A stretch of 58,285 bases of DNA, the filler included, from Jimgerdemannia flammicorona (taxonomy: Eukaryota): assembly GCA_003990765.1 (NCBI GenBank). It is 3 parts of 3 records of this genome, joined end to end, with 100 filler letters (N's around TTAATTAATTAA, not from the genome) between each part and the next. Parts side by side here need not be neighbours in the genome. Positions count along the whole stretch, not along the records: positions 1 to 19,370 come from RBNJ01001954.1; 2 more parts are not named here. The stretch is one strand, 5' to 3'. The position numbers and the translations under genes were made by a program. The notes under the pieces were generated by a model. The model saw nothing but the letters and a program-made list of their open reading frames with translations, ran no database searches and was not told where the DNA came from. Of the stretch, positions 1 through 58,285 are shown one piece after another. The first letter of the stretch is position 1. Each line of letters begins with the position of its first letter.

Positions 1-954
1 CATTTTCAAGAATTTTCTTATAAATTATGCTAAAGTTTATAGTTTTTTTTAGCTAAGTAAGAAATATTAATTATATCACTCAATTAATTATAAAAATGAG
101 CTATAAGTCTGTTCTCTATAACTTCTTGGTCAGTCTAGAAGATAATACTCTATATATACTCAAATATGATATATTTTACAAATTTAGCATTAGTTGACTC
201 TATACATATATCTAAATTATAATACTTATCAATACTTATAAAATGACTTACAATTCAGCTCATAAAGAGAAAGAGATCTAGAAACTATTAAAGAGATATA
301 AAGAACATCTAGTTAAAGTCAGATTAGAACAAATTAATTATAACAGAAATATCAAGTTGGTGGAAGAATAAAGAAAACTCATCAATCAATATTCATATTT
401 CTCATTCTGATAAATAGATCAGCAAAATATATTATCTGAGTATATATTTATAAAGTATATCTATTTAATATTTAAGTTAAAGTAATATTAAGTAAATTGA
501 TTATATTCGAGATAAGAGTAAACTGCTTAGAAAGGGTTTTCTAAATAGTATACTTAGTCTGGTCTTTGATAGAATTAAGTAATTAAATAAAAGTGAGAAA
601 TATTTAAAAGTTATATATGATAAAATGAGTAGATAAAATATAATAATATTAGTTTTTAGTTTAACTTAAATTTGATAATCTGCAATTATTATAAAATATT
701 AAATTAAACTTCATAAAGATAATAGTAGCTTCAAACTGATGAAAAGAATTTATTACAAGACTCTAATAGACTATATAGATTATATTATAGATATAGTAGA
801 TATAGTAAAAAGATCTAGTATTACTATACTAAACAAAGTTTTATATTATAATAGTAATTATAATAATTCTTATTTTTATCTCTCTCTTATCCTTGGATAA
901 TTAGAGAAATAAGATATTACTTAGAGACTTAGTATATAAGTATACTAAGAAGTT

Positions 955-2600
955 TTTTATTTTTATTTTTTTTTTTATGGTTACTTGGACTTCTACTTTA
1001 TTATTACCCTATCTATGTTATACTAATATAGATATACTCCTCACTTAATCTTATAGGGAGCCACCTCTGTCTTTCCATCTCTCTGAAATATTATAATTTT
1101 CTCTACTACTCTAATCCTCTCTCTACTTCTCTCACAAATCTTCTTTATAAGTCTCAAATGAAGCCTATCTCCAGATCTTTATCCTCATTACCATCTATTC
1201 AAAAGCTCTAGTATTAACTATTCCCACCTAGCAATCTGCATCCCCAGGACCAACTTTTGGCTATTCTCAAATACATATAGCCAATGTCCAGTAAGCATAA
1301 TCTATATAGTCAGAACTCACTAATAATTAATCACTCACTATTAACCCCTTCCACCAGTCTCCTCTAAAGGCCATCTCACCTTCTCCCCCCCCCCTCAGCC
1401 TAGAGAATAGTTCCTCAGCTAGTCTTTAATTACCTTCTAAAAGTCTTCAAAAACTTTACACTCTCTCAGCCAATATTTTGGGGTCTGAATTACTCCTTAC
1501 TTCTGTCTGTTATCAAATTACTTCTTGCACTCCAAGGTCTCTCCTATTATTAAAAATTCTTACCAGAAGCTCAATATTATATTTTGCTATAGAAGTCTCC
1601 ACTAAGCTACTTAGAACTTAGATGGGATCCACCATACCACCTTCTTACTCTTTGATCAGATACCAGTCTAGTCAAACTCTTTACAAATTCCTACCCCCTA
1701 TCAATCCTCTAGTCCCAGATCTCTCTTATACTTTTAAAGATACTTCATATTATTCTTTAGACTAAAGTTAACCACAGATATATCCTCCAGTAAGAGATAA
1801 TTTTACCACTATATCTAGAGTCTCTAGTTTATCTCAATCTCATTACTCAGATCCAGCATAAGTATCTAGCTATAGCAATCACTACTCCTCCTACTAGTAT
1901 CTCTTTTTCCAATACTTCTAAATTCATATTCTCTTTCTCAAAGCCCACCTTTACTCCTTCCTGTCTCTTCAAGAACCTCACTAAGATCACTTCTTTTATT
2001 TTCTAGACCAGAAGCTATAGAACTATTTTCACTATAATGGCTAAGTCTTGAAAATATAGTATGATAGTAAGTAATAATGCTGTCATCAGATCTATTATAC
2101 TATTAGTTAAGTTCTCTAGCCTTATACTCCTCCACTACTCAGATCTATGATCAGACATCATATCTGGATTCTTTTTTAAATAGTAGTCTTCCCCTCATTA
2201 GCAGTCCTGCTCTCTCTAGCTGTTATTTTCTCAGCCCTATCACTAGTATCTCCTGGGGCCCTTCTACTAGGCCCTGCAGTTTCTATCTTTTTTATCTTCT
2301 TTTTGTCTCTTTGTAGTCACCTCTCTAAACCCATTGATGAGTGTCTGACCTTGACTTTATCAGCAAAACTTACTCTCTCAGTCTTCTATCTATTAGTATT
2401 ATAACCTCCTCTTTAATATTATTAGACAAAAAGTCCAACAGACTCATCCTTAAGCTATAACTTCTCTCTATATACTATCTGACAAATATACTAGAGCTGT
2501 TCTGTCTAGCATGCTTACTATTTCTCTAAAAGTTATATTATAAGTATTATCAGAGATTTTTATAATCTATATAGTTCTGAGATAAGAGCTATTCTTCTTC
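955..2600 (-). mobile_element. Decayed, internally deleted L1/Tx1-like LINE (ORF1 part joined to the 3' end)
   Basis: Poly-T at ~955-977 is followed by the reverse complement of AATAAAGTAGAAGTCCAAGTAACCAT, the same 3' end as the LINEs at 8109, 38827 and 56163. 1830-2200 resembles the ORF1 region at 33400-33770, and 1000-1740 resembles the 3' region at 55400-56160. The 5' boundary is approximate. Confidence 0.65.
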
Positions 2601-3063
2601 TACCAAGATGACTTTAGTATAAAAAAGTACTTACTTAAAAGTAATTAGAGCTGTAATGTCTTTCTTAATAATCACAGTTATAAGAGACTTGTTCTTTACT
2701 ATATAAGACTAAATTATCCTTAAAATTCAGATTCAATAAGGAGTTTTTTTTAAGTTTTTAAAATTTATATATTAGCTTCAATTCTGATAGAAGTTAGTAA
2801 GACTTCTGAAGTTTGGTCAGAAATACTAGAGTTACTTAAATATCATTACTAAGATTCAGGAGAATATATATATAAAGGAAGGAACTTGATTCTTATATTA
2901 AGAACTGAAGATATATATATATTTTGGTTTACAATTTCAGGCTAAGTATGAATAACTAATTTGAGAATAATAAATAACCTTTGTAATATGTTCAATATGA
3001 TTAAAACCTTTGTAATCAGGACTTTTATACTATAAATAGTTAGGTAATGATCAGTTAATGCTA

Positions 3064-6000
3064 TTAGGGTTAGGGTTAGGCTTCAAGAAATAATTTATTT
3101 ATTATAGAGAAGAGAAGGTATATATATTAGAGTAATAAATAGCAAATACTCCTAAGTTGAGAAGAGCAAAAAGAGGTCAGCAAAGTAAACAACTAACTAA
3201 GAAGAATAAAATAAAGATCAGAGAGATAACTACTCTATAGATGAGCTGAATAAATCATTTTCTTATAGCTATAAAGATAATAAAATGCAAAAAGTAAAGA
3301 AAGAGAAGCTAAAATAAAATATACATAAGCTTACTGCTAACTATAGGAATAATATTGATAACCAAATACTAAGTAACTAATATGAGATATATAACTCAAT
3401 ATACTCTCAATAATAAGAAACCAACCAAGATTAATAAGAGAAAGAAAAGAAATACAGAAAATATACAATCACTTAATTACTATGATTTTGAAGAAATAGA
3501 ACTCAACTGCAAGATAGTTATTAGAATTGTACATAGTATCAATAATATGGTAGACTGTCTTATAAAGAGTATGAAGAGAGTAGGTATGAAGTTCCTTCTG
3601 CTATTTATTTATCAATAGTAAACTATTTAAGATTACAACTAGTATTACCTTAGAAGACCGTATACAAACCATCAAGAAGACTACACCTATAGAGATAGCT
3701 ATAATGAAACTCATCTCTATAGAAGTATGGGTGAGGTTGACCAAAATGGCCATAATATCAGATAAGAGTACAATAAACAAACTAGGAGAGAAAGAAGAGG
3801 ATATAATCAACCTCTCTTGACTATAAGTAGTCACAGGACATAATGTACCAAATGAGAGTCTGAGAGAAGGAGGCTTATTTCTATAGTAGCTAATTCTGAA
3901 GAAAGGACTGGAGAAAGGAGTAGAGTGGGCTAGTCTTGTGAATCTGGAGGCAGAGATCTCAGTACTAGTTAAGAAAGTCAAGCTAAGAGATTTAATACTA
4001 GAACTTATCAATAATAGAATCTGGAGAATGTATAATAAAGTGCTCACTAAGGGAGCTGATGGGGTTGTTACCAGACTCACTACACTAATCCAAATAGGCT
4101 TGATATAGCAGAGGTCTGAATTCAACAACAAAAGGAAGAGAGGCTGAGGACTAAACTGCCAAGCAAGGGCTAGCCAGAAAATCCAACCATCTAAGTGACA
4201 GTATCATCAAAGATCTACTCAGAGTATGTACTTCATTATCTAAAGCTCTAAGATAGTGACTGGACAGGAGTTTATAGAAGGGAGAGGCTATATTCTAGCT
4301 GAGGTCTGATAAAGGTATGAATGATAGCCAGCTTAATCATTAGCAACTAGAGGGGACCATGAGTATAGCAAAAACCAAGAGTATATTCTGACTTTACCAT
4401 ATTCTGTAATACCTGATTGATAAAGTCAAATCTGTTATTGATATATAGCATGCCCAGATATATATAAGAGGGGATTGATGAGTACAGTTCTCTCTTGATT
4501 AGTATAGTATAGTTGAGTTCAATGATATTCACTGTAAGCAAATCCTTACAAAATTCAACTATCCTTTGACTCTTAGCAGTAGTGTAAGGAATAAGAGTAA
4601 TATCATTATTAAAGAAAAGGCTAAGAGAGAAGTCATATTTCTTAAATAGTCATCAAAGGAGATAGTAAGGAGGTTAATAAAGATGTCAAAATGCCAAGAA
4701 GAGAGAAGGGAGTCCTGGAAGAGGCCATGCCCAGCAGGGACTAGAGAGATGATAAGGCCATTAATAACTATCTGATAAGAACAGTAATTGAAAAGGCTCC
4801 AGATAATACTAAGATGGCTATATTAGTACCTTGCTCCTCAAGTCAGAAAATAATAAGCTTGAGGGAGACTTAATCATATGTTCACTTGGAGTAAAGAAAG
4901 ACATGGCTACCCCACCTCTTGGTCTATATCTTATGTGAGAGCAAGACATAGAAAAGAAATGAGAAGTAGGTTAGAAGCCACTTTAGCAGTGCAAAATTTC
5001 TATCAGACTACTTCAGGATTTGATATAGTATTTTAAATATTACTCAAAGAGTTGGTGAAACATCTCAGTAAAAGTAATAGGGTGAAAACTATCATTTGTT
5101 AGAGATTTCACTTTATTGAAGATTGCAAAGGTGATAGCAATATTTTAGTAGCAGAGAGATAGCTCTCAAATCAGAAGAGGGAACAATTTGTGGCAGTTGT
5201 AAAATAGGAGGTGGCATAATGGCAGAAAGATGGGCAGTTGATAGCAGAATGGTGGGATAAATTCAAACATTTGGTAGAAACTTACTGGCATGATATTGGA
5301 GAAGTGGCTGGGAAGGAGCAGAAGGACAAAAAAAGGAGAGTAGAGCAAGGGCTGTAATGGTGACTGAAGCTACTAGAAAGGGAGACCTTGTCTGGAGAGG
5401 TGTGCCACTGGTTGGCAGTAGAGGTAGCAGAGTTACAGGCAGATTTGAGAGCATCTGAGAACAGAGTAGTAGATGGCCTACTAGTCAAATTGTGGACCAG
5501 ATGGTTGGAAGAAGGAGAGAGGCCAACTAAGTATCAGTCAGATATTTTGAAGGCCAGGAAGGTATGATACAGCTGGGTCTCAGTATTATGTGAAGATAGA
5601 GTAGAGGTCTCAGAGATTGCTGACATGTTAGGAGAGATATCAGGACAATGGCAGGCTCTCTGATAGGATGGCAGAGAGCATGCTGAGGATACAGTGCTTT
5701 GGGAGAACAATGATAATATGGTGAATAATTGGCCAGTAACAGCATTGTCTAAGATAGGGAAGATAGTCATAGGGGAGGTGTCTTTAGATGAAGTATTGGA
5801 AGTAATGAGGAAGATGTAGACTGATTCATCATCTGGGGAGAATGAGTTGCCCTGGGAATTCTGGAAGGAGTTCCAGACAGAGTTTGGTAGCTGGTTGGTA
5901 GAGATGGCTAACTTCATTCTAAAGAAGAGCAGCTGAATTGACAATAGTTCCTTGGGATTAGATTCCCTTCCATATAAAGAAAAGGGAGATTGATGAGTGT

Positions 6001-8106
6001 GGTATAATTGATGACCTATCATGCTGCTGAATGTAAATAGAAAGCTGGTTTCAAAGATTCTGGCATGGAGGATGCAGCAGTATATTGATGTACTAGTTAG
6101 CGAAGAACAGTGAGGCTTCATCAAGGGGAGGCAGATTAGAGATAGCACTGCTTGGGTATAGAATGTCCTGGAGAGTTATAGGAGCTGACAGGTAGATGGC
6201 TGGATGGTCTTTCTAGATCAAGAGAAGGCCTATGACAGAGTGTGGTGAAGTTATTTGGAGACTGTTCTGAAGAGGGTAGGATTTGGTGTAGCAGAGGTAG
6301 GGTGATTGATGGGTTTAATACAGAGATGCTGAGCAGTAGTTATTATGAATAGATGGAGTGGACCAGAGTTTGCCTTCAGGTATGGTGTGCTACAGAGGGA
6401 CCCTCTCTCCTCCCTCCTTTATGTATGCTCTCTGGAGCCTTTACTGGTATGGCTAAAGGGGTGACTTTCTGGACTGTGGATGGGTAATGTGGTCAGGAAG
6501 CTAGGTGCCTTCATAGATGACATAGTGGTAGGGTTGAGTAGTATGGAGGATGTGGATCTCCTACAGGAAGGGGTTGGACAGTATGAGAGGCTGGCAGGAG
6601 CTAAGCTAAATTGGGGCAAGTGTGAGACAATGGAACTTAGTGCTGGCCTGAGGATATATGGACAATTTGGACAATTGGTGGTGACAGAGAGTGCTGTTCA
6701 GTATCTGGGTATTTGGTTCTTAGTATATGAGACAGTCTTGTTGAAGGAGTAGTAGTGTGGATTGATTCAGAAGTTAGAAGGTGCTTTGACAGATTGGTCA
6801 GAGAGGGGCTTCTCCTTAGTAGATAAGATAGTGGTCTTAAATGTATATTGGTCATCTAAAATGTGGTATCCAGGACACCATTAGGACTTTTTAAAGTGGG
6901 TAGTATAGCAGCTGAAGAAGATTGTGGAGGGGTAGTTGTGGCATGGGAAGTGGCCACAGATTGGATGGGATATACTAGTGATGAGGGCAACTGATGGAGG
7001 CCTGGGGTTGGTGGACTTCAGGTACTGGTTGAAGGTACTTTGAGGTTGGTGGGGGTGCTAACTGGTAGTTCTATTGAGGAAGGTTGGGGCAGACTGGCTA
7101 TGGACAATTGGGAGGTCTGGTTCTACCCCCATGGTGAGATTTGGAAGGATATATGGGGTCTGCTTCAGATTGAAAATATATATAGACTGTGGTATAAGGA
7201 GTTCTGGTGGGGTATTATAGAAGCCTGGCTGGTCATTGAGTTGGCAGGCCCAGAGATAGAGGTGGGTGAGAACCCTGAGCTGAGGTGGTAGTGACTGAGA
7301 GACCTCTGCATTGGTGGCCATAGTTTGAAGGAGTACTCCCTGGTTGAGGTGATAGAGTAGAACAGGTCTGGTCCTCTGGAGAGATGGCCAGCAGGTTGGC
7401 AGAGAGCAGGAATTGGTAAAGGCTGTGAGTGGGACCATATCTAGAGTTGGAGAGCCTCTTTACTCAAGGTGGTGCCCCTTAAGTACTAGGAGGTTTGGTG
7501 GTAGTTTTTACAAAGGAATGTAATTTTGGGTTATTGGACAAGCTGAATGGTGGTAGATGGTTGTTGAGACTGAGTGGTGCAGTGAGGTGGATGGAGGGGT
7601 GGTTCAGATGCCAGAGTATATTCTGGTAGCCTGCCCAGGTGTTGAAGAGCTTTGACAGAGTTTAGAAGGTTACTGGGACCCTGTGAGTCAAAGATCAGGG
7701 GATCCAGTCAGTCTGATGGTCAAGTGCCAGCTGGTGGAGGAGATTTGTGATATCTGAGGTAGTCTAGATTATGTTCTGGAGGTTGGGGTCCTGATGGCAG
7801 TGCATTGACAATGGGTATTTGAGTAGAACCCATAGATGGGAATTAGAGAGCTGATAGAGTGGTAGTGGTGGCTACTCCAAGAGGTGGTACAGGGATGATA
7901 GTATCAGAGGAAGCAGCTTCAACTAGGGGTCTTAAAGAAGGTACAGAATATTGTACTACAGAGTCAAGAGCACCTGGTATCAGATGATCATAGGGTTAGG
8001 TGGAAGAATGGAGTTAACCAAGCTGCCCTCTTTATATATATTATGTTAGTAGTGGTTTATAGTTAATTGTTATTGTAATAAGTAACAAAGTTGGAGTCCA
8101 AGTGAC

Positions 8107-8181
<75 letters not shown>

Positions 8182-8298
8182 GCCCTCAAATTATATAACT
8201 AGAAGAAGAAGAATAAGGCTTTAAATAGGCTACAGGGGACATTATTTTTATCTGCTATTATCAAAAGGGCCCAGACAAGCAGTTGGTGCTATAGAGGA
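3064..8298 (-). mobile_element. APE-RT LINE with telomeric-repeat 3' junction, copy A (5'-truncated, split by an L1-like insertion)
   Basis: Begins TTAGGGTTAGGGTTAGG-CTTCAAG and is colinear with 9811-12060. RT motifs on the minus strand (GLFQDSLLSSWHFDIFI, ~4670-4730). It resumes at 8180 after the inserted LINE. Confidence 0.85.
5172..8179 (+). mobile_element. 5'-truncated L1/Tx1-like LINE (RT and C-terminal region, poly(A) tail, TSD)
   Basis: Degenerate RT motifs FLDQEKAYD (~6210), GVLQRDPLSSLLY (~6385) and GAFIDDIV (6505). Ends GTCCAAGTGACTAT plus ~70 A. Flanked by ATAGCTCTCAAAT (5159-5171) and ATAGCCCTCAAAT (8179-8191). Confidence 0.92.
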
Positions 8299-8816
8299 CT
8301 TCAATGTAAGAATTTATTTATTATAAAGAAGATAAGATATATCAGAGCAACAAATGGCAAAGACTCCTAAGATAAGAAAAGCAAAAAGAGGCCAGCAAAG
8401 TAAACAACTAGCTTAGAAGAACAAAACAAAGGCCAGAGAGGTGATCATCCTAAGGACAGAATAGATAAACTATTTAGTCACAGCTATAAAGATAATAAAT
8501 GTGAAAGCAAAAAAAAGAGAGAAGCTAAGCTATAGTATACAAATGCCCAGCACCAACAATAGGAATAATATTGAAACCCAAATACCAAATAACTGACATG
8601 AGATAAATAATCAATATACTCTCAATAATAAGAGAATCAACTAAGATAAATGAGAGGAAAGAAGAAAATAAAGAAAATATATAATTGCTCAATCACTTAA
8701 GTATCTTTAAAATCTTACTCAGACAGAACCTGAGTGCGAGGTGGCCATCAGAATTATACATGGCATTGATGCAATCAATAGAATGATTGGATGTCTTGTG
8801 AAGAGTATGAAGAGAG
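8299..8816 (-). mobile_element. Telomeric-junction LINE copy B (3' ~0.5 kb only)
   Basis: Colinear with 3081-3580 and 9811-10318. There is no clear TTAGGG tract at its own 3' junction. Confidence 0.85.
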
Positions 8817-9790
8817 TTAGAGTTGGGTTAGGGTTAGGCTTCAAGTAAAAATTTATTCATTGTAGAGAAGATAAGATATATCAGAGTAATAAACAGCAGA
8901 GACTCCTAAGATGAGAGAAGCAAAAAGAGGCCAGTGAAGTAAACAACTAGCTAAGAAGAACAAAATAAAGACCAAAGAGATGAACACTCTGTAGATAAGC
9001 TAAATAAACCATTTTGTTATGGCAATAGAACAAAAATGCAAAAAGCAAAGAGAGGAGAAGCTAAGATATAATATACAAATACCTAGCACCAACTACAGAA
9101 ACAATATTGATACCCAAATACCAAATGACTAATATGAGATATATACATAACTCAATATACTATCAATAACAAGAAAACCAACTAAGGTAAATGAGGGGAA
9201 AGAAGAGAGTAAAAAAAATATACAATCACTTAATTACCCAAGTATATTCATAATCTCAGTCAGACAGAACCCAATCACAAGATGGCTACCAGAATTATAC
9301 ATAGTATCATAGCATGATAGGCAGTCTTGTAAAGAGCATGAAGAGGGTAGATTCAAAGTTCCTCCTATTATTCATCACTGATAAATCAATTGAGCTGTTC
9401 ATCATGATCAGAATTATCTCAGAAGGCAGAATTCAAACCATCAAGAAGACCACACCTGAGGAGATGGCCACAATGAAACATATCTCTACAGGGGTAGGGG
9501 TAGAGTTGGCCAAAGTTGCCATAATGCAAGGCAAGAGTTGAGCACATAAGCCAGAGGGGGAAGAAGAGGATGCAATTGGCTCTCTGAGACTATAAATACT
9601 CTTTGAGTGTATTGTATCAAATGAGAACCTGGGAGGAGAAAGCCTATCCTGAAGCAGCTGGTCTCAAAGAATTGACTGGAGGAAGGAGTAGAGTAAGTGA
9701 GTCTTGCAGATCTGGGGATGGAGGTCCCAGTATCAGTTGAGGAAGTTAAGCCAAGAGGTCCAACTCCTGAACTTATTAATGATAGAACCT
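8815..9790 (-). mobile_element. Telomeric-junction LINE copy C (3' ~1 kb)
   Basis: Starts with GTTAGAGTTGGGTTAGGGTTAGG-CTTCAAG and is colinear with 9811-10803. Confidence 0.88.
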
Positions 9791-12700
9791 GGGTAAGAGT
9801 TAGGGTTAGGCTTCAAGTAAGGATTTATAAATTATAGAGAAGACAAGATACATAAGAGGAATAAATAGCAAAGACTTCTAAGATGAGAAAAGCAAATGAG
9901 GCCAGTGAAATAAACAACTAGCTAAGAAGAACAAAACAGAGGTCAGAGAGGAGACTACCCTATGGATGGGCAGGATATAACTATTTTGTCACAGCCATAA
10001 AGATAATAAATGTGGAAAGCAAAGAAGAGAGAAGCTAAGATAAAATACACAAATGCCCAGTGCCTACTATAGGAGCAAATCAACACCCAAATACCAAATG
10101 ACTGATATGAGAAGAATAGCTCAATGAGCTCTCAACAATAAGAGAACCAACTGAGATGAATGAGGAGAAAGAAGGAGATAAAGAAAATGTGTGATTGCTT
10201 AATCACCCAAGTATCTTTGTAATCTCAGTCAGGCAGAATCTGACCATGAGGTGGTCACCAGAATTACACAAAGTATCAATAGCATAGTAGGCTGTCTTGT
10301 GAAGAGCATGAAGAGAGTAGGCATGAAGTTCTTCCTGCCATTCATTACTAGTAAACCAATTGAGCTGTTCATCATGATCAGAATTATCTTAGAAGGCAGA
10401 ATAGGAGCTATTAAGAAGACTGCACCTAAGGAGATGACCATGATTAAACTTATCTCTACAGGAACAGGGGTGGAGTTGGCCATAATTAAACTTATCTCTA
10501 CAAGAACAGGGGCAGAGTTGGCCAAAATAGCAATATTGCTAGGTGAGAGCAGAGTGCACAAGCTGGGGGGGAAAAGAAAGGACACAATCAGAACCCCAAG
10601 ACCACAACCAGCCTTCGGGAGTAATGTACTAAACCAGAGCCTGAGAAGAGGAGGTCTATTCCTGGAGCAGCTGATTCTAAATAAATGACTGGAGGAAGAA
10701 GCAGAGCAAGTGAGTCTTGCAGACCTGGGGATGGAGGTCTCAGTTCCAGTCAAGGAAGTCAAGCCAAGAGGTCAATTGCCAGAACTTGTCAATGATAGAA
10801 CCTGGGGGATGTATGACAAAATGCTTGCTAAGGAGGCAGATAGAGTTGTTGCCAGAATTACTACATTAGTTCAGATGGGCTTGGAACATGCAACAGAGGT
10901 CCAACAAATGACAAAGAAAGGAGAGGAGGCCAAGAATCGAACTGCCAAGCAAGGGACAGCCAGAAAATCTGACTGCCCAAGAGACAGCATCATCAAAGAC
11001 CTGCTCAGAATATTTCAACACCAGAAGCTCTATGGTAGTAGTTGGGCAAGAGGCTCATAGGAAGAGAAGGCCATATTCTAGCTGAGGCCTAATGAAAGTA
11101 CATACAATGGCCAGCTTGACCTTTAGCAACCAGAGGGGATCCTGGGCATAGCAGAATCCATGAGTACATTCCACCTTAGCTACATTCTGAAATGCCAGGC
11201 TGACAAAGTCAAATCCTTTGTTGGTATATAGTATGCATGCTCAGGTAAATGTAGGAGGGGGTTTGTAGGCAGGGTTCTCCCCCAATCTGTACAGTACAGT
11301 CAGCAGGGCTAACATAACTACACTTCTTGGAATTGAGCTCCATACCATTCTCCAAGTGCTATGCTTCACAAAAGTCAATCACCCTTTGCCCTTCCACAGC
11401 AGTGCGGGGGGTAAGAGCAATATCATCCACAAAGAAGAGCTCAAGAGGGAAGTTGTACTCCTTAAACTGCTCATCAAAGGAGGTGACTATGGGGTCAATG
11501 AATATATCAAAGAGCCAGGGGGAGAGAAGAGAGCCTTGAAAAAGGCTATGCTCAGTAGGGACTGAGGGAGTGACAAGATCATTGAAAACCACCTAATAAG
11601 AACAGTGGTTGAACAGACTTCAGATAATTCTAAGGAAGGCCACATCAGTACCTTGTTCCTTAAGTCAGGAGGGAATGAGTTTGAGGGAGACTCTATTATA
11701 TATCTGCCAGAGGTCAAGAAAGATACAGTGGCCCCACTCCTTTGCCCACATCTCATGTAAAAGTAAGACATGGTAGAGGGATGAGAAGTGGGTTTGGAAG
11801 CCACCTTGGCAGTATAACATTTCTGTCAGGCTACTTTAGCTCTTGATATAACCTTTCAAGCATCACTCAAAGAGTCTGCGAAACATCTCAGTAAGAGTGA
11901 TCAGGCAAAATCCATCAATTGTCCTTGACTCCTCCTCCTTGGAGACTGGGGTAATGATGGCAGAGTTCCAGTAGTGAGAAGTGAGCCCCCAAACCATGCA
12001 CATCTGAAAGAAAAAGGAGAGGGCTTTTGACAGACTACAGAGGGCATCCTTCTCACCTACTATCACCCAAAGGATCCAGACATGCAAGGAGTCAGCCCTA
12101 TAGGCCTTTATGAGGGGGTAGCTATAGATAGCCCTCCAAACTGCAGGCTGGTCAAATTAGGACTGCAGTCCAGAGCACCCACATCAAAGAGAAAGATATT
12201 CACAGAGTCATCAAGGTGGAGAGAGGTATCTGGTTAGCTGAAGATAGTGATAAAATGAGCAACTATATTATCAAAGACCAAGACAGCAGTTGAATGAGAC
12301 TGGAGGGGAGTGGGAGGGGTTGAGCAACATACTTACTTAAAACCACAAATAGTATTAGAGACCAAAGATGAACTGTGAAGGTCCTACTGAGAGAGTGATG
12401 CTGTCCTGATTTCTCTTGTGTCATACAAGCCCAATATGTCCTTACAGATAGACTATAGACCAGAGGTCTGGAGAGAGTCAAGAGAATTCACAAACTGCTG
12501 GTAATCTTCCACAGACTGAAAGCCAGTAATGTGGTCTTGAGCAGAGTAGATGGACCTAATAATAGTATTACAAATGATATCTATAGATTTCCCAAGGTGA
12601 GCTTGGATGACTGAATCAGTCAGATACTTCACAGAATAGAAGTGGATACCAGCCAAGGCAGTAACTAGTAAGGGGGAGAAGGGAAAGGAGATAGTGAGAA

Positions 12701-14879
12701 GGGAGGGGTGATCAGTAGCAACAGGAGAAGTAGTGCAGGTGAGAGACATATGGAGAGATGCAGTGGTGAACGTATGGTCAATATACATATATAGATCCAG
12801 CTACCAGGGTCAGATGGTTCAATGACTACATCATCAAGGAGATATTGACAACATCCATCCAATCTCTAGGACCAGAGTTGACATCACTAAGTTGGGTACC
12901 AAAGCAGATATTGATGTCACCAATCAAAGGGCCTTGCCTGGGAAGGGGCCAGACATAAGATTATGGAAATCACTAATAGTAAGAGAGGGGGGGGCATAAA
13001 CTATGACTAAGCTAAGCTCTGAAACATGAGCAGAATATGGAAGGGGTCAGTAGAGGACCTGGAAATAAGAGAGGTGAAATGGTTTGACATAAGGACTATG
13101 AGACCACAATTCTGGTGACCTATAATCCTGTGTGATGCCAGGGGAGAAGATATGTGAACAAGCAGAGAGGGATACAGTAGGATATACTATATTTCACATA
13201 TGAAAAGAATATTGAGAGCAGGATCAATCAGCCAACTGAGTACATTGAACTTGTTCTGAGTTAGTCTATGTATTGAGGAACCCAACTCTTAGGCAACAGC
13301 CTATAGAAAAAAAAAAAAAAAAAAAAAAAAAGAGGAACCCAACTCTCATTGTAGGCTGGGTGCATTAGCATCAATAGCATGGGAAGTATCTGAAGAGAAA
13401 GCCTCAGCTTCCAGATTCATCGCCATCTCCCCAGTCATGACTACAGTACCACCTGCCTTCAAAGCAGGGCTGACCAACAGAGGAGTGAGAGAGTGGAGAG
13501 TGAGGCCAAGTTCTACAGCCCATACCTTGTAGAACATCTGCAACTCTGGCCTCTTTGCAGTAGCATTGCCAACCAACTGCTAGACCAAAGTATAGGAGAA
13601 TTGGAGTACTCATGCTTTCATGGCCTCTGTGGTGTTCTTGTTGTGTGGGAGGGCAGAGTTCTAGGCCAAAAGTACCAAAAACCCAAGCACCTTCATCTTC
13701 TTTTGGAATGCCATGACATAATTAGGGTAGAGGAGGAATTTAATGATTAATACCAAAGCATACAATATTTTGAGACCTTTTGACAACATCATATGGATGT
13801 TATACAGTTCTTCCAGATCTGCCTGATCTTCAAATAGGTGAATCCATTAAAATAAATATGCTACAGCCTGGCATCTCTTTTAGTGAGCAACAAATGAGAG
13901 TTCAGCTGGTTGGTCATACATGAGAGGACAGTGGTAGTGGTAGCCCTTTCAGTCTTGGGGTAGGCCTGAGTCCTATTCTTGATAGTGACCTTCTTGGTAG
14001 TGGCCCAGGGGCCTTGCCCTTACCCTTTTTAAAGGGTATGGCTTTGGCAGCCAGAGGTGCTGCCATGAGAGTTGCCTTCTTCAGACTGTGATATAGCAGC
14101 TTTAGTGGCCTGCTTGTCTACTCACTTCTGGGCCTTCAACCACATGTTTGTGACAGGACCAGTAGGAGGGGGGGCTGAGGACTTAGGGGGGGTAGTTGTG
14201 GAAGGAGCAGTGGGGGTACTTTCTGAAGGAGTACCAGATAACATGAGGGCAGTGGGCACTATAAGCACAGCAAGCTATGCCATCAGCTGAGTATTGATCT
14301 TGGCCATTTCAACCACTTGAGTTAGCAGATCTGAGATCTGCTTTCTCATTATGGCCATCTCTATGACCAGATCAGGGTTAGCTGAGGGGCCTGCATGACT
14401 AGCTATCAGGGTCATATCCAAACTAGTATTCAGGCGACCACACTTATTCCAATTGAGGAATGAGGGTGTGGGAGAGAAGGGTGGACACTGGGCATCATGA
14501 CCTGAATTAGAAGAGATTGTGATCTCTTCATTATCTTTCACATCATGCAGGGAAGACAAATATGCCAATATCAGTTATATATCCCTATATAACCTATATA
14601 TTGCTATAAGGCTACTCTTATCGAAACTGAGAGAGAGAAGACTGATGCAGTATAGTAGAGAGAGGCACCAAAGTACACAAAGAGATAGTGGTATTACCAT
14701 CATTACTAATGAAGGAGGAGGTGGCCAATATTGCTAGAATAGGTAAAGATGTGTTTATTTATATTTAGGAAATTGTGAAATGCAGGTCACATGACCTTTG
14801 TTGTGCAATGAAAAAATGATGAGGAAGTGGGTATTTATACCCAATAGAAGGCTTAGCAAAATCAAAGTGACTGCTTTCA
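9791..14879 (-). mobile_element. Telomeric-junction LINE copy D, near full length (~5.1 kb; ORF1 plus APE endonuclease-RT-zinc-finger ORF2, decayed)
   Basis: Minus-strand motifs: LVIVYAPP (~12990-13010), LIGDINI (~12910-12930) and YIDH...TDH (12700-12790) indicate APE. ITLTEMFRRLFE, LFQGSLLSPWLFDIFID, FFVDDIAL and FIRPQLEYG indicate RT. CPCSCRDKFNHGH is a C-terminal zinc finger. ORF1 remnants lie at ~13350-14570. The 3' junction reads GGGTAAGAGTTAGGGTTAGG. Confidence 0.9.
13275..13346 (+). mobile_element. Minimal retrotransposed insertion (17 nt plus A25) with perfect 15-bp TSD
   Basis: GAGGAACCCAACTCT (13275-13289), then TAGGCAACAGCCTATAG(A)25, then GAGGAACCCAACTCT (13332-13346). Confidence 0.9.
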
Positions 14880-16023
14880 TTAGGGTTAGGGTTAGGTACA
14901 AGTAAGAATTTATTTATTGTAGAGAAGATAAGATACATCAGAGCAATAAACAACAAAGACTGTTAAAATGAGAAAAACAAAAAGAGGCTAGTGAAATAAA
15001 CAACTAGCTAAGAAGAATAAGATAAAGTCCAAAAAGATGACTATCTTATAGATGGACTGGATAAACTATTTTGTCATAGCTATAAGGATAATAAATGCAA
15101 AAAGCAAAGAAGAGAGAAGCTAAGATAAAATACACAAATACTCAGTACTAACTATATGAACAAATCAATACTCAAATACCAAACAACTGATATGAGATAT
15201 ATAACTCAATATGCTCTCAATAACAAGAGAACCAACCAAGACAAATGGGAAAGGAGAGGAATAAAGAAAATGTATAATCACTCAAACACCCTAGTATCTT
15301 TATAATCTTGGTCAGACTGAACCCATCTACAAGGTGGCTATCAGAATTACACATGACATCAATAGTATGATAGATTGTCTTATGAAGAGCATGAAGAGTG
15401 TAGGCATGAAGTTCTTCCCGCTATTTGTTACCAGTAAATCAATTGAGTTATTCATCTCAATCAGAATTATCTCAGAAGACAGAATAGGAACCATTAACAA
15501 CTGTACCTGAGGAGATGACTATGATGAAACTTACTTATCGCTATAGAGGCAGAGGTGGAGTCGGCCAAAGTAGCCATTATACTAGGCAAGAGCAGAGCAT
15601 ACAAGCTGGCAGGAGAAGAAGAGGATGTGATTGGTACCCCAAGACCATAAATAGCCTTTGGGAGTGATATACCAAATGAGCACCTAAGACAAGAATGCCC
15701 ATTTATAGAGTAGCTAGTCCTGAAGGAATGACTGAAGAAAGGAGCAGAGCAATTGAGTCTTGCAGATCTGAGGATGGAGGTCTCAGTACTAGTTGAGGAA
15801 GTCAAGCCAAGAGGTCTAATGCTGGAACTTATCAATGATAGAACCCAGTGGATACATGACAAAGCACTCACTAAGGGCACTGATGTGGTTATTGCCAGAC
15901 TTGCTACACTAATCTAGATGGGCTTGGAATATGTAGCAGAGGTCTAACATATGACAAAGAAAGGGAGGGAGGCTAAGAATCGAACTGCTAAGCAAGGGTT
16001 GGCCAGAAAATCTGATCACTCAA
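14880..16023 (-). mobile_element. Telomeric-junction LINE copy E (3' ~1.1 kb, interrupted by a gypsy LTR)
   Basis: Starts TTAGGGTTAGGGTTAGG-TACAAG. It is colinear with 9811-10980 until the LTR begins at 16024. Confidence 0.88.
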
Positions 16024-19000
16024 TGTAAGAGGATTGCTTTTTAGGGTAACCGTTATGTAGTTCTGGAAGGGTTTTCTGGAAGTTCTGGATATTCTAGAAG
16101 ACCATTTTCTTATGGTTAAGATCAATTTCATATGGAGTACATCCTCTATACTTATTGATTTCAAGATCACATTGATGTCTCAACCAAAGTCCTTTTTCAG
16201 ACTAGTTCTGGATATTCAGGATTTTCCGTATTTCAGGAAGTTCAAGAGACTAAGACTAGCTTAGTTGAATTGGCATATTGCTGCAGACAATACCCAATTA
16301 GGAAATTTCATGATGGGATTAGGAGTGGGACCTAATGGGGTAGATTTACTTAAGAGTGGTTTGTGGGTTATTAAATAGGTTTATTTACTATTCATGATAT
16401 TGCTATACTAGGAGTAATTGTATAGGAGATATTGTGGGGAAGTGTTTAGGAATAGTCTTGTGTGTTTGAGTCTGAGATTCTGAGGTCTGGGGGAATACTA
16501 GTGAGGGGCTATCTGGACTATGCTAAATATAGATGTAGCACTAAGTACCTTGCTGAGTTGGAATGCAGTCACATAGTACAAGTGTGATCTGATATGTCAA
16601 GAGATTGTCTGACTGCTGAGTCAGTTCACAGTCACGTGGTTCAAGGCTAATCTAACTATACTATGACTGCTAGGCTATTTATAGGTTTAGGCACTGTCTA
16701 GGTAGTCCTCGATGATATCACCATCAATTGCATCATCTCTGATGAAGTAGTCATCTAGAAAGAGTGGTTTGTGGATTACTTCTCCTTGTTTGCTGAGATA
16801 ATAATATATTAGAACTTCATCACCATCCCACAGAATAGCATAGTCTGTCTCATATGCTGGATAAGGTGTTGGTTCGTGAAGGAGGGGTATATCATCTTCA
16901 CTTTCATCAGATTCACTGTCTGCATACCTTCTGTAGGTTACAGCACTATGAGTTGCAGGGTTGTAGTAAGCTGGTGGCTGTGGTTCATGTTGCTCATACT
17001 TGGGTGGTGGAGTGATTGGTTCAACCTCGAGGGTTGTCTGGAGGTACAGGTCATGTTCTCCAGTCTCTTCATTATAGTTGAAGTAATCGGGAGTGAACGC
17101 AGGTTGGTATTCATGCCAGTGGTCATTGTCCCAATAAGTCTCATGTGCCATTATGAATTGTTGTAAGTTCATTAGCAAGGTTGGCAGTGTGATCAGGGTT
17201 GGCAGAAATCCTTGGCTAGAGGTCATGTCGGCATCAGAGGGATCATTATCTTCTGCTTCATCTTCATCGAAGTAGATTATATCATAGATGTCCTTTATGG
17301 TATATCCAACTTGGAGCATTTGCAGGATATGATCATTGGGGTGTGGAAAGGTTCTGTCTGTGGTGTCAATATACTCAAGATACTTGTTGTATCATGTCAT
17401 CAATTTGGCCATAGAACAGGGTAGCAACCATTTCAGCTGTGGTAACTCGGAGGTGGGTAATAATGGTGCTATACTCATAGAAGAGTTCTTGATGTTTGCG
17501 GGCAATGAGCTTCTGATGTTGAGACATCTTGGTAATGTCTGTATCATGGTGGTATTCGATCATGTCTTCCAGGAGGTGGCTGATCTGGTAGTAGCTTGAG
17601 ATTTGTCTGATTCGGTTGGCCTCGCTAAGCATGTTCAGAGCATTCCATCGGGCTTCCACAAAGTAGAGGGGTGCTAGTCTATGGATATTTATGAGGGGCA
17701 GAGGGGGTGTGGCTTGGTTGACAATGGCATTCCAAATGTCAGTACAGATACAGGTATAGATCTTGGTGGTCATGTTTGTATGTTTGGAAGTTGTGGTTGT
17801 TATTTGTTTTGGTTCTCTGATTTGACACATCTTGGTGCTCAGTATATATGCATTTGATCCTGATTGGTAAGATTCCGTTTGTGTAAATCTTGTGTTCTGT
17901 GACTTCATATTGACTCAGCTTTGTATGCCATGACTTTGGTTTGACTCAGCTTTGTGATCAAGCAGGTGATTTCCAGATTTGTTCAGAGGTCACATGTGAT
18001 TTCAGTGGCTTGGAGGTTGTGTACTTACAACCCTCCCCTTCTTAGCTTTCGACATCCTCATCAGGGCCTTCTAATTTTATTCAGTGGTACAGGGAGAATA
18101 GGCTTGCTTTCAGTTTTGCCATTTTTCCAGAGGGTCAGTATTCTTGTTTTGTTTTGCTGAGTTCTTGGTTTGGTTTGCAATAATTATAATATTCAGGAGG
18201 ATAATATACAGTATGTACAGATAGGTGTGGAGTATTTGGTTCTAGTTGTTCAAGAAATTATATTCCTGAACTAGGTCAGTAGTATTCTGGAGATTGGTCT
18301 TGGGTTCCCAGGTTACATCGTGGATCAGGTAACCTTTCTATTTGACAAGATACTCAGGGTGGCTCTTGTTGCCATGTTTGTTGAGGATTTGTTCAACTTT
18401 GTACTCTTCTTGATCATTAATAATGACAGGTGCAGGTGGTTTGGTGGTCCAGTGTGGAAATAGCTTGTCATCATTCTCATTGTATCACTTGAGACATTGA
18501 ACATTAAAGACTGGGTGAATCTTAATGGTATCCAGTAGCACCAATTTGTAGGAGGTTAGAGAGACTTGTGCAATGACTTCAAATGGTCCAATGAACTTGC
18601 TGTTCAGCTTTGTAGATAGTCTGTGCTTGAGATTGTCAACTCGGTATCCTCTGATGTCCAGTAGAACTTTTTCTCCAATATTAAAGATTTCTTCTTGGCG
18701 GTGTTGGTTAATATACTGTAACTGTTGTTCTTGAGCTCATGATAAATTCTCGATGGCAATCTGACTTAGGTTGCACATTCGAAGTAGGAATTCTTCAACA
18801 GCTTCAACTATGGAGGGTTCTTCAGTGGTTCGGATAAGTGTCAAAGAGGTGTTTGGGTTTTGTCCAGTGTTAGTGAAGAATGGGGTCATTCTGAGAGAGG
18901 CTTGCTTGCTATTGTTATAGGCAAACTCAACTGTGGTAAGGTGTTCATGCCAGTCATCTTGTCTGTAGGAAACATAGTTCCTTAGCATATGTTCCAGAGT

Positions 19001-19370
19001 TTAGTTCATTCTTTCAGTTTGGTTATCAGTTTCCAGGTGAAAGGCTGTGGATAGTGCAAGTTTTGTTCCAAGGTGTGTATGGAGGGCTTTCCAAAAATGG
19101 CTGGTGAATTTCGCATCTTGGTCACTAATAATGATCTTGGGAAGACCATGATAGCAGAAGATGTTGTCAAACAAGAGTATGGCTATGTCTGGTGCTGTTG
19201 CAGTAGTGGTAGTAGGCACAAAGTGGGCTTGTTTGCTGAGATAGTTCACAAAGAAAACAATTGCATCTTTCCCATTCTTGGTTCAGGGTAGTTGTACAAT
19301 GAAGTCCATAGAGATTTGTTCCCAATTTGTAGATGGTACTGGGACAGGGTGAAGTAAGCTGGGTTTTGCT
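16024..19370 (-). mobile_element. Ty3/gypsy chromovirus 3' part: integrase, chromodomain, PPT and ~2-kb 3' LTR (16024-18029)
   Basis: Integrase motifs SDQDAKFTSHFW, STAFHLETDNQTERMN and VEFAYNNS. Chromodomain EYKVEQIL...YLVK.KGY...TWEP at ~18290-18410. The PPT complement ACCCTCCCCTT is at 18030-18040. The LTR is bounded by TGTAAG...CTTACA. Confidence 0.92.
16687..17908 (-). pseudogene. LTR-internal ORF of unknown function (177-aa and 210-aa pieces of one ancestral ~410-aa ORF)
   Basis: Two long ORFs. The paralogous LTR (30811-30822) has 11 extra nt at the junction, which restores a single frame. Confidence 0.75.
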
Positions 19371-19470
19371 NNNNNNNNNNNNNNNNNNNNNNNNNNNNNN
19401 NNNNNNNNNNNNNNTTAATTAATTAANNNNNNNNNNNNNNNNNNNNNNNNNNNNNNNNNNNNNNNNNNNN
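19371..19470. other. Artificial contig spacer
   Basis: 44 N, TTAATTAATTAA (stops in all frames), 44 N. Confidence 0.98.
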
Positions 19471-19797
19471 TTTTTTTTGCAGTCAAATTCAGCTGTATTA
19501 TAGAGTAAGGAATATATCATCCTATACAATATGATAATAAAAGATGAGTAAGATGAGAAGGGGTTGAAAGCCAAGTATGACTTCTTGAAAAATTACCAAC
19601 CAGTCTAGTAGGAGCAATTACAGAATATAAAAGTCTTTCCCAATCACTACTACCAAATTTGAGATAAATAAGATCTTAATAGTCTTATTCCACTGTTTCT
19701 CTATAAAGTTTAAAATTAATTTTATATTTATACTAAAGAACTAAATAGTTGGAAATATCTTTGAGTTATTATATTATCCTAGAGCTGATGAAAGGGG

Positions 19798-20620
19798 GTG
19801 TTGGAGCGACGACTTTGTTACGCCGTCATTTCTTTGCCGTGGAGCGAAACACACAGCGATCTTTACGACGTCCTCAAACCTTTCTGCATCAACCACCTTT
19901 CCATCGGTGTCCTCAATGATCTCTCCGAGGCCCTCGAGTTTCTGCTGACACGACCCAACCCCACGGATTTCGAAACCTCCGAGTACGGCCTGTTGCTAGC
20001 TGTAGTTGAATGGGCCTGGGCGCAGGAGAAAACGTCCCTCATGTATCCGAACGTGCGCTGCCTTTGATGCGATCACGAACTTGAACGTTACACACGGCAT
20101 CAACATTGTCCTGGGGAGATAGTCTAGCGCGCGAGTCGTTGCTAAAGATGATCCAGTACGTGGATCTCACCACATCGTCTGAGGAGCTTTACCGAGGCCA
20201 TTGATATCTATGAAATCAATCCGCCATATATGGTATTCTGACATCATGCTTGTAAGAATACCTGTCCGTCGGGACACCTTCGGGGTTTCGTAGAAAACGG
20301 CACGTTTCCGATTTCAAGTTGGGTTGCTTTCTAATCGGTACGGGTCTCGTCATCTCCGAAGGTGGCAAGGTCGTTCAACTACCTGTAAACGCAACTGAAT
20401 TCAACCTGTCGAACGCATCCGACCCCTGCGCGACTATGGGACATCGTCGTTGAATCGGTCGGCATTTTAGATCCGAACACTCCTTTTACTATCGTTGGCC
20501 TGGTCGGGGGAGAGCGGACATTTTGACGAATAATCGTGGTGGGCTTTCGGCTCTCTCGAAGTAGCTTACGGAATCAGGATCCAAAGTGGCGATGTTATAA
20601 CCTTTTACCTCAACCTGAGT
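19798..20620 (+). pseudogene. BTB/BACK-type protein fragment, frameshifted and 5'-truncated
   Basis: ALEFLL...FETSEYGLLLAVVEWA resembles the BACK-domain E..L..AV..W motif. The CpG-rich coding-like sequence continues with stops and frameshifts and abuts AT-rich DNA on the left. Confidence 0.5.
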
Positions 20621-20966
20621 GATCATACTTGTGCCCTCTCAATTAATGACCCAGATTATGGAACTGCTTGGACATATAGTATACCCTTTGGGATGTTGTT
20701 TCGTGGTGCCCAATATCGCATTCAAGCTCGTTCGTAAAAAAACGGACTCGGGCGAACTTTGTAGCGAGGGTAAATGTACGCTAAGGATTTATTTTTTTAT
20801 TTTGGTTTACATTTTTACTGACACTACAACCTATGATTATTCCAATGATCTCCCGGCTAACTTTGAACTTATATTTAGATGTATCCATAGTAAGCGATAT
20901 TGATCCAGCTTATTAAATAACCATAAATACGATCCGCTCTTTTGGAGAATGCAGAGACATCACGCC

Positions 20967-20973
20967 TATAAAT
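20967..20973 (+). promoter_or_regulatory. Candidate TATA box of the PAP gene
   Basis: TATAAAT about 150 nt upstream of ATG 21119. Confidence 0.4.
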
Positions 20974-21118
20974 AGCCGAGCCGATAGGGCACGGCGGTGG
21001 GTGGATCTGTGTCCTTAATGGTCTGCGGACCGTCTACATAGGGATATGGAAGTGTGGCGCAGTTCGTTGTCATTGACGACCAAAGTCATTCTCTTCCATT
21101 CCACGAAAAGAAAACTAC

Positions 21119-24141
<3,023 letters not shown>

Positions 24142-25972
24142 ACGCTGTACAACGAATATGTATGAGAAAGCCGACACGATGACGTGGACGATGGGATAGC
24201 TTGTGCTGAAAAATGGCTCCGCTAGACACGATTGTGTCGTTGGCTCGTGATGAGGATCATGGACGGGCCCGACGCATTTGGCTTGAGCAGTCTCTATGGG
24301 GTAAAGGGATTCGGTGATCTGATGTTGAAGTGTGCTCCAGATGTCATGTTGGGTTGGCTTCACGGACGTTTGTAGGGTGGTTTCTCTTCGTTCAATTCTT
24401 CGGCTTTGGCTTCGGTTTTTCGTCAATTTACGTATCTAAAATGTGTGGCTTAAATGATTGTGTTCAGTGATTACGTTGTCGTAAATGCCTGGTGTTGAGC
24501 AATGACGATGCGTCCGAACCTTTCGGGCGGTGTTATCTTTGCAAGGCAATTCGGATACGATTCGATTCGTGGGTGGCGAATCGCGCACAACCCCGCTCAG
24601 CACACTCCGCTTCAGCATGCCCGCTAAGACAATTAAGAACAAGGTCAAGGTCAACGCAGACCCTCAACGCTAAGGAATAGTAATCGAAAAGCAAGCTTCA
24701 CTCAGACGTATGCTCTCGTTTTTTTTGTTTTTTTTTCTCCTTTCTCGTTCTCTCTCCCTTCTACTCGCTCGTCCCTTCAGTAATCCCGCCCGTCTTTTAC
24801 CTGGTTGTATATCATTCGGCATTTACCCTACTCGGGACCACCCATCCGTATGCGCGGTTCTGGTAGTAAAGTGGGAGAGGCTGGTTTAACTAGTAATTAT
24901 ATAATAATAACAATAAAGAAGTTGCTTTTGTTAACTAAAATATAAAGTGATCAAGCTTGATAAACTACATAAGACTTAACTTTTATTAAATTCAATTCGA
25001 ACACTATTCTATAAATCTAAATAATATATATAATATAATCTGCAAAGCAATACTTACGTATATACATATCATTCTGTTTGCATAAAAGTATATATTAAAA
25101 AGTTCAACAATAAATATTAAAGCTATATAAAACAGGGGCTTTGACCCTCTGGAGCAAAACATGCAAAGAATACTAAGATTGTTTACAAGTTACCATTCTT
25201 TTTTTCTTTATTTTTATATCAACAAATCAGACATAACACTATGCACTACTTACAATAGTGGACATTGGCAAAACTAATCCTCACACCGAGAGCCCATAAT
25301 ACAATAATACACATTGAATAGCAAGCAAGGTTATAAACCACTCTAGTTGTCAGCCATTTCCACAATCCTTTCCTCCCACCCTCCATCGCTGCTACCCATC
25401 CAACCGCCCTAAGGCGAGCACCGCAATTCATTATTCTCCATCGTGGGAAATCATCCATCCTCCTTATTCGTCAACCGATGCAAACCCGCTGTCGACTCGG
25501 TCGAACCACTACTTCCGAGTTGTCTCGGGAGCACCAGCGTGGTGATAGCGGGAAGGCGGGTATGAAAACGCGGGAGGTTGGTATTTCTATGTTGTGATTC
25601 GTGATTTCGTGAACCTCTTGCTCATTCCAGATACGAAACTAACGACGTCGCAACTTTCTCGGTCACAATATCCACCCTCTTCGACCAGCTCCGTCGAGGA
25701 AGAAAACGGCCGTGATGTGTGCGGAAGGCTAAACCGTTGAAAAGGTGGCATGGGACTATGAGATAGGGAATGGAGATTATTTAGGGAGTAGATCTTTCTC
25801 GCCTGAAACAATGAAGTCCGTCGGCGGGAGGGTGTATATAAACGCAATACGTGTGTAAACCGCCCAAGGATATTTACTCTAGTGATGGCTAATTGGTTTT
25901 TTGTGTGTTTGGCATATATTCAATATTTCCACAGAGCCACTAAGCCACCTTTCTACGAGCCGTTCCATCGCT

Positions 25973-27061
25973 ATGTTCCGCCACATCGCAACCCCGACCT
26001 CGCTCCTCCCCCGCCTCCCCCGCCTCCCCCGCCTCCTCCCGCAACCGCCCATCCGCTACCTCTCCTCGGCCCGAGACCCCTCGAGCTCGATCCAAGACCC
26101 CCCGGGCTCGACCCAAGCCCCCCTGAGCTCGACCCAAGATCCCCCGAGCTCGACCCAAAGCTTCCCGGGCTCGACCCAAAACCCTCCAGGTTCGACCCCA
26201 AAACCTCCGGCCTTGTCCCTTGCCGAACGTCTCCTTAATCGCGAATTCAGCACCGACAACCTCCCCCCGAGCTCAACCCAAAACCCTCCGGGTTCGAACC
26301 AAAAAACCCCGGACTCGAACCTTGTCGACCGCCCCCGTAACCGCGGGTTCGGCCGCGGACTCAACGCCGACGACCCCCTTGCCCGCGCCGCCGCCTCGCA
26401 ACAGATCTCAAACGCGTCCCCCGACAGTGACCAGCCAGGATTCACGCCCAACAGGGGGTGGAGAGGGCCACCACCATCCGCGCAGAAAAATGTGAAGATG
26501 CGAAACGAGCAGCAGGGTCAGCAGCAGGTCCACCCAAACCAATTTGATGATGCCCACGTCGATAGTGTCCTCGATCAGATCCTGGACAACATAACTTCCG
26601 CTCATCCTCGCCGGAAATTTAATAACAACAATCACGACCAGCAGCAACAGAGACCCCAGCGTGCATCCAACCCTAACTTCAAACGACAGCAACTACGCCC
26701 TGCACGTTTCATCAAGCCCACCTCAAAGCGCCCAGAAGCCCCCCCGCGTAAATCAGAGGTCTTCATCCCACGCGAGATCGAATGGCGCGAAGACGACCAT
26801 ACCCTCAACAAGCCCGCCAACGTGCTGGATGAGAAAGATCGCATTCAGCATGTGCTTGAGGCCCACCACGGCGACTACGCGCGCTACATTGCCGTCGCGG
26901 ACGCCGCCGAAGGCACGAAGACTGTTAATGCGGCACCGAGGGCTGTACCACCCGAAAGCGCTCGGGTCGCGGGGTTGATAGTTGGGCAGAATGCCACGTA
27001 CTCACTGGACGCGAAGGCCACGCTGTTGAAGAAGCTGAATGAATTTGGCGGGGTGAATTGA
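25973..27061 (+). CDS. Hypothetical protein (362 aa), likely mitochondrially targeted
   Basis: Uninterrupted GC-rich ORF. The Arg/Leu/Ser-rich, acid-free N-terminus ends IRYLSS (presequence-like). It has STQxPPG repeats and a compact C-terminal region GDYARY...GQNATYS. Confidence 0.8.
   Translation: MFRHIATPTSLLPRLPRLPRLLPQPPIRYLSSARDPSSSIQDPPGSTQAPLSSTQDPPSSTQSFPGSTQNPPGSTPKPPALSLAERLLNREFSTDNLPPSSTQNPPGSNQKTPDSNLVDRPRNRGFGRGLNADDPLARAAASQQISNASPDSDQPGFTPNRGWRGPPPSAQKNVKMRNEQQGQQQVHPNQFDDAHVDSVLDQILDNITSAHPRRKFNNNNHDQQQQRPQRASNPNFKRQQLRPARFIKPTSKRPEAPPRKSEVFIPREIEWREDDHTLNKPANVLDEKDRIQHVLEAHHGDYARYIAVADAAEGTKTVNAAPRAVPPESARVAGLIVGQNATYSLDAKATLLKKLNEFGGVN
26085..26310 (+). repeat. Coding 21-bp minisatellite (7-aa S-T-Q-x-P-P-G/S units)
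   Basis: Repeated GCTCGACCCAAGACCCCCCGG-like units: about 6 in tandem plus 2 more after a spacer. Confidence 0.8.
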
Positions 27062-27524
27062 GGGAGGTTGCAAGAGAAAAGGGGATTGAGAAGAGGCGTT
27101 GGTTCATAGAATATAATATCCGCCGCCTACTCATGTTTTTGAGTATGGGGCCACCATTGGCAGGAGAATCCAGGCCGAATATGCTTCGTCCCAAAATAAA
27201 TGGGAATCATCTTGGTGCGTAGGAAGGATAACGTTTGAACATGGCTGGGTTGCAAACAAGTGGGGATTTGACGACGTTTCCAGCATCTAAGTTAACGATA
27301 ATGAAAAATCCATTGCCGTGGGTACCGTGCGCCTAAAAAAAATCCGTTTGTTTTCTTTTATTGAACTTAACAAAGTTTCCTATTTACTCAAAATGAATCT
27401 TTCCAACCGAAAACTGAACAATTCGTCCGTTGCTATCTCATATAGACGCATAAGATAAATGGTTATGCAAGTTACGCCAACGAATCCGCGAAACCAACGG
27501 ACACGAGGAGCCAAAATAAGACCC

Positions 27525-28648
27525 CTACGCCACCACATCATCCTTTGACCCCTTCCTATCAAAATACACGTTCCCATAAAGCTCCCACCCGGAGCAATGC
27601 AACCACTGGCACATATGTCCCGCGGCAGATTGACCCCTCCTCACAATCCTAAATCTACGATACCTCTTCTCCTCGGGCACCTCAACGGTCCACACGCCCA
27701 TCCCAGCCGTCTGCTTCGGTATAGTCTGGTCATTTACATGCTCTCTAATAACCTCCCACCCGTCCTCGTCACTCAAGCTCTCGCACCCCAGGAACGACCA
27801 ACTGCGTGGTGCGCGCAACTGCTGCGAGTGGTGTCGCATACCATAACCCATGGGGCGGACGGAGACGTGCGGGTCAAGGCGGATCTCAATGTAGGAGGCA
27901 CGGTAGGGATCCGGGTCGGAAGGGGATTTGTGGTCATAGGGCTCGAGAAAGATGCGCCGGCCCAGGGGGTGCAGTATGAAGGCCGGGTGCGAGTTCCACT
28001 CTTGTCCCGTAGGATCTTCGGGAAAGAGAAATTTTCTGAGTGTCACTGTCGGGAGGCAAGTCACGGTCATGCGGGAAAGGGCCGTGCGGAAGTCCCAGCG
28101 GGTCGTGTGGTCGGGGTTGAGAGCAGGACGGCCAAGGAGGTCGACGATGCCAGGAGGCAAGGGAAGGCCGACTGGGGTACATACATGGTTCATTATTAAC
28201 TCGTGTACTAGTAATTGTGATGGTCGCTATTTGGAAACGTGGAAGAGGTCATCTTTAGGTGAGAGTAAGTTCATCGTACATACCAGGTATATCTCCTGTG
28301 TAATCCTTATCAGGGGCCCAGAAGATGGACTTCCCCAGGCAATTTTTAGCGAGTGACGACTTGATTTCATTCTTGATATCCTGCGGTACGTCGAACAGGG
28401 ATAGGAAGCCGAACGTCTTCAAGACGTAGTCGGATTCGGCGTGCCAGACCTTGTTCACCTGTGGAGAGCGATCAAGTTAGCATGGGGATTTGACAAGCAT
28501 GGGCCATGAAACGCAAGAGCGCTGTATGTACCAGAGCGCATTGGAATAGGTCGCCCGGCGGCAGATAACTCAGGATGTGGTTGAGGGTTTCTCTGGGCAG
28601 GGTGTCCATTGGGTATGCTGCGGTGCTGTGAGGGACGAGGGTTTCCAT
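27525..28648 (-). CDS. F-box protein with C-terminal galactose-binding/discoidin-like domain (3 predicted exons: 28648-28532, 28458-28284, 28207-27525)
   Basis: F-box LPRETLNHILSYLPPGDLFQCALVNKVW is joined across a GT-AG intron with a CTAAC branch point. The C-terminal YGMRH...RSW...W..IREHVND...YRRFRI...SGWELYG pattern resembles the beta-sandwich seen in HECTD1 and plant BTB proteins. Confidence 0.85.
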
Positions 28649-29425
28649 TGCCACCGTGACAACATTTACGTCACTAAATTGTGGCGCTGTTAATAATTCT
28701 TGTCACTGAGGTACGCCGATTTGGCTGTAAAAAAAAAAAATTGAAGTTCATGTGAGTACCTTGAGGTACGGGGTCCATCATGACTAACTGGACCCAGATC
28801 AAGGCCTTTTTTGAGAATAAGCAAGGCCCTAATCCCTTTAACAACCATATTTTCTGTGGCTTATATATATGCAAATTTACATAACTGAGTTTTTTATATA
28901 ATGTTATTTTCTTTTACTTTATCTGCCTTATCTGCTTCTAATACTCCTATACCCACATCAGCTGCTGCTATTGTCAGATGGCACAACTATACCCTTGCTG
29001 TTACCTCCTTATCCAGTCAAGCCATTGCTCACTTATCTTCATTATCTGAAGCTATTGCTGGTCTGTTTTTATTGTTTCAAGCTATTGTCAGCTCTTTCTC
29101 GTCTTTATCTACCCAAGTTGTTGCTACCCTATTCTTGTCCACCCAAGTTGCTGCCAGCTCATCATCAGCTTTTTTTGTGGACAAGTACAATATTCCTATT
29201 AATATCCTCCTTAGTCATCTATATATAAGTATTTTGAAAAGTTTTCTTAAACAAATAAATAGCAAATTACCTAAAGGAGTAAAGCTATGTGAAAATATAA
29301 AAAAAGATGAGTTATAGGAGCAGTTGTATAAGTTTCTTGAGCTTAGGGATGGTGGTTTAGTGATAAATGTTCAAGATCCTATCACTGTTTATAAGAATCT
29401 TGAATTTTCAAGAATCAATCATAGA

Positions 29426-32400
29426 TATAAGAGGGTCGCTTTTTAGGGTAACTGTTATGTAGTTCTAGAAGGGTTTTCTGGAGGTTCTGGATATTCTGGA
29501 AGACCATTTTCTTAAGGTCAAGATCAATTTCATATGGAGTACATCCTCTATACTTATTGATTTCAAGATTGAGTTAATGTCTTAACCAAAGTCCTTTTTT
29601 GGACTAGTTCTGGATATTTAGGATTTTCTGTATTTCAGGAAGTTCAAGAAACTAAGACTAGCTTAGTTGAATTGGTGTATTACTGCAGACAATACCCAAT
29701 TAGGAAATTTTGTGATAGGGTTAGGAGTGAGATCTAACAGGGAGCAGATTTATTTAAGAGTGGTTTGTAGGTTATTAAATAGATTTATTTGCTATTTATA
29801 ATATTGCTATACTAAGAGTAGTTGTGTGAAGGGATATTGTGGAGAAGTGTTCAGGAGTTGTGTTCAAATTGTTTAAATATTTAAGTCTGAGATTCTGAGG
29901 TCTGGAGGAGGGGGTATTTATACTAGTGAGGGACTATCTAGACTATGCTAGATATAGATATAGCACTTAGTATCTTACTGAGTCAGAATATAGTCATGTA
30001 GTACAAGTGTGATCTGATATGTCAAGAGATCATCTGACTGCTGAGTCAGTTCACAGTTATATCATATAAGGCTAATCTAACTATACTATGACTGCTAAGC
30101 TATTTATAGGTTTAGGTGCTATCTGAGTAGTCTTCAATGATATCACTATTGATGGTATCATCTCTGATGAAGTAGTTATCTAGGAAGAGTGGTTTATAGA
30201 TTACTTCTCCTTGTTCACTGAGGTAATAATATATTGGGACTTTGTCACTATCCCACAGGATAGCATTATCTGTTTTGTATGCTGGGTAAGATATTGGTAG
30301 GCAAAGGAGGGATATATCATCTTTGCTTTCATTGGATTCACTGTCTGTATATCTTCTATAAGTTACAGTACTATAAGTCACAGGATTGTAGTAAGCTAGT
30401 AGCTATAGTTCATGTTGCTCATACTTGGGTGGTGGGGTAGTTGGTTCAATCTCAAGAGTTGTCTAGAGGTATAGATTGTGTTCTCCAGTCTCTTCATTAT
30501 AGTTGAAGTAGTTAGGAGTAAACATGAGTTAATATTCATGCTAGTGGTCATTGTCTCAATAAGTCTTATAGATAGTTATAAACTATTGTAAGTTTATCAG
30601 CAAGGTTGGTGGGGTAATCAGGGTTGGTAGGGATTCTTGGCTGGAGGTCATATTGGTGTTGGAGAGATCATTATCTTCTGCTTTGTCTTCATCAAACTAG
30701 ATTATATCATAGATATCCCTCATAGTATATCTAACTTGAGGCATTTATAGGATATAGTCATTGGAGTGTGAGAAGAATCTGTCTGTAGTCTGAACATACT
30801 TGAGATACTTATGATTGAGTTCTTGTATTATATCATCAATTTGACTATAAGACAAAGTAGTAACTATTTCAGTAATAGTAACTCAAAGGTGAGAAATAAA
30901 GGTGCTATACTTATAGAAGAGTTCTCAATATTTATAGGTAATAAGTTTCTGGTGTTGGGATATCTGGGTAATATCTGTATCATAATGGTATTTGACCATG
31001 TCTTCTAAAAGATGGCCAATCTGATAGTAGCTTGAGATTTGTCTGATTCAGTGGGCCTTGCTAAGTATGTTCAGGGTATTCCATCAGGCTTCCACAAAGT
31101 AGAGGGGTGCTAAGCTATAGATATTCATGAGGGGCAGAGGGGGTGTGGCTCAGTTGACAATGGTATTCCAAATGTCAATATAGATGCGGTTATAGATCTC
31201 AGTGGTCATATTTGTATATATTCAGAAGTTGTGGTTATTGTTTGTTTTGGTTCTTTGTTTTGATGTATCTTAGTGCTCAGTATATATATATTTGGTCCTA
31301 ATTAGTAAGATTCTGTTTGTGTAAATCTTGTGTTCTGTAACTTCATATTGACTCAGCTTTGTATACTGTGACTTCAGTTTGACTCAGCTTTATAATCTTG
31401 CAGATGATTTCCAGATTTATTTGGAGGTCACATGTGATTTTAGTAGCTTATTCAGAGGGTGACATGTGATTTCAGTGGCTTGGGGGTTGTGCACTTACAA
31501 CTCTCCCCTTCTTAGCTTTTGATGTTCTCATCAGAGTCTTCTAATTTGTTCTAGTATTGTTATACTATTTGGAAGATCAAAAGTCCAATAAAGTCCATTT
31601 TTTCAGAAAGTGGCATGCTCATAGTACAGTTGTCTAATATATTGGATTCATATATTAAAGGGTTGTGTGTTTAATGCTATGTACCAGAAGTGATTCTGAT
31701 ATCATTCACTGCTGGAGAATTTCCTCTAAGAAATTTTCTTAAATATCTATACCCTGTTTCCCACCAGTGGTATGGGGGGAATAGGCTGGCTTTCAGTTTT
31801 GCTATTTTTTTAGAGGGTCAGTATTCTTTTTATCTTGACTTGCTGAGTTCTTGATTCAGTTCATGATAATTAATATGTTTGGAAGAGTAATATATAGTAT
31901 GAACTAATAGGTGTAGTAGTGTTTGAGTTTCAGTTGTTCAAGGAATCATATTCCTGAACTAAGTCAGTAGTATTCTGGAGGTTGATTTTGAGTTTCCAGG
32001 TTACATTGTGAATTGGATAACCTTTCTATTTGACAAGATACTCAGGATAGTTCTTGTTACCACATTTGTTGAGAATTTGTTCAACTTCATATTCTTCTTG
32101 ATCATTAATAATGACAGGTACAGGTGGTTCTGTAGTTTAGTTTGGAAATAGCTTGTCATTGTTTTCATTATATTGCTTAAGACATTGGACATTAAAGACT
32201 GGGTAGACCTTAATGGTGTCTGATAGCACCAATTTGTAGGAAGTAGGAGAGACTTGTGCAATGACTTTGAATGGTCCAATAAACTTACTATTCAGTTTGG
32301 TAGATAGTCTGTGCTTGAGGTTGTCAACTCAGTATCCTCAGATGTCCAATAGAACTTTTTCTCTAATATCAAAAGTCTCTTCTCAGCAGTATTAATTGAC

Positions 32401-32954
32401 ATACTGTAACTGTTGTTCTTGAGCTCATGATAAGTTCTCAATCACAATCTGGCTTAGATTATGTATTCAGAGCAGGAATTCTTTGATGGCTTCAATAGTA
32501 GAGAGTTCATCAGTAGTTTGGATAAGTGTCAGAGAGATGTTTGGGTTTTATTCAGTATTGATGAAGAATGGAGTCATTCCAAGAGAGACTTGCTTACTAT
32601 TGTTGTAAGCAAACTTAACTGTGGCAAGGTGTTCATGCCAATCATCTTGTCTATAGAAAACATAGTTCCTTAGCATTTGTTCTAGTATTTGGTTCATTCT
32701 TTCAGTTTGGCCATCAGTTTCAGGGTGAAAGACTATGGATAGTATAAGTTTTGTTTCAAGGTGTGCATGGAGGGCTTTCCAAAAATGGCTGGTAAATTTT
32801 GGATCTCAGTTACTAACAATGATTTTAGAAAGACCATAATAGTGGAAGATATTGTTAAACAAGAGTGTGGCTATGTCTGGTGCTGTTACAGTAGTAGTAG
32901 TTAGTATGAAGTGGGCTTATTTACTGAGGTAATTTATAAAGACAACAATTGTAT
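29426..32954 (-). mobile_element. Second copy of the chromovirus 3' part (LTR 29426-31499, PPT, chromodomain, integrase), more mutated
   Basis: Colinear with 16024-19265 and has the same LTR boundaries (TATAAG...CTTACA followed by ACTCTCCCCTT). It is interrupted in the integrase by the LINE at ~32955. Confidence 0.92.
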
Positions 32955-35900
32955 ATGGCAGTAGTCAGTACATCTTTCTCCAGTATCATTCAGGTTACAC
33001 AACCTTTGGAAGATACTCATGACATCATTTTTTGGAGCAAAGAGACTAATAACATGACAACCAATAGGTGAGCTGAGGTGTATATTGGGCAGGGTGGCCC
33101 AAGTGCTTTTGAATGGCAGTAAGTTGGGAGGGGCCCAGGCCTGGGGGGAGGTATGAGGGGGCTGCTGGCAGGAGGATGAGGAAGGAGTAAAGATACTGGT
33201 GGAGGATAGAGGTCTGGGAGGGCAAGCTTTGTAGAGATAATAAAGGGGAGGCAGCAGGCATCAGGGCTGGAGGGCTGGCTGAGGAGGGGCAAGGAGACTG
33301 AGAAGGCAGCGGTGCATGGGGGAGTGGCTCTTGGAAGGGGAGGCAGTAAAGCTAGAGGAGTAGTGGCTGGGGGAAGTGTGACTGCTGATGGTGAGGGGAC
33401 TGCTAATCTGGAAAAAAATCCAGATGTGATGGCTGTTAGTGAGGCTGAGCAGCTGGGGCTTAGAAGACAAGGAGATTTGGTGGATGGTATGATGGACCTG
33501 GTGGTAGCCTCATTACTCAAGAAATCGATCTCAGTATTTGCAGTTACACTGTGCTTCTGGAGCTTAGCAGTGACAGCGAAAATAGTACTGGGGCTTATTG
33601 CTAAGCAGATGGCAGGAGCTGCTTCGGTAAAGTTTCTGAAGAGACTGGAGGGTGTAGAGATGGGTTTTGAGGAGGCTGAGCCACTGGAGGAGGCACTGAA
33701 GATTGGGTTGGTGGTTGGGGAGGTGTGTGTTCTGATGGCAAGGTGTTTGAAATGAGATCTGAGAGTGGTCCAACTGCTGGTGAAAGGAGTGTCCATGGTG
33801 ATGGTAATGGAGATGAGAAAGAGAGTTGAGGATGTCATGGTGGAGTATGGAGAGGTGGTAGATATCAGATTCAGGGTCTGGGAAGGGACCACACTCAGAA
33901 CTGGGGACATGGATGTGAGGATTCAGCTGGCTGGGAAAGAGGCTACTGGGAAGGCAAGAGACTGGCCTTCGGTGATGGTTTGGGGAGCAATCTTGTGCAA
34001 AGTGATGAGGGTGAAAGGAAGTGAAGAGGAGGAAGAGGATTTATTGGAAGCACTGAAAGAACTGGATGGGGCTGTGAAGTGGTGAGCAAAGGCCTAGAAG
34101 GCTTTCATGGAGTCAACACACCTAGAGGTGGTGGATGGAAAGAGGATTCAAGTGGATAAGATGCAGTGGGAATGGGCTTAGGGGTAGAAGAGATAGAAGG
34201 ATCTGCTGGCTAAACTAGAGGACAGACCACAGAAGGATGCGAGCAAGAAGATGAGTGTGGAAGAGGCCAAAGCAAGCATCTGGGCTGGTGAGAGGAGTGG
34301 AAATGATGGGGTGGAGACAGAGAAGGCAAAAGAGGTGAAGATTATTGACCCATATGCTGATAGCACCTTGGAGGTTTGGGATGAGGTCTGGGAGAACTCC
34401 CCCACTCCTTCTCCTCTTATCAGATGTGGCCCAGCTTCCAGAAACAAGACTGGGGAGGATGTGATGATGCTGGGGACCCAGCAGGTAAAATTCAGTATTC
34501 TGGAGATAATGAATGGAGGTCAAGTAGTGGTAGCCAGGGAGGAGGAACTGGTGGATGTCCCAGAGATGTGGGATGAGAATGTGAGTGTTGGAGCTGATAC
34601 CATGATGCTGGACAGAGGGAGGCTGGCGACCCCTAGTGGGAAGGAGGTGGGGAACCTACTTTGGATGTGCCAGATGATAAATAATCTGATGGCAGAAGAG
34701 TTGGGGGAGGTGGACTTGTGTGTGATGGGTGATGAGCACTGGGTGAGAATTTTGCAGGGGGAAGGAGTGGTGATGGCACTAAAGGCAGAAATTCTCACAG
34801 TGTATCTGGAGGAGGAAGGGTATGAGGTAGACAAGGAGTGGAAGGTAGAGATGGTGGTTATTACTGGGGAGAGGGCTGAGTACTGTTAGAACAAGCATCA
34901 TGGGTTGCAGCTTTGGCAGGAGGCTTGCATCGAGTATAGAGAGGAGTTTGAGGAGAAGGCCAATGAGGAGATGAATGAGCTGTTGGCTGGATTGGAGGCT
35001 CAGAGGGCTGAAGAGGAGGAGGTGATAGCAGAACATAATCTGGATATGGTACAGGAGGAGATAAGCATGGAGTAGTAGAGATTGACTGAGAACAAATCAT
35101 ATTTCATTATGAACAGTACAACTAACATTTTTTCTTTGAATGTGAATGGGCTAAGGGGCATAGTTAGACATAGGAATATTTTTATTTGGCTGAAGGAATT
35201 GGAGGCTGATCTCTTTCTCTTACAGGATGTCAGGTGTGAGGATGATTCTAATAGGATGGAATAGACAAAAAAATGGGGTGGTATGGTGATTTGGAACAAC
35301 AAGGTTGGGATTCTGGTTCAGAAAGGCAGAGGGGAGATAAGAGATATGAGGAGCTGGGGAGAGAGACTGGTCTGGGGTGAGTGGATTCATGCAGGCTGGG
35401 AGCCAGTTATAGTTGGCTCTTGTTACTGCCCTGCCATGCAGGGGGAGCATGTAGATTGGGTGAAAGGGCTCTAAGAGAGTGAGATCCTTGCTGAGGCTGG
35501 GGTGGATATGCTTGGGGGAGATTTCAATATGGTTTGGGATATACAGTTGGATAGAACTGATAGAGGACAGGGTGCTGAGAGCAGGAGTGGGGGGCTGGCA
35601 ATGTGGGAGGAAGTCAAAAGACTAGGAGTGCTGGTAGATGCTGGTAGGGAGTATTGGGGGGACAGGAGGGTATATATGCATTGAGCTGGAGGCCTGGGGA
35701 CAAGGATTGACTGGATTCTGATGGCCAACTGTTGGGGCCAGGATGTTTGGAAGATGCTGAAGGTGGAATGGTGTCCGTGGTCAGATCACTGGGGCCTTTT
35801 GGGACAGGGGTGTTTTGGGGGAAGTAGAGATGGGTCTGGACATTGGCACCTAAATTCCTCCTTGTTAGATGATGAGTCCTGGTGGGAGGAGTGGGCTAAA

Positions 35901-38829
35901 GATATTCAGCTAAAGGTAGAGAACTGGCAGTAGGAAGGGGCCTCAATTGGGGTTCAGTGGATGAGGATGAAAGAGACAGCTAGGATATACTGGAGTGAGG
36001 CTGGCAGAGAGGCTGGGAAGCAGCGAAGGCAGAGAGTATATTGGACTTCTACTAGATTGGCTAGGCTCCTAGAGGAGTGGGCGAGACTGGCAATAGTGGA
36101 GGAAGAAGAGGATTGGAGAATAATGAGGGTGAAGATGGAGGTTGGGGAACTACAACAGGTGCTGCAGGAAGAGGAAGAGACAAGGATGTAAGGCCTGGTG
36201 GCATGGCTTCATTGGCAGGGACTGGAGGAAGGGGAGAGACCTTCCAAGTTTCTTATGAGAATACTTAGAGCAAGAAGGGTACAGCAGTGGTGAGAAGGAA
36301 TACTTGACTTGGATGGAGTACTAGTGCATAGTGTACAGGATATCCTTAGAATGCTGAAGGAGCAATGGAGTGGATTGTGGAGTGAGAAGGAGGGTGGGGC
36401 AGATGCTACAGCCATTGACCGAACATTAGAGAATTAGTACCCACTACAAGTTAAGGGACTAGGTGACCTGGTGATATCTGTAAAGGAGGATGAGATCTAC
36501 CAGGTTCTTGCCATGACAGCCTCGAGTATGGCACCTGGGGAGGATGGCCTACCCTGGGACTTCTGGAAGCAAATGGTTGGAGTTCCAGGCATATTGGGGG
36601 AATTGATAGTGCTGTGTGACTTTATATTGCAGTCAGGGAGATGAGTAGGAGAGCAGGATCTTGGGCTGGTGATGCTGCTTTATAAGAACAAGAGAAGGTG
36701 AGAGGATTGGAAGAACTGGTGGCCGATAATGTTGCTAGATATGGACAGAAAGTTGGTGACTAAGGTGGTGGTTGCAAGGCTACAGAAGGTAGCCTAGAAA
36801 ATTGTGGGTGTTGAGCAGAGGGGCTTCATAGGGGGTCGGCTTATTAGAGATGGTACAGTCTGGGTATATAGAGTTATTGAAGGGGCTAGAGCCTGTGGAC
36901 TGGATGGGCATCTTGTCTTCTTAGACCAGAAGAAGGCTTATGACTGGATGCAACAAGTCTGGCTGGTGAAAGTATTAGATAGAATTGGGGTTCTAGTTCA
37001 ATTTTGGTCAGCAATGGTCAGCTTACTGAAAGGGAGTAGGGCTGCACTCATGTGTAATGGGCATAGAGGGGTAGCATTCCCTCTGGGTAGGGGGGTGCCC
37101 CAGGGGGACCCACTGTCTCCCATTTTGTATACTCTTTCCTTGGAACCTCTAATGGACAGAATTTGGCAAAGGATAGTGGGGCTCTCTATCTATGGAATTG
37201 GCTGGAAAGTTGGAGCCTTTACAGATGATATAGTGGTTGGTTTGGGAGTGATTGCTGATATTGAAGAGCTCAAGAAGACAGTGGAGTGGTATGAGGAGTA
37301 CTCTGGGGTGAAGCTGAATTGGCACAAGTGTAAAACAATGATACTGGGCAATAGTCTGGTAGGAGGAGAGGTTATTGGAACAATTGTCCCCACTGGTGAG
37401 GCAGTGTGATACTTGGATATCTATTTGTTGGTCTATGGGTCTGTTCTGCCCAGACTGTGGTGGGAGCAGTGAGTTGGAATTTGGGAGGAGGACCTGTGGG
37501 GTTGGGGGGATAAGACACTTCTCTCTGGTAGGAAGGATCTCGATTTTGAATGTATACTGGTTGCCAAAGCTGTGGTATTTGGCTTATCATCTAGACTTCC
37601 TAGCCTGGGTGGTGAAGAGATTGGTAAAGGTGGCCAAGGGATGGATTTGGGCTGGCAGATGGAGTCAGATCAGTTGGGAGACCTTGTCTCTACCAGTGGC
37701 AAGAGGTGGTCTTAGGCTGGTGGACTTTCCCAAATGACTATACTGCTTGAGAACATGGTGGCTTAAGAGGGCAGTGGAGTTACAGAGAGGGGGTTAGGTT
37801 CCCCTGCTGCAGAAGGTCTGAGAGAGGTAGTCATCACCAAGAGACTTGACTGGTAATCTTCTCTCATTAGTTGGGCTTCGGAATACTGCACAATTGCAAT
37901 ATAAAGGCTTCTGGTGAGGGATAGCAGAGGGGGTGCACCATATTGGTATTCGCTGGCAAGAGAATGAGGGGGAGAGGGCTTGGGACCCGATGATGTAGAG
38001 ATGGGATAGCATTCTACTGGGTGGCATATCTTTACTTGAGTTCAACATTAGTTATGGAGTAGAATGCCAAAGGGGACCAGGCCAGGATCTGTAGCCTAGT
38101 GGTTGGCAAGGAGTTGGAATTGGAGAGGAGTAGGACTGGCATGGTGTTTGGACCTAGAGTGCTGCAGTGAAAAAATGGATGCCACTGAAGTACTGGGTGG
38201 TCTAGTGGCACATACTGAGGAGGAATTGATGCTCAACTTCTGCTCAGGATACCTTATCATAGGGGGTTACTTTGACTGCGAGGAGTGCTATAATGTAGGG
38301 CAGGAAGGGGAATTTGTACAGACACCAGAACATTGGCTAGGAGAGTGTGAGATGTTGGGAGACTTTTGGCAGGCTATTGGGGACTGCTTGGGGGTGAGGC
38401 ATAGGGGAGATGATGTATGAGGGAGGTGGGAGGACCTGAGGGATCAATTGGTAGGAGGAGTAGAGGTGGAGTAGATTACCTTAGGCTGGGCATTGGCTAT
38501 TTGAGTTGGGCTGGCCAGTCACTGGCTATTTGTTTTTGAGGAGGAGAGGTGACAAAACTTGGGGAGCCAGTTATCATGGTGGCAGTGTCTTATGGAGGAC
38601 ACCTTGACAGACTGGTGGCTTGGTTAGGGGCTACAGGGGGGTCAGAGGTGCTGCTTGATGGTGAAAATCTATGGTCAGAGTGGTGGGAGAGTTGGAGTCA
38701 TTGGTGAGAGAGTGGTCTTTATCCATAAAGAGGTGGAGTGGAGCCCCCCTATGGGGATCAGATAGTGGGTGGTGATATTGTATACTTATTCATAGACTGG
38801 TAATAAAGATGAAGTCCAAGTGACTATAA
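32955..38829 (+). mobile_element. Near full-length L1/Tx1-like LINE (ORF1 ~33100-35050; ORF2 from 35109: APE, RT, CCHC), inactivated by stops
   Basis: MNSTTNIFSLNVNGLRG, LLQD, GGDFN, RIDWIL and WSDH indicate APE. APGEDGLP, EQRGFIGGR, FLDQKKAYD, GVPQGDPLSP and AFTDD indicate RT. CEEC...EHWLGEC is the zinc finger. It ends AATAAAGATGAAGTCCAAGTGACTATAA at the contig end. Confidence 0.93.
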
Positions 38830-38929
38830 NNNNNNNNNNNNNNNNNNNNNNNNNNNNNNNNNNNNNNNNNNNNTTAATTAATTAANNNNNNNNNNNNNNN
38901 NNNNNNNNNNNNNNNNNNNNNNNNNNNNN
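38830..38929. other. Artificial contig spacer
   Basis: 44 N, TTAATTAATTAA, 44 N. Confidence 0.98.
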
Positions 38930-39217
38930 AAAAAAAAAATTAATAAATTAACCAATATATATATATCCATTTGAAGATCTTTATTGTGTTAGATTCACAA
39001 ATCTAAGCTAAAATTTACATGTTTTCATCAAGTTATTGAATGACCTTTAATACGTTTCCTGTGATTTTTCAAAAAAAAAATCACACATCTGTCGCCATGA
39101 CCATTACAAAGCTGATCAGCTCAACTCATTCAAACTGTGGTTCCCAACATCAGCAATCAGTCTTCTAGTTCAAGAGCGCCGATCTAGACACAGTCCCCAT
39201 CAGTCTGGATTGGCGTC

Positions 39218-39255
<38 letters not shown>

Positions 39256-40170
39256 CGGAACAGCAAATGCGGTTTGCCGTCGATACACTCGATCTTGTAG
39301 TTACGTGTCTCCCTCTGTTCTGCCTTAACGTCATCGTCGAGCTTACGATACGGTGATTGTGGCACGCCTGATGAGGGATGATGAAAGATCTCCAATGGAT
39401 GATCTAACGAATGTGCTTACGCACGAATCACCGAAGCGGATGTAGCGGCTTCTTGCATGATGACGTTGAAATTAAAAGTCTCGTCTCTCACCTGGTGCAG
39501 CGTAATTAGGATGCTAAGAAACGAATGAATATTTCCAAAAGGTTTAATTGCGAAGGCCTTGAAATTGCAGGCCACTAACTGGACTGGCTTTAAATGCCAT
39601 TTTATGTACTATGTCGTCCAATCTGGTAGATACCCTGAAATATGATATATGATGTGAACTCTGCTCGTAACATAAGGCACTTTACATTCGCGAAACTGGA
39701 GCAAGCGCTACATAATATTAAAAACTCCTTAGTAATCGGCGCACCTCGCAAGTCCTTACTCGTACTCATATTCGTCGCCTTCAACCTCCTCCGACCTGAT
39801 CAGACCAGCAAACTCCTGCTCCAGCAACTTTCCCAGTTGAAGAATTTCAGAAGACTTTGTTTATCGGTTGTTATTCGGTCCACCCCTTGAGCATATTATT
39901 GCTGCTGATTACGACACAATCGCCATCGTCACAGAGTGCATGCTCGAAGTCGATTAGAACGAATATGTTATAGGCGGAATCGTATCATTCAACATTTGGC
40001 AAACAGAAATCAGGGCGGTGTGTTTGAGTTCAAGAATTAGAAGACAATTTTGATTTACATAACATGAATGCGCAACTAATATCAACATTCTTAGCCAAAA
40101 AATCCAGCATCGCCTATCCAACTCCACCCTCGACTTCCTATTGGTACACTCTCCAAGCTCTTGACCATCG

Positions 40171-43000
40171 TCACTCAGTCGCGAGAGCAGGATCTTTGCG
40201 ATTACCGACAATAGCGACCAAATAGGCGGTCACATGGCGCCGCCTACGGCGTAATTCTTCGATCTCGGGACTCATCCAGTATTCCGCCAGCTGTCCTTTC
40301 TCTTGCTTAATCCACTCGCGTTTAGTGTCTCCAGGTTTATGGATCTTGTCGTAGAAGGGAAACGTGATATCGAGTATGGCATCCACATCTGACATGTTAT
40401 CAATTGCAATGCTTCTAGGAAATCTGGCGATTGCTCCGGACCAGGCGGCTGCGTGGCACGTTTAATGTTTATGAACTGGATCTTGACGACCTTGATTTTG
40501 AAAACTATCCCCCGGTCTGTGATCGGTACCTCGGCCACCATGTCGATCTGCCCACCTTTGCCTGACACCTACGGACAAGTAATAATTACGCTAGGCAATG
40601 GCGACATACATTCGTTGTTTCAAGAATCTCGTTTTGCTTGCCTTAGTAATAATATGCTCTATATAGATCCTCAGAGCCGGGTTCTTAATAATCGCAGAAT
40701 ACATACTGTCGCGGTGGTGTTCTTCTGATTTATTAAAGTCGTCCTTGCCAACGTCGCGCTGGCACATCATCCTCTGGTAGCAGGCTAAGAGCTCCGAGAT
40801 ATCTCCAGCTGATACGATTTTCTAAAGCGCGCTAGTGATATTACTTTCTTGTAGCTCAACACAGCTGCCCCGAGGCGTTGGACAGCGATAAGGTTCGTAA
40901 ATTGAAGTTGATTCTCGGGCATATCATCGGCATACGTCAGACCCCCGACATAGCGCATGTAGCTCAGCCACGCCGATGTGTTATCTCCGATGGTCATCTG
41001 TAGAATAAATGTGGCAGTAACAAAAAAAAAGCGACCGCTGCTGTTGCAAGGGAAGGGAACACAGTGTGTGCCCAAGTTCAAAACGTGGGTCCCATCCCAC
41101 GTCGGAGAAGCGGAACGGATCCACCAGCGTCTGATACTGGATCTTAGAGCGCGGCTTATTCTTATCCAATGTCAAATCGCGGGTCACCTCTTCAAGGATG
41201 CTGGTTGCGATAGGCGAGGTGGCGAGCAGCTGAAGCGTCCGCTCAGATACTTCCGAATTGGCTGAGTTGCTTGGCGTCGGAGGCGACTCTTTCTCGATCA
41301 AAGACTGGCACGACCAATGGCAGCGACGGTAAGAATAACAATGACAACGATAAGAACGCACCTAATAATGCCGAGGCGAAGATCTTATACCGCTGGCTGC
41401 TCACCTGAAGATATTTCAGGTGTGTGTTTGAAGACGCGTGGAATTCCAGTATTGGGGGAGAAACACTAGCCATTGAAGTAAAGTTCCATTTCGTCAAAGT
41501 GCTTCTTGACTTCTTCGTCGTTTAAGCCACAGACATTCAGAGCAGCGAGCACATTTTCACAGCTGAGACCACAGAGACCAGACAGGGATAGGTCGTTCGA
41601 GACATTCCTTGCAATGTTGAAGTCGTTGGTATGTAGGGTCATCGAGAGCGGCGTCACGCTCGTAATGAAGCACTTTGCGATTTGAAAAGTCAAGTTATCC
41701 TTCACGCAAGTCCAAAAGCACTTAAGCAGCAAGTGGTGGTTGTCATGAATATTTTTCCAGAAAATGACATGGTCATCGAGTCCCAGATATTCGTTGCTAA
41801 AGGTGTCGTACTCGTCGACCAGGAGATAGATCTGTGAGCAGAGCAAAATTTCTGGATGATCATGGTTAGCGGATGGTTGCTCTTTCACGCCTTCGAGTAT
41901 CTCTTGGACCAGAAGAATGTATTTTTCTCAAAGCTGGCGATGCTGTCATCCACAACACGCCTCTCGATCAGCTCCTTGCTCGTGCCCATCTCCAGATACT
42001 TTGCATTGGTTACGTAGAACCTTTCAACGGCGGTATTGATCATTCTGTTGAGTGAAGTTTCCGCAACCTTGAGGTCGTCGGAGCTGTTGACCAAGATGAG
42101 ATACTGGCCGGGGGTGAGATTGCCAGCCTTGACATCCTTCTCAACATCGAGGCCCTGCAAGCAGAGAGGTAAAATAAGTCGACAATGAGTGTGAAATAAA
42201 AACAGGTGGAAAGGAAATGCAATTGCCTCATACCCGGAAGAGCTCTTTATAGTTCTCCTTGTACTGCACCCCATGAAATGGGCCAGCATGCTGAGGGTCA
42301 GTGACTTGCCAAACCGGCGTGGTCTCAAGAAGAGCAACGCACTCTCTACAAAGAAATCGAGCGCCGGTATGTATTTCGTGATCAAAGGCATACTTGGCCC
42401 CCCAAAGTTGTGTCATTGACGGGGAAACCTCGAAACCCGTCCTTATTGAGCACCAGTGTGGTAGCTCTGTAATCGAGTGACACGATTTGTACTTTGTGGC
42501 TTCCTTTACAGCAGGCTCTACCACTGTGAGGAACGAGTCAGTTTGAAAGAGGAGATTGAACAGTTGAGAAATGGTGTGCGATAATAATGAAATAGCTTCG
42601 AGGGAGCCGCATAGCAAAAACAACGACTTGCGGTTTTGGTCACTCACTAAAAGGCGGCTGGCCGATGACGTGAACTTGCTCTTTGGAAGGGTTTTCGGAG
42701 AAATAACTTGACAATCGTTTTGTTAGGGACAACTGTCGAATGCCCATTGCTTCGTATCTTCAAGCACGAGCTGTTCGAGCGTATTATCGGCATTGTTGAC
42801 AAGTGGAATGGAAACACTCCAGAGCGTGAGTTTGGCGATATTGATATCTTTGAAACTGGGGCTCTCCTGCTTAATCAGCTTCTTGTGGGATCCAACCTTT
42901 CTGGACCCGGCGATCGCGATGGGAAAAATGCGCATGGCGGCAGGGGCGTCGCCGAGGACTAGGCAGTTAAATTCGGTGTCGTATTTTTTCTTTAAAATGT
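40171..43000 (-). pseudogene. Crinkler (CRN) N-terminal domain plus AAA-ATPase-like domain plus PD-(D/E)XK-like C-terminus, frameshifted
   Basis: FNCLVLGD...IFPIAI...VGSHKKLIK...LTLWSVSIP and EQVHVIGQPP indicate the CRN header. FLRPRRFGKSLTLSML (Walker A) and LLVDEYD (Walker B) indicate the ATPase. GQIDMV marks the nuclease-like part. There are frameshifts near 42730 and 42380 and no clear ATG. Confidence 0.85.
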
Positions 43001-43758
43001 ATGATCGCGTTTGATTGTGCTAAAGCGGGAAAAGCGTGTGCGTTCTGGCAAGAGGGTGTTTGACGAACGGTGTTGGGATTACACTCTAAAGAGAATGAGC
43101 ACCGGCAAAATGAGTGATACAACCCGCTCGAGTAAAGGGCACAGGTTTGGTGTTGAGTTTGATCTGAGGCCGAAACCGATGAGTGGAGGAGAAGGAACTG
43201 ATCATGGATGTGTTTAAAGCTAACATATGACGCATTACGCCCGCACAAAATTGTCTTGTAATTAGTGAAAAGTGCGTCACAATATCAGCATTTTGCATCA
43301 TAAATTATCTCATCCCAATTAATTACGTCATCTTGGGTTTGTTACAACTATATAAATTACACATTAAATAATTGAATATATAAACTATACTAATAATAAA
43401 TATTATTTACTTATAAATATTAATACTTGAGAAATTAATATAATTATTATAATTAATATAGTAAATTGTTATAATAAATTTTTAATTACTAATATATTAA
43501 CTTTAAATTATCACTATTATTAATTAGATATAATTATTAATTAAAATATAAAACAGATAGATATTAAAAATAGTATATTTTATTTATAAACTTTATAAAT
43601 TTAGATTTATAAAATTCTATTTATCTATAATATCTTAGCTAATTTATATACTTTCTTATTTATTTATATTTTTAGCTATATATTATAAATAATCAATCGT
43701 AATATATATTTTAGTAATATAAACTATTTTATAATTAGAAATATATTTTGTTATATGT

Positions 43759-43789
<31 letters not shown>

Positions 43790-43842
43790 CACCTTATTAA
43801 TTATATATATATTAAAAGCTCCTAGAAAAACTAAATACTCTT

Positions 43843-44156
43843 TAGTACTTCCAAATGAATTAAATTAATTTGAATTAAATTGAATTGGGGTTAATTCAAA
43901 TTGAATCAAATTGCATTTAATATAATTTGAAATTAAGAGTCAAACTTTAAAATGCAATAATTTAACCAAAATATAAAATTGATGATCTTTATTGTGCCAG
44001 ATTTCCTTAGATAAGGCGAATCTAACAAGATAAATTTCATCAAATTTGGATATATTTTTTTATTGAGTTATTGAATTTTTAAAATTAAGGTTTGAATCAA
44101 AATTCAAATCAAATTGGACCTCAATTTGATTCGAATCGAATTGAATTGGAACATTG
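43843..44156. mobile_element. Possible MITE relic
   Basis: Imperfect inverted ends built of AATTC/GAATT pentamers (TTCCAA... and ...TTGGAA). An internal palindrome AGATTTCCTTA-GA-TAAGGCGAATCT lies at 43999-44023. Confidence 0.35.
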
Positions 44157-44949
44157 TATCCAAACATAAAGTCTACCATTATATGCCCGCGTGCAGTAGT
44201 AATTATTATTATTATTATCTCGTCGGTGGTGTCCGTTGCATACATATATCGACGTGTAGATCGTTCGCGTAACTGCCCATTTTTGGAAATCTGCAGCTGG
44301 CTTATTATAGAATAATATACACCTACGTCCTCCGCTTGCATCCACGGCTTTTCTTCTCGACCTCGTCAATAAGTCTCAGTTATAAAGTGCTGGCCTGTGT
44401 GAATTAAAGCGACGCCAATCGTTGCCAAATACTCACATGTTCGATTCGCTAGGGGTGCTGGGATTCGCTTCGACTTGGGCCAGCGATTTATTTGGGCATC
44501 CAGTTCTGGTCTTTTACCGAGATTTTTGGTGCACGAGCACCAAACAAGGATTTGACAAGCATGACAAATGTCAATCAAATTAATCAAATTGTCATAGATG
44601 CGGTAGATGTCTTTTTGATTGTGATGTTTAAGGAAGTTTCGTGTGGTTCAAAACAGATTCCCACGGCAGGAATGTACAAACGTCCCCTGTCTCGGAAATT
44701 ACCTGTTCTTGAAATTGACACCCACGTGCGAATACTAGATATATCATGACATCCTGACATTGCCAGTTCTGTTAAATAGCCGCTCGCGTCTCCCCGCTCC
44801 CTTCACTCACCAACCGCTGATAAAATTTCCACTGGGAACCCCTGGAATCGGAAAACTGGGCCCTCGAACTGTTCGCCCAAGACCGTGTCAACAGCCCAAC
44901 GTCCTTCCCCTGGACGATGGCCCGATGCTTTACTACAATTTGATATTGA

Positions 44950-47300
44950 ACTAGTATGTCTCAACACTCCCAATGAACATGGTGCAACTGAATAACCCAC
45001 AAGGGATATCATTAACCTCACCGGTCCCTCAACAATCCGGACGACGGGACCATTGTCCGCGATGGAACGACGGGAAGCCTTCTGTTGGGAAGGGAAACCG
45101 ATCAACGGTGACAACTACGAGCATCGCATCGAGGTCACCGACTCAACTGGGGCAACGGAAACGATCAGAAGAAGCAGCTCCTCGTATCCTAAAGCTCCTC
45201 ACCAGTCATAGGTACCACTTTACCTTCGGCATGACAAAGGTTAATAACCAGATGCAGTTTCACCCAGATTCTGAGCCAACAATAGAACATACATCCTTAC
45301 CCACGTAATGTTCGGTGACGCCATGGCTGTAGGGGCATTCCAACGCTATATGGACTGCACGTTTTACGACTTCCGACACCACACAAGAACATGATGAGCC
45401 AATAATGAAAATACTCAACCGTGTCATCGAGGTCCACCTCTTATTCAAACACGCCAAGACACGCTTCAGATGAACGAAAATAGCCACTTGGTCCACCGCA
45501 ACGGGCTGGGCCCCCTCGAGAAGAACACCAAGAAGGACCTGGATGGAACCTCCATCCCACAAGCTCAGGGAAAACATGCAACGATTCATTAGCCTTGTGC
45601 AGTGCTTCAGGAGATTCATCCCTATCTTCTCGCGGACCCTGAAGCCACTCAGACGATACCCTATATACCGCAATGGGCCAAGGAATTGGTTCGAACCACG
45701 ACCACCAAACCACTGAAGAAAAGAGAAATGGTCTACATATTCACCGGGGCTTCCAGGACTGGCCTCGGATGTGCCGCACTTACTAGAGTCGACCCATCTA
45801 CAAGATCCAAGAAAGCCGATAACTCCAACAAGGTCAGACCAGATACACGGTTTCAAGTTAGAGTATCTCTATTTGCGGAAAACCCTTTCGATTCATTTTA
45901 GAAGTCGACCCGGACGTTATCGTTGATGCAACTCTATATGAAACCTGGTGATCGTTTGGAGAAGATATCACCGAACAAATGCTTTGCACCCATCTATCGG
46001 CGACCTGTCCATCTAGCTGGCGTTTAATGAAGGATCGCGCAACATTGTTGCGGATACTTTCAGCCGGCGTTACAACGTAGGACCGCCGTTAGATCATCCA
46101 ACCAGTACGCCTAGCCATCGCAACACGATTTAGAGGAGCGGCCACCTCATGGTAGGCGGCCTCATTGTAGTCCAACCTACCAGAAAGCGAAAGGCTGTAT
46201 ACTTGACAATGATACAGAAATGAAGTCGAATCGCTGTACATCAACGAGAGCAGGAGACGGTCGTCCTAATTCGAAGTCGACGCTCTTAACTAGGCTCGCT
46301 CATCATAGCAGGAAGATACGGGTTCATCAACACCAACAATTTCTTCTGCTGTCCACACTGCCATTGGAGCTCTAGACGTATCAATGATAAACCGAATAGG
46401 GTTAATGGATCAGTTTTGCGACATTAACCAGATCCTCATTACTGGAGGTCAAGGGGCGATTTCCCCGAGTCAAGACGGTTCTGTCATGGGTAATGTTCGG
46501 TGACGTCATAGCTGTAGGGGCATTCCAACACTGCACGTTCTACGGATGCAGCTGTATCTGGACGACGCCACCGGTTACGGCAACACGATACAAGACCACA
46601 ATGAACGGGTAATGAAAATACTCAACCGAGCCATCGATGTCCATTCCTTATTCAAACCCGCCAAGACAAGCTTCAGATGAAGGAAAATACCGGCCCAGCT
46701 GAAGCGCCTCGAGAAAAATACCAACAGGCGAACCTAAGGAACCTCCGCCCCCACAAGCTCAGGGAAACGTGCAATGATTCATTGGCCTTTTGCAATGCTT
46801 CAGGAGGTTCATCCCTAACTGCTCGTGGATCTTGAAGCGCCTCAGATGATAAACAAATAATGGCCATATATATACCCCAATGGGACAAGCAGAAATCGGA
46901 GGAGTTCAACAACGCAAGAGAGCAATTGGCTCGAGCCACGACCGCCAAACCACTGAAGAGAGGAGAAATGATCGAAATTTCCAGGACTGGCCTCGGATGT
47001 GCCGTATTCACTGGGACCGACCCATCTACAAGGCCCCAAGAAATCCATTCAGGTCGCATATCACTCAAAGAAGTTCAGACCTCAGAGTTAAAGCATCGCT
47101 ATTTTGCGGAAATACCTTTCGATAGTCGTCCCGGACGTTATCGTCAACGGAGCCCAACAGAAAGGGCGACACCCGGCTTACATCGCGCCCTTGCCAATCT
47201 GTGGCGATACCGCCGAGCAAACTTGCAGCATAGATTGCATCTATTAGCGGCCTGCCCATCAAGCTGGCGTACTATGAAGGATCGTGCATTAAGGAATAAA
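44950..47300 (+). mobile_element. Ancient LTR-retroelement pol relic (RT-connection-RNase H), present twice in tandem
   Basis: NQMQFHPDS, AVGAFQ, LYLDDATGYGNTIQDHNERVMKILNR (46553), FIGLLQCFRRFIPN, WDKQKSEEFNNAREQL and IFTGASRTGLGCAAL. The segment starting TAATGTTCGGTGACG occurs at 45306 and 46491. Confidence 0.7.
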
Positions 47301-47448
47301 GGACATTACGGTTATGGGCCGACCGCTAACTACAAGTCAAGGAGCAATAAGAGCACACTCCAAGGATGAAAATTATATGATGAAAGGTACTACGCCAGCC
47401 TTTGCCCCATCGACAAAGAGAACCACTGACGACATTGATATAAGTCGC

Positions 47449-48088
47449 ATCGATTTCGGCTCGTCATAGACAAAACATATGGCACCTTGATTTCGACTCG
47501 TCATAGACGAAACATTTGGCACCTCGATTTCGGCTCATAGGCATGACATATGGCACCTAGATCTCGGCTCGTCATAGACACAACATATGGCACCTAGATC
47601 TCCGATTTCGGCTCGTCATAGAGACAACATATGGCACCTCGATTTCGGCTCGTAATAGACAAAACATATGGCGCCTCGATTTCGGCTCGTCATAGAGACA
47701 ACATATGGCACCTCGATTTCGGCTCTTAATAGACAAAACATATGGCGCCTCGATTTCGGCTCGTCATAGAGACAACATATGGCACCTCGACTTCGGCTCG
47801 TAGACAATATATATGGTACCTCGACTTCGGCTCGTAATAGACAAAACATATGGTGCCTCGATTTCGGCTCGTCATAGAGATAACACATGGCACCTCGATT
47901 TCGGCTCGTAATAGACAAAACATATAGTGCCTCGATTTCGGCTCGTCATAGAGATAACACATGGCACCTCGATTTCGGCTCGCAATAGACAAAACATATG
48001 GAGCCTCGATTCCAGCTCGTCATAGACAAAACTTATGATACCTTGATTTTGACTCATCATATCCAAAGTATGGAGCACCTCGATTTCA
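47449..48088. repeat. 37-bp tandem repeat array (~17 units) with alternating variants
   Basis: Consensus TCGATTTCGGCTCGTCATAGACAAAACATATGGCACC. Central units alternate GTAATAGACAAAAC and GTCATAGAGAYAAC. There are no unique spacers. Confidence 0.95.
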
Positions 48089-49039
48089 GAAAAATCATGT
48101 ATAAGACCTTGCCTCTTTCTCCCAAGAAAATAAAAATTAGTTATTTACATAAAAAAAATAATTATAATGACAACAGCTGAAGTTAAACTATTTAGAATGT
48201 TGCTACACAATTTAGCCTTGACCTGACTCTTGCCATCAACATAATCTTGGCTCTTCTTCTTCATTGCTTTGAACATTGTCTTTATTGATTTTATTATTAT
48301 TATATATATATAAATTATCTCTCTAATAGTATTAATATAGTAACCTTAGTCTCTTGATAAAATCTTTATATTTAGCTTTAAAATACTTAAATATATTCTC
48401 TCTATTATTATTAATATTATAATTTCGTTTTTAAGCTTAATATATATTTAATTTAGAAATAACTCACTCTTAAAAATAATTATTTTAATACTTTATTTTA
48501 ATTCTTCTATTTTTTTTATAATTATTTAATTTAATTTAATTTACTGTTATAATTACTGCTGTTATCTCTATAGCTATTACTATTAATTATACTGTTTTGT
48601 TTATTTATACTATTATTTGTCTATTTAAAATATATCCATATCACCTAATATTTATTTACTATAGTGATTGATCACTCGTTGCAGCTAAAACTGTCTAATG
48701 ATGTTAGCGCCTCGTGACGTATTCAAATGATGTCCAATTGATAATACATATAACGCATTGTGATTGTTAGTGACGCGGGCAACTTCGTATAAACCACAAA
48801 AGGATTATCAGGGGAAAAAAAAAAAAAAAAAAGAGGTTGATAAAGAGCTTATAACAAAAATATTCTGACCAATTTTAAGAATTCTAATATTGAAGTTACA
48901 GAGAATTCTCAGTAGTGGGTCTAAGGATAGCAGCAGTACAGTATATAGAGATACCACTCTTAGAGTTTACTTTTGTATAGATATCTTTGCTCAATATAAG
49001 AGAGCTATCATTTAGTACCAGATATATAATGATAGCTAT

Positions 49040-49376
49040 ATTCATATATTTACCCTCTGGTTGTATATTCATTGTGGGCCTAGGCTTTGGTGTTCCACTA
49101 TCTATATCCTTGCTCTTCACATCTGGACCAAGTTCTCCTGTAATCAATACCCCTTGTTTCTCTTATAGAAGCTCTATTGTTATCAATCTGACAACATAGA
49201 ACTCACGAGTACTATCGAGATTTCTTGCTTTGACGTCCGCCCAGAAATAGGCTACGAGTGACCTCACAACCTCGATGTGCCCGTTCTGCATAGCTAGGTG
49301 AAGTGGCGTCCATCCGTGGTTGTCTTGGGCTTGGTGTCTGTCCCGAACTCGGTCACGAGCAATCTCACAATCTCGT
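49040..49376 (-). pseudogene. Ankyrin-repeat gene fragment
   Basis: EIVRLLVTEFGTD, a frameshift, then QDNHGWTPLHLAMQNGHIEVVRSLV...ADVKARN. A further degenerate repeat (GPDVKSKDIDSGTP) follows downstream. Confidence 0.8.
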
Positions 49377-49539
49377 ATTACTACTAAGGTTATTTATCTT
49401 TTGTTATATATTAAATATATATTAATAAATTATTATTTCTATTTATATATACATTATTATCTCAGACTTATTTAATAATTTTTATAATAAGATATTTTAG
49501 TATGTTATATATATTACTATTTGTAATAATATTTTTTTA

Positions 49540-51770
49540 AAAAATATATATAAGAGATTGTATTATATGTGTTCTCAAATCCAAGAAGTATAAGCCAACC
49601 ATTCCAGAATGATGAGATGAAGAAATTAAGTATATCAATAATGAAGATAGAGATATATAAGATTGGAAAGAAGAAGCCTCTACAGAAACTGATTACTGTC
49701 TGATAAGAAGATAACTCTGAATATATCCACCTATAAGAGAAAATCAAAGAAAACCCTATTGAAGTTCTCATTAACAGTAGAGCAAGCAAGTACTATCTTG
49801 ACAAGAAGACTACTGACAAGTTTAGACTCAAGATACAAATAAACCTAGAAGGAAATATTATTATATTTAGAAATAGAACAACTTAGAAACTCTCTAAAAT
49901 CTATAAAAATATACTTCTATAACTAGGAGACTATATTATAAAGCAGGTCTTCTATATTATATATCTCTCAGAACACAATCTCATTCTTAGAAAATTCTGA
50001 CTCACTTAAGAAAATCTATACATTGACTAATAAACTAATATAATCTTTTTAGGACATATTAAGCTATAGCCAGAACAGGCTAAGAAGAAAGCAAAACTTA
50101 AGTGTGATATATATTATCTCTACTATCTAAATAAAAAAGCTAATTCAGAAACCAGAGCAGTATATCTATATTATATATACTATTAAGAAGCTATTAGCAG
50201 AAGATAATAATAATAATGATCTTTCTGAACTATTGAAGGATAAAGATAATGAAAAAAAAAGTCTTTAAGAACTACTCAAAGACTATGAAGATGTCTTTCA
50301 AGAACCTCAAAGACTACTACTTATCTGAGCAGTAAAATATAGTATTAAAACTACTTCAGAAGTAGATTCTCCCTACTGTAGAATCTATTGACTAGTTTAG
50401 TCTGAGCTGGAGACTCTCAAAGAATAGCTAGCAGACCTATTAAACAAAGATCTTATATATCTATCAAAATTACTATATAGTATATCAATTCTCTTCATTT
50501 ACATATAAGAAGGATTGTAGTCTCTATATATATATTAATTACTGAGTACTCAATAATATATATATTTATTAAGAACTGATATATACTATTACAAATTAAT
50601 AAACTACTTAATTAAGTATATAATACTAAGATTTTTTTACTTATTAATCTTATATCTAAATATCACTAAATTCATATCAAGAAAGAAGACATCTCAAAGA
50701 CAGTATTTTGAATAGAATTTAGATATTACAAATTCTGTATAATATCTTTCAAACTCACTAATATACTAGTAATCTTTCAGATACTGATAAATAATATATT
50801 TCAGAGTATTTATTTAGTATACTTAAATAATATCCTAGTATATAGTAAAGTAGCACTATATACTATTAATATCTATAGATAGTTTTTAACATACTCTGAG
50901 AATATAAACTCTTAGTAAAAAGAAAGAAGTACTACTTCTTTAAGAAGGAAATCAAATATCTAGAATATATTATCTCAGTAAATAGTATTACTATTAATCC
51001 TAAAAAAACTAAAGTAATCTGTAACTGATCTATTCTAAAGATCCTTATGTCTTTATGAGAATTCAATAAATTAGCTAGATACTATTGAAGATTTATTCAA
51101 AAATTCTCAGTAACTACTCTCTTACTTACAAACTTTTATAAAAAGAAAACCAATATTGAAAAAGAATAGACAGAAAAATATACTATAGCAATGAATATTC
51201 TCAAGAAAATACTGACTAATATATCTATCCTGATCAGCCCAGACTACAGAACCTTTTACTATTATTACAGATGGCTTAAATATCACCATTGGAGCTATAT
51301 TGACTCAGTATAAATATCTAGTTATATATCTATCTCAGAAGCTGAATTAGTATAAAAAGAATTATATAATATAAGATAAGGAACTCCTTACTGTTATCTG
51401 ATCTCTATAATTATAGAGATATTTTCTCTTTAATAAGAAATTTATCTTATAGATAAATTATTAAGCTCTATAATATATTTAGACATAACTAATCTATATT
51501 GAAAAATAAGTATAATAGATACAGATTCTTATATTCTTCAATATTGAAATTAAGTACATTACTGATATTAAGAATAAAGTAGTCAATATACTTTTTCAAA
51601 GTACTCAGAAGAATAATTTTATAGTAATTAGTAATATCATTACTAGCCTATTCAAAGAAGTCAAAAAAGAGTATATTAAAGATACTAATATATAAGAAAT
51701 TGTCAAACAAATTCTTAAAGAAGGAAGCAATATTATAAAGAAGATATATAAGAATATTTCTATTCATATA
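49540..51770 (+). mobile_element. Extremely mutated Ty3/gypsy pol (protease, RT, RNase H)
   Basis: LINSRAS (from LIDSGAS, ~49768), ISFKLTNILVIFQ (from MPFGLTNAPATFQ, ~50740), YLNNILVYS (from YLDDILVYS), IKYLEYIIS and TDGLNITIGAIL. Confidence 0.85.
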
Positions 51771-52399
51771 ATTGTTTCAGTTTCTTAATGAGAAAGTGGC
51801 TAAGTTCTGGTATTCTTGTAGGTCTAAAGTAGCTCAAAGAGATATTTATAGGTTTTAGAATTCTTGAAGAAATTCTAGAAGAAAATATTCTGCACTTTAT
51901 TCAAGTAGAGAATAAGAATATTTATATAAGATCTAAAAGAAAGATCTGGAGGAATCTGAGAAAAGAAGAGAAAAGCCAAGAAATAGGTCTTAGCAAAGAT
52001 GATTAATAATATTCTACAATGTTCCAAAAGGTTCTATAACTAGCTAAGATAAGAAACTTAGTACTGAGAAAAGACAAGAATGTTCTAGTGAAGTCTTGGT
52101 ACCCAGAGAAGATTTCTAGGCATTTGGAAAGTACTGGAACATAGTAGAATATATAAGAAAAGATAAGAAAAGACTAGCAAAAAGATATGAAAAAGTACTA
52201 AAACTAGAAAAAAGACTGTGAAACCATTATATCTCTCTCTTCTTAAGAATCAACATCTTCATTGAGTTTTTAGGTAATATAAAACTAAATATACTAAACC
52301 AAAATTTCTCAAACTTATATTAGTGTATTAGTGAGGACTGATCATCTTTATATAGAGTAAAGGATCTATTACTAGACTTACCAACTGGGAGAGATTTGG

Positions 52400-55300
52400 A
52401 TTCAGCTAGTAGCTTTATTTCAGTAGACTTGTTTACTAGATATTCTCAATATGAATAGTATAACTAGAATCTTCTCTTTGAATGTTAATGAGCTATAGAG
52501 AGTAGTAAGGTATCAAAATATCTTTGGCTAGCTAAAGGGGTTAGATGTAGATTTGTTCCTACTATAGAATATTGTATACAATAGAGACTTGGATATTCTG
52601 GACTGAATGCAGAAATAGGGTAATGTGGCTATATGTGGGTATTCTAGTTAGAAAGGATGAAGGGGATATTGAGGACATTAGACATTGGGGGAGTAGAGTA
52701 GTGTAGGGAGTTTGGAAGAAATCAGACTAGCAACTCTTGACTGTTGGATCATACTATTGTCCAGTAGAAAGGGGGGAGAGAGTGGAATGGATTCAAGGGC
52801 TACAAGAGTCTGAAGCATTGGTGGAGGCAGAGATTGACTGTCTAGATAGGAACTTCAATATGATATATGATAAGAAGATAGACAGAACTACTAAGAGAAG
52901 GAGAATAACTAGTAGAAGTGATGATATAGAAGTCTGAGAGGAAGTTGAATGTCTGAGTTCATTAGTGGATACTGGGAGACTTGGATGGAGGGATTGTAGA
53001 GTCTATACTTACTAAGTAATAGAGTTGGACTTAAGAATCAACTGAGTATTGACTGCTGAATACTGGGAAGTTGATATCTGAAGGACTTTGAAAACTATTT
53101 GGTATCTGTAGTCTGATCACTAGGGCCTTCTAGGAGGGGAAAGTTTTGGGGGAAGTAGAGAGGGGCCTGAACATTGGTACCTAAATACCTCATTGCTAGA
53201 AGAGGTCTCCTTATAAGATATATAGGTGATAGATATTAGCTTCAGAATACTTGGCTAGAGAGTAAAGAGGCTACTGATTAGAGATCATTGAAGATGACTG
53301 AAGTCAGATACATAATAGTACTGGGGGGGGGGCAGGAAGGTCACATGGTACTTAGAGGAGAAAGTGAGTGAGATAGATCTCTCAGAGGTTGGTAAGATTG
53401 TTGGTAACTTAGACAGATCTGTTGAATAATAGTTAGGAGAGGGATTGGAAGATCCAGTGGATCTGGCTGGAGGTGGAGGAGTTGAAGGGATTACTGAGGT
53501 AGGAGGAAGATCTACAGGTATGGAGTATAGCAGTCTGGCTGAGATAGCAGAAATTGAAGAAGAGGGAGAGGCCTATAAAGTTTTTATCACAACTTCTGCA
53601 GGTAAGGAGGGTATGGCAGAGATGAGAGGGGGTATTGAATGAGGCAGGGGAGTTAGTTGTTAGTATACTAGAGATTTTGGACTAGTTGAGTTTATAGTAG
53701 AGGTGATGATAGAGTGAGGAGTAAGAGAGGGTGGGGGTGCTGGACATTGACAGACACCTAGAGAACTAATACTCTGATCTGGCAGTAGGCTTAGGTGACC
53801 TTGGTGCTTCTGTCTGAGGGAAGGAGATTTGGCAGATAGTGACAATGATAAGCTTAGAGACAGTACCAGAGAAAGATGACTTACTGTGGGATTTTTGAAA
53901 GAAGATGGCAGAAGTTAAGCTGGTTCTGGAGGAGATGATGGAGATGTATGATGAAGTCATTGGCTCTAGGATATAGATTGGGTGGCAGTGCTTGGGTCTT
54001 GTGGCTCTGCTGTTTAAGAATAAAGAGAGGAGAAAGAAGTGAAAAAATTGAAGGCCAATCATACTTCTGAATATAGATAGTAAGCTAATTACAAAGATAC
54101 TAGTAGCTAGGCTATAAGGAGTGGCTCAGCAGATACTGGGAGCTGATCAGAGAGGATTTGTAGAGAGATGTCTGATCAGAGACAGGACTACTTGAGTGCA
54201 TGATATTATTAAAGGAACTTATACCACTGAGATAGATAGATAGCTGGTTTTTTTTGGACCAAGAGAAGGTCCATAACAGGGTCCAGTAAGTGTGATTAGA
54301 AGAAGTGCTAAAGTATACAGTAGTCCTCCCTGGGGTCTGGTGGGTCTTAGTGGCCTGCTGGAAAAGAGTCAGACAGTAATTATGGTAAATAGATATAGGG
54401 GGATTTCAATCCTTCTGGAAAGGAGAGTGCTGCAGGGAGATCCACTATCTGATCCTGTATATGCTATCCCTGGAGTCTCTTTTGGATAGGATTCAGTGAA
54501 AGATGGGAGAGTTGGATATTCTGGGGGTTAATTGGAAGATAGGGGCCTTCACTGACAATATAGTGGTCAGGTTGGAGTTGATAGAGGATATGGTGATACT
54601 AAAAGGTATAGTAGAGTAGTATGAGGGGTGCTTGGGTGCTAAGCTCAACTGGTATAAGTGTGAGACTTTGGTATTGAGAGGAGGAATAGTAGGCAAGGAT
54701 GAAATTGGAATAATTATCTCTATAGGAGAGACTATTCACTATCTGGAGATCTACTTCTTAGTGTATGGCTTCTTGTTATCTTATAAATAGTGATAGCAGC
54801 AGTTGGCAGAGTGGGGGAGTACTCTCTTAGGGTGGAATGATCATTATATATCTCTGGCAGAGAGGGTGATAGTGCTGAATATATACTGGTTACCTAAGCT
54901 ATAGTATCTGGGGTACCACTTGGACCTTCTAGCATAGGTGATCAAGAGATTATTAAAGATGGCTAGGACCTAGATATGGGCAGAGTGATGGAGTCAGATT
55001 GGCTGGGAGATGTTGACCTTACCAGTGGACTGGAGAGGCCTGGGTCTGGTGGATTTTTCCAAATATCTTCATTGCCTACAGGTATGATGGCTGAAGCAAG
55101 CTAGTGAGTTGAGGGGCAGAGAGTAGGTTCCTCTCATACAGAGAGTGTGGGAGGCCCAGTTCTCCCCCCATGGTGTGACTGGGGACCTACTATCTCTAGT
55201 GACCTTAAATAGGAGTCAGAGGATGTGCTTTAGGAGATTCTTGTAGAGAGTGGTTGATGGGGCTCACTATATTGGTCTCTGATAGTAGAGTAATGAGAGA

Positions 55301-56181
55301 GAGGAGGACTAGAGATCCAGATGTGAAGGTGGGACTGCCTTCTATTGGGTGGAGTATCAGTGGATGACTTCTGCTTAGAGGATAGTATAGAGTGTCTTCA
55401 GGAGCATAAGAGAGATCTGTGGCCTAAGGTATGGCAGGGAATAGAGATTGGAAATGAGTAGAATTGGCATAGCATTTAGTTGTAGGGCAAGCAGATAGTG
55501 AGATAGATTTCCCTCAAGTTCTGGGTAGTATAGTGGAGACTTTTACAGTATAATATAATGTTGAACTACTAGTTGGGTCATTTGGTAGAAGAAGATACCT
55601 GGGAGTGCGAGGAGTATCTGAATATCAGACAGAAGTAGAGAGTGGTACAGACTTCTGAACATTGGCTAGGAGAGTGTGAGGTAATGGGTGACTTTTGGAG
55701 AACAATTGAAGTATAGTTGGGGGTATATCTATCAGAACTGATGAGAGAGAGAGAGATGGAGGGACCTCTGAAGGATGCTGGTAGAGGGGTTGGGGGATAA
55801 GTGACTAATATTGGAATGAGTACTAGCTATTTGGGTCAGACTTACTAGACATTGGCTATATATATTTGAAGATAATCAATGGCTACTACTGAGGGTGAGG
55901 GTTGCTAGATGGGAGTAGCTGATGATAGACTTGTTGAATGAGTGGTAGAGGGGGGGAAGTATTGGTGGGGAGTATCAGAGGTGACTAGTGGAGATAATAT
56001 GTAGGAAGAGTGAGAGAAGGATTGGGGTGGCTTGGGGGTGGACAGCATTTTTGGGGGAATAGTTAGAGAAAGAAGAAGCCTCTCTGTGGGATTAAGTGAG
56101 AGGTTTATTTATATTAGTATACTATAGACAGTTTTGTAATAAAGTAGAAGTTCTTGTGACTATAAAAAAAAAATAAAAAAA
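52400..56181 (+). mobile_element. L1/Tx1-like LINE ORF2 relic with poly(A) tail
   Basis: Colinear with 35070-38829. ATG at 52451 (MNSITRIFSLNVN) and VLQGDPLS at ~54430. Ends AATAAAGTAGAAGTTCTTGTGACTAT(A)n. The 5' boundary is approximate. Confidence 0.9.
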
Positions 56182-57175
56182 TAACTTGATTTGGCAGATA
56201 ATTTAGTTTTGGTATAGATTCTTCTGAATCAGTAAGCTCTTCTGAGAATATCAGATAACTTGATAATTCAGATAGTTCAGATGATATAGATAATTTGGAT
56301 GGCTTGGATAATTCAGAGGATTAATAATTCAATAGCTTGGATAGTGGGTAACTTAGATATGTAACTTAGAGAACTTGGATAGTAGATTCTTGGTAAAGTT
56401 ATATCAAAGACTGGTTTCATTTGCATAGGGTTATATCATAGACTGGCTCTACTGTAAAGTTATATCAGAAGACTGACTTTGTGGTAAGATTGCAAGCTCT
56501 CTGAGAATGGCAGATTCTCTTCAGGCTTATCTGATAAGTAAACCAAAATATTATGGCTTATTCCTTAAGTAGTGGGTTTCTCTTCAAAAGGCAGCAAAGA
56601 TCTTTACTTGAACTTGGACAGTAAATACTCTTGAACTCATTCTTTGTATTGGAAAGTAGACCAGAGTAGAAATGATAAAGCTCATAATCTCTTAGCAGTA
56701 TGTAGCTGTAGAGTTTCTCTCAAAGTGTAGTAGGCAGACTTATCTTTTGCTTTAGATTTAATTTTAGACTAAGGTATATTCACTCTTGTCTTTGGAGTAT
56801 TTTATATAGTTGTGATTACTATCTGGTTACTATATGGCTAATTATAGAAGGCTATTTATGGCAGGTGTTTCTAGTTCAGTATAAGTATTCAGATCCTGTA
56901 TAAGTGTTCAGATCCTGTACATATATTCAGATTCTATATAAGTGTTCAGATCTTATATAGATAAATATAACCTTTCTGATATATCTGGCTAATTATATAA
57001 GTTGTTATGATAAAGCAGTCCTAGATATCTTCAGACATATTTGACTGTATTTTGTATACTCAGATATATTTAACTATCTTTTTATATACTCATGACTATT
57101 AAGTATATCTACTATATAGTTATTTTATAATATTTTTAGTACAATTTTTGTTATTTATCACATCAGCCCCCACTA
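56182..57175 (-). mobile_element. Probable LTR relic of another gypsy element, with internal short tandem repeats
   Basis: Ends ...ATCACA (57160) next to a C-rich PPT-like complement. Contains four 19-bp repeats TAAGTGTTCAGATCCTGTA (56882-56957). Confidence 0.4.
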
Positions 57176-57246
57176 AAGGATAGACTATCCTCAGACTATC
57201 CTTTAGTCATCATTCCAATATATATAAGTATCATTAGTATTAATAC

Positions 57247-57731
57247 TGTAATGTAGCGGACACTTACTCTTGAAAGTACGTCAGATTTCTGTATCTTGAA
57301 AACTTGACTGTTCTGACTCTCGCAGAGTCTCTTGAAGTGGCAGGGGAGGTGGGTGAGTTCGAAGTGTATCTGCCCGCAGGCTTACTAGTTCCTTTGCTAT
57401 CTCTTTGCTTTGAACTATTTCGATCTGAGGTTTATTCTCTCAAAGATACTGGGTTATTTATACAAGTTTGCTAGCTATGAGAGGGTGGCTAAGTAATAAA
57501 TGAGTCATTTGGACTTTGTCAAAACATTTAGACAATATCTAAATGCTATACTAAATCGGGGTATCCAATTTGGATAATGTTCAAAATTTAGACAATGTCT
57601 AAGAATTTAGACATTGTCAAAATTGAGGACTGCTAACTATAATGCTATACTACTTTGAGAATGGGTGTGATCAAGTGTCTATTCCCTATTTCCTTCTTCC
57701 AAATCTGGCTGTACCATCACAACTTCCTCCT
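57247..57731 (-). mobile_element. 3' LTR (57247-57721) plus PPT of an LTR retrotransposon
   Basis: TGTAATG...CATCACA inverted termini with adjacent ACTTCCTCCT (AGGAGGAAGT on the minus strand). Confidence 0.7.
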
Positions 57732-57758
57732 GAATAGATAGTCTCATCCCTGAGGCAT

Positions 57759-58220
57759 CTATTCAAACTCCCAGGCTTCAATGGTCTGTATCATCTTGTA
57801 CTGTGCAATTTGCTGCATGACTGTCTCCCAATGATGTCTTCTCACTTTCTCAAAGTCAGTAGGGGTTACTCCTCTCAGGTGGTCTATCGCTGCTTCATCT
57901 TCTCGGAATAGCTTGTGGATCCTTTTGGCAATAGTGATCTGTGAGTGGGAGAGTTGACACTCGGCAATCCAGTCCTCCTTGGTCTTTGCTGGATCCTGAT
58001 TGAGCACCTGTCCAAGCTTGAAGTACTCTTGGAATTCTGCCCGATATTGATAGGCTCTGAAGTGTGAGATCCGAGAGAGATGAGTCTGCACAATACTCTG
58101 AATATCCTCATAGAATGGCTCTATGGTCGGAGGCTCAGTGGTGTGCCATTGTCTTTTGATGGCTCTTTGGGCAGCACTAGTGATCTTGAGTGCCATTGCG
58201 GTACTTTTGTTACTGGCCAT
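57759..58220 (-). CDS. 153-aa accessory ORF directly upstream of the PPT/3' LTR
   Basis: Intact ATG-to-stop ORF with helical, protein-like composition, ending about 28 nt before the PPT. Confidence 0.7.
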   Translation of the reverse strand: MASNKSTAMALKITSAAQRAIKRQWHTTEPPTIEPFYEDIQSIVQTHLSRISHFRAYQYRAEFQEYFKLGQVLNQDPAKTKEDWIAECQLSHSQITIAKRIHKLFREDEAAIDHLRGVTPTDFEKVRRHHWETVMQQIAQYKMIQTIEAWEFE

Positions 58221-58285
58221 GATATTTCTTGAGTCGGTTTCGGTGAATGGTGGTGGGGATTATTGTGCCTGAGGGTTTTCGTAGC

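Follow-up and report, generated by a model that had tools for sequence, protein, structure and literature searches.

The region at 3064-16027 of the window, by which we mean the whole 58,285-nucleotide stretch of Jimgerdemannia flammicorona DNA analysed here (N runs at 19371-19470 and 38830-38929), carries LINE copies that lie end to end with TTAGGG-like units between them. It raises the question of how such an array came about. An earlier note had read it as a fossil subtelomeric array, built by repeated priming on chromosome ends. We found that five copies (A-E) of a single LINE family, which encodes an apurinic-type endonuclease (APE) and a reverse transcriptase (RT), are stacked head to tail in the region, all of them CpG-decayed, truncated at the 5' end and on the minus strand.

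Layout of the array and its tails

Employing copy D as BLASTN query against the window, we obtained matches at 3082-5099, 8300-8817, 8840-9793, 9812-14897 and 14899-16015 with 69-79% identity, and no further match anywhere in the 58 kb. Together with the sequence itself, this set the exact first positions of the element bodies at 3081, 8299, 8839, 9811 and 14897 and bore out the five same-orientation 3' ends of the earlier note. The features are:

3064..3080, minus strand: tail of copy A, 17 nt, TTAGGGTTAGGGTTAGG on the + strand; adjoins non-LINE AT-rich DNA at 3063
3081..5171, minus strand: copy A, 3' part (= D 9811-~12000), with RT remnants
5172..8178, plus strand: poly(A) LINE 'X', a later unrelated insertion; RT at 6006-6722, poly(A) at ~8106-8178
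8192..8298, minus strand: copy A, 5' continuation (= D ~12000-12103)
8299..8817, minus strand: copy B, 519 bp of 3' end, without telomere-type tail
8818..8838, minus strand: tail of copy C, 21 nt, degenerate TTAGGG units
8839..9793, minus strand: copy C, ~0.95 kb of 3' end
9794..9810, minus strand: tail of copy D, 17 nt, degenerate
9811..14879, minus strand: copy D, the longest copy, possibly full length
14880..14896, minus strand: tail of copy E, 17 nt
14897..16027, minus strand: copy E, ~1.1 kb of 3' end, its 5' end cut by the chromovirus end
16028..19268, minus strand: Ty3/Gypsy chromovirus 'Y', 3' part, with integrase SH3 domain, chromodomain and LTR end

The 5' truncation points correspond to positions 10318, 10806, ~10985 and 12103 of copy D, and the copies lack LTRs. 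The truncated copies had been thought not to resume within the contig, which does not hold for copy A. It does not end at 5099; it is interrupted by 'X', which is flanked by a 13-bp target duplication, ATAGCYCTCAAAT, at 5159-5171 and 8179-8191. Beyond it, 8192-8298 is co-linear with copy D (alignment score 115.5; shuffled sequences reached at most 57.5). Thus copy A resumes there and its 5' end is in contact with the 3' end of copy B, so that, once this continuation is counted, all five copies abut directly, in one orientation and with no target DNA between them. Copy D harbors a micro-insertion of 17 nt plus A24 at 13290-13331, enclosed by a 15-bp duplication (13275-13289 and 13332-13346). 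At the other edge of the array, the 5' end of copy E (16027) adjoins the exact terminal CA of the chromovirus fragment. Both the poly(A) LINE and the chromovirus are invaders of the array after its formation. Since the latter destroyed the upstream edge, the absence of target site duplications is uninformative. The chromovirus lies outside the LINE array, yet sets its present upstream limit; a second copy is found at 29425-32954.

The array sits within a CpG-decayed repeat block and is internal today, bordered on one side by 3 kb of decayed repeats, with a poly(A) polymerase gene 5 kb off the other.

In line with the earlier note, four of the five copies (A, C, D and E) carry a TTAGGG-type tract of 17-21 nt at the 3' end, all in one phase: on the + strand, every tract finishes ..TTAGG immediately before CTTCAAG or TACAAG. 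Copy B has none, and consequently no tract is found where the truncated 5' end of copy A touches it. A search for TTAGGGTTAGGG, allowing at most one mismatch, gave six matches in four places, each of them a LINE 3' end, while 0.50 matches were expected by chance and none of 100 shuffles reached six. The polarity is as previously described, with the G-strand running toward the elements' 5' ends, and the RNA of the family would end in C-strand telomere repeats. Neither at the four window tails nor at those of the relatives does poly(A) follow. Tracts of 17-21 nt lie on one or both sides of copies B-E, and the 3' flank of copy A is non-telomeric beyond 17 nt. Tract length is thus alike between copies and beside non-LINE DNA and is about that of the element's own tail. 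Consequently, no telomerase-made tract, that is, one longer than this tail, is visible among the window tracts.

Identity of the element

The APE motifs formerly noticed in copy D proved genuine. Pfam RVT_1 matches copy D (E 3e-12), and a profile built from intact relatives is co-linear with it over profile positions 27-128, 144-200 and 196-390 (APE region and linker), 420-732 (RT) and 822-998. The RT part lies at 11233-12168 of copy D (i-E 4.6e-59), while the APE-region matches fall at 12228-13267, where stops and frameshifts interrupt the domain. ORF2 remnants (APE, RT and C-terminal region) thereby extend over 10458-13267. Upstream of ORF2, weak ORF1 remnants were detected at 13610-14316 (i-E 2.8e-4 and 1e-3), and the putative 5' UTR extends to 14879.

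The best solved relatives of the profile are L1 ORF2p and R2; with human L1 ORF2p (8uw3_A), residues 6 to 777 could be aligned (E 3.7e-31). None of the 10 intact relatives departs from the catalytic N, E, Y, D-N, D-H and D-H residues. When the N-terminal 260 aa were modelled (pLDDT 70.9), the L1 endonuclease came out as top fold match (E 1.2e-6), followed among others by the TRAS1 endonuclease (rank 12) and APE1. In addition, precomputed PF03372 or PF14529 domains are found on 5 of 18 clade proteins. By profile, invariant catalytic residues and fold, ORF2 is therefore an APE plus RT protein, and the intact endonuclease implies nick-primed insertion.

Two other assignments were considered and rejected. 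In a LINE with a restriction-like endonuclease (RLE), the type of the fungal telomeric LINEs from which the element had been set apart at the outset, this enzyme lies C-terminal to the RT, whereas here it is an N-terminal APE; Pfam revealed no other nuclease in proteins P0001-P0004, and the C-terminus holds a Cys-Cys-His-Cys motif only. A Penelope-type element is at odds with the conserved APE domain and the LINE ORF1/ORF2 layout.

Telomere-repeat tails in a clade of relatives

The tail is common to a whole distinct LINE clade (support 0.99), known to us from metagenome contigs. Of 10 related elements whose 3' end can be seen, nine terminate in a 15-28 nt C-strand telomere repeat, about 2.5-4.5 units, and never in poly(A); no A-run follows any clade tail. 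In most relatives the tail begins 16-23 nt past an AATAAA-like signal, and it is also seen in L003, L010 and L024. Among 80 loci, all 11 tracts of at least two units are C-strand in sense orientation. Two relatives, L005 and L008, carry the same tail and adjoin ordinary DNA without visible telomere motif. In the flank of L001, two more GCTAACCCTAA motifs lie within 80 nt of the tail. This clade-wide occurrence, including the two relatives that abut ordinary DNA, shows that the tail is element-encoded and copied at every insertion. Moreover, the tail unit is CCCTAAA in L011 and L024, both nested within the CCCTAA-tailed clade (support for the placement of L011, 0.87-0.95), and we infer a host-matched tail.

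Stacking recurs as well. In L006 and L007 the tail is followed by a 5'-truncated ORF2 or by an ORF1 from another family within the clade (41-45% aa identity), in L011 by a second copy (74-79% nt identity), and in L015 a CCCCTAA tract precedes the element. The L010 contig closes on itself through 127 identical nt, a unit joined to its own tail.

One might argue that this is an ordinary LINE whose short-repeat tail resembles the telomere unit by accident, and that the array arose from chance nesting in a repeat-rich region or from local rearrangement. Many LINE clades indeed end in short simple repeats instead of poly(A), the repeat block around the array is a place where insertions accumulate, and two relatives abut non-telomeric DNA. 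However, five copies in one orientation, end to end and with no target DNA between them, are not what chance nesting would deliver; a like arrangement is found in L006, L007, L011 and L015, which stem from different hosts; and the tail keeps to the natural telomere units CCCTAA and CCCTAAA across a clade whose hosts span 29% to 66% GC. We thus regard this explanation as highly improbable. The telomere link rests on more than one array, namely on the clade-wide tail and on the unit switch to the natural CCCTAAA in one lineage, and is stronger than first proposed. Literature searches found no printed description of this LINE group. It is apparently undescribed, as the earlier note had suspected for the family.

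Origin of the array and comparison with known systems

With reservations, we lean toward cDNA primed by TTAGG-3' ends from nicked TTAGGG tracts, tails of earlier copies included. Such ends would arise when the element's own endonuclease nicks a tract, for instance the three-unit tail beside an earlier copy or a target duplication of that tail. The G-strand DNA 3' end (..TTAGG-3') would then pair with the RNA tail, on which reverse transcription would start. With tail-derived tracts open to pairing, members of one family or of related families would accumulate in head-to-tail order, each separated from the next by ~17 nt of repeat. Insertion into true telomeres, or at solitary TTAGGG-like sites in the genome, would follow the same course. 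The recurrent stacking in the window, L006, L007 and L011, the tract that precedes L015 and the GCTAACCCTAA motifs near the tail of L001 support this scenario. Likewise, the target requirement of SART1Bm is given as just three TTAGG units (PMC7265360), and Zepp L1 elements are described to target copies already present and so to build up 3' ends in tandem (PMC8226300). However, the tail-less B/A junction and the L005 and L008 flanks count against it.

The relative ages of the copies pose a further difficulty. Simple insertion into a resident tail puts the new copy 3', so that copy E would be the oldest. Private transversions contradict this and fit growth at the 5' side: at ~925 sites we counted 27 in A, 16 in D, 13 in C and 11 in E (chi-square 9.1, 3 df, p ~0.03), at ~490 sites 14 in A, 10 in B, 8 in D and 4 each in C and E. 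To square priming on nicked tracts with these counts, either each insert must be left with a usable tract on both sides by its target duplications, or the AT-rich neighbourhood of A must have raised its mutation rate.

Growth at the 5' side is what terminal priming predicts, in which the RNA tail anneals to the G-rich 3' overhang at the end of a chromosome, or to a broken end, copies are added serially without endonuclease, and the array is a fossil end that is now internal. The polarity agrees; private transversions make A, the copy at the 3' extreme, seem the oldest and place E among the youngest; and the tail-less B/A junction could represent priming on the bare 5' end of A, with a possible TAGG microhomology. 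Parallels exist: 'family 4', a Zymoseptoria tritici retroelement whose 3' end bears 1-3 TTAGGG units and faces away from the telomere, occurs as truncated copies in tandem and is reported from subtelomeres only (PMC4522978), and endonuclease-deficient Penelope-like elements are said to be restricted to chromosome termini (10.1101/2021.04.23.441226). Nevertheless, all 10 intact relatives have kept the endonuclease. No tract exceeds the element's own tail, which would demand four successive additions without telomerase synthesis between them, and the 17 nt of A beside non-LINE DNA preserve no remnant of a longer telomere. The expected chromosome-end side is now 42 kb with housekeeping-type genes and a CpG o/e of ~1, such that a later fusion or translocation would be needed, and L005 and L008 lie beside ordinary DNA. 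Terminal priming thus appears rather unlikely to us. Construction of the array on a chromosome end, as originally proposed, is not supported, given tracts of the element's own tail length, relatives beside ordinary DNA and an array that is internal, near a poly(A) polymerase gene.

A third scenario, which we consider improbable, is a one-shot concatemer: a single target-primed insertion at 3063/3064, during which the RT repeatedly leaves one LINE RNA, either part-way along or at its 5' end, to continue on the 3' end of another, so that each full tail is copied anew. Work on R2 is a precedent for such template jumping. A concatemer would account for inter-copy tracts that are complete tails (17-21 nt), for a single source sequence (shared-derived transversions at 2 of 487 and 1 of 925 sites) and for the putative microhomology at the C/D-tail (GGG) and A/B (TAGG) junctions. 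Template jumping is described as a property of non-LTR reverse transcriptases (PMC8857657). The self-closing L010 contig would fit as well. However, branch lengths are unequal, with A about twice C and E (p ~0.03-0.06), which equal ages would not predict, and the adjoining copies in L006 and L007 belong to different families. To our knowledge, five consecutive jumps are far beyond the documented number.

Beyond the present locus, one might speculate, with due doubt, on a widespread and unnoticed clade of endonuclease-bearing LINEs that carry the host-matched telomere C-strand at the RNA 3' end and prime on 3' ends of the G-strand, even at natural chromosome ends. Such elements would be the LINE counterpart of Athena/Coprina, able to extend or heal ends in telomerase-positive fungi and algae, and the array would be a relic of a former end or healed break that later became internal.

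Gladyshev and Arkhipova reportedly found in 2007 that the 3' end of Athena/Coprina elements bears short telomere repeats and that their 5'-truncated copies stand in tandem, the 3' end away from the telomere. Both they and 'family 4' share such repeats and head-to-tail 5'-truncated copies with the present array. However, they lack an endonuclease and possess a Penelope-type RT, while the present element has a conserved APE and the LINE ORF1/ORF2 layout; a terminal location is shown for them, but not for our element. Zepp/ZeppL of green algae (L1 clade) are APE LINEs in self-targeted tandem arrays of mostly 3' ends, much as in the window, L006, L007 and L011, a likeness in arrangement. In contrast to our element, Zepp is poly(A)-tailed and its clusters mark centromeres. 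It was first found beside a Chlorella telomere, according to a title in the references of PMC10088271.

MoTeR, FoTeR and Cnl1 are likewise fungal non-LTR elements stacked at telomere repeats; they are assigned to the CRE/SLACS group with a restriction-like endonuclease (PMC12857005), in contrast to the N-terminal APE found here. HeT-A/TART/TAHRE of Drosophila resemble the array in that 5'-truncated LINEs are joined head to tail through the 3' tail, their 5' ends facing outward. They belong to the jockey clade, have oligo(A) tails and live in a telomerase-less host (in part after PMC5537684), and their terminal position is shown, that of the present element is not. TRAS1/SART1 (Bombyx mori, R1 clade) and Tx1-1_ACar (green anole, Tx1 clade), listed as telomere-specific (PMC10088271), are also APE LINEs in fixed orientation to telomere repeats within telomerase-bearing hosts, and the fold matches mentioned above include the TRAS1 endonuclease. 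These elements lie at a fixed position inside long telomeric arrays, with repeats on both flanks, and end in poly(A) (in part after PMC7265360), whereas in the present clade the telomere repeat belongs to the element as a 15-28 nt tail, poly(A) is lacking and copies are also found beside ordinary DNA.

Telomere-type tails on an APE-type LINE

A BLASTN search with copy D, the longest, as query delivered one repeat present in five minus-strand copies (A to E), with 69-79% identity to D. No further copies were found with this query in the other 42 kb of the window, nor did a 23-nt probe from the 3' end detect further 3'-end fragments in the window. Directly before the LINE body, four of the five copies carry a TTAGGG-type tract, which forms a C-strand tail at the 3' end when read in the sense of the element.

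Copies of the LINE in the window (BLASTN with D), start of the LINE body, and tail on the plus strand
Copy A: 3082-5099, minus strand; body from 3081; tail of 17 nt, ending ..TTAGG
Copy B: 8300-8817, minus strand; body from 8299; TTAGGG-type tract absent at the body start
Copy C: 8840-9793, minus strand; body from 8839; degenerate tail of 21 nt, ending ..TTAGG
Copy D: 9812-14897, minus strand (query); body from 9811; degenerate tail of 17 nt, ending ..TTAGG
Copy E: 14899-16015, minus strand; body from 14897; tail of 17 nt, ending ..TTAGG

If up to one mismatch was allowed, TTAGGGTTAGGG matched six times, always at the four LINE 3' ends and nowhere else in the window, while 0.50 matches were expected and none of 100 shuffles reached at least six. 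The same-orientation array with tracts ending in one phase, as described in an earlier note on this DNA, is real and significant, and we regard chance or an ordinary tail as a highly improbable explanation. Since the tracts precede the bodies, the 3' end of the element in sense orientation is ..AATAAA-(about 18-23 nt)-CTTGAAG-CCTAACCCTAACCCTAA.

Copy D is decayed, with 76-90 stops per frame, yet RVT_1 is still found in it (E 3e-12). A word-based protein search with its reverse transcriptase (RT) returned four proteins only (34-36% identity), from which an element profile was built. This profile aligned to human L1 ORF2p from residue 6 to 777 (E 3.7e-31) and matched D co-linearly in the endonuclease region, the RT and the C-terminal region; it also matched copy A at 4272-5144. 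Within the N-terminal 260 residues, the catalytic positions N, E, Y, D-N, D-H and D-H are invariant in 10 intact relatives. The predicted structure of this part (pLDDT 70.9, pTM 0.75) gave the L1 endonuclease as best match in a fold search (E 1.2e-6), followed by the TRAS1 endonuclease, APE1 and the R1Bm endonuclease. Such endonuclease-only chains were absent from a sequence search of solved structures with protein P0006 as query, whereas the fold search did find them. Taken together, profile, catalytic residues and fold place the element among the APE-type LINEs, which bears out what had been proposed for D from its motifs. Upstream, D retains weak ORF1 remnants. For the ORF1 type, neither a Pfam family nor a solved relative was found.

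Two other identities, a Penelope-like element and a LINE with a restriction-type endonuclease, were rejected because the APE domain is present. That the known fungal telomeric LINEs are restriction-type, as stated previously, agrees with a published account in which MoTeR, FoTeR and Cnl1 cluster with CRE/SLACS and carry a restriction-like domain (PMC12857005).

The tail within a wider clade

Scanning metagenome contigs with the four-protein alignment yielded 80 loci. The 43 tips of the RT tree are 38 RT domains that span 200 or more profile positions, three proteins, and two further RTs from the window; loci L003 and L010 were left out for insufficient RT coverage, and L024 stands outside the tree as well. 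Copy D and 14 others form one clade on a long stem (support 0.99). Nine of the ten clade elements whose 3' end lies on the contig possess a C-strand telomere-type 3' end (L001, L004, L005, L006, L007, L008, L009, copy 1 of L011, and D), a count which omits L002 and L015 (without 3' end) and the proteins P0001, P0003 and P0004 (no DNA). The tenth, copy 2 of L011, has a duplication in its 3' UTR and shows no tail over the 448 nt that remain before its contig ends. The tail is also present in L003, L010 and L024. Tails in the clade measure 15-28 nt. Tracts of at least two units in the 80 loci were C-strand in sense orientation in 11 of 11 cases, and none was found in loci outside the clade.

In all five window copies, tail-less B included, and in 7 of the 11 relative loci examined, a signal resembling AATAAA or TATAAA occurs 16-23 nt before the tail position. 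It was not found in L011, L024 and L003; for L009 its distance to the measured point is 37 nt. No tail is followed by an A-run.

L011 and L024 represent one GC-rich family (64-66% GC) which is nested inside the clade and ends CCCTAAACCCTAAA... The unit CCCTAAA is that of plant and green-algal telomeres. The sources consulted record it for Chlorella as well as for further green algae (10.1101/2024.02.27.582245; PMC8226300). A CCCCTAA tract precedes L015. Within the clade, the tail unit appears to change between CCCTAA and CCCTAAA, and it may match the telomere unit of the respective host.

In a protein collection, a profile search gave 18 proteins with at least 423 bits, the next match scoring 170 bits. 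All 18 come from unannotated assemblies, and five have precomputed APE families; this rarity may be why the clade escaped description. A pattern scan for the body-tail junction gave no match in genome_contigs, where one distant RT fragment was the only relative; viral_contigs contained no relatives.

Sequence following the tail in related loci
L006: ORF2, truncated at the 5' end, from a different family within the clade (41% aa)
L007: ORF1 belonging to a different family (45% aa)
L011: second copy (74-79% nt)
L010: its own unit; contig 1-127 and 1427-1553 identical (100%, 127 nt)
L005: exon-like CoA ligase match (E 0.0018, below the curated cut-off), which we take to be succinyl-CoA ligase alpha
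L008: 239-codon open frame on the opposite strand; no Pfam family, atlas scores <0.9
L001: no LINE match; two more GCTAACCCTAA motifs
L003, L009, L024, L004: flanks too short to judge

Judged by L006, L007 and L011, head-to-tail stacking is seen repeatedly, in several hosts and across family limits, and the same tail also adjoins ordinary DNA. L010 was not counted as an independent array, as its identical contig ends point to a cyclic graph.

Some of these loci deserve separate mention. The 1426-bp unit of L010, which consists of a LINE truncated at the 5' end and its tail, runs back into its own start and represents either tandem identical units or circular DNA. In L005 (4179-4317), an intact tailed LINE stands directly against the CoA-ligase exon-like stretch, with the tail readable in frame. 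L007 comprises a second CCCTAACCCTAACCCTA tract (4510-4526) within ORF1 of the downstream element, read NPNPNP, about 100 nt before the start of ORF2. The L001 flank was compared with the 5' UTR of D and rejected as a LINE 5' UTR of that kind (local alignment 41, shuffle mean 45.9).

Structure of the array and possible priming

Inside copy A sits a plus-strand LINE (5172-8178; RT at 6006-6722) whose poly(A) measures about 73 nt and which is flanked by the 13-bp duplication ATAGCYCTCAAAT at 5159-5171 and 8179-8191. Beyond it, 8192-8298 (107 nt) continues A co-linearly with D (alignment score 115.5, shuffle maximum 57.5), and thus the truncated 5' end of A touches the 3' end of B. The order in element sense is E-tail-D-tail-C-tail-B-A-tail-flank, without foreign DNA between the copies. 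The earlier note held that truncated copies do not resume; A does so after the insert. At 16027, the 5' end of E meets a Ty3/Gypsy chromovirus fragment that lies on the minus strand (16028-19268) and terminates there in ..CA. This fragment is recognized by its integrase SH3 domain (SH3_Tf2-1, E 1.9e-13) and chromodomain (Chromo, E 2.4e-10), and E does not resume past it, as no LINE homology was found in 19269-21300 (word size 7, E up to 1). The array has therefore lost its original upstream boundary, together with any target duplication; a search around the whole array gave only a 6-mer in common, which is meaningless.

Pairwise, the copies differ by 14-22% transitions and 3-7% transversions. 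No subfamily structure was found among A to E, since shared-derived transversions occupy only 2 of 487 and 1 of 925 sites. Consequently, no insertion order can be read from shared changes, and all five copies are old and derive from one source sequence. Private transversions, counted as A14, B10, D8, C4 and E4 over about 490 sites (chi-square p about 0.06) and as A27, D16, C13 and E11 over about 925 sites (p about 0.03), suggest that the 3'-most copies are older. However, A lies in the most AT-rich and most decayed stretch, which leaves this age signal weak.

The tail is copied along with the element, and its start has a constant position behind the body. It is equally long beside LINE and non-LINE neighbours, and no poly(A) is copied, despite an AATAAA-like signal placed for cleavage at or just after the tail. 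Reverse transcription would begin on the repeat, most simply because the primer ends in the G-strand repeat. We tentatively favour that the conserved endonuclease nicks TTAGGG tracts and thereby would provide a G-strand primer; among its targets could be the tails of roughly three units, or the target duplications, that flank resident copies. For SART1Bm, a requirement of just three repeat units is described (PMC7265360), and for Zepp the account consulted reports similar arrays built by targeting its own copies (PMC8226300).

In a second scenario, natural or broken chromosome ends would serve as primer; repeated priming on chromosome ends is what the earlier note inferred. Older 3'-most copies would favour the growth at the 5' side that this predicts, as they would for jumping between templates or for nicking at duplicated targets. 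However, no tract exceeds the tail in length, the array is internal, genes lie nearby and the endonuclease is conserved; these points weigh against priming on chromosome ends, which we consider rather unlikely, and a fossil chromosome end is unproven. Alternatively, within one insertion the growing cDNA might jump from one RNA to another and resume at the 3' end of the latter. While the private transversions suggest 5'-side growth here as well, they argue against equal ages, and together with the mixed-family arrays of L006 and L007 they make this scenario improbable.

To our knowledge, telomere-associated retroelements fall into three groups: poly(A)-tailed LINEs that cleave telomere repeats (TRAS/SART, Tx1), LINEs of the restriction type (MoTeR, FoTeR, Cnl1), and endonuclease-less Penelope-like elements with telomere repeats at the 3' end. 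The present clade, which has an endonuclease and itself ends in the telomere C-strand unit, combines features of the first and the third group. Among retroelements linked to telomeres, we regard the element as a new variant. A published APE-type LINE clade with a telomere-repeat 3' end was not found in the full-text literature searched, which leaves out most subscription journals and Repbase Reports, so that novelty is unproven. The nearest printed case is a subtelomere-only retroelement of Zymoseptoria tritici that ends in 1-3 TTAGGG units on its 3' side, has truncated copies in tandem and was likened by its authors to Penelope-like elements; whether it has an endonuclease is not stated in that account (PMC4522978). 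The clade offers a testable system for how pairing of the RNA 3' end chooses the primer in target-primed reverse transcription, for whether retroelements can use chromosome ends while telomerase is present, and for the origin of short interstitial telomere tracts and head-to-tail LINE arrays.

Genomic surroundings and minor features

Counted in 2-kb bins over the whole window, the repeat blocks (1-16 kb, 30-38 kb, 50-56 kb) have a CpG observed/expected of 0.00-0.10, against 1.0-1.14 for the genic blocks (20-28 kb, 40-48 kb); the low values reflect repeat-specific CpG hypermutation. Strong GC skew tracks individual elements. A second chromovirus 3' fragment (29425-32954) is 82-83% identical to the first. 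The poly(A) LINE inside copy A belongs to a second, unrelated LINE family; its RT falls outside the telomere-tailed clade and groups with a plus-strand LINE at 36525-37418.

A canonical poly(A) polymerase (PAP_NTPase E 4.1e-26, and PAP_RNA-bind) has exons at 21312-24100 on the plus strand, which lie 5 kb from the array in window positions, that is, on the next of the joined records. For one of these exons the nearest atlas clusters are mostly from Basidiomycota, which we note as a lead. Two adjacent open frames at 41466-42391 (minus strand) match 'Predicted AAA-ATPase' (E 2.3e-6 and 2.9e-7) and are possibly parts of a single gene that an intron or a frameshift interrupts.

Copy D contains a micro-insertion of 17 nt plus A24 (13275-13346) with the perfect 15-bp duplication GAGGAACCCAACTCT on both sides, probably an extremely 5'-truncated poly(A) retrocopy. 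Within the first 100 nt of its putative 5' UTR (14786-14845), an inverted repeat AGGTCA..TGACCT surrounds CACATG, possibly a decayed CACGTG, and a TATAAATA motif is present as well; inverted repeat and motif are possible promoter elements. Finally, paired runs of 44 N, 12 bases apart and taken in the analysis for gaps or withheld stretches, occur at 19371-19414/19427-19470 and 38830-38873/38886-38929, and each pair adjoins repeat ends.

Follow-up and report, generated by a model that had tools for sequence, protein, structure and literature searches.

Genes located in the U3 region of the LTR (long terminal repeat) are known as a distinguishing feature of a small number of complex retroviruses. 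The LTRs of LTR retrotransposons are generally regarded as carrying cis-acting signals and nothing else. Among the retroviral accessory proteins, Tas of foamy viruses is a transactivator that has an acidic activation domain and its own internal promoter. In the fungal chromoviruses, namely MAGGY, Skippy, MarY1 and the Tf1/Tf2 group, the LTRs are a few hundred bp long and non-coding. According to PMC3485330, the plant element Retrosat2 has LTRs of more than 3 kb and an ORF0 whose Ka exceeds that of pol; ORF0 lies upstream of gag and was accordingly ruled out as a precedent for a gene in the LTR. The "LTR ORF" of a Talaromyces paper was also ruled out because the term there denotes the pol ORFs. 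Our literature search retrieved no report of a gene within the LTR of a fungal chromovirus.

Here we analyze a locus of Jimgerdemannia flammicorona in a window (the whole stretch of DNA that was analyzed, 58,285 nucleotides) that consists of three contigs with linkers of the form N44-TTAATTAATTAA-N44 between them. Our main reading, to which we assign a probability of about 0.6, is that a gene of approximately 365 codons, outside the described families, is located in the U3 region of the LTR of a Ty3/gypsy chromovirus.

Layout of the element

The two copies of the element that are discussed below comprise the following features.

16024-18029, minus strand: LTR of copy 1 (3' LTR), 2006 nt, with TGTAAG...CTTACA ends; delimited by the termini, the end of similarity to copy 2 at 16023/29425, and contig breaks at 18029 and 16024/16026
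18031-18043, minus strand: polypurine tract AAGAAGGGGAGGG, separated by a single T from the TG of the LTR; the same tract is found at 31503-31513 in copy 2
18485-19369, minus strand: decayed C-terminus of pol in copy 1, with integrase core and SH3_Tf2-1 (Pfam), truncated by the contig joint at 19370/19371
29426-31499, minus strand: LTR of copy 2, likewise a 3' LTR, 2074 nt, aligned with copy 1; 13 stop codons in the gene frame
31945-32091, minus strand: chromodomain ending pol of copy 2 (PF00385, residues 51-99 of the 31766-32241 translation)

Because the integrase, SH3_Tf2-1 and the chromodomain are located upstream of the 2006-nt unit, the element around 16024-18029 is, judging from its domain content, a Ty3/gypsy chromovirus, as the sequence-only reading had it: rve and SH3_Tf2-1 were detected in copy 1 and Chromo in copy 2. 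The match to the integrase core (PF00665; E = 1.9e-5, 25.3 bits) comes from a decayed copy with stops read as X and is under the Pfam cut-off of 32.6, whereas the match to Chromo in copy 2 (PF00385; E = 1.5e-8, 34.9 bits, stops again read as X) is above the cut-off of 25.1. Pfam gave no match to Chromo in copy 1, where a frameshift and a stop codon interrupt the domain, and no pol matches upstream of approximately 33100 in copy 2. The copy-1 element is interrupted at 19370 by a contig joint, and neither a 5' LTR nor a complete element was found within the window, both copies being 3' LTRs. Scans of metagenome, viral and genome contigs for related DNA loci yielded pattern matches and zero confirmed relatives. 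The host introns in the window are approximately 58 nt long and of the GTAAGT...CTGAC...YAG type, and decay of the CpG type is also seen in the window; both features speak for a fungal host, which is likely. An Atlas search with the fragment of the host poly(A) polymerase pointed to Eukaryota in general, its matches being spread over several phyla.

Limits of the LTR

The purine tract and the inverted termini reported previously are both present, with the corrections that the tract occupies 18031-18043 rather than 18030-18040 and that one end of copy 2 has changed. In copy 1, the 6-nt termini are TGTAAG at 18029-18024 and CTTACA at 16029-16024; copy 2 retains TGTAAG at 31494-31499, and its other terminus has decayed to CTTATA. 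The two LTRs show 82.0% identity over 2123 alignment columns, and a further 1190 nt of pol are similar as well (18082-19266 versus 31765-32954, 83.2%). Therefore, these are the 3' LTRs of two separate insertions and, not being one LTR pair, they cannot alone define the LTR.

Several other observations, among them contigs from other public runs (X1, X3, X4 and X8), bear on the limits of the unit. The similarity between the copies halts at 16023/29425, and the flanks beyond differ. Contig record 24 of run X4 covers 17803-18029 and continues with 174 nt unlike the purine tract or pol, and contigs of run X3 contain joints 18029->16392 and 18030->17274, which we read as nesting into other copies. 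At the opposite end, the loose ends before 16024/16026 in runs X4, X8 and X3 differ mutually (agreement 0.57-0.65). One of the X3 loose ends, read in the sense direction, consists of the LTR end, 3 nt and then TGGTAGCAGCAG, a sequence similar to a binding site for the initiator tRNA-Met primer (no tRNA genes were found in the window for comparison); what can be read from this junction is limited to the presence of the U5 end in a 5' LTR. The contigs of these runs are short, and none covers the full 2006-nt unit. Summed contig depth, which is not equivalent to copy number in any of the ratios given here, hints weakly at an excess of the gene over the integrase region (2.2 times in run X1 and 2.4 times in run X3) and changes in two steps in both runs, the last 700 nt (16016-16711) being at 5-6 times the integrase depth and the gene at 2.2-2.4 times. 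In runs X4 and X8, which we guess to be RNA, the depth is concentrated at 16132-16479 and is nearly nil over pol. We consider it very probable that the 2.0-kb unit is the LTR.

A probable gene inside the LTR

The putative gene and the signals around it, which are readings of motifs and repeats, are as follows.

17375-17908, minus strand: ORF A, 177 aa, N-terminal half of the gene; probable conserved start at ATG 17773 (M46)
16687-17319, minus strand: ORF B, 210 aa, acidic, aromatic-rich C-terminal half; the frame is already open from approximately 17386
17387-17388, minus strand: site of an 11-nt deletion that is specific to copy 1 and breaks the gene in two (from the alignment with copy 2)
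17890-17951, minus strand: two tandem 31-nt modules with TGAGTCA (17911-17917 and 17942-17948), preceding the gene; the TGAGTCA motifs are conserved in copy 2 (31349-31355 and 31380-31386)
17842-17849, minus strand: TATA-like ATATATAC, approximately 70 nt before ATG 17773, candidate promoter of the gene
16676-16683, minus strand: TATAAATA, 4 nt past the stop codon of the gene, which may serve the genomic RNA as core promoter; kept in copy 2 (30101-30108)
16551-16653, minus strand: pair of 40-nt modules at a distance of 63 nt that contain TGACTCA and CACGTG, inverted relative to the upstream modules
16380-16385, minus strand: AATAAA, which may act as the LTR's poly(A) signal; kept in copy 2

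Both ORFs had been noticed previously (17908-17375 and 17319-16687) and are confirmed on the minus strand. Copy 2 has, at the same site, the 11 nt that copy 1 lacks, and restoring them puts ORFs A and B in one frame; loose ends that carry the missing letters at 17387 were found in run X1 (7 and 13) and run X3 (3 and 5). The database protein P0002 is continuous across the deletion site, with ELNQKY. These comparisons bear out the fusion through 11 nt that had been claimed and indicate that ORFs A and B are a single gene broken by a private deletion. The joined frame spans 410 codons from ATG 17908, which falls within one of the 31-nt modules, and 365 codons from ATG 17773; the previous figure of about 410 codons thus holds for the upstream ATG, but the likely start of the gene is ATG 17773, which is M46, the residue at which the database protein P0001 begins.

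The ORF from 17773 to 16687 is wholly within the 2006-nt unit, upstream of TATAAATA (16683-16676) and AATAAA (16385-16380) as we read these motifs, and fills 54% of the LTR. In agreement with the earlier claim, the gene very probably lies inside the LTR. In copy 2 the frame is maintained across the deletion junction, yet it contains 13 stop codons. The window thus contains two dead 3' ends, one (copy 1) disrupted by the 11-nt deletion and the other (copy 2) by the 13 stops caused by C-to-T/G-to-A decay.

Coding constraint

The longest stop-to-stop frame comprises 234 codons; in LTRs simulated under a first-order Markov model, the longest frame had a mean of 80 and a maximum of 203 codons, and 0 of 2000 reached 210. 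The mutation-corrected frame proposed as a check in the sequence-only reading is continuous: the ancestor of the two copies, polarized by deamination, is open over 365 codons with no stop. The branch leading to copy 1 carries 30 synonymous and 20 non-synonymous changes and no change to a stop, compared to 20.8, 26 and 3.2, respectively, expected under context-matched reshuffling (P = 0.0014). The copy-2 branch is near neutral, with 57 synonymous, 79 non-synonymous and 13 stop changes versus 48, 89.5 and 11 expected (P = 0.038). The dN/dS between the two copies (Nei-Gojobori, NG86), a value lowered by the strong transition excess, is 0.22 in frame compared to 0.55 and 1.09 in the shifted frames. 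The gene is less similar between the copies (80.9-82.9%) than the non-coding parts of the LTR (86.6-89.9%). The composition of its third codon positions matches that of the element's pol and not that of host genes: the frequency of third-position G is 0.12-0.15 in the gene and 0.12 in the integrase of the element, and GC3 in the host poly(A) polymerase exons is 0.70-0.81. The present comparisons show that the gene evolved under coding constraint in the active lineage, and we regard it as probably a real coding gene.

Relatives and predicted character of the protein

Only two relatives, P0001 and P0002, were found among approximately 15 billion proteins, and both are fragments encoded on contigs of 998 and 1180 nt. 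P0001, the sole match in the search for near relatives of ORF A, is 80% identical to it over 128 aa; the search for longer relatives of ORF A yielded nothing. P0002, from an exhaustive search with ORF B, shows 60% identity over 209 aa with two 2-residue gaps only. It is open across 247 codons with all gaps in frame, a length that is to be read with the pre-selection of database proteins for open frames in mind; under neutral drift to 60% identity, 1.3-1.6% of 1000 simulations stayed free of stops. P0003, a further match to ORF B, is regarded as spurious (35 residues of a repeat protein, E = 1.1e-6). When 1.84 billion representatives were searched exhaustively with HMMER, no host-type homologue was detected; Pfam has no family for ORF A or ORF B, the ESM Atlas returned no usable match for ORF B, and a sequence search of the PDB gave nothing under E = 0.17.

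Structure prediction with AlphaFold2 gave low-confidence results (pLDDT 30.7 and 42.0). As the sequence-only reading had described, the N-terminal half is predicted to be all-helical, with low confidence, and the C-terminal half is acidic (pI 4.05, with 47 D+E versus 7 K+R). The PPxY motifs reported there are present in copy 1 (PPKY and PPAY), and copy 2 contains PPPKY and a site compatible with C-to-T decay of PPAY, but the motifs are not conserved: in P0002, TPLSEY replaces PPPKY and PLAY replaces PPAY. The blocks conserved between the LTR protein and P0002 are YQPAFTPDYFNYNE, PTPYPAY and YFIRDD, none of which is at the PPxY sites.

Alternative explanations

Conceivably, the gene could be an internal third ORF in the env position, with the true LTR comprising only the last ~650 nt (16024 to ~16680) and the tract at 18031-18043 not being the priming site. 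Such an arrangement would account for the approximately 2.3-fold rise of the X1 and X3 contig depth at ~16711 and for the location of the TATA-like and AATAAA signals, all within the last ~650 nt, and the window contains no 5' LTR that would speak to the contrary. However, neither a purine tract nor a TG start is found near 16680, TGTAAG at 18024-18029 has its inverted partner in CTTACA at 16024-16029, one contig enters unrelated DNA exactly at 18029 and two joints are at 18029/18030, and the depth falls at 18103 as well, so we consider a short LTR improbable. A different objection concerns the frame itself, which might be a functionless relic or an accident that stays open since the sense strand is G-poor. 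The gene has no recognizable family or fold and only two database relatives, it diverges faster than the flanking LTR, and the copy-2 branch is near neutral, all as expected of a relic; against this, composition-matched simulations never reached 210 codons in 2000 trials, the relative with 60% identity has 247 codons free of stops where neutral drift would leave no stop in 1.3-1.6% of cases, and the copy-1 branch shows a synonymous excess (P = 0.0014). We consider this explanation unlikely.

The gene could also be foreign cargo that inserted into one subfamily's LTR and has since been carried along passively; it would then derive from the host, as a captured gene, or from a small nested element. 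The modules bearing TGAGTCA on either side of the gene are indeed inverted, and a 9.6-kb contig of run X8 contains a 139-nt stretch like 16875-17013 and is elsewhere unlike the LTR. Yet the inverted match between the modules is weak (34 nt, 71% complementary), the search of 1.84 billion representatives yielded no host-type homologue, the third-position composition is that of the element's pol and far from that of host genes, and constraint is seen on the copy-1 branch; cargo thus appears very improbable. With respect to function, the protein might act mainly via its PPxY motifs by recruiting a Nedd4/Rsp5-type ubiquitin ligase, as previously suggested. PPKY and PPAY in copy 1, PPPKY in copy 2 and the decay-compatible PPAY site of the latter are in favor of this mechanism; both motifs are gone in P0002 and the conserved blocks lie elsewhere, and the mechanism is therefore without comparative backing. 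We consider it weak and hardly probable. Compared to these alternatives, a constrained gene of the element itself, located in its U3 region, remains our preferred reading.

Possible expression and function

The following statements on promoters, splicing and function are based on motif reading. Reverse transcription would copy the region from the purine tract through the 3' end of the RNA into both LTRs, and each new insertion would therefore receive two copies of the gene. Expression might proceed by either of two routes. The gene could be transcribed as a short mRNA from the 5' end of U3, with the two TGAGTCA modules and the TATA-like box approximately 70 nt before ATG 17773 as start signals and the AATAAA of the LTR itself as the end, or a spliced subgenomic RNA could read the gene copy in the 3' LTR, as in the case of MMTV sag.

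Our best guess is that the product would be an accessory factor of the element, with a helical N-terminal domain followed by a disordered tail in which acidic and aromatic residues abound. Acidic activation or adaptor domains typically show this kind of composition. The factor could raise transcription from the LTR or sustain expression in repressive chromatin; a Tas-type transactivator serves as the working model. A role as an activator or adaptor is proposed tentatively, and an anti-silencing role is pure conjecture. A more far-reaching possibility, which we consider doubtful, is that the LTR is a self-contained cassette that combines repeat enhancers, its own promoter, the 365-codon gene, the genomic promoter and the poly(A) signal, such that any LTR, solo LTRs included, could express a trans-acting family activator or heterochromatin shield, an independently evolved, fungal counterpart, borne by a chromovirus, of foamy virus Tas or MMTV Sag.

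If the main reading is correct, there would be two gene copies per insertion, and solo LTRs derived by recombination could remain coding. The finding would bear on the escape from, or manipulation of, host silencing by such elements, and the LTR gene offers a concrete protein to test.

Comparison with known systems

With respect to layout, the closest counterpart is MMTV sag: the whole gene is within U3, hence in both LTRs, and 3' of pol in the genomic RNA. The differences are that MMTV is an animal retrovirus, that there is no sequence similarity to the LTR gene (no Pfam match), and that the LTR protein is acidic with no predicted fold, in contrast to Sag, a type II membrane glycoprotein. Tas/Bel1 and Bet of foamy viruses and the lentiviral Nef are similarly encoded by 3' accessory genes that overlap U3, but these genes begin upstream of the purine tract and merely overlap U3, whereas the gene described here is wholly in the LTR; no homology of the LTR gene to Tas/Bel1, Bet or Nef was found.

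In the plant Ty3/gypsy elements, ORF1 of Ogre and ORF0 of Retrosat2, RIRE3 and RIRE8 are likewise lineage-specific, fast-evolving orphan ORFs of elements with unusually long LTRs. According to PMC3485330, ORF0 is located between the 5' LTR and gag-pol, unlike the gene in the LTR, and the host kingdom and the clade differ as well. The fungal chromoviruses (MAGGY, Skippy, MarY1 and the Tf1/Tf2 group) share with this element the Tf2-1-type SH3 domain and, at the C-terminus, a classical chromodomain with an aromatic cage; compared to their LTRs, the LTR described here is 2.0 kb long, with 54% of that length taken up by one gene. A constrained orphan gene that occupies half of a chromovirus LTR would represent a second, independent origin of the U3-gene layout.

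Organization of the element

Given that linkers (N44-TTAATTAATTAA-N44) at 19371-19470 and 38830-38929 artificially join three contigs, the window is not one molecule and features are not to be read across these joints. Self-comparison yielded one long repeat, in which 16023-18077 matches 29425-31547 (82.0% over 2123 columns) and 18082-19266 matches 31765-32954 (83.2%, 1190 columns). The shared stretch encodes, in minus-strand order:

Integrase core (PF00665), minus strand, first in the stretch
SH3_Tf2-1 (PF24626, E = 2.5e-13), minus strand, after the integrase core
Chromodomain (PF00385, E = 1.5e-8), minus strand, after SH3_Tf2-1; copy 2, stops read as X
Stop of pol, then a spacer of ~200 nt, minus strand
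18043-18031, minus strand, purine tract AAGAAGGGGAGGG, then one T
18029-16024, minus strand, 2006-nt unit from TGTAAG (18029) to CTTACA (16024)

On the strength of this domain order, the purine tract and the TGTAAG...CTTACA unit, the element is classified as a chromovirus, as the sequence-only reading had it, with coordinates of tract and unit correct within a few bases. The same purine tract and pol adjoin copy 1 (16024-18029) and copy 2 (29426-31499), each is therefore the 3' LTR of a different insertion, and this pair cannot settle the LTR status of the unit; the flanks past 16023 and 29425 are unlike each other.

Copy 1 sits where contig 1 ends, and the joint truncates its element. The domain search found no pol matches on copy 2's own strand upstream of ~33100, and a reverse transcriptase fragment (36798-37406) lies on the opposite strand; the region 32000-38800, with very strong GC skew (+0.38 to +0.51) alongside this plus-strand RVT_1 fragment, belongs to another retroelement, which has replaced or interrupted the pol of copy 2. 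Copy 2 also has ~220 extra nt between pol and purine tract (31547-31765), and the start of its LTR carries a further 32-nt repeat (near 31440-31470); contigs of other runs share this repeat, where it shows up in loose ends at positions 17988 and 18012. G is scarce on the element's sense strand (LTR counts: A 695, C 516, T 488, G 307). Another repeat family (3063-5099, 8299-11922 and 14879-16015; ~1-kb units, 70-80% identity, partly tandem), with RVT_1 fragments nearby at 6465-6749 (plus) and 11362-11592 (minus), abuts the LTR at 16015-16023.

Evidence for a probable 2-kb LTR

We consider it highly probable (roughly 0.85) that the 2006-nt unit is an LTR, on the basis of its anatomy, contigs of four other public sequencing runs (X1, X3, X4 and X8) and, weakly, contig depth. 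The unit begins with TG one base past the purine tract, and its ends form a perfect 6-nt inverted repeat. In X4, record 24 (403 nt) covers 17803-18029 and continues into 174 nt unlike the purine tract; in X3, the joints 18029->16392 and 18030->17274 are as expected for a copy inserted in another copy. Loose ends before 16024/16026 in X4, X8 and X3 are mutually discordant (agreement 0.57-0.65). In one X3 loose end, taken in sense orientation, the LTR end is followed by 3 bases and then TGGTAGCAGCAG. TGGTAGCAG matches eukaryotic initiator tRNA-Met at its 3' end, and the loose end would represent a 5' LTR with a candidate primer binding site behind it. The 2-kb LTR proposed earlier is supported by the purine tract with TG, the inverted ends and the contig breaks at 18029 and 16024/16026.

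Summed contig depth of the gene (16712-17871) relative to the integrase region (18104-19370) is 2.2x in X1 and 2.4x in X3, only a weak hint of an LTR, contig depth of these runs not being copy number. The last 700 nt of the LTR reach 5-6x integrase depth; depth therefore has two steps, which counts against a 2-kb LTR. No contig spanning the whole unit was present among those of the four runs, and no complete 5' LTR was seen in them or in the window.

A probable single gene split by a deletion

The minus strand carries both previously described ORFs, A (17908-17375) and B (17319-16687). Measured from stop to stop, the longest frame runs to 234 codons; when the LTR was simulated 2000 times under a first-order Markov model, the longest frame averaged 80 with a maximum of 203, and none reached 210. 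At 17387/17388, copy 1 lacks 11 nt that are present in copy 2 and in contigs of X1 (7 and 13 loose ends) and X3 (3 and 5), and P0002, a database relative of ORF B, reads ...DDMVQELNQKYIKY... uninterrupted over this junction. Because all of these keep the 11 nt, the two ORFs are halves of a single gene, split by a deletion unique to copy 1, in agreement with the fusion originally suggested. The single frame across the junction stands, but the proposed ~410 codons are a maximum: the first ATG (17908) falls within a 31-nt tandem repeat module and P0001, a relative of ORF A, starts at the residue corresponding to ATG 17773, so a length of 365 codons is likely. The following signals flank the gene and are also present in copy 2:

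17911-17917 and 17942-17948, minus strand, TGAGTCA in two tandem 31-nt modules, upstream
17849-17842, minus strand, TATA-like ATATATAC, upstream
16683-16676, minus strand, TATAAATA, directly past the stop codon
16653-16551, minus strand, two 40-nt modules with TGACTCA and CACGTG, downstream
16531-16524, minus strand, second TATA-like box, downstream
16385-16380, minus strand, AATAAA, downstream

TGA(C/G)TCA corresponds to the AP-1/Gcn4 site. If core promoter and poly(A) signal, candidates by motif, sit where they appear, the gene would lie in U3, hence 3' of pol in genomic RNA, and would be copied into both LTRs. Inverted TGAGTCA modules on either side of the gene (16615-16648 and 17917-17950; 34 nt, 71% complementary) may reflect chance or mark an old insertion. 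Depth in X4 and X8, guessed to be RNA, is 350-4095 at 16132-16479 but 0-220 elsewhere in the LTR and ~0 in pol; this peak may reflect a short LTR transcript that begins past the second TATA-like box (16524-16531), or else sequence in common with a more abundant family.

Protein features and relatives

The helical N-terminal half is borne out by seven helices predicted in the first 132 residues, but at a pLDDT of only 42. The C-terminal 210 residues are indeed acidic (pI 4.05; 47 D+E versus 7 K+R) and include 31 aromatic residues; given a pLDDT of 30.7, this part is probably disordered or without a recognised fold. No Pfam family, ESM Atlas neighbour or PDB relative was found for the gene.

Relatives are very few, namely P0001 (128 aa, JGI source, 1180-nt contig; 80% identical to ORF A residues 46-173) and P0002 (247 aa, ENA source, 998-nt contig; 60% identity to ORF B across 209 aa, two gaps of 2 residues each). 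ORF B was compared exhaustively with 1.84 billion representatives. Blocks common to ORF B and P0002 are YQPAFTPDYFNYNE.TGEH.LYLQTT, AYYNPAT, SESDE, PTPYPAY, YYYL and PLF.D.YFIRDD. The PPxY motifs exist in copy 1 (PPKY and PPAY), but neither is kept in P0002 (TPLSEY and PLAY), which leaves the suggested Nedd4/Rsp5 mechanism unsupported. A 9601-nt high-depth X8 contig, elsewhere dissimilar to the LTR, has near one end a 139-nt stretch 84% like 16875-17013 (mid ORF B); the contig may come from a related element or from a gene that has this segment in common.

Decay, selection and origin

CpG sites are changed at 25-57%, versus 3-11% for other contexts in copy 1, where changes are almost only at CpG; copy 2 is also changed at CpA (26-29%) and CpC (17-22%). 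This pattern fits fungal cytosine methylation or a process like RIP (repeat-induced point mutation). By ESM Atlas the host was placed no more finely than Eukaryota, and among public DNA data the best matches come from soil metagenomes.

Between the copies, Nei-Gojobori (NG86) dN/dS is 0.22 in frame; shifting the frame gives 0.55 and 1.09, and these two shifted frames serve as the control since the excess of transitions (488/561 differences, 87%) biases NG86. When transition differences are read as decay (C-to-T or G-to-A), the reconstructed ancestor of the two copies is stop-free over 365 codons. Expected numbers come from redistributing each branch's changes at random among sites with matching dinucleotide context. 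The copy-1 branch shows 30 synonymous and 20 non-synonymous changes and 0 stops (expected 20.8, 26 and 3.2; P = 0.0014), and the copy-2 branch, which is close to neutral, 57, 79 and 13 (expected 48, 89.5 and 11; P = 0.038). ORF B randomly substituted to 60% protein identity stayed stop-free in 1.6% (kappa 2) or 1.3% (kappa 10) of 1000 runs, an argument weakened by the pre-selection of database proteins for open frames. One point against constraint is the lower identity between copies of the gene (80.9-82.9%) than of non-coding LTR parts (86.6-89.9%).

Third positions of the gene (A 0.20-0.30, C 0.28-0.39, G 0.12-0.15) resemble those of the integrase in the same element (A 0.30, C 0.30, G 0.12) and differ strongly from those of the poly(A) polymerase gene nearby (GC3 0.70-0.81), which argues against recent host capture. 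That polymerase gene and other neighbours in the window are:

21270-24097, plus strand, poly(A) polymerase, at least six exon pieces (PAP_NTPase, PAP_central, PAP_RNA-bind)
F-box fragment
Ankyrin fragment
41469-43019, minus strand, Crinkler N-terminal domain (PF20147, E = 2.6e-11) adjacent to two AAA-ATPase_like pieces (PF09820)

The poly(A) polymerase introns are short and fungal-type (GTAAGT...CTGAC...YAG; one ~58 nt). The locus 41469-43019 looks like a gene for a Crinkler-type modular protein, possibly broken, and 47436-48129 is a 37-nt tandem repeat array of ~19 copies.

Comparison with known elements

The observation itself (ORFs, LTR unit and 11-nt indel) is confirmed, and an LTR-borne gene in a chromovirus is supported, short of proof, by these sequence comparisons. 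The literature searched yielded no description of a fungal chromovirus whose LTR contains a protein gene. Among plant elements the closest parallel is Retrosat2, whose ORF0 is located outside the LTR (PMC3485330); the extra ORF of the present chromovirus probably lies within the LTR, as in a few retroviruses. LTR retrotransposons with an extra ORF are known, and placement in the LTR is otherwise known only from those few retroviruses.
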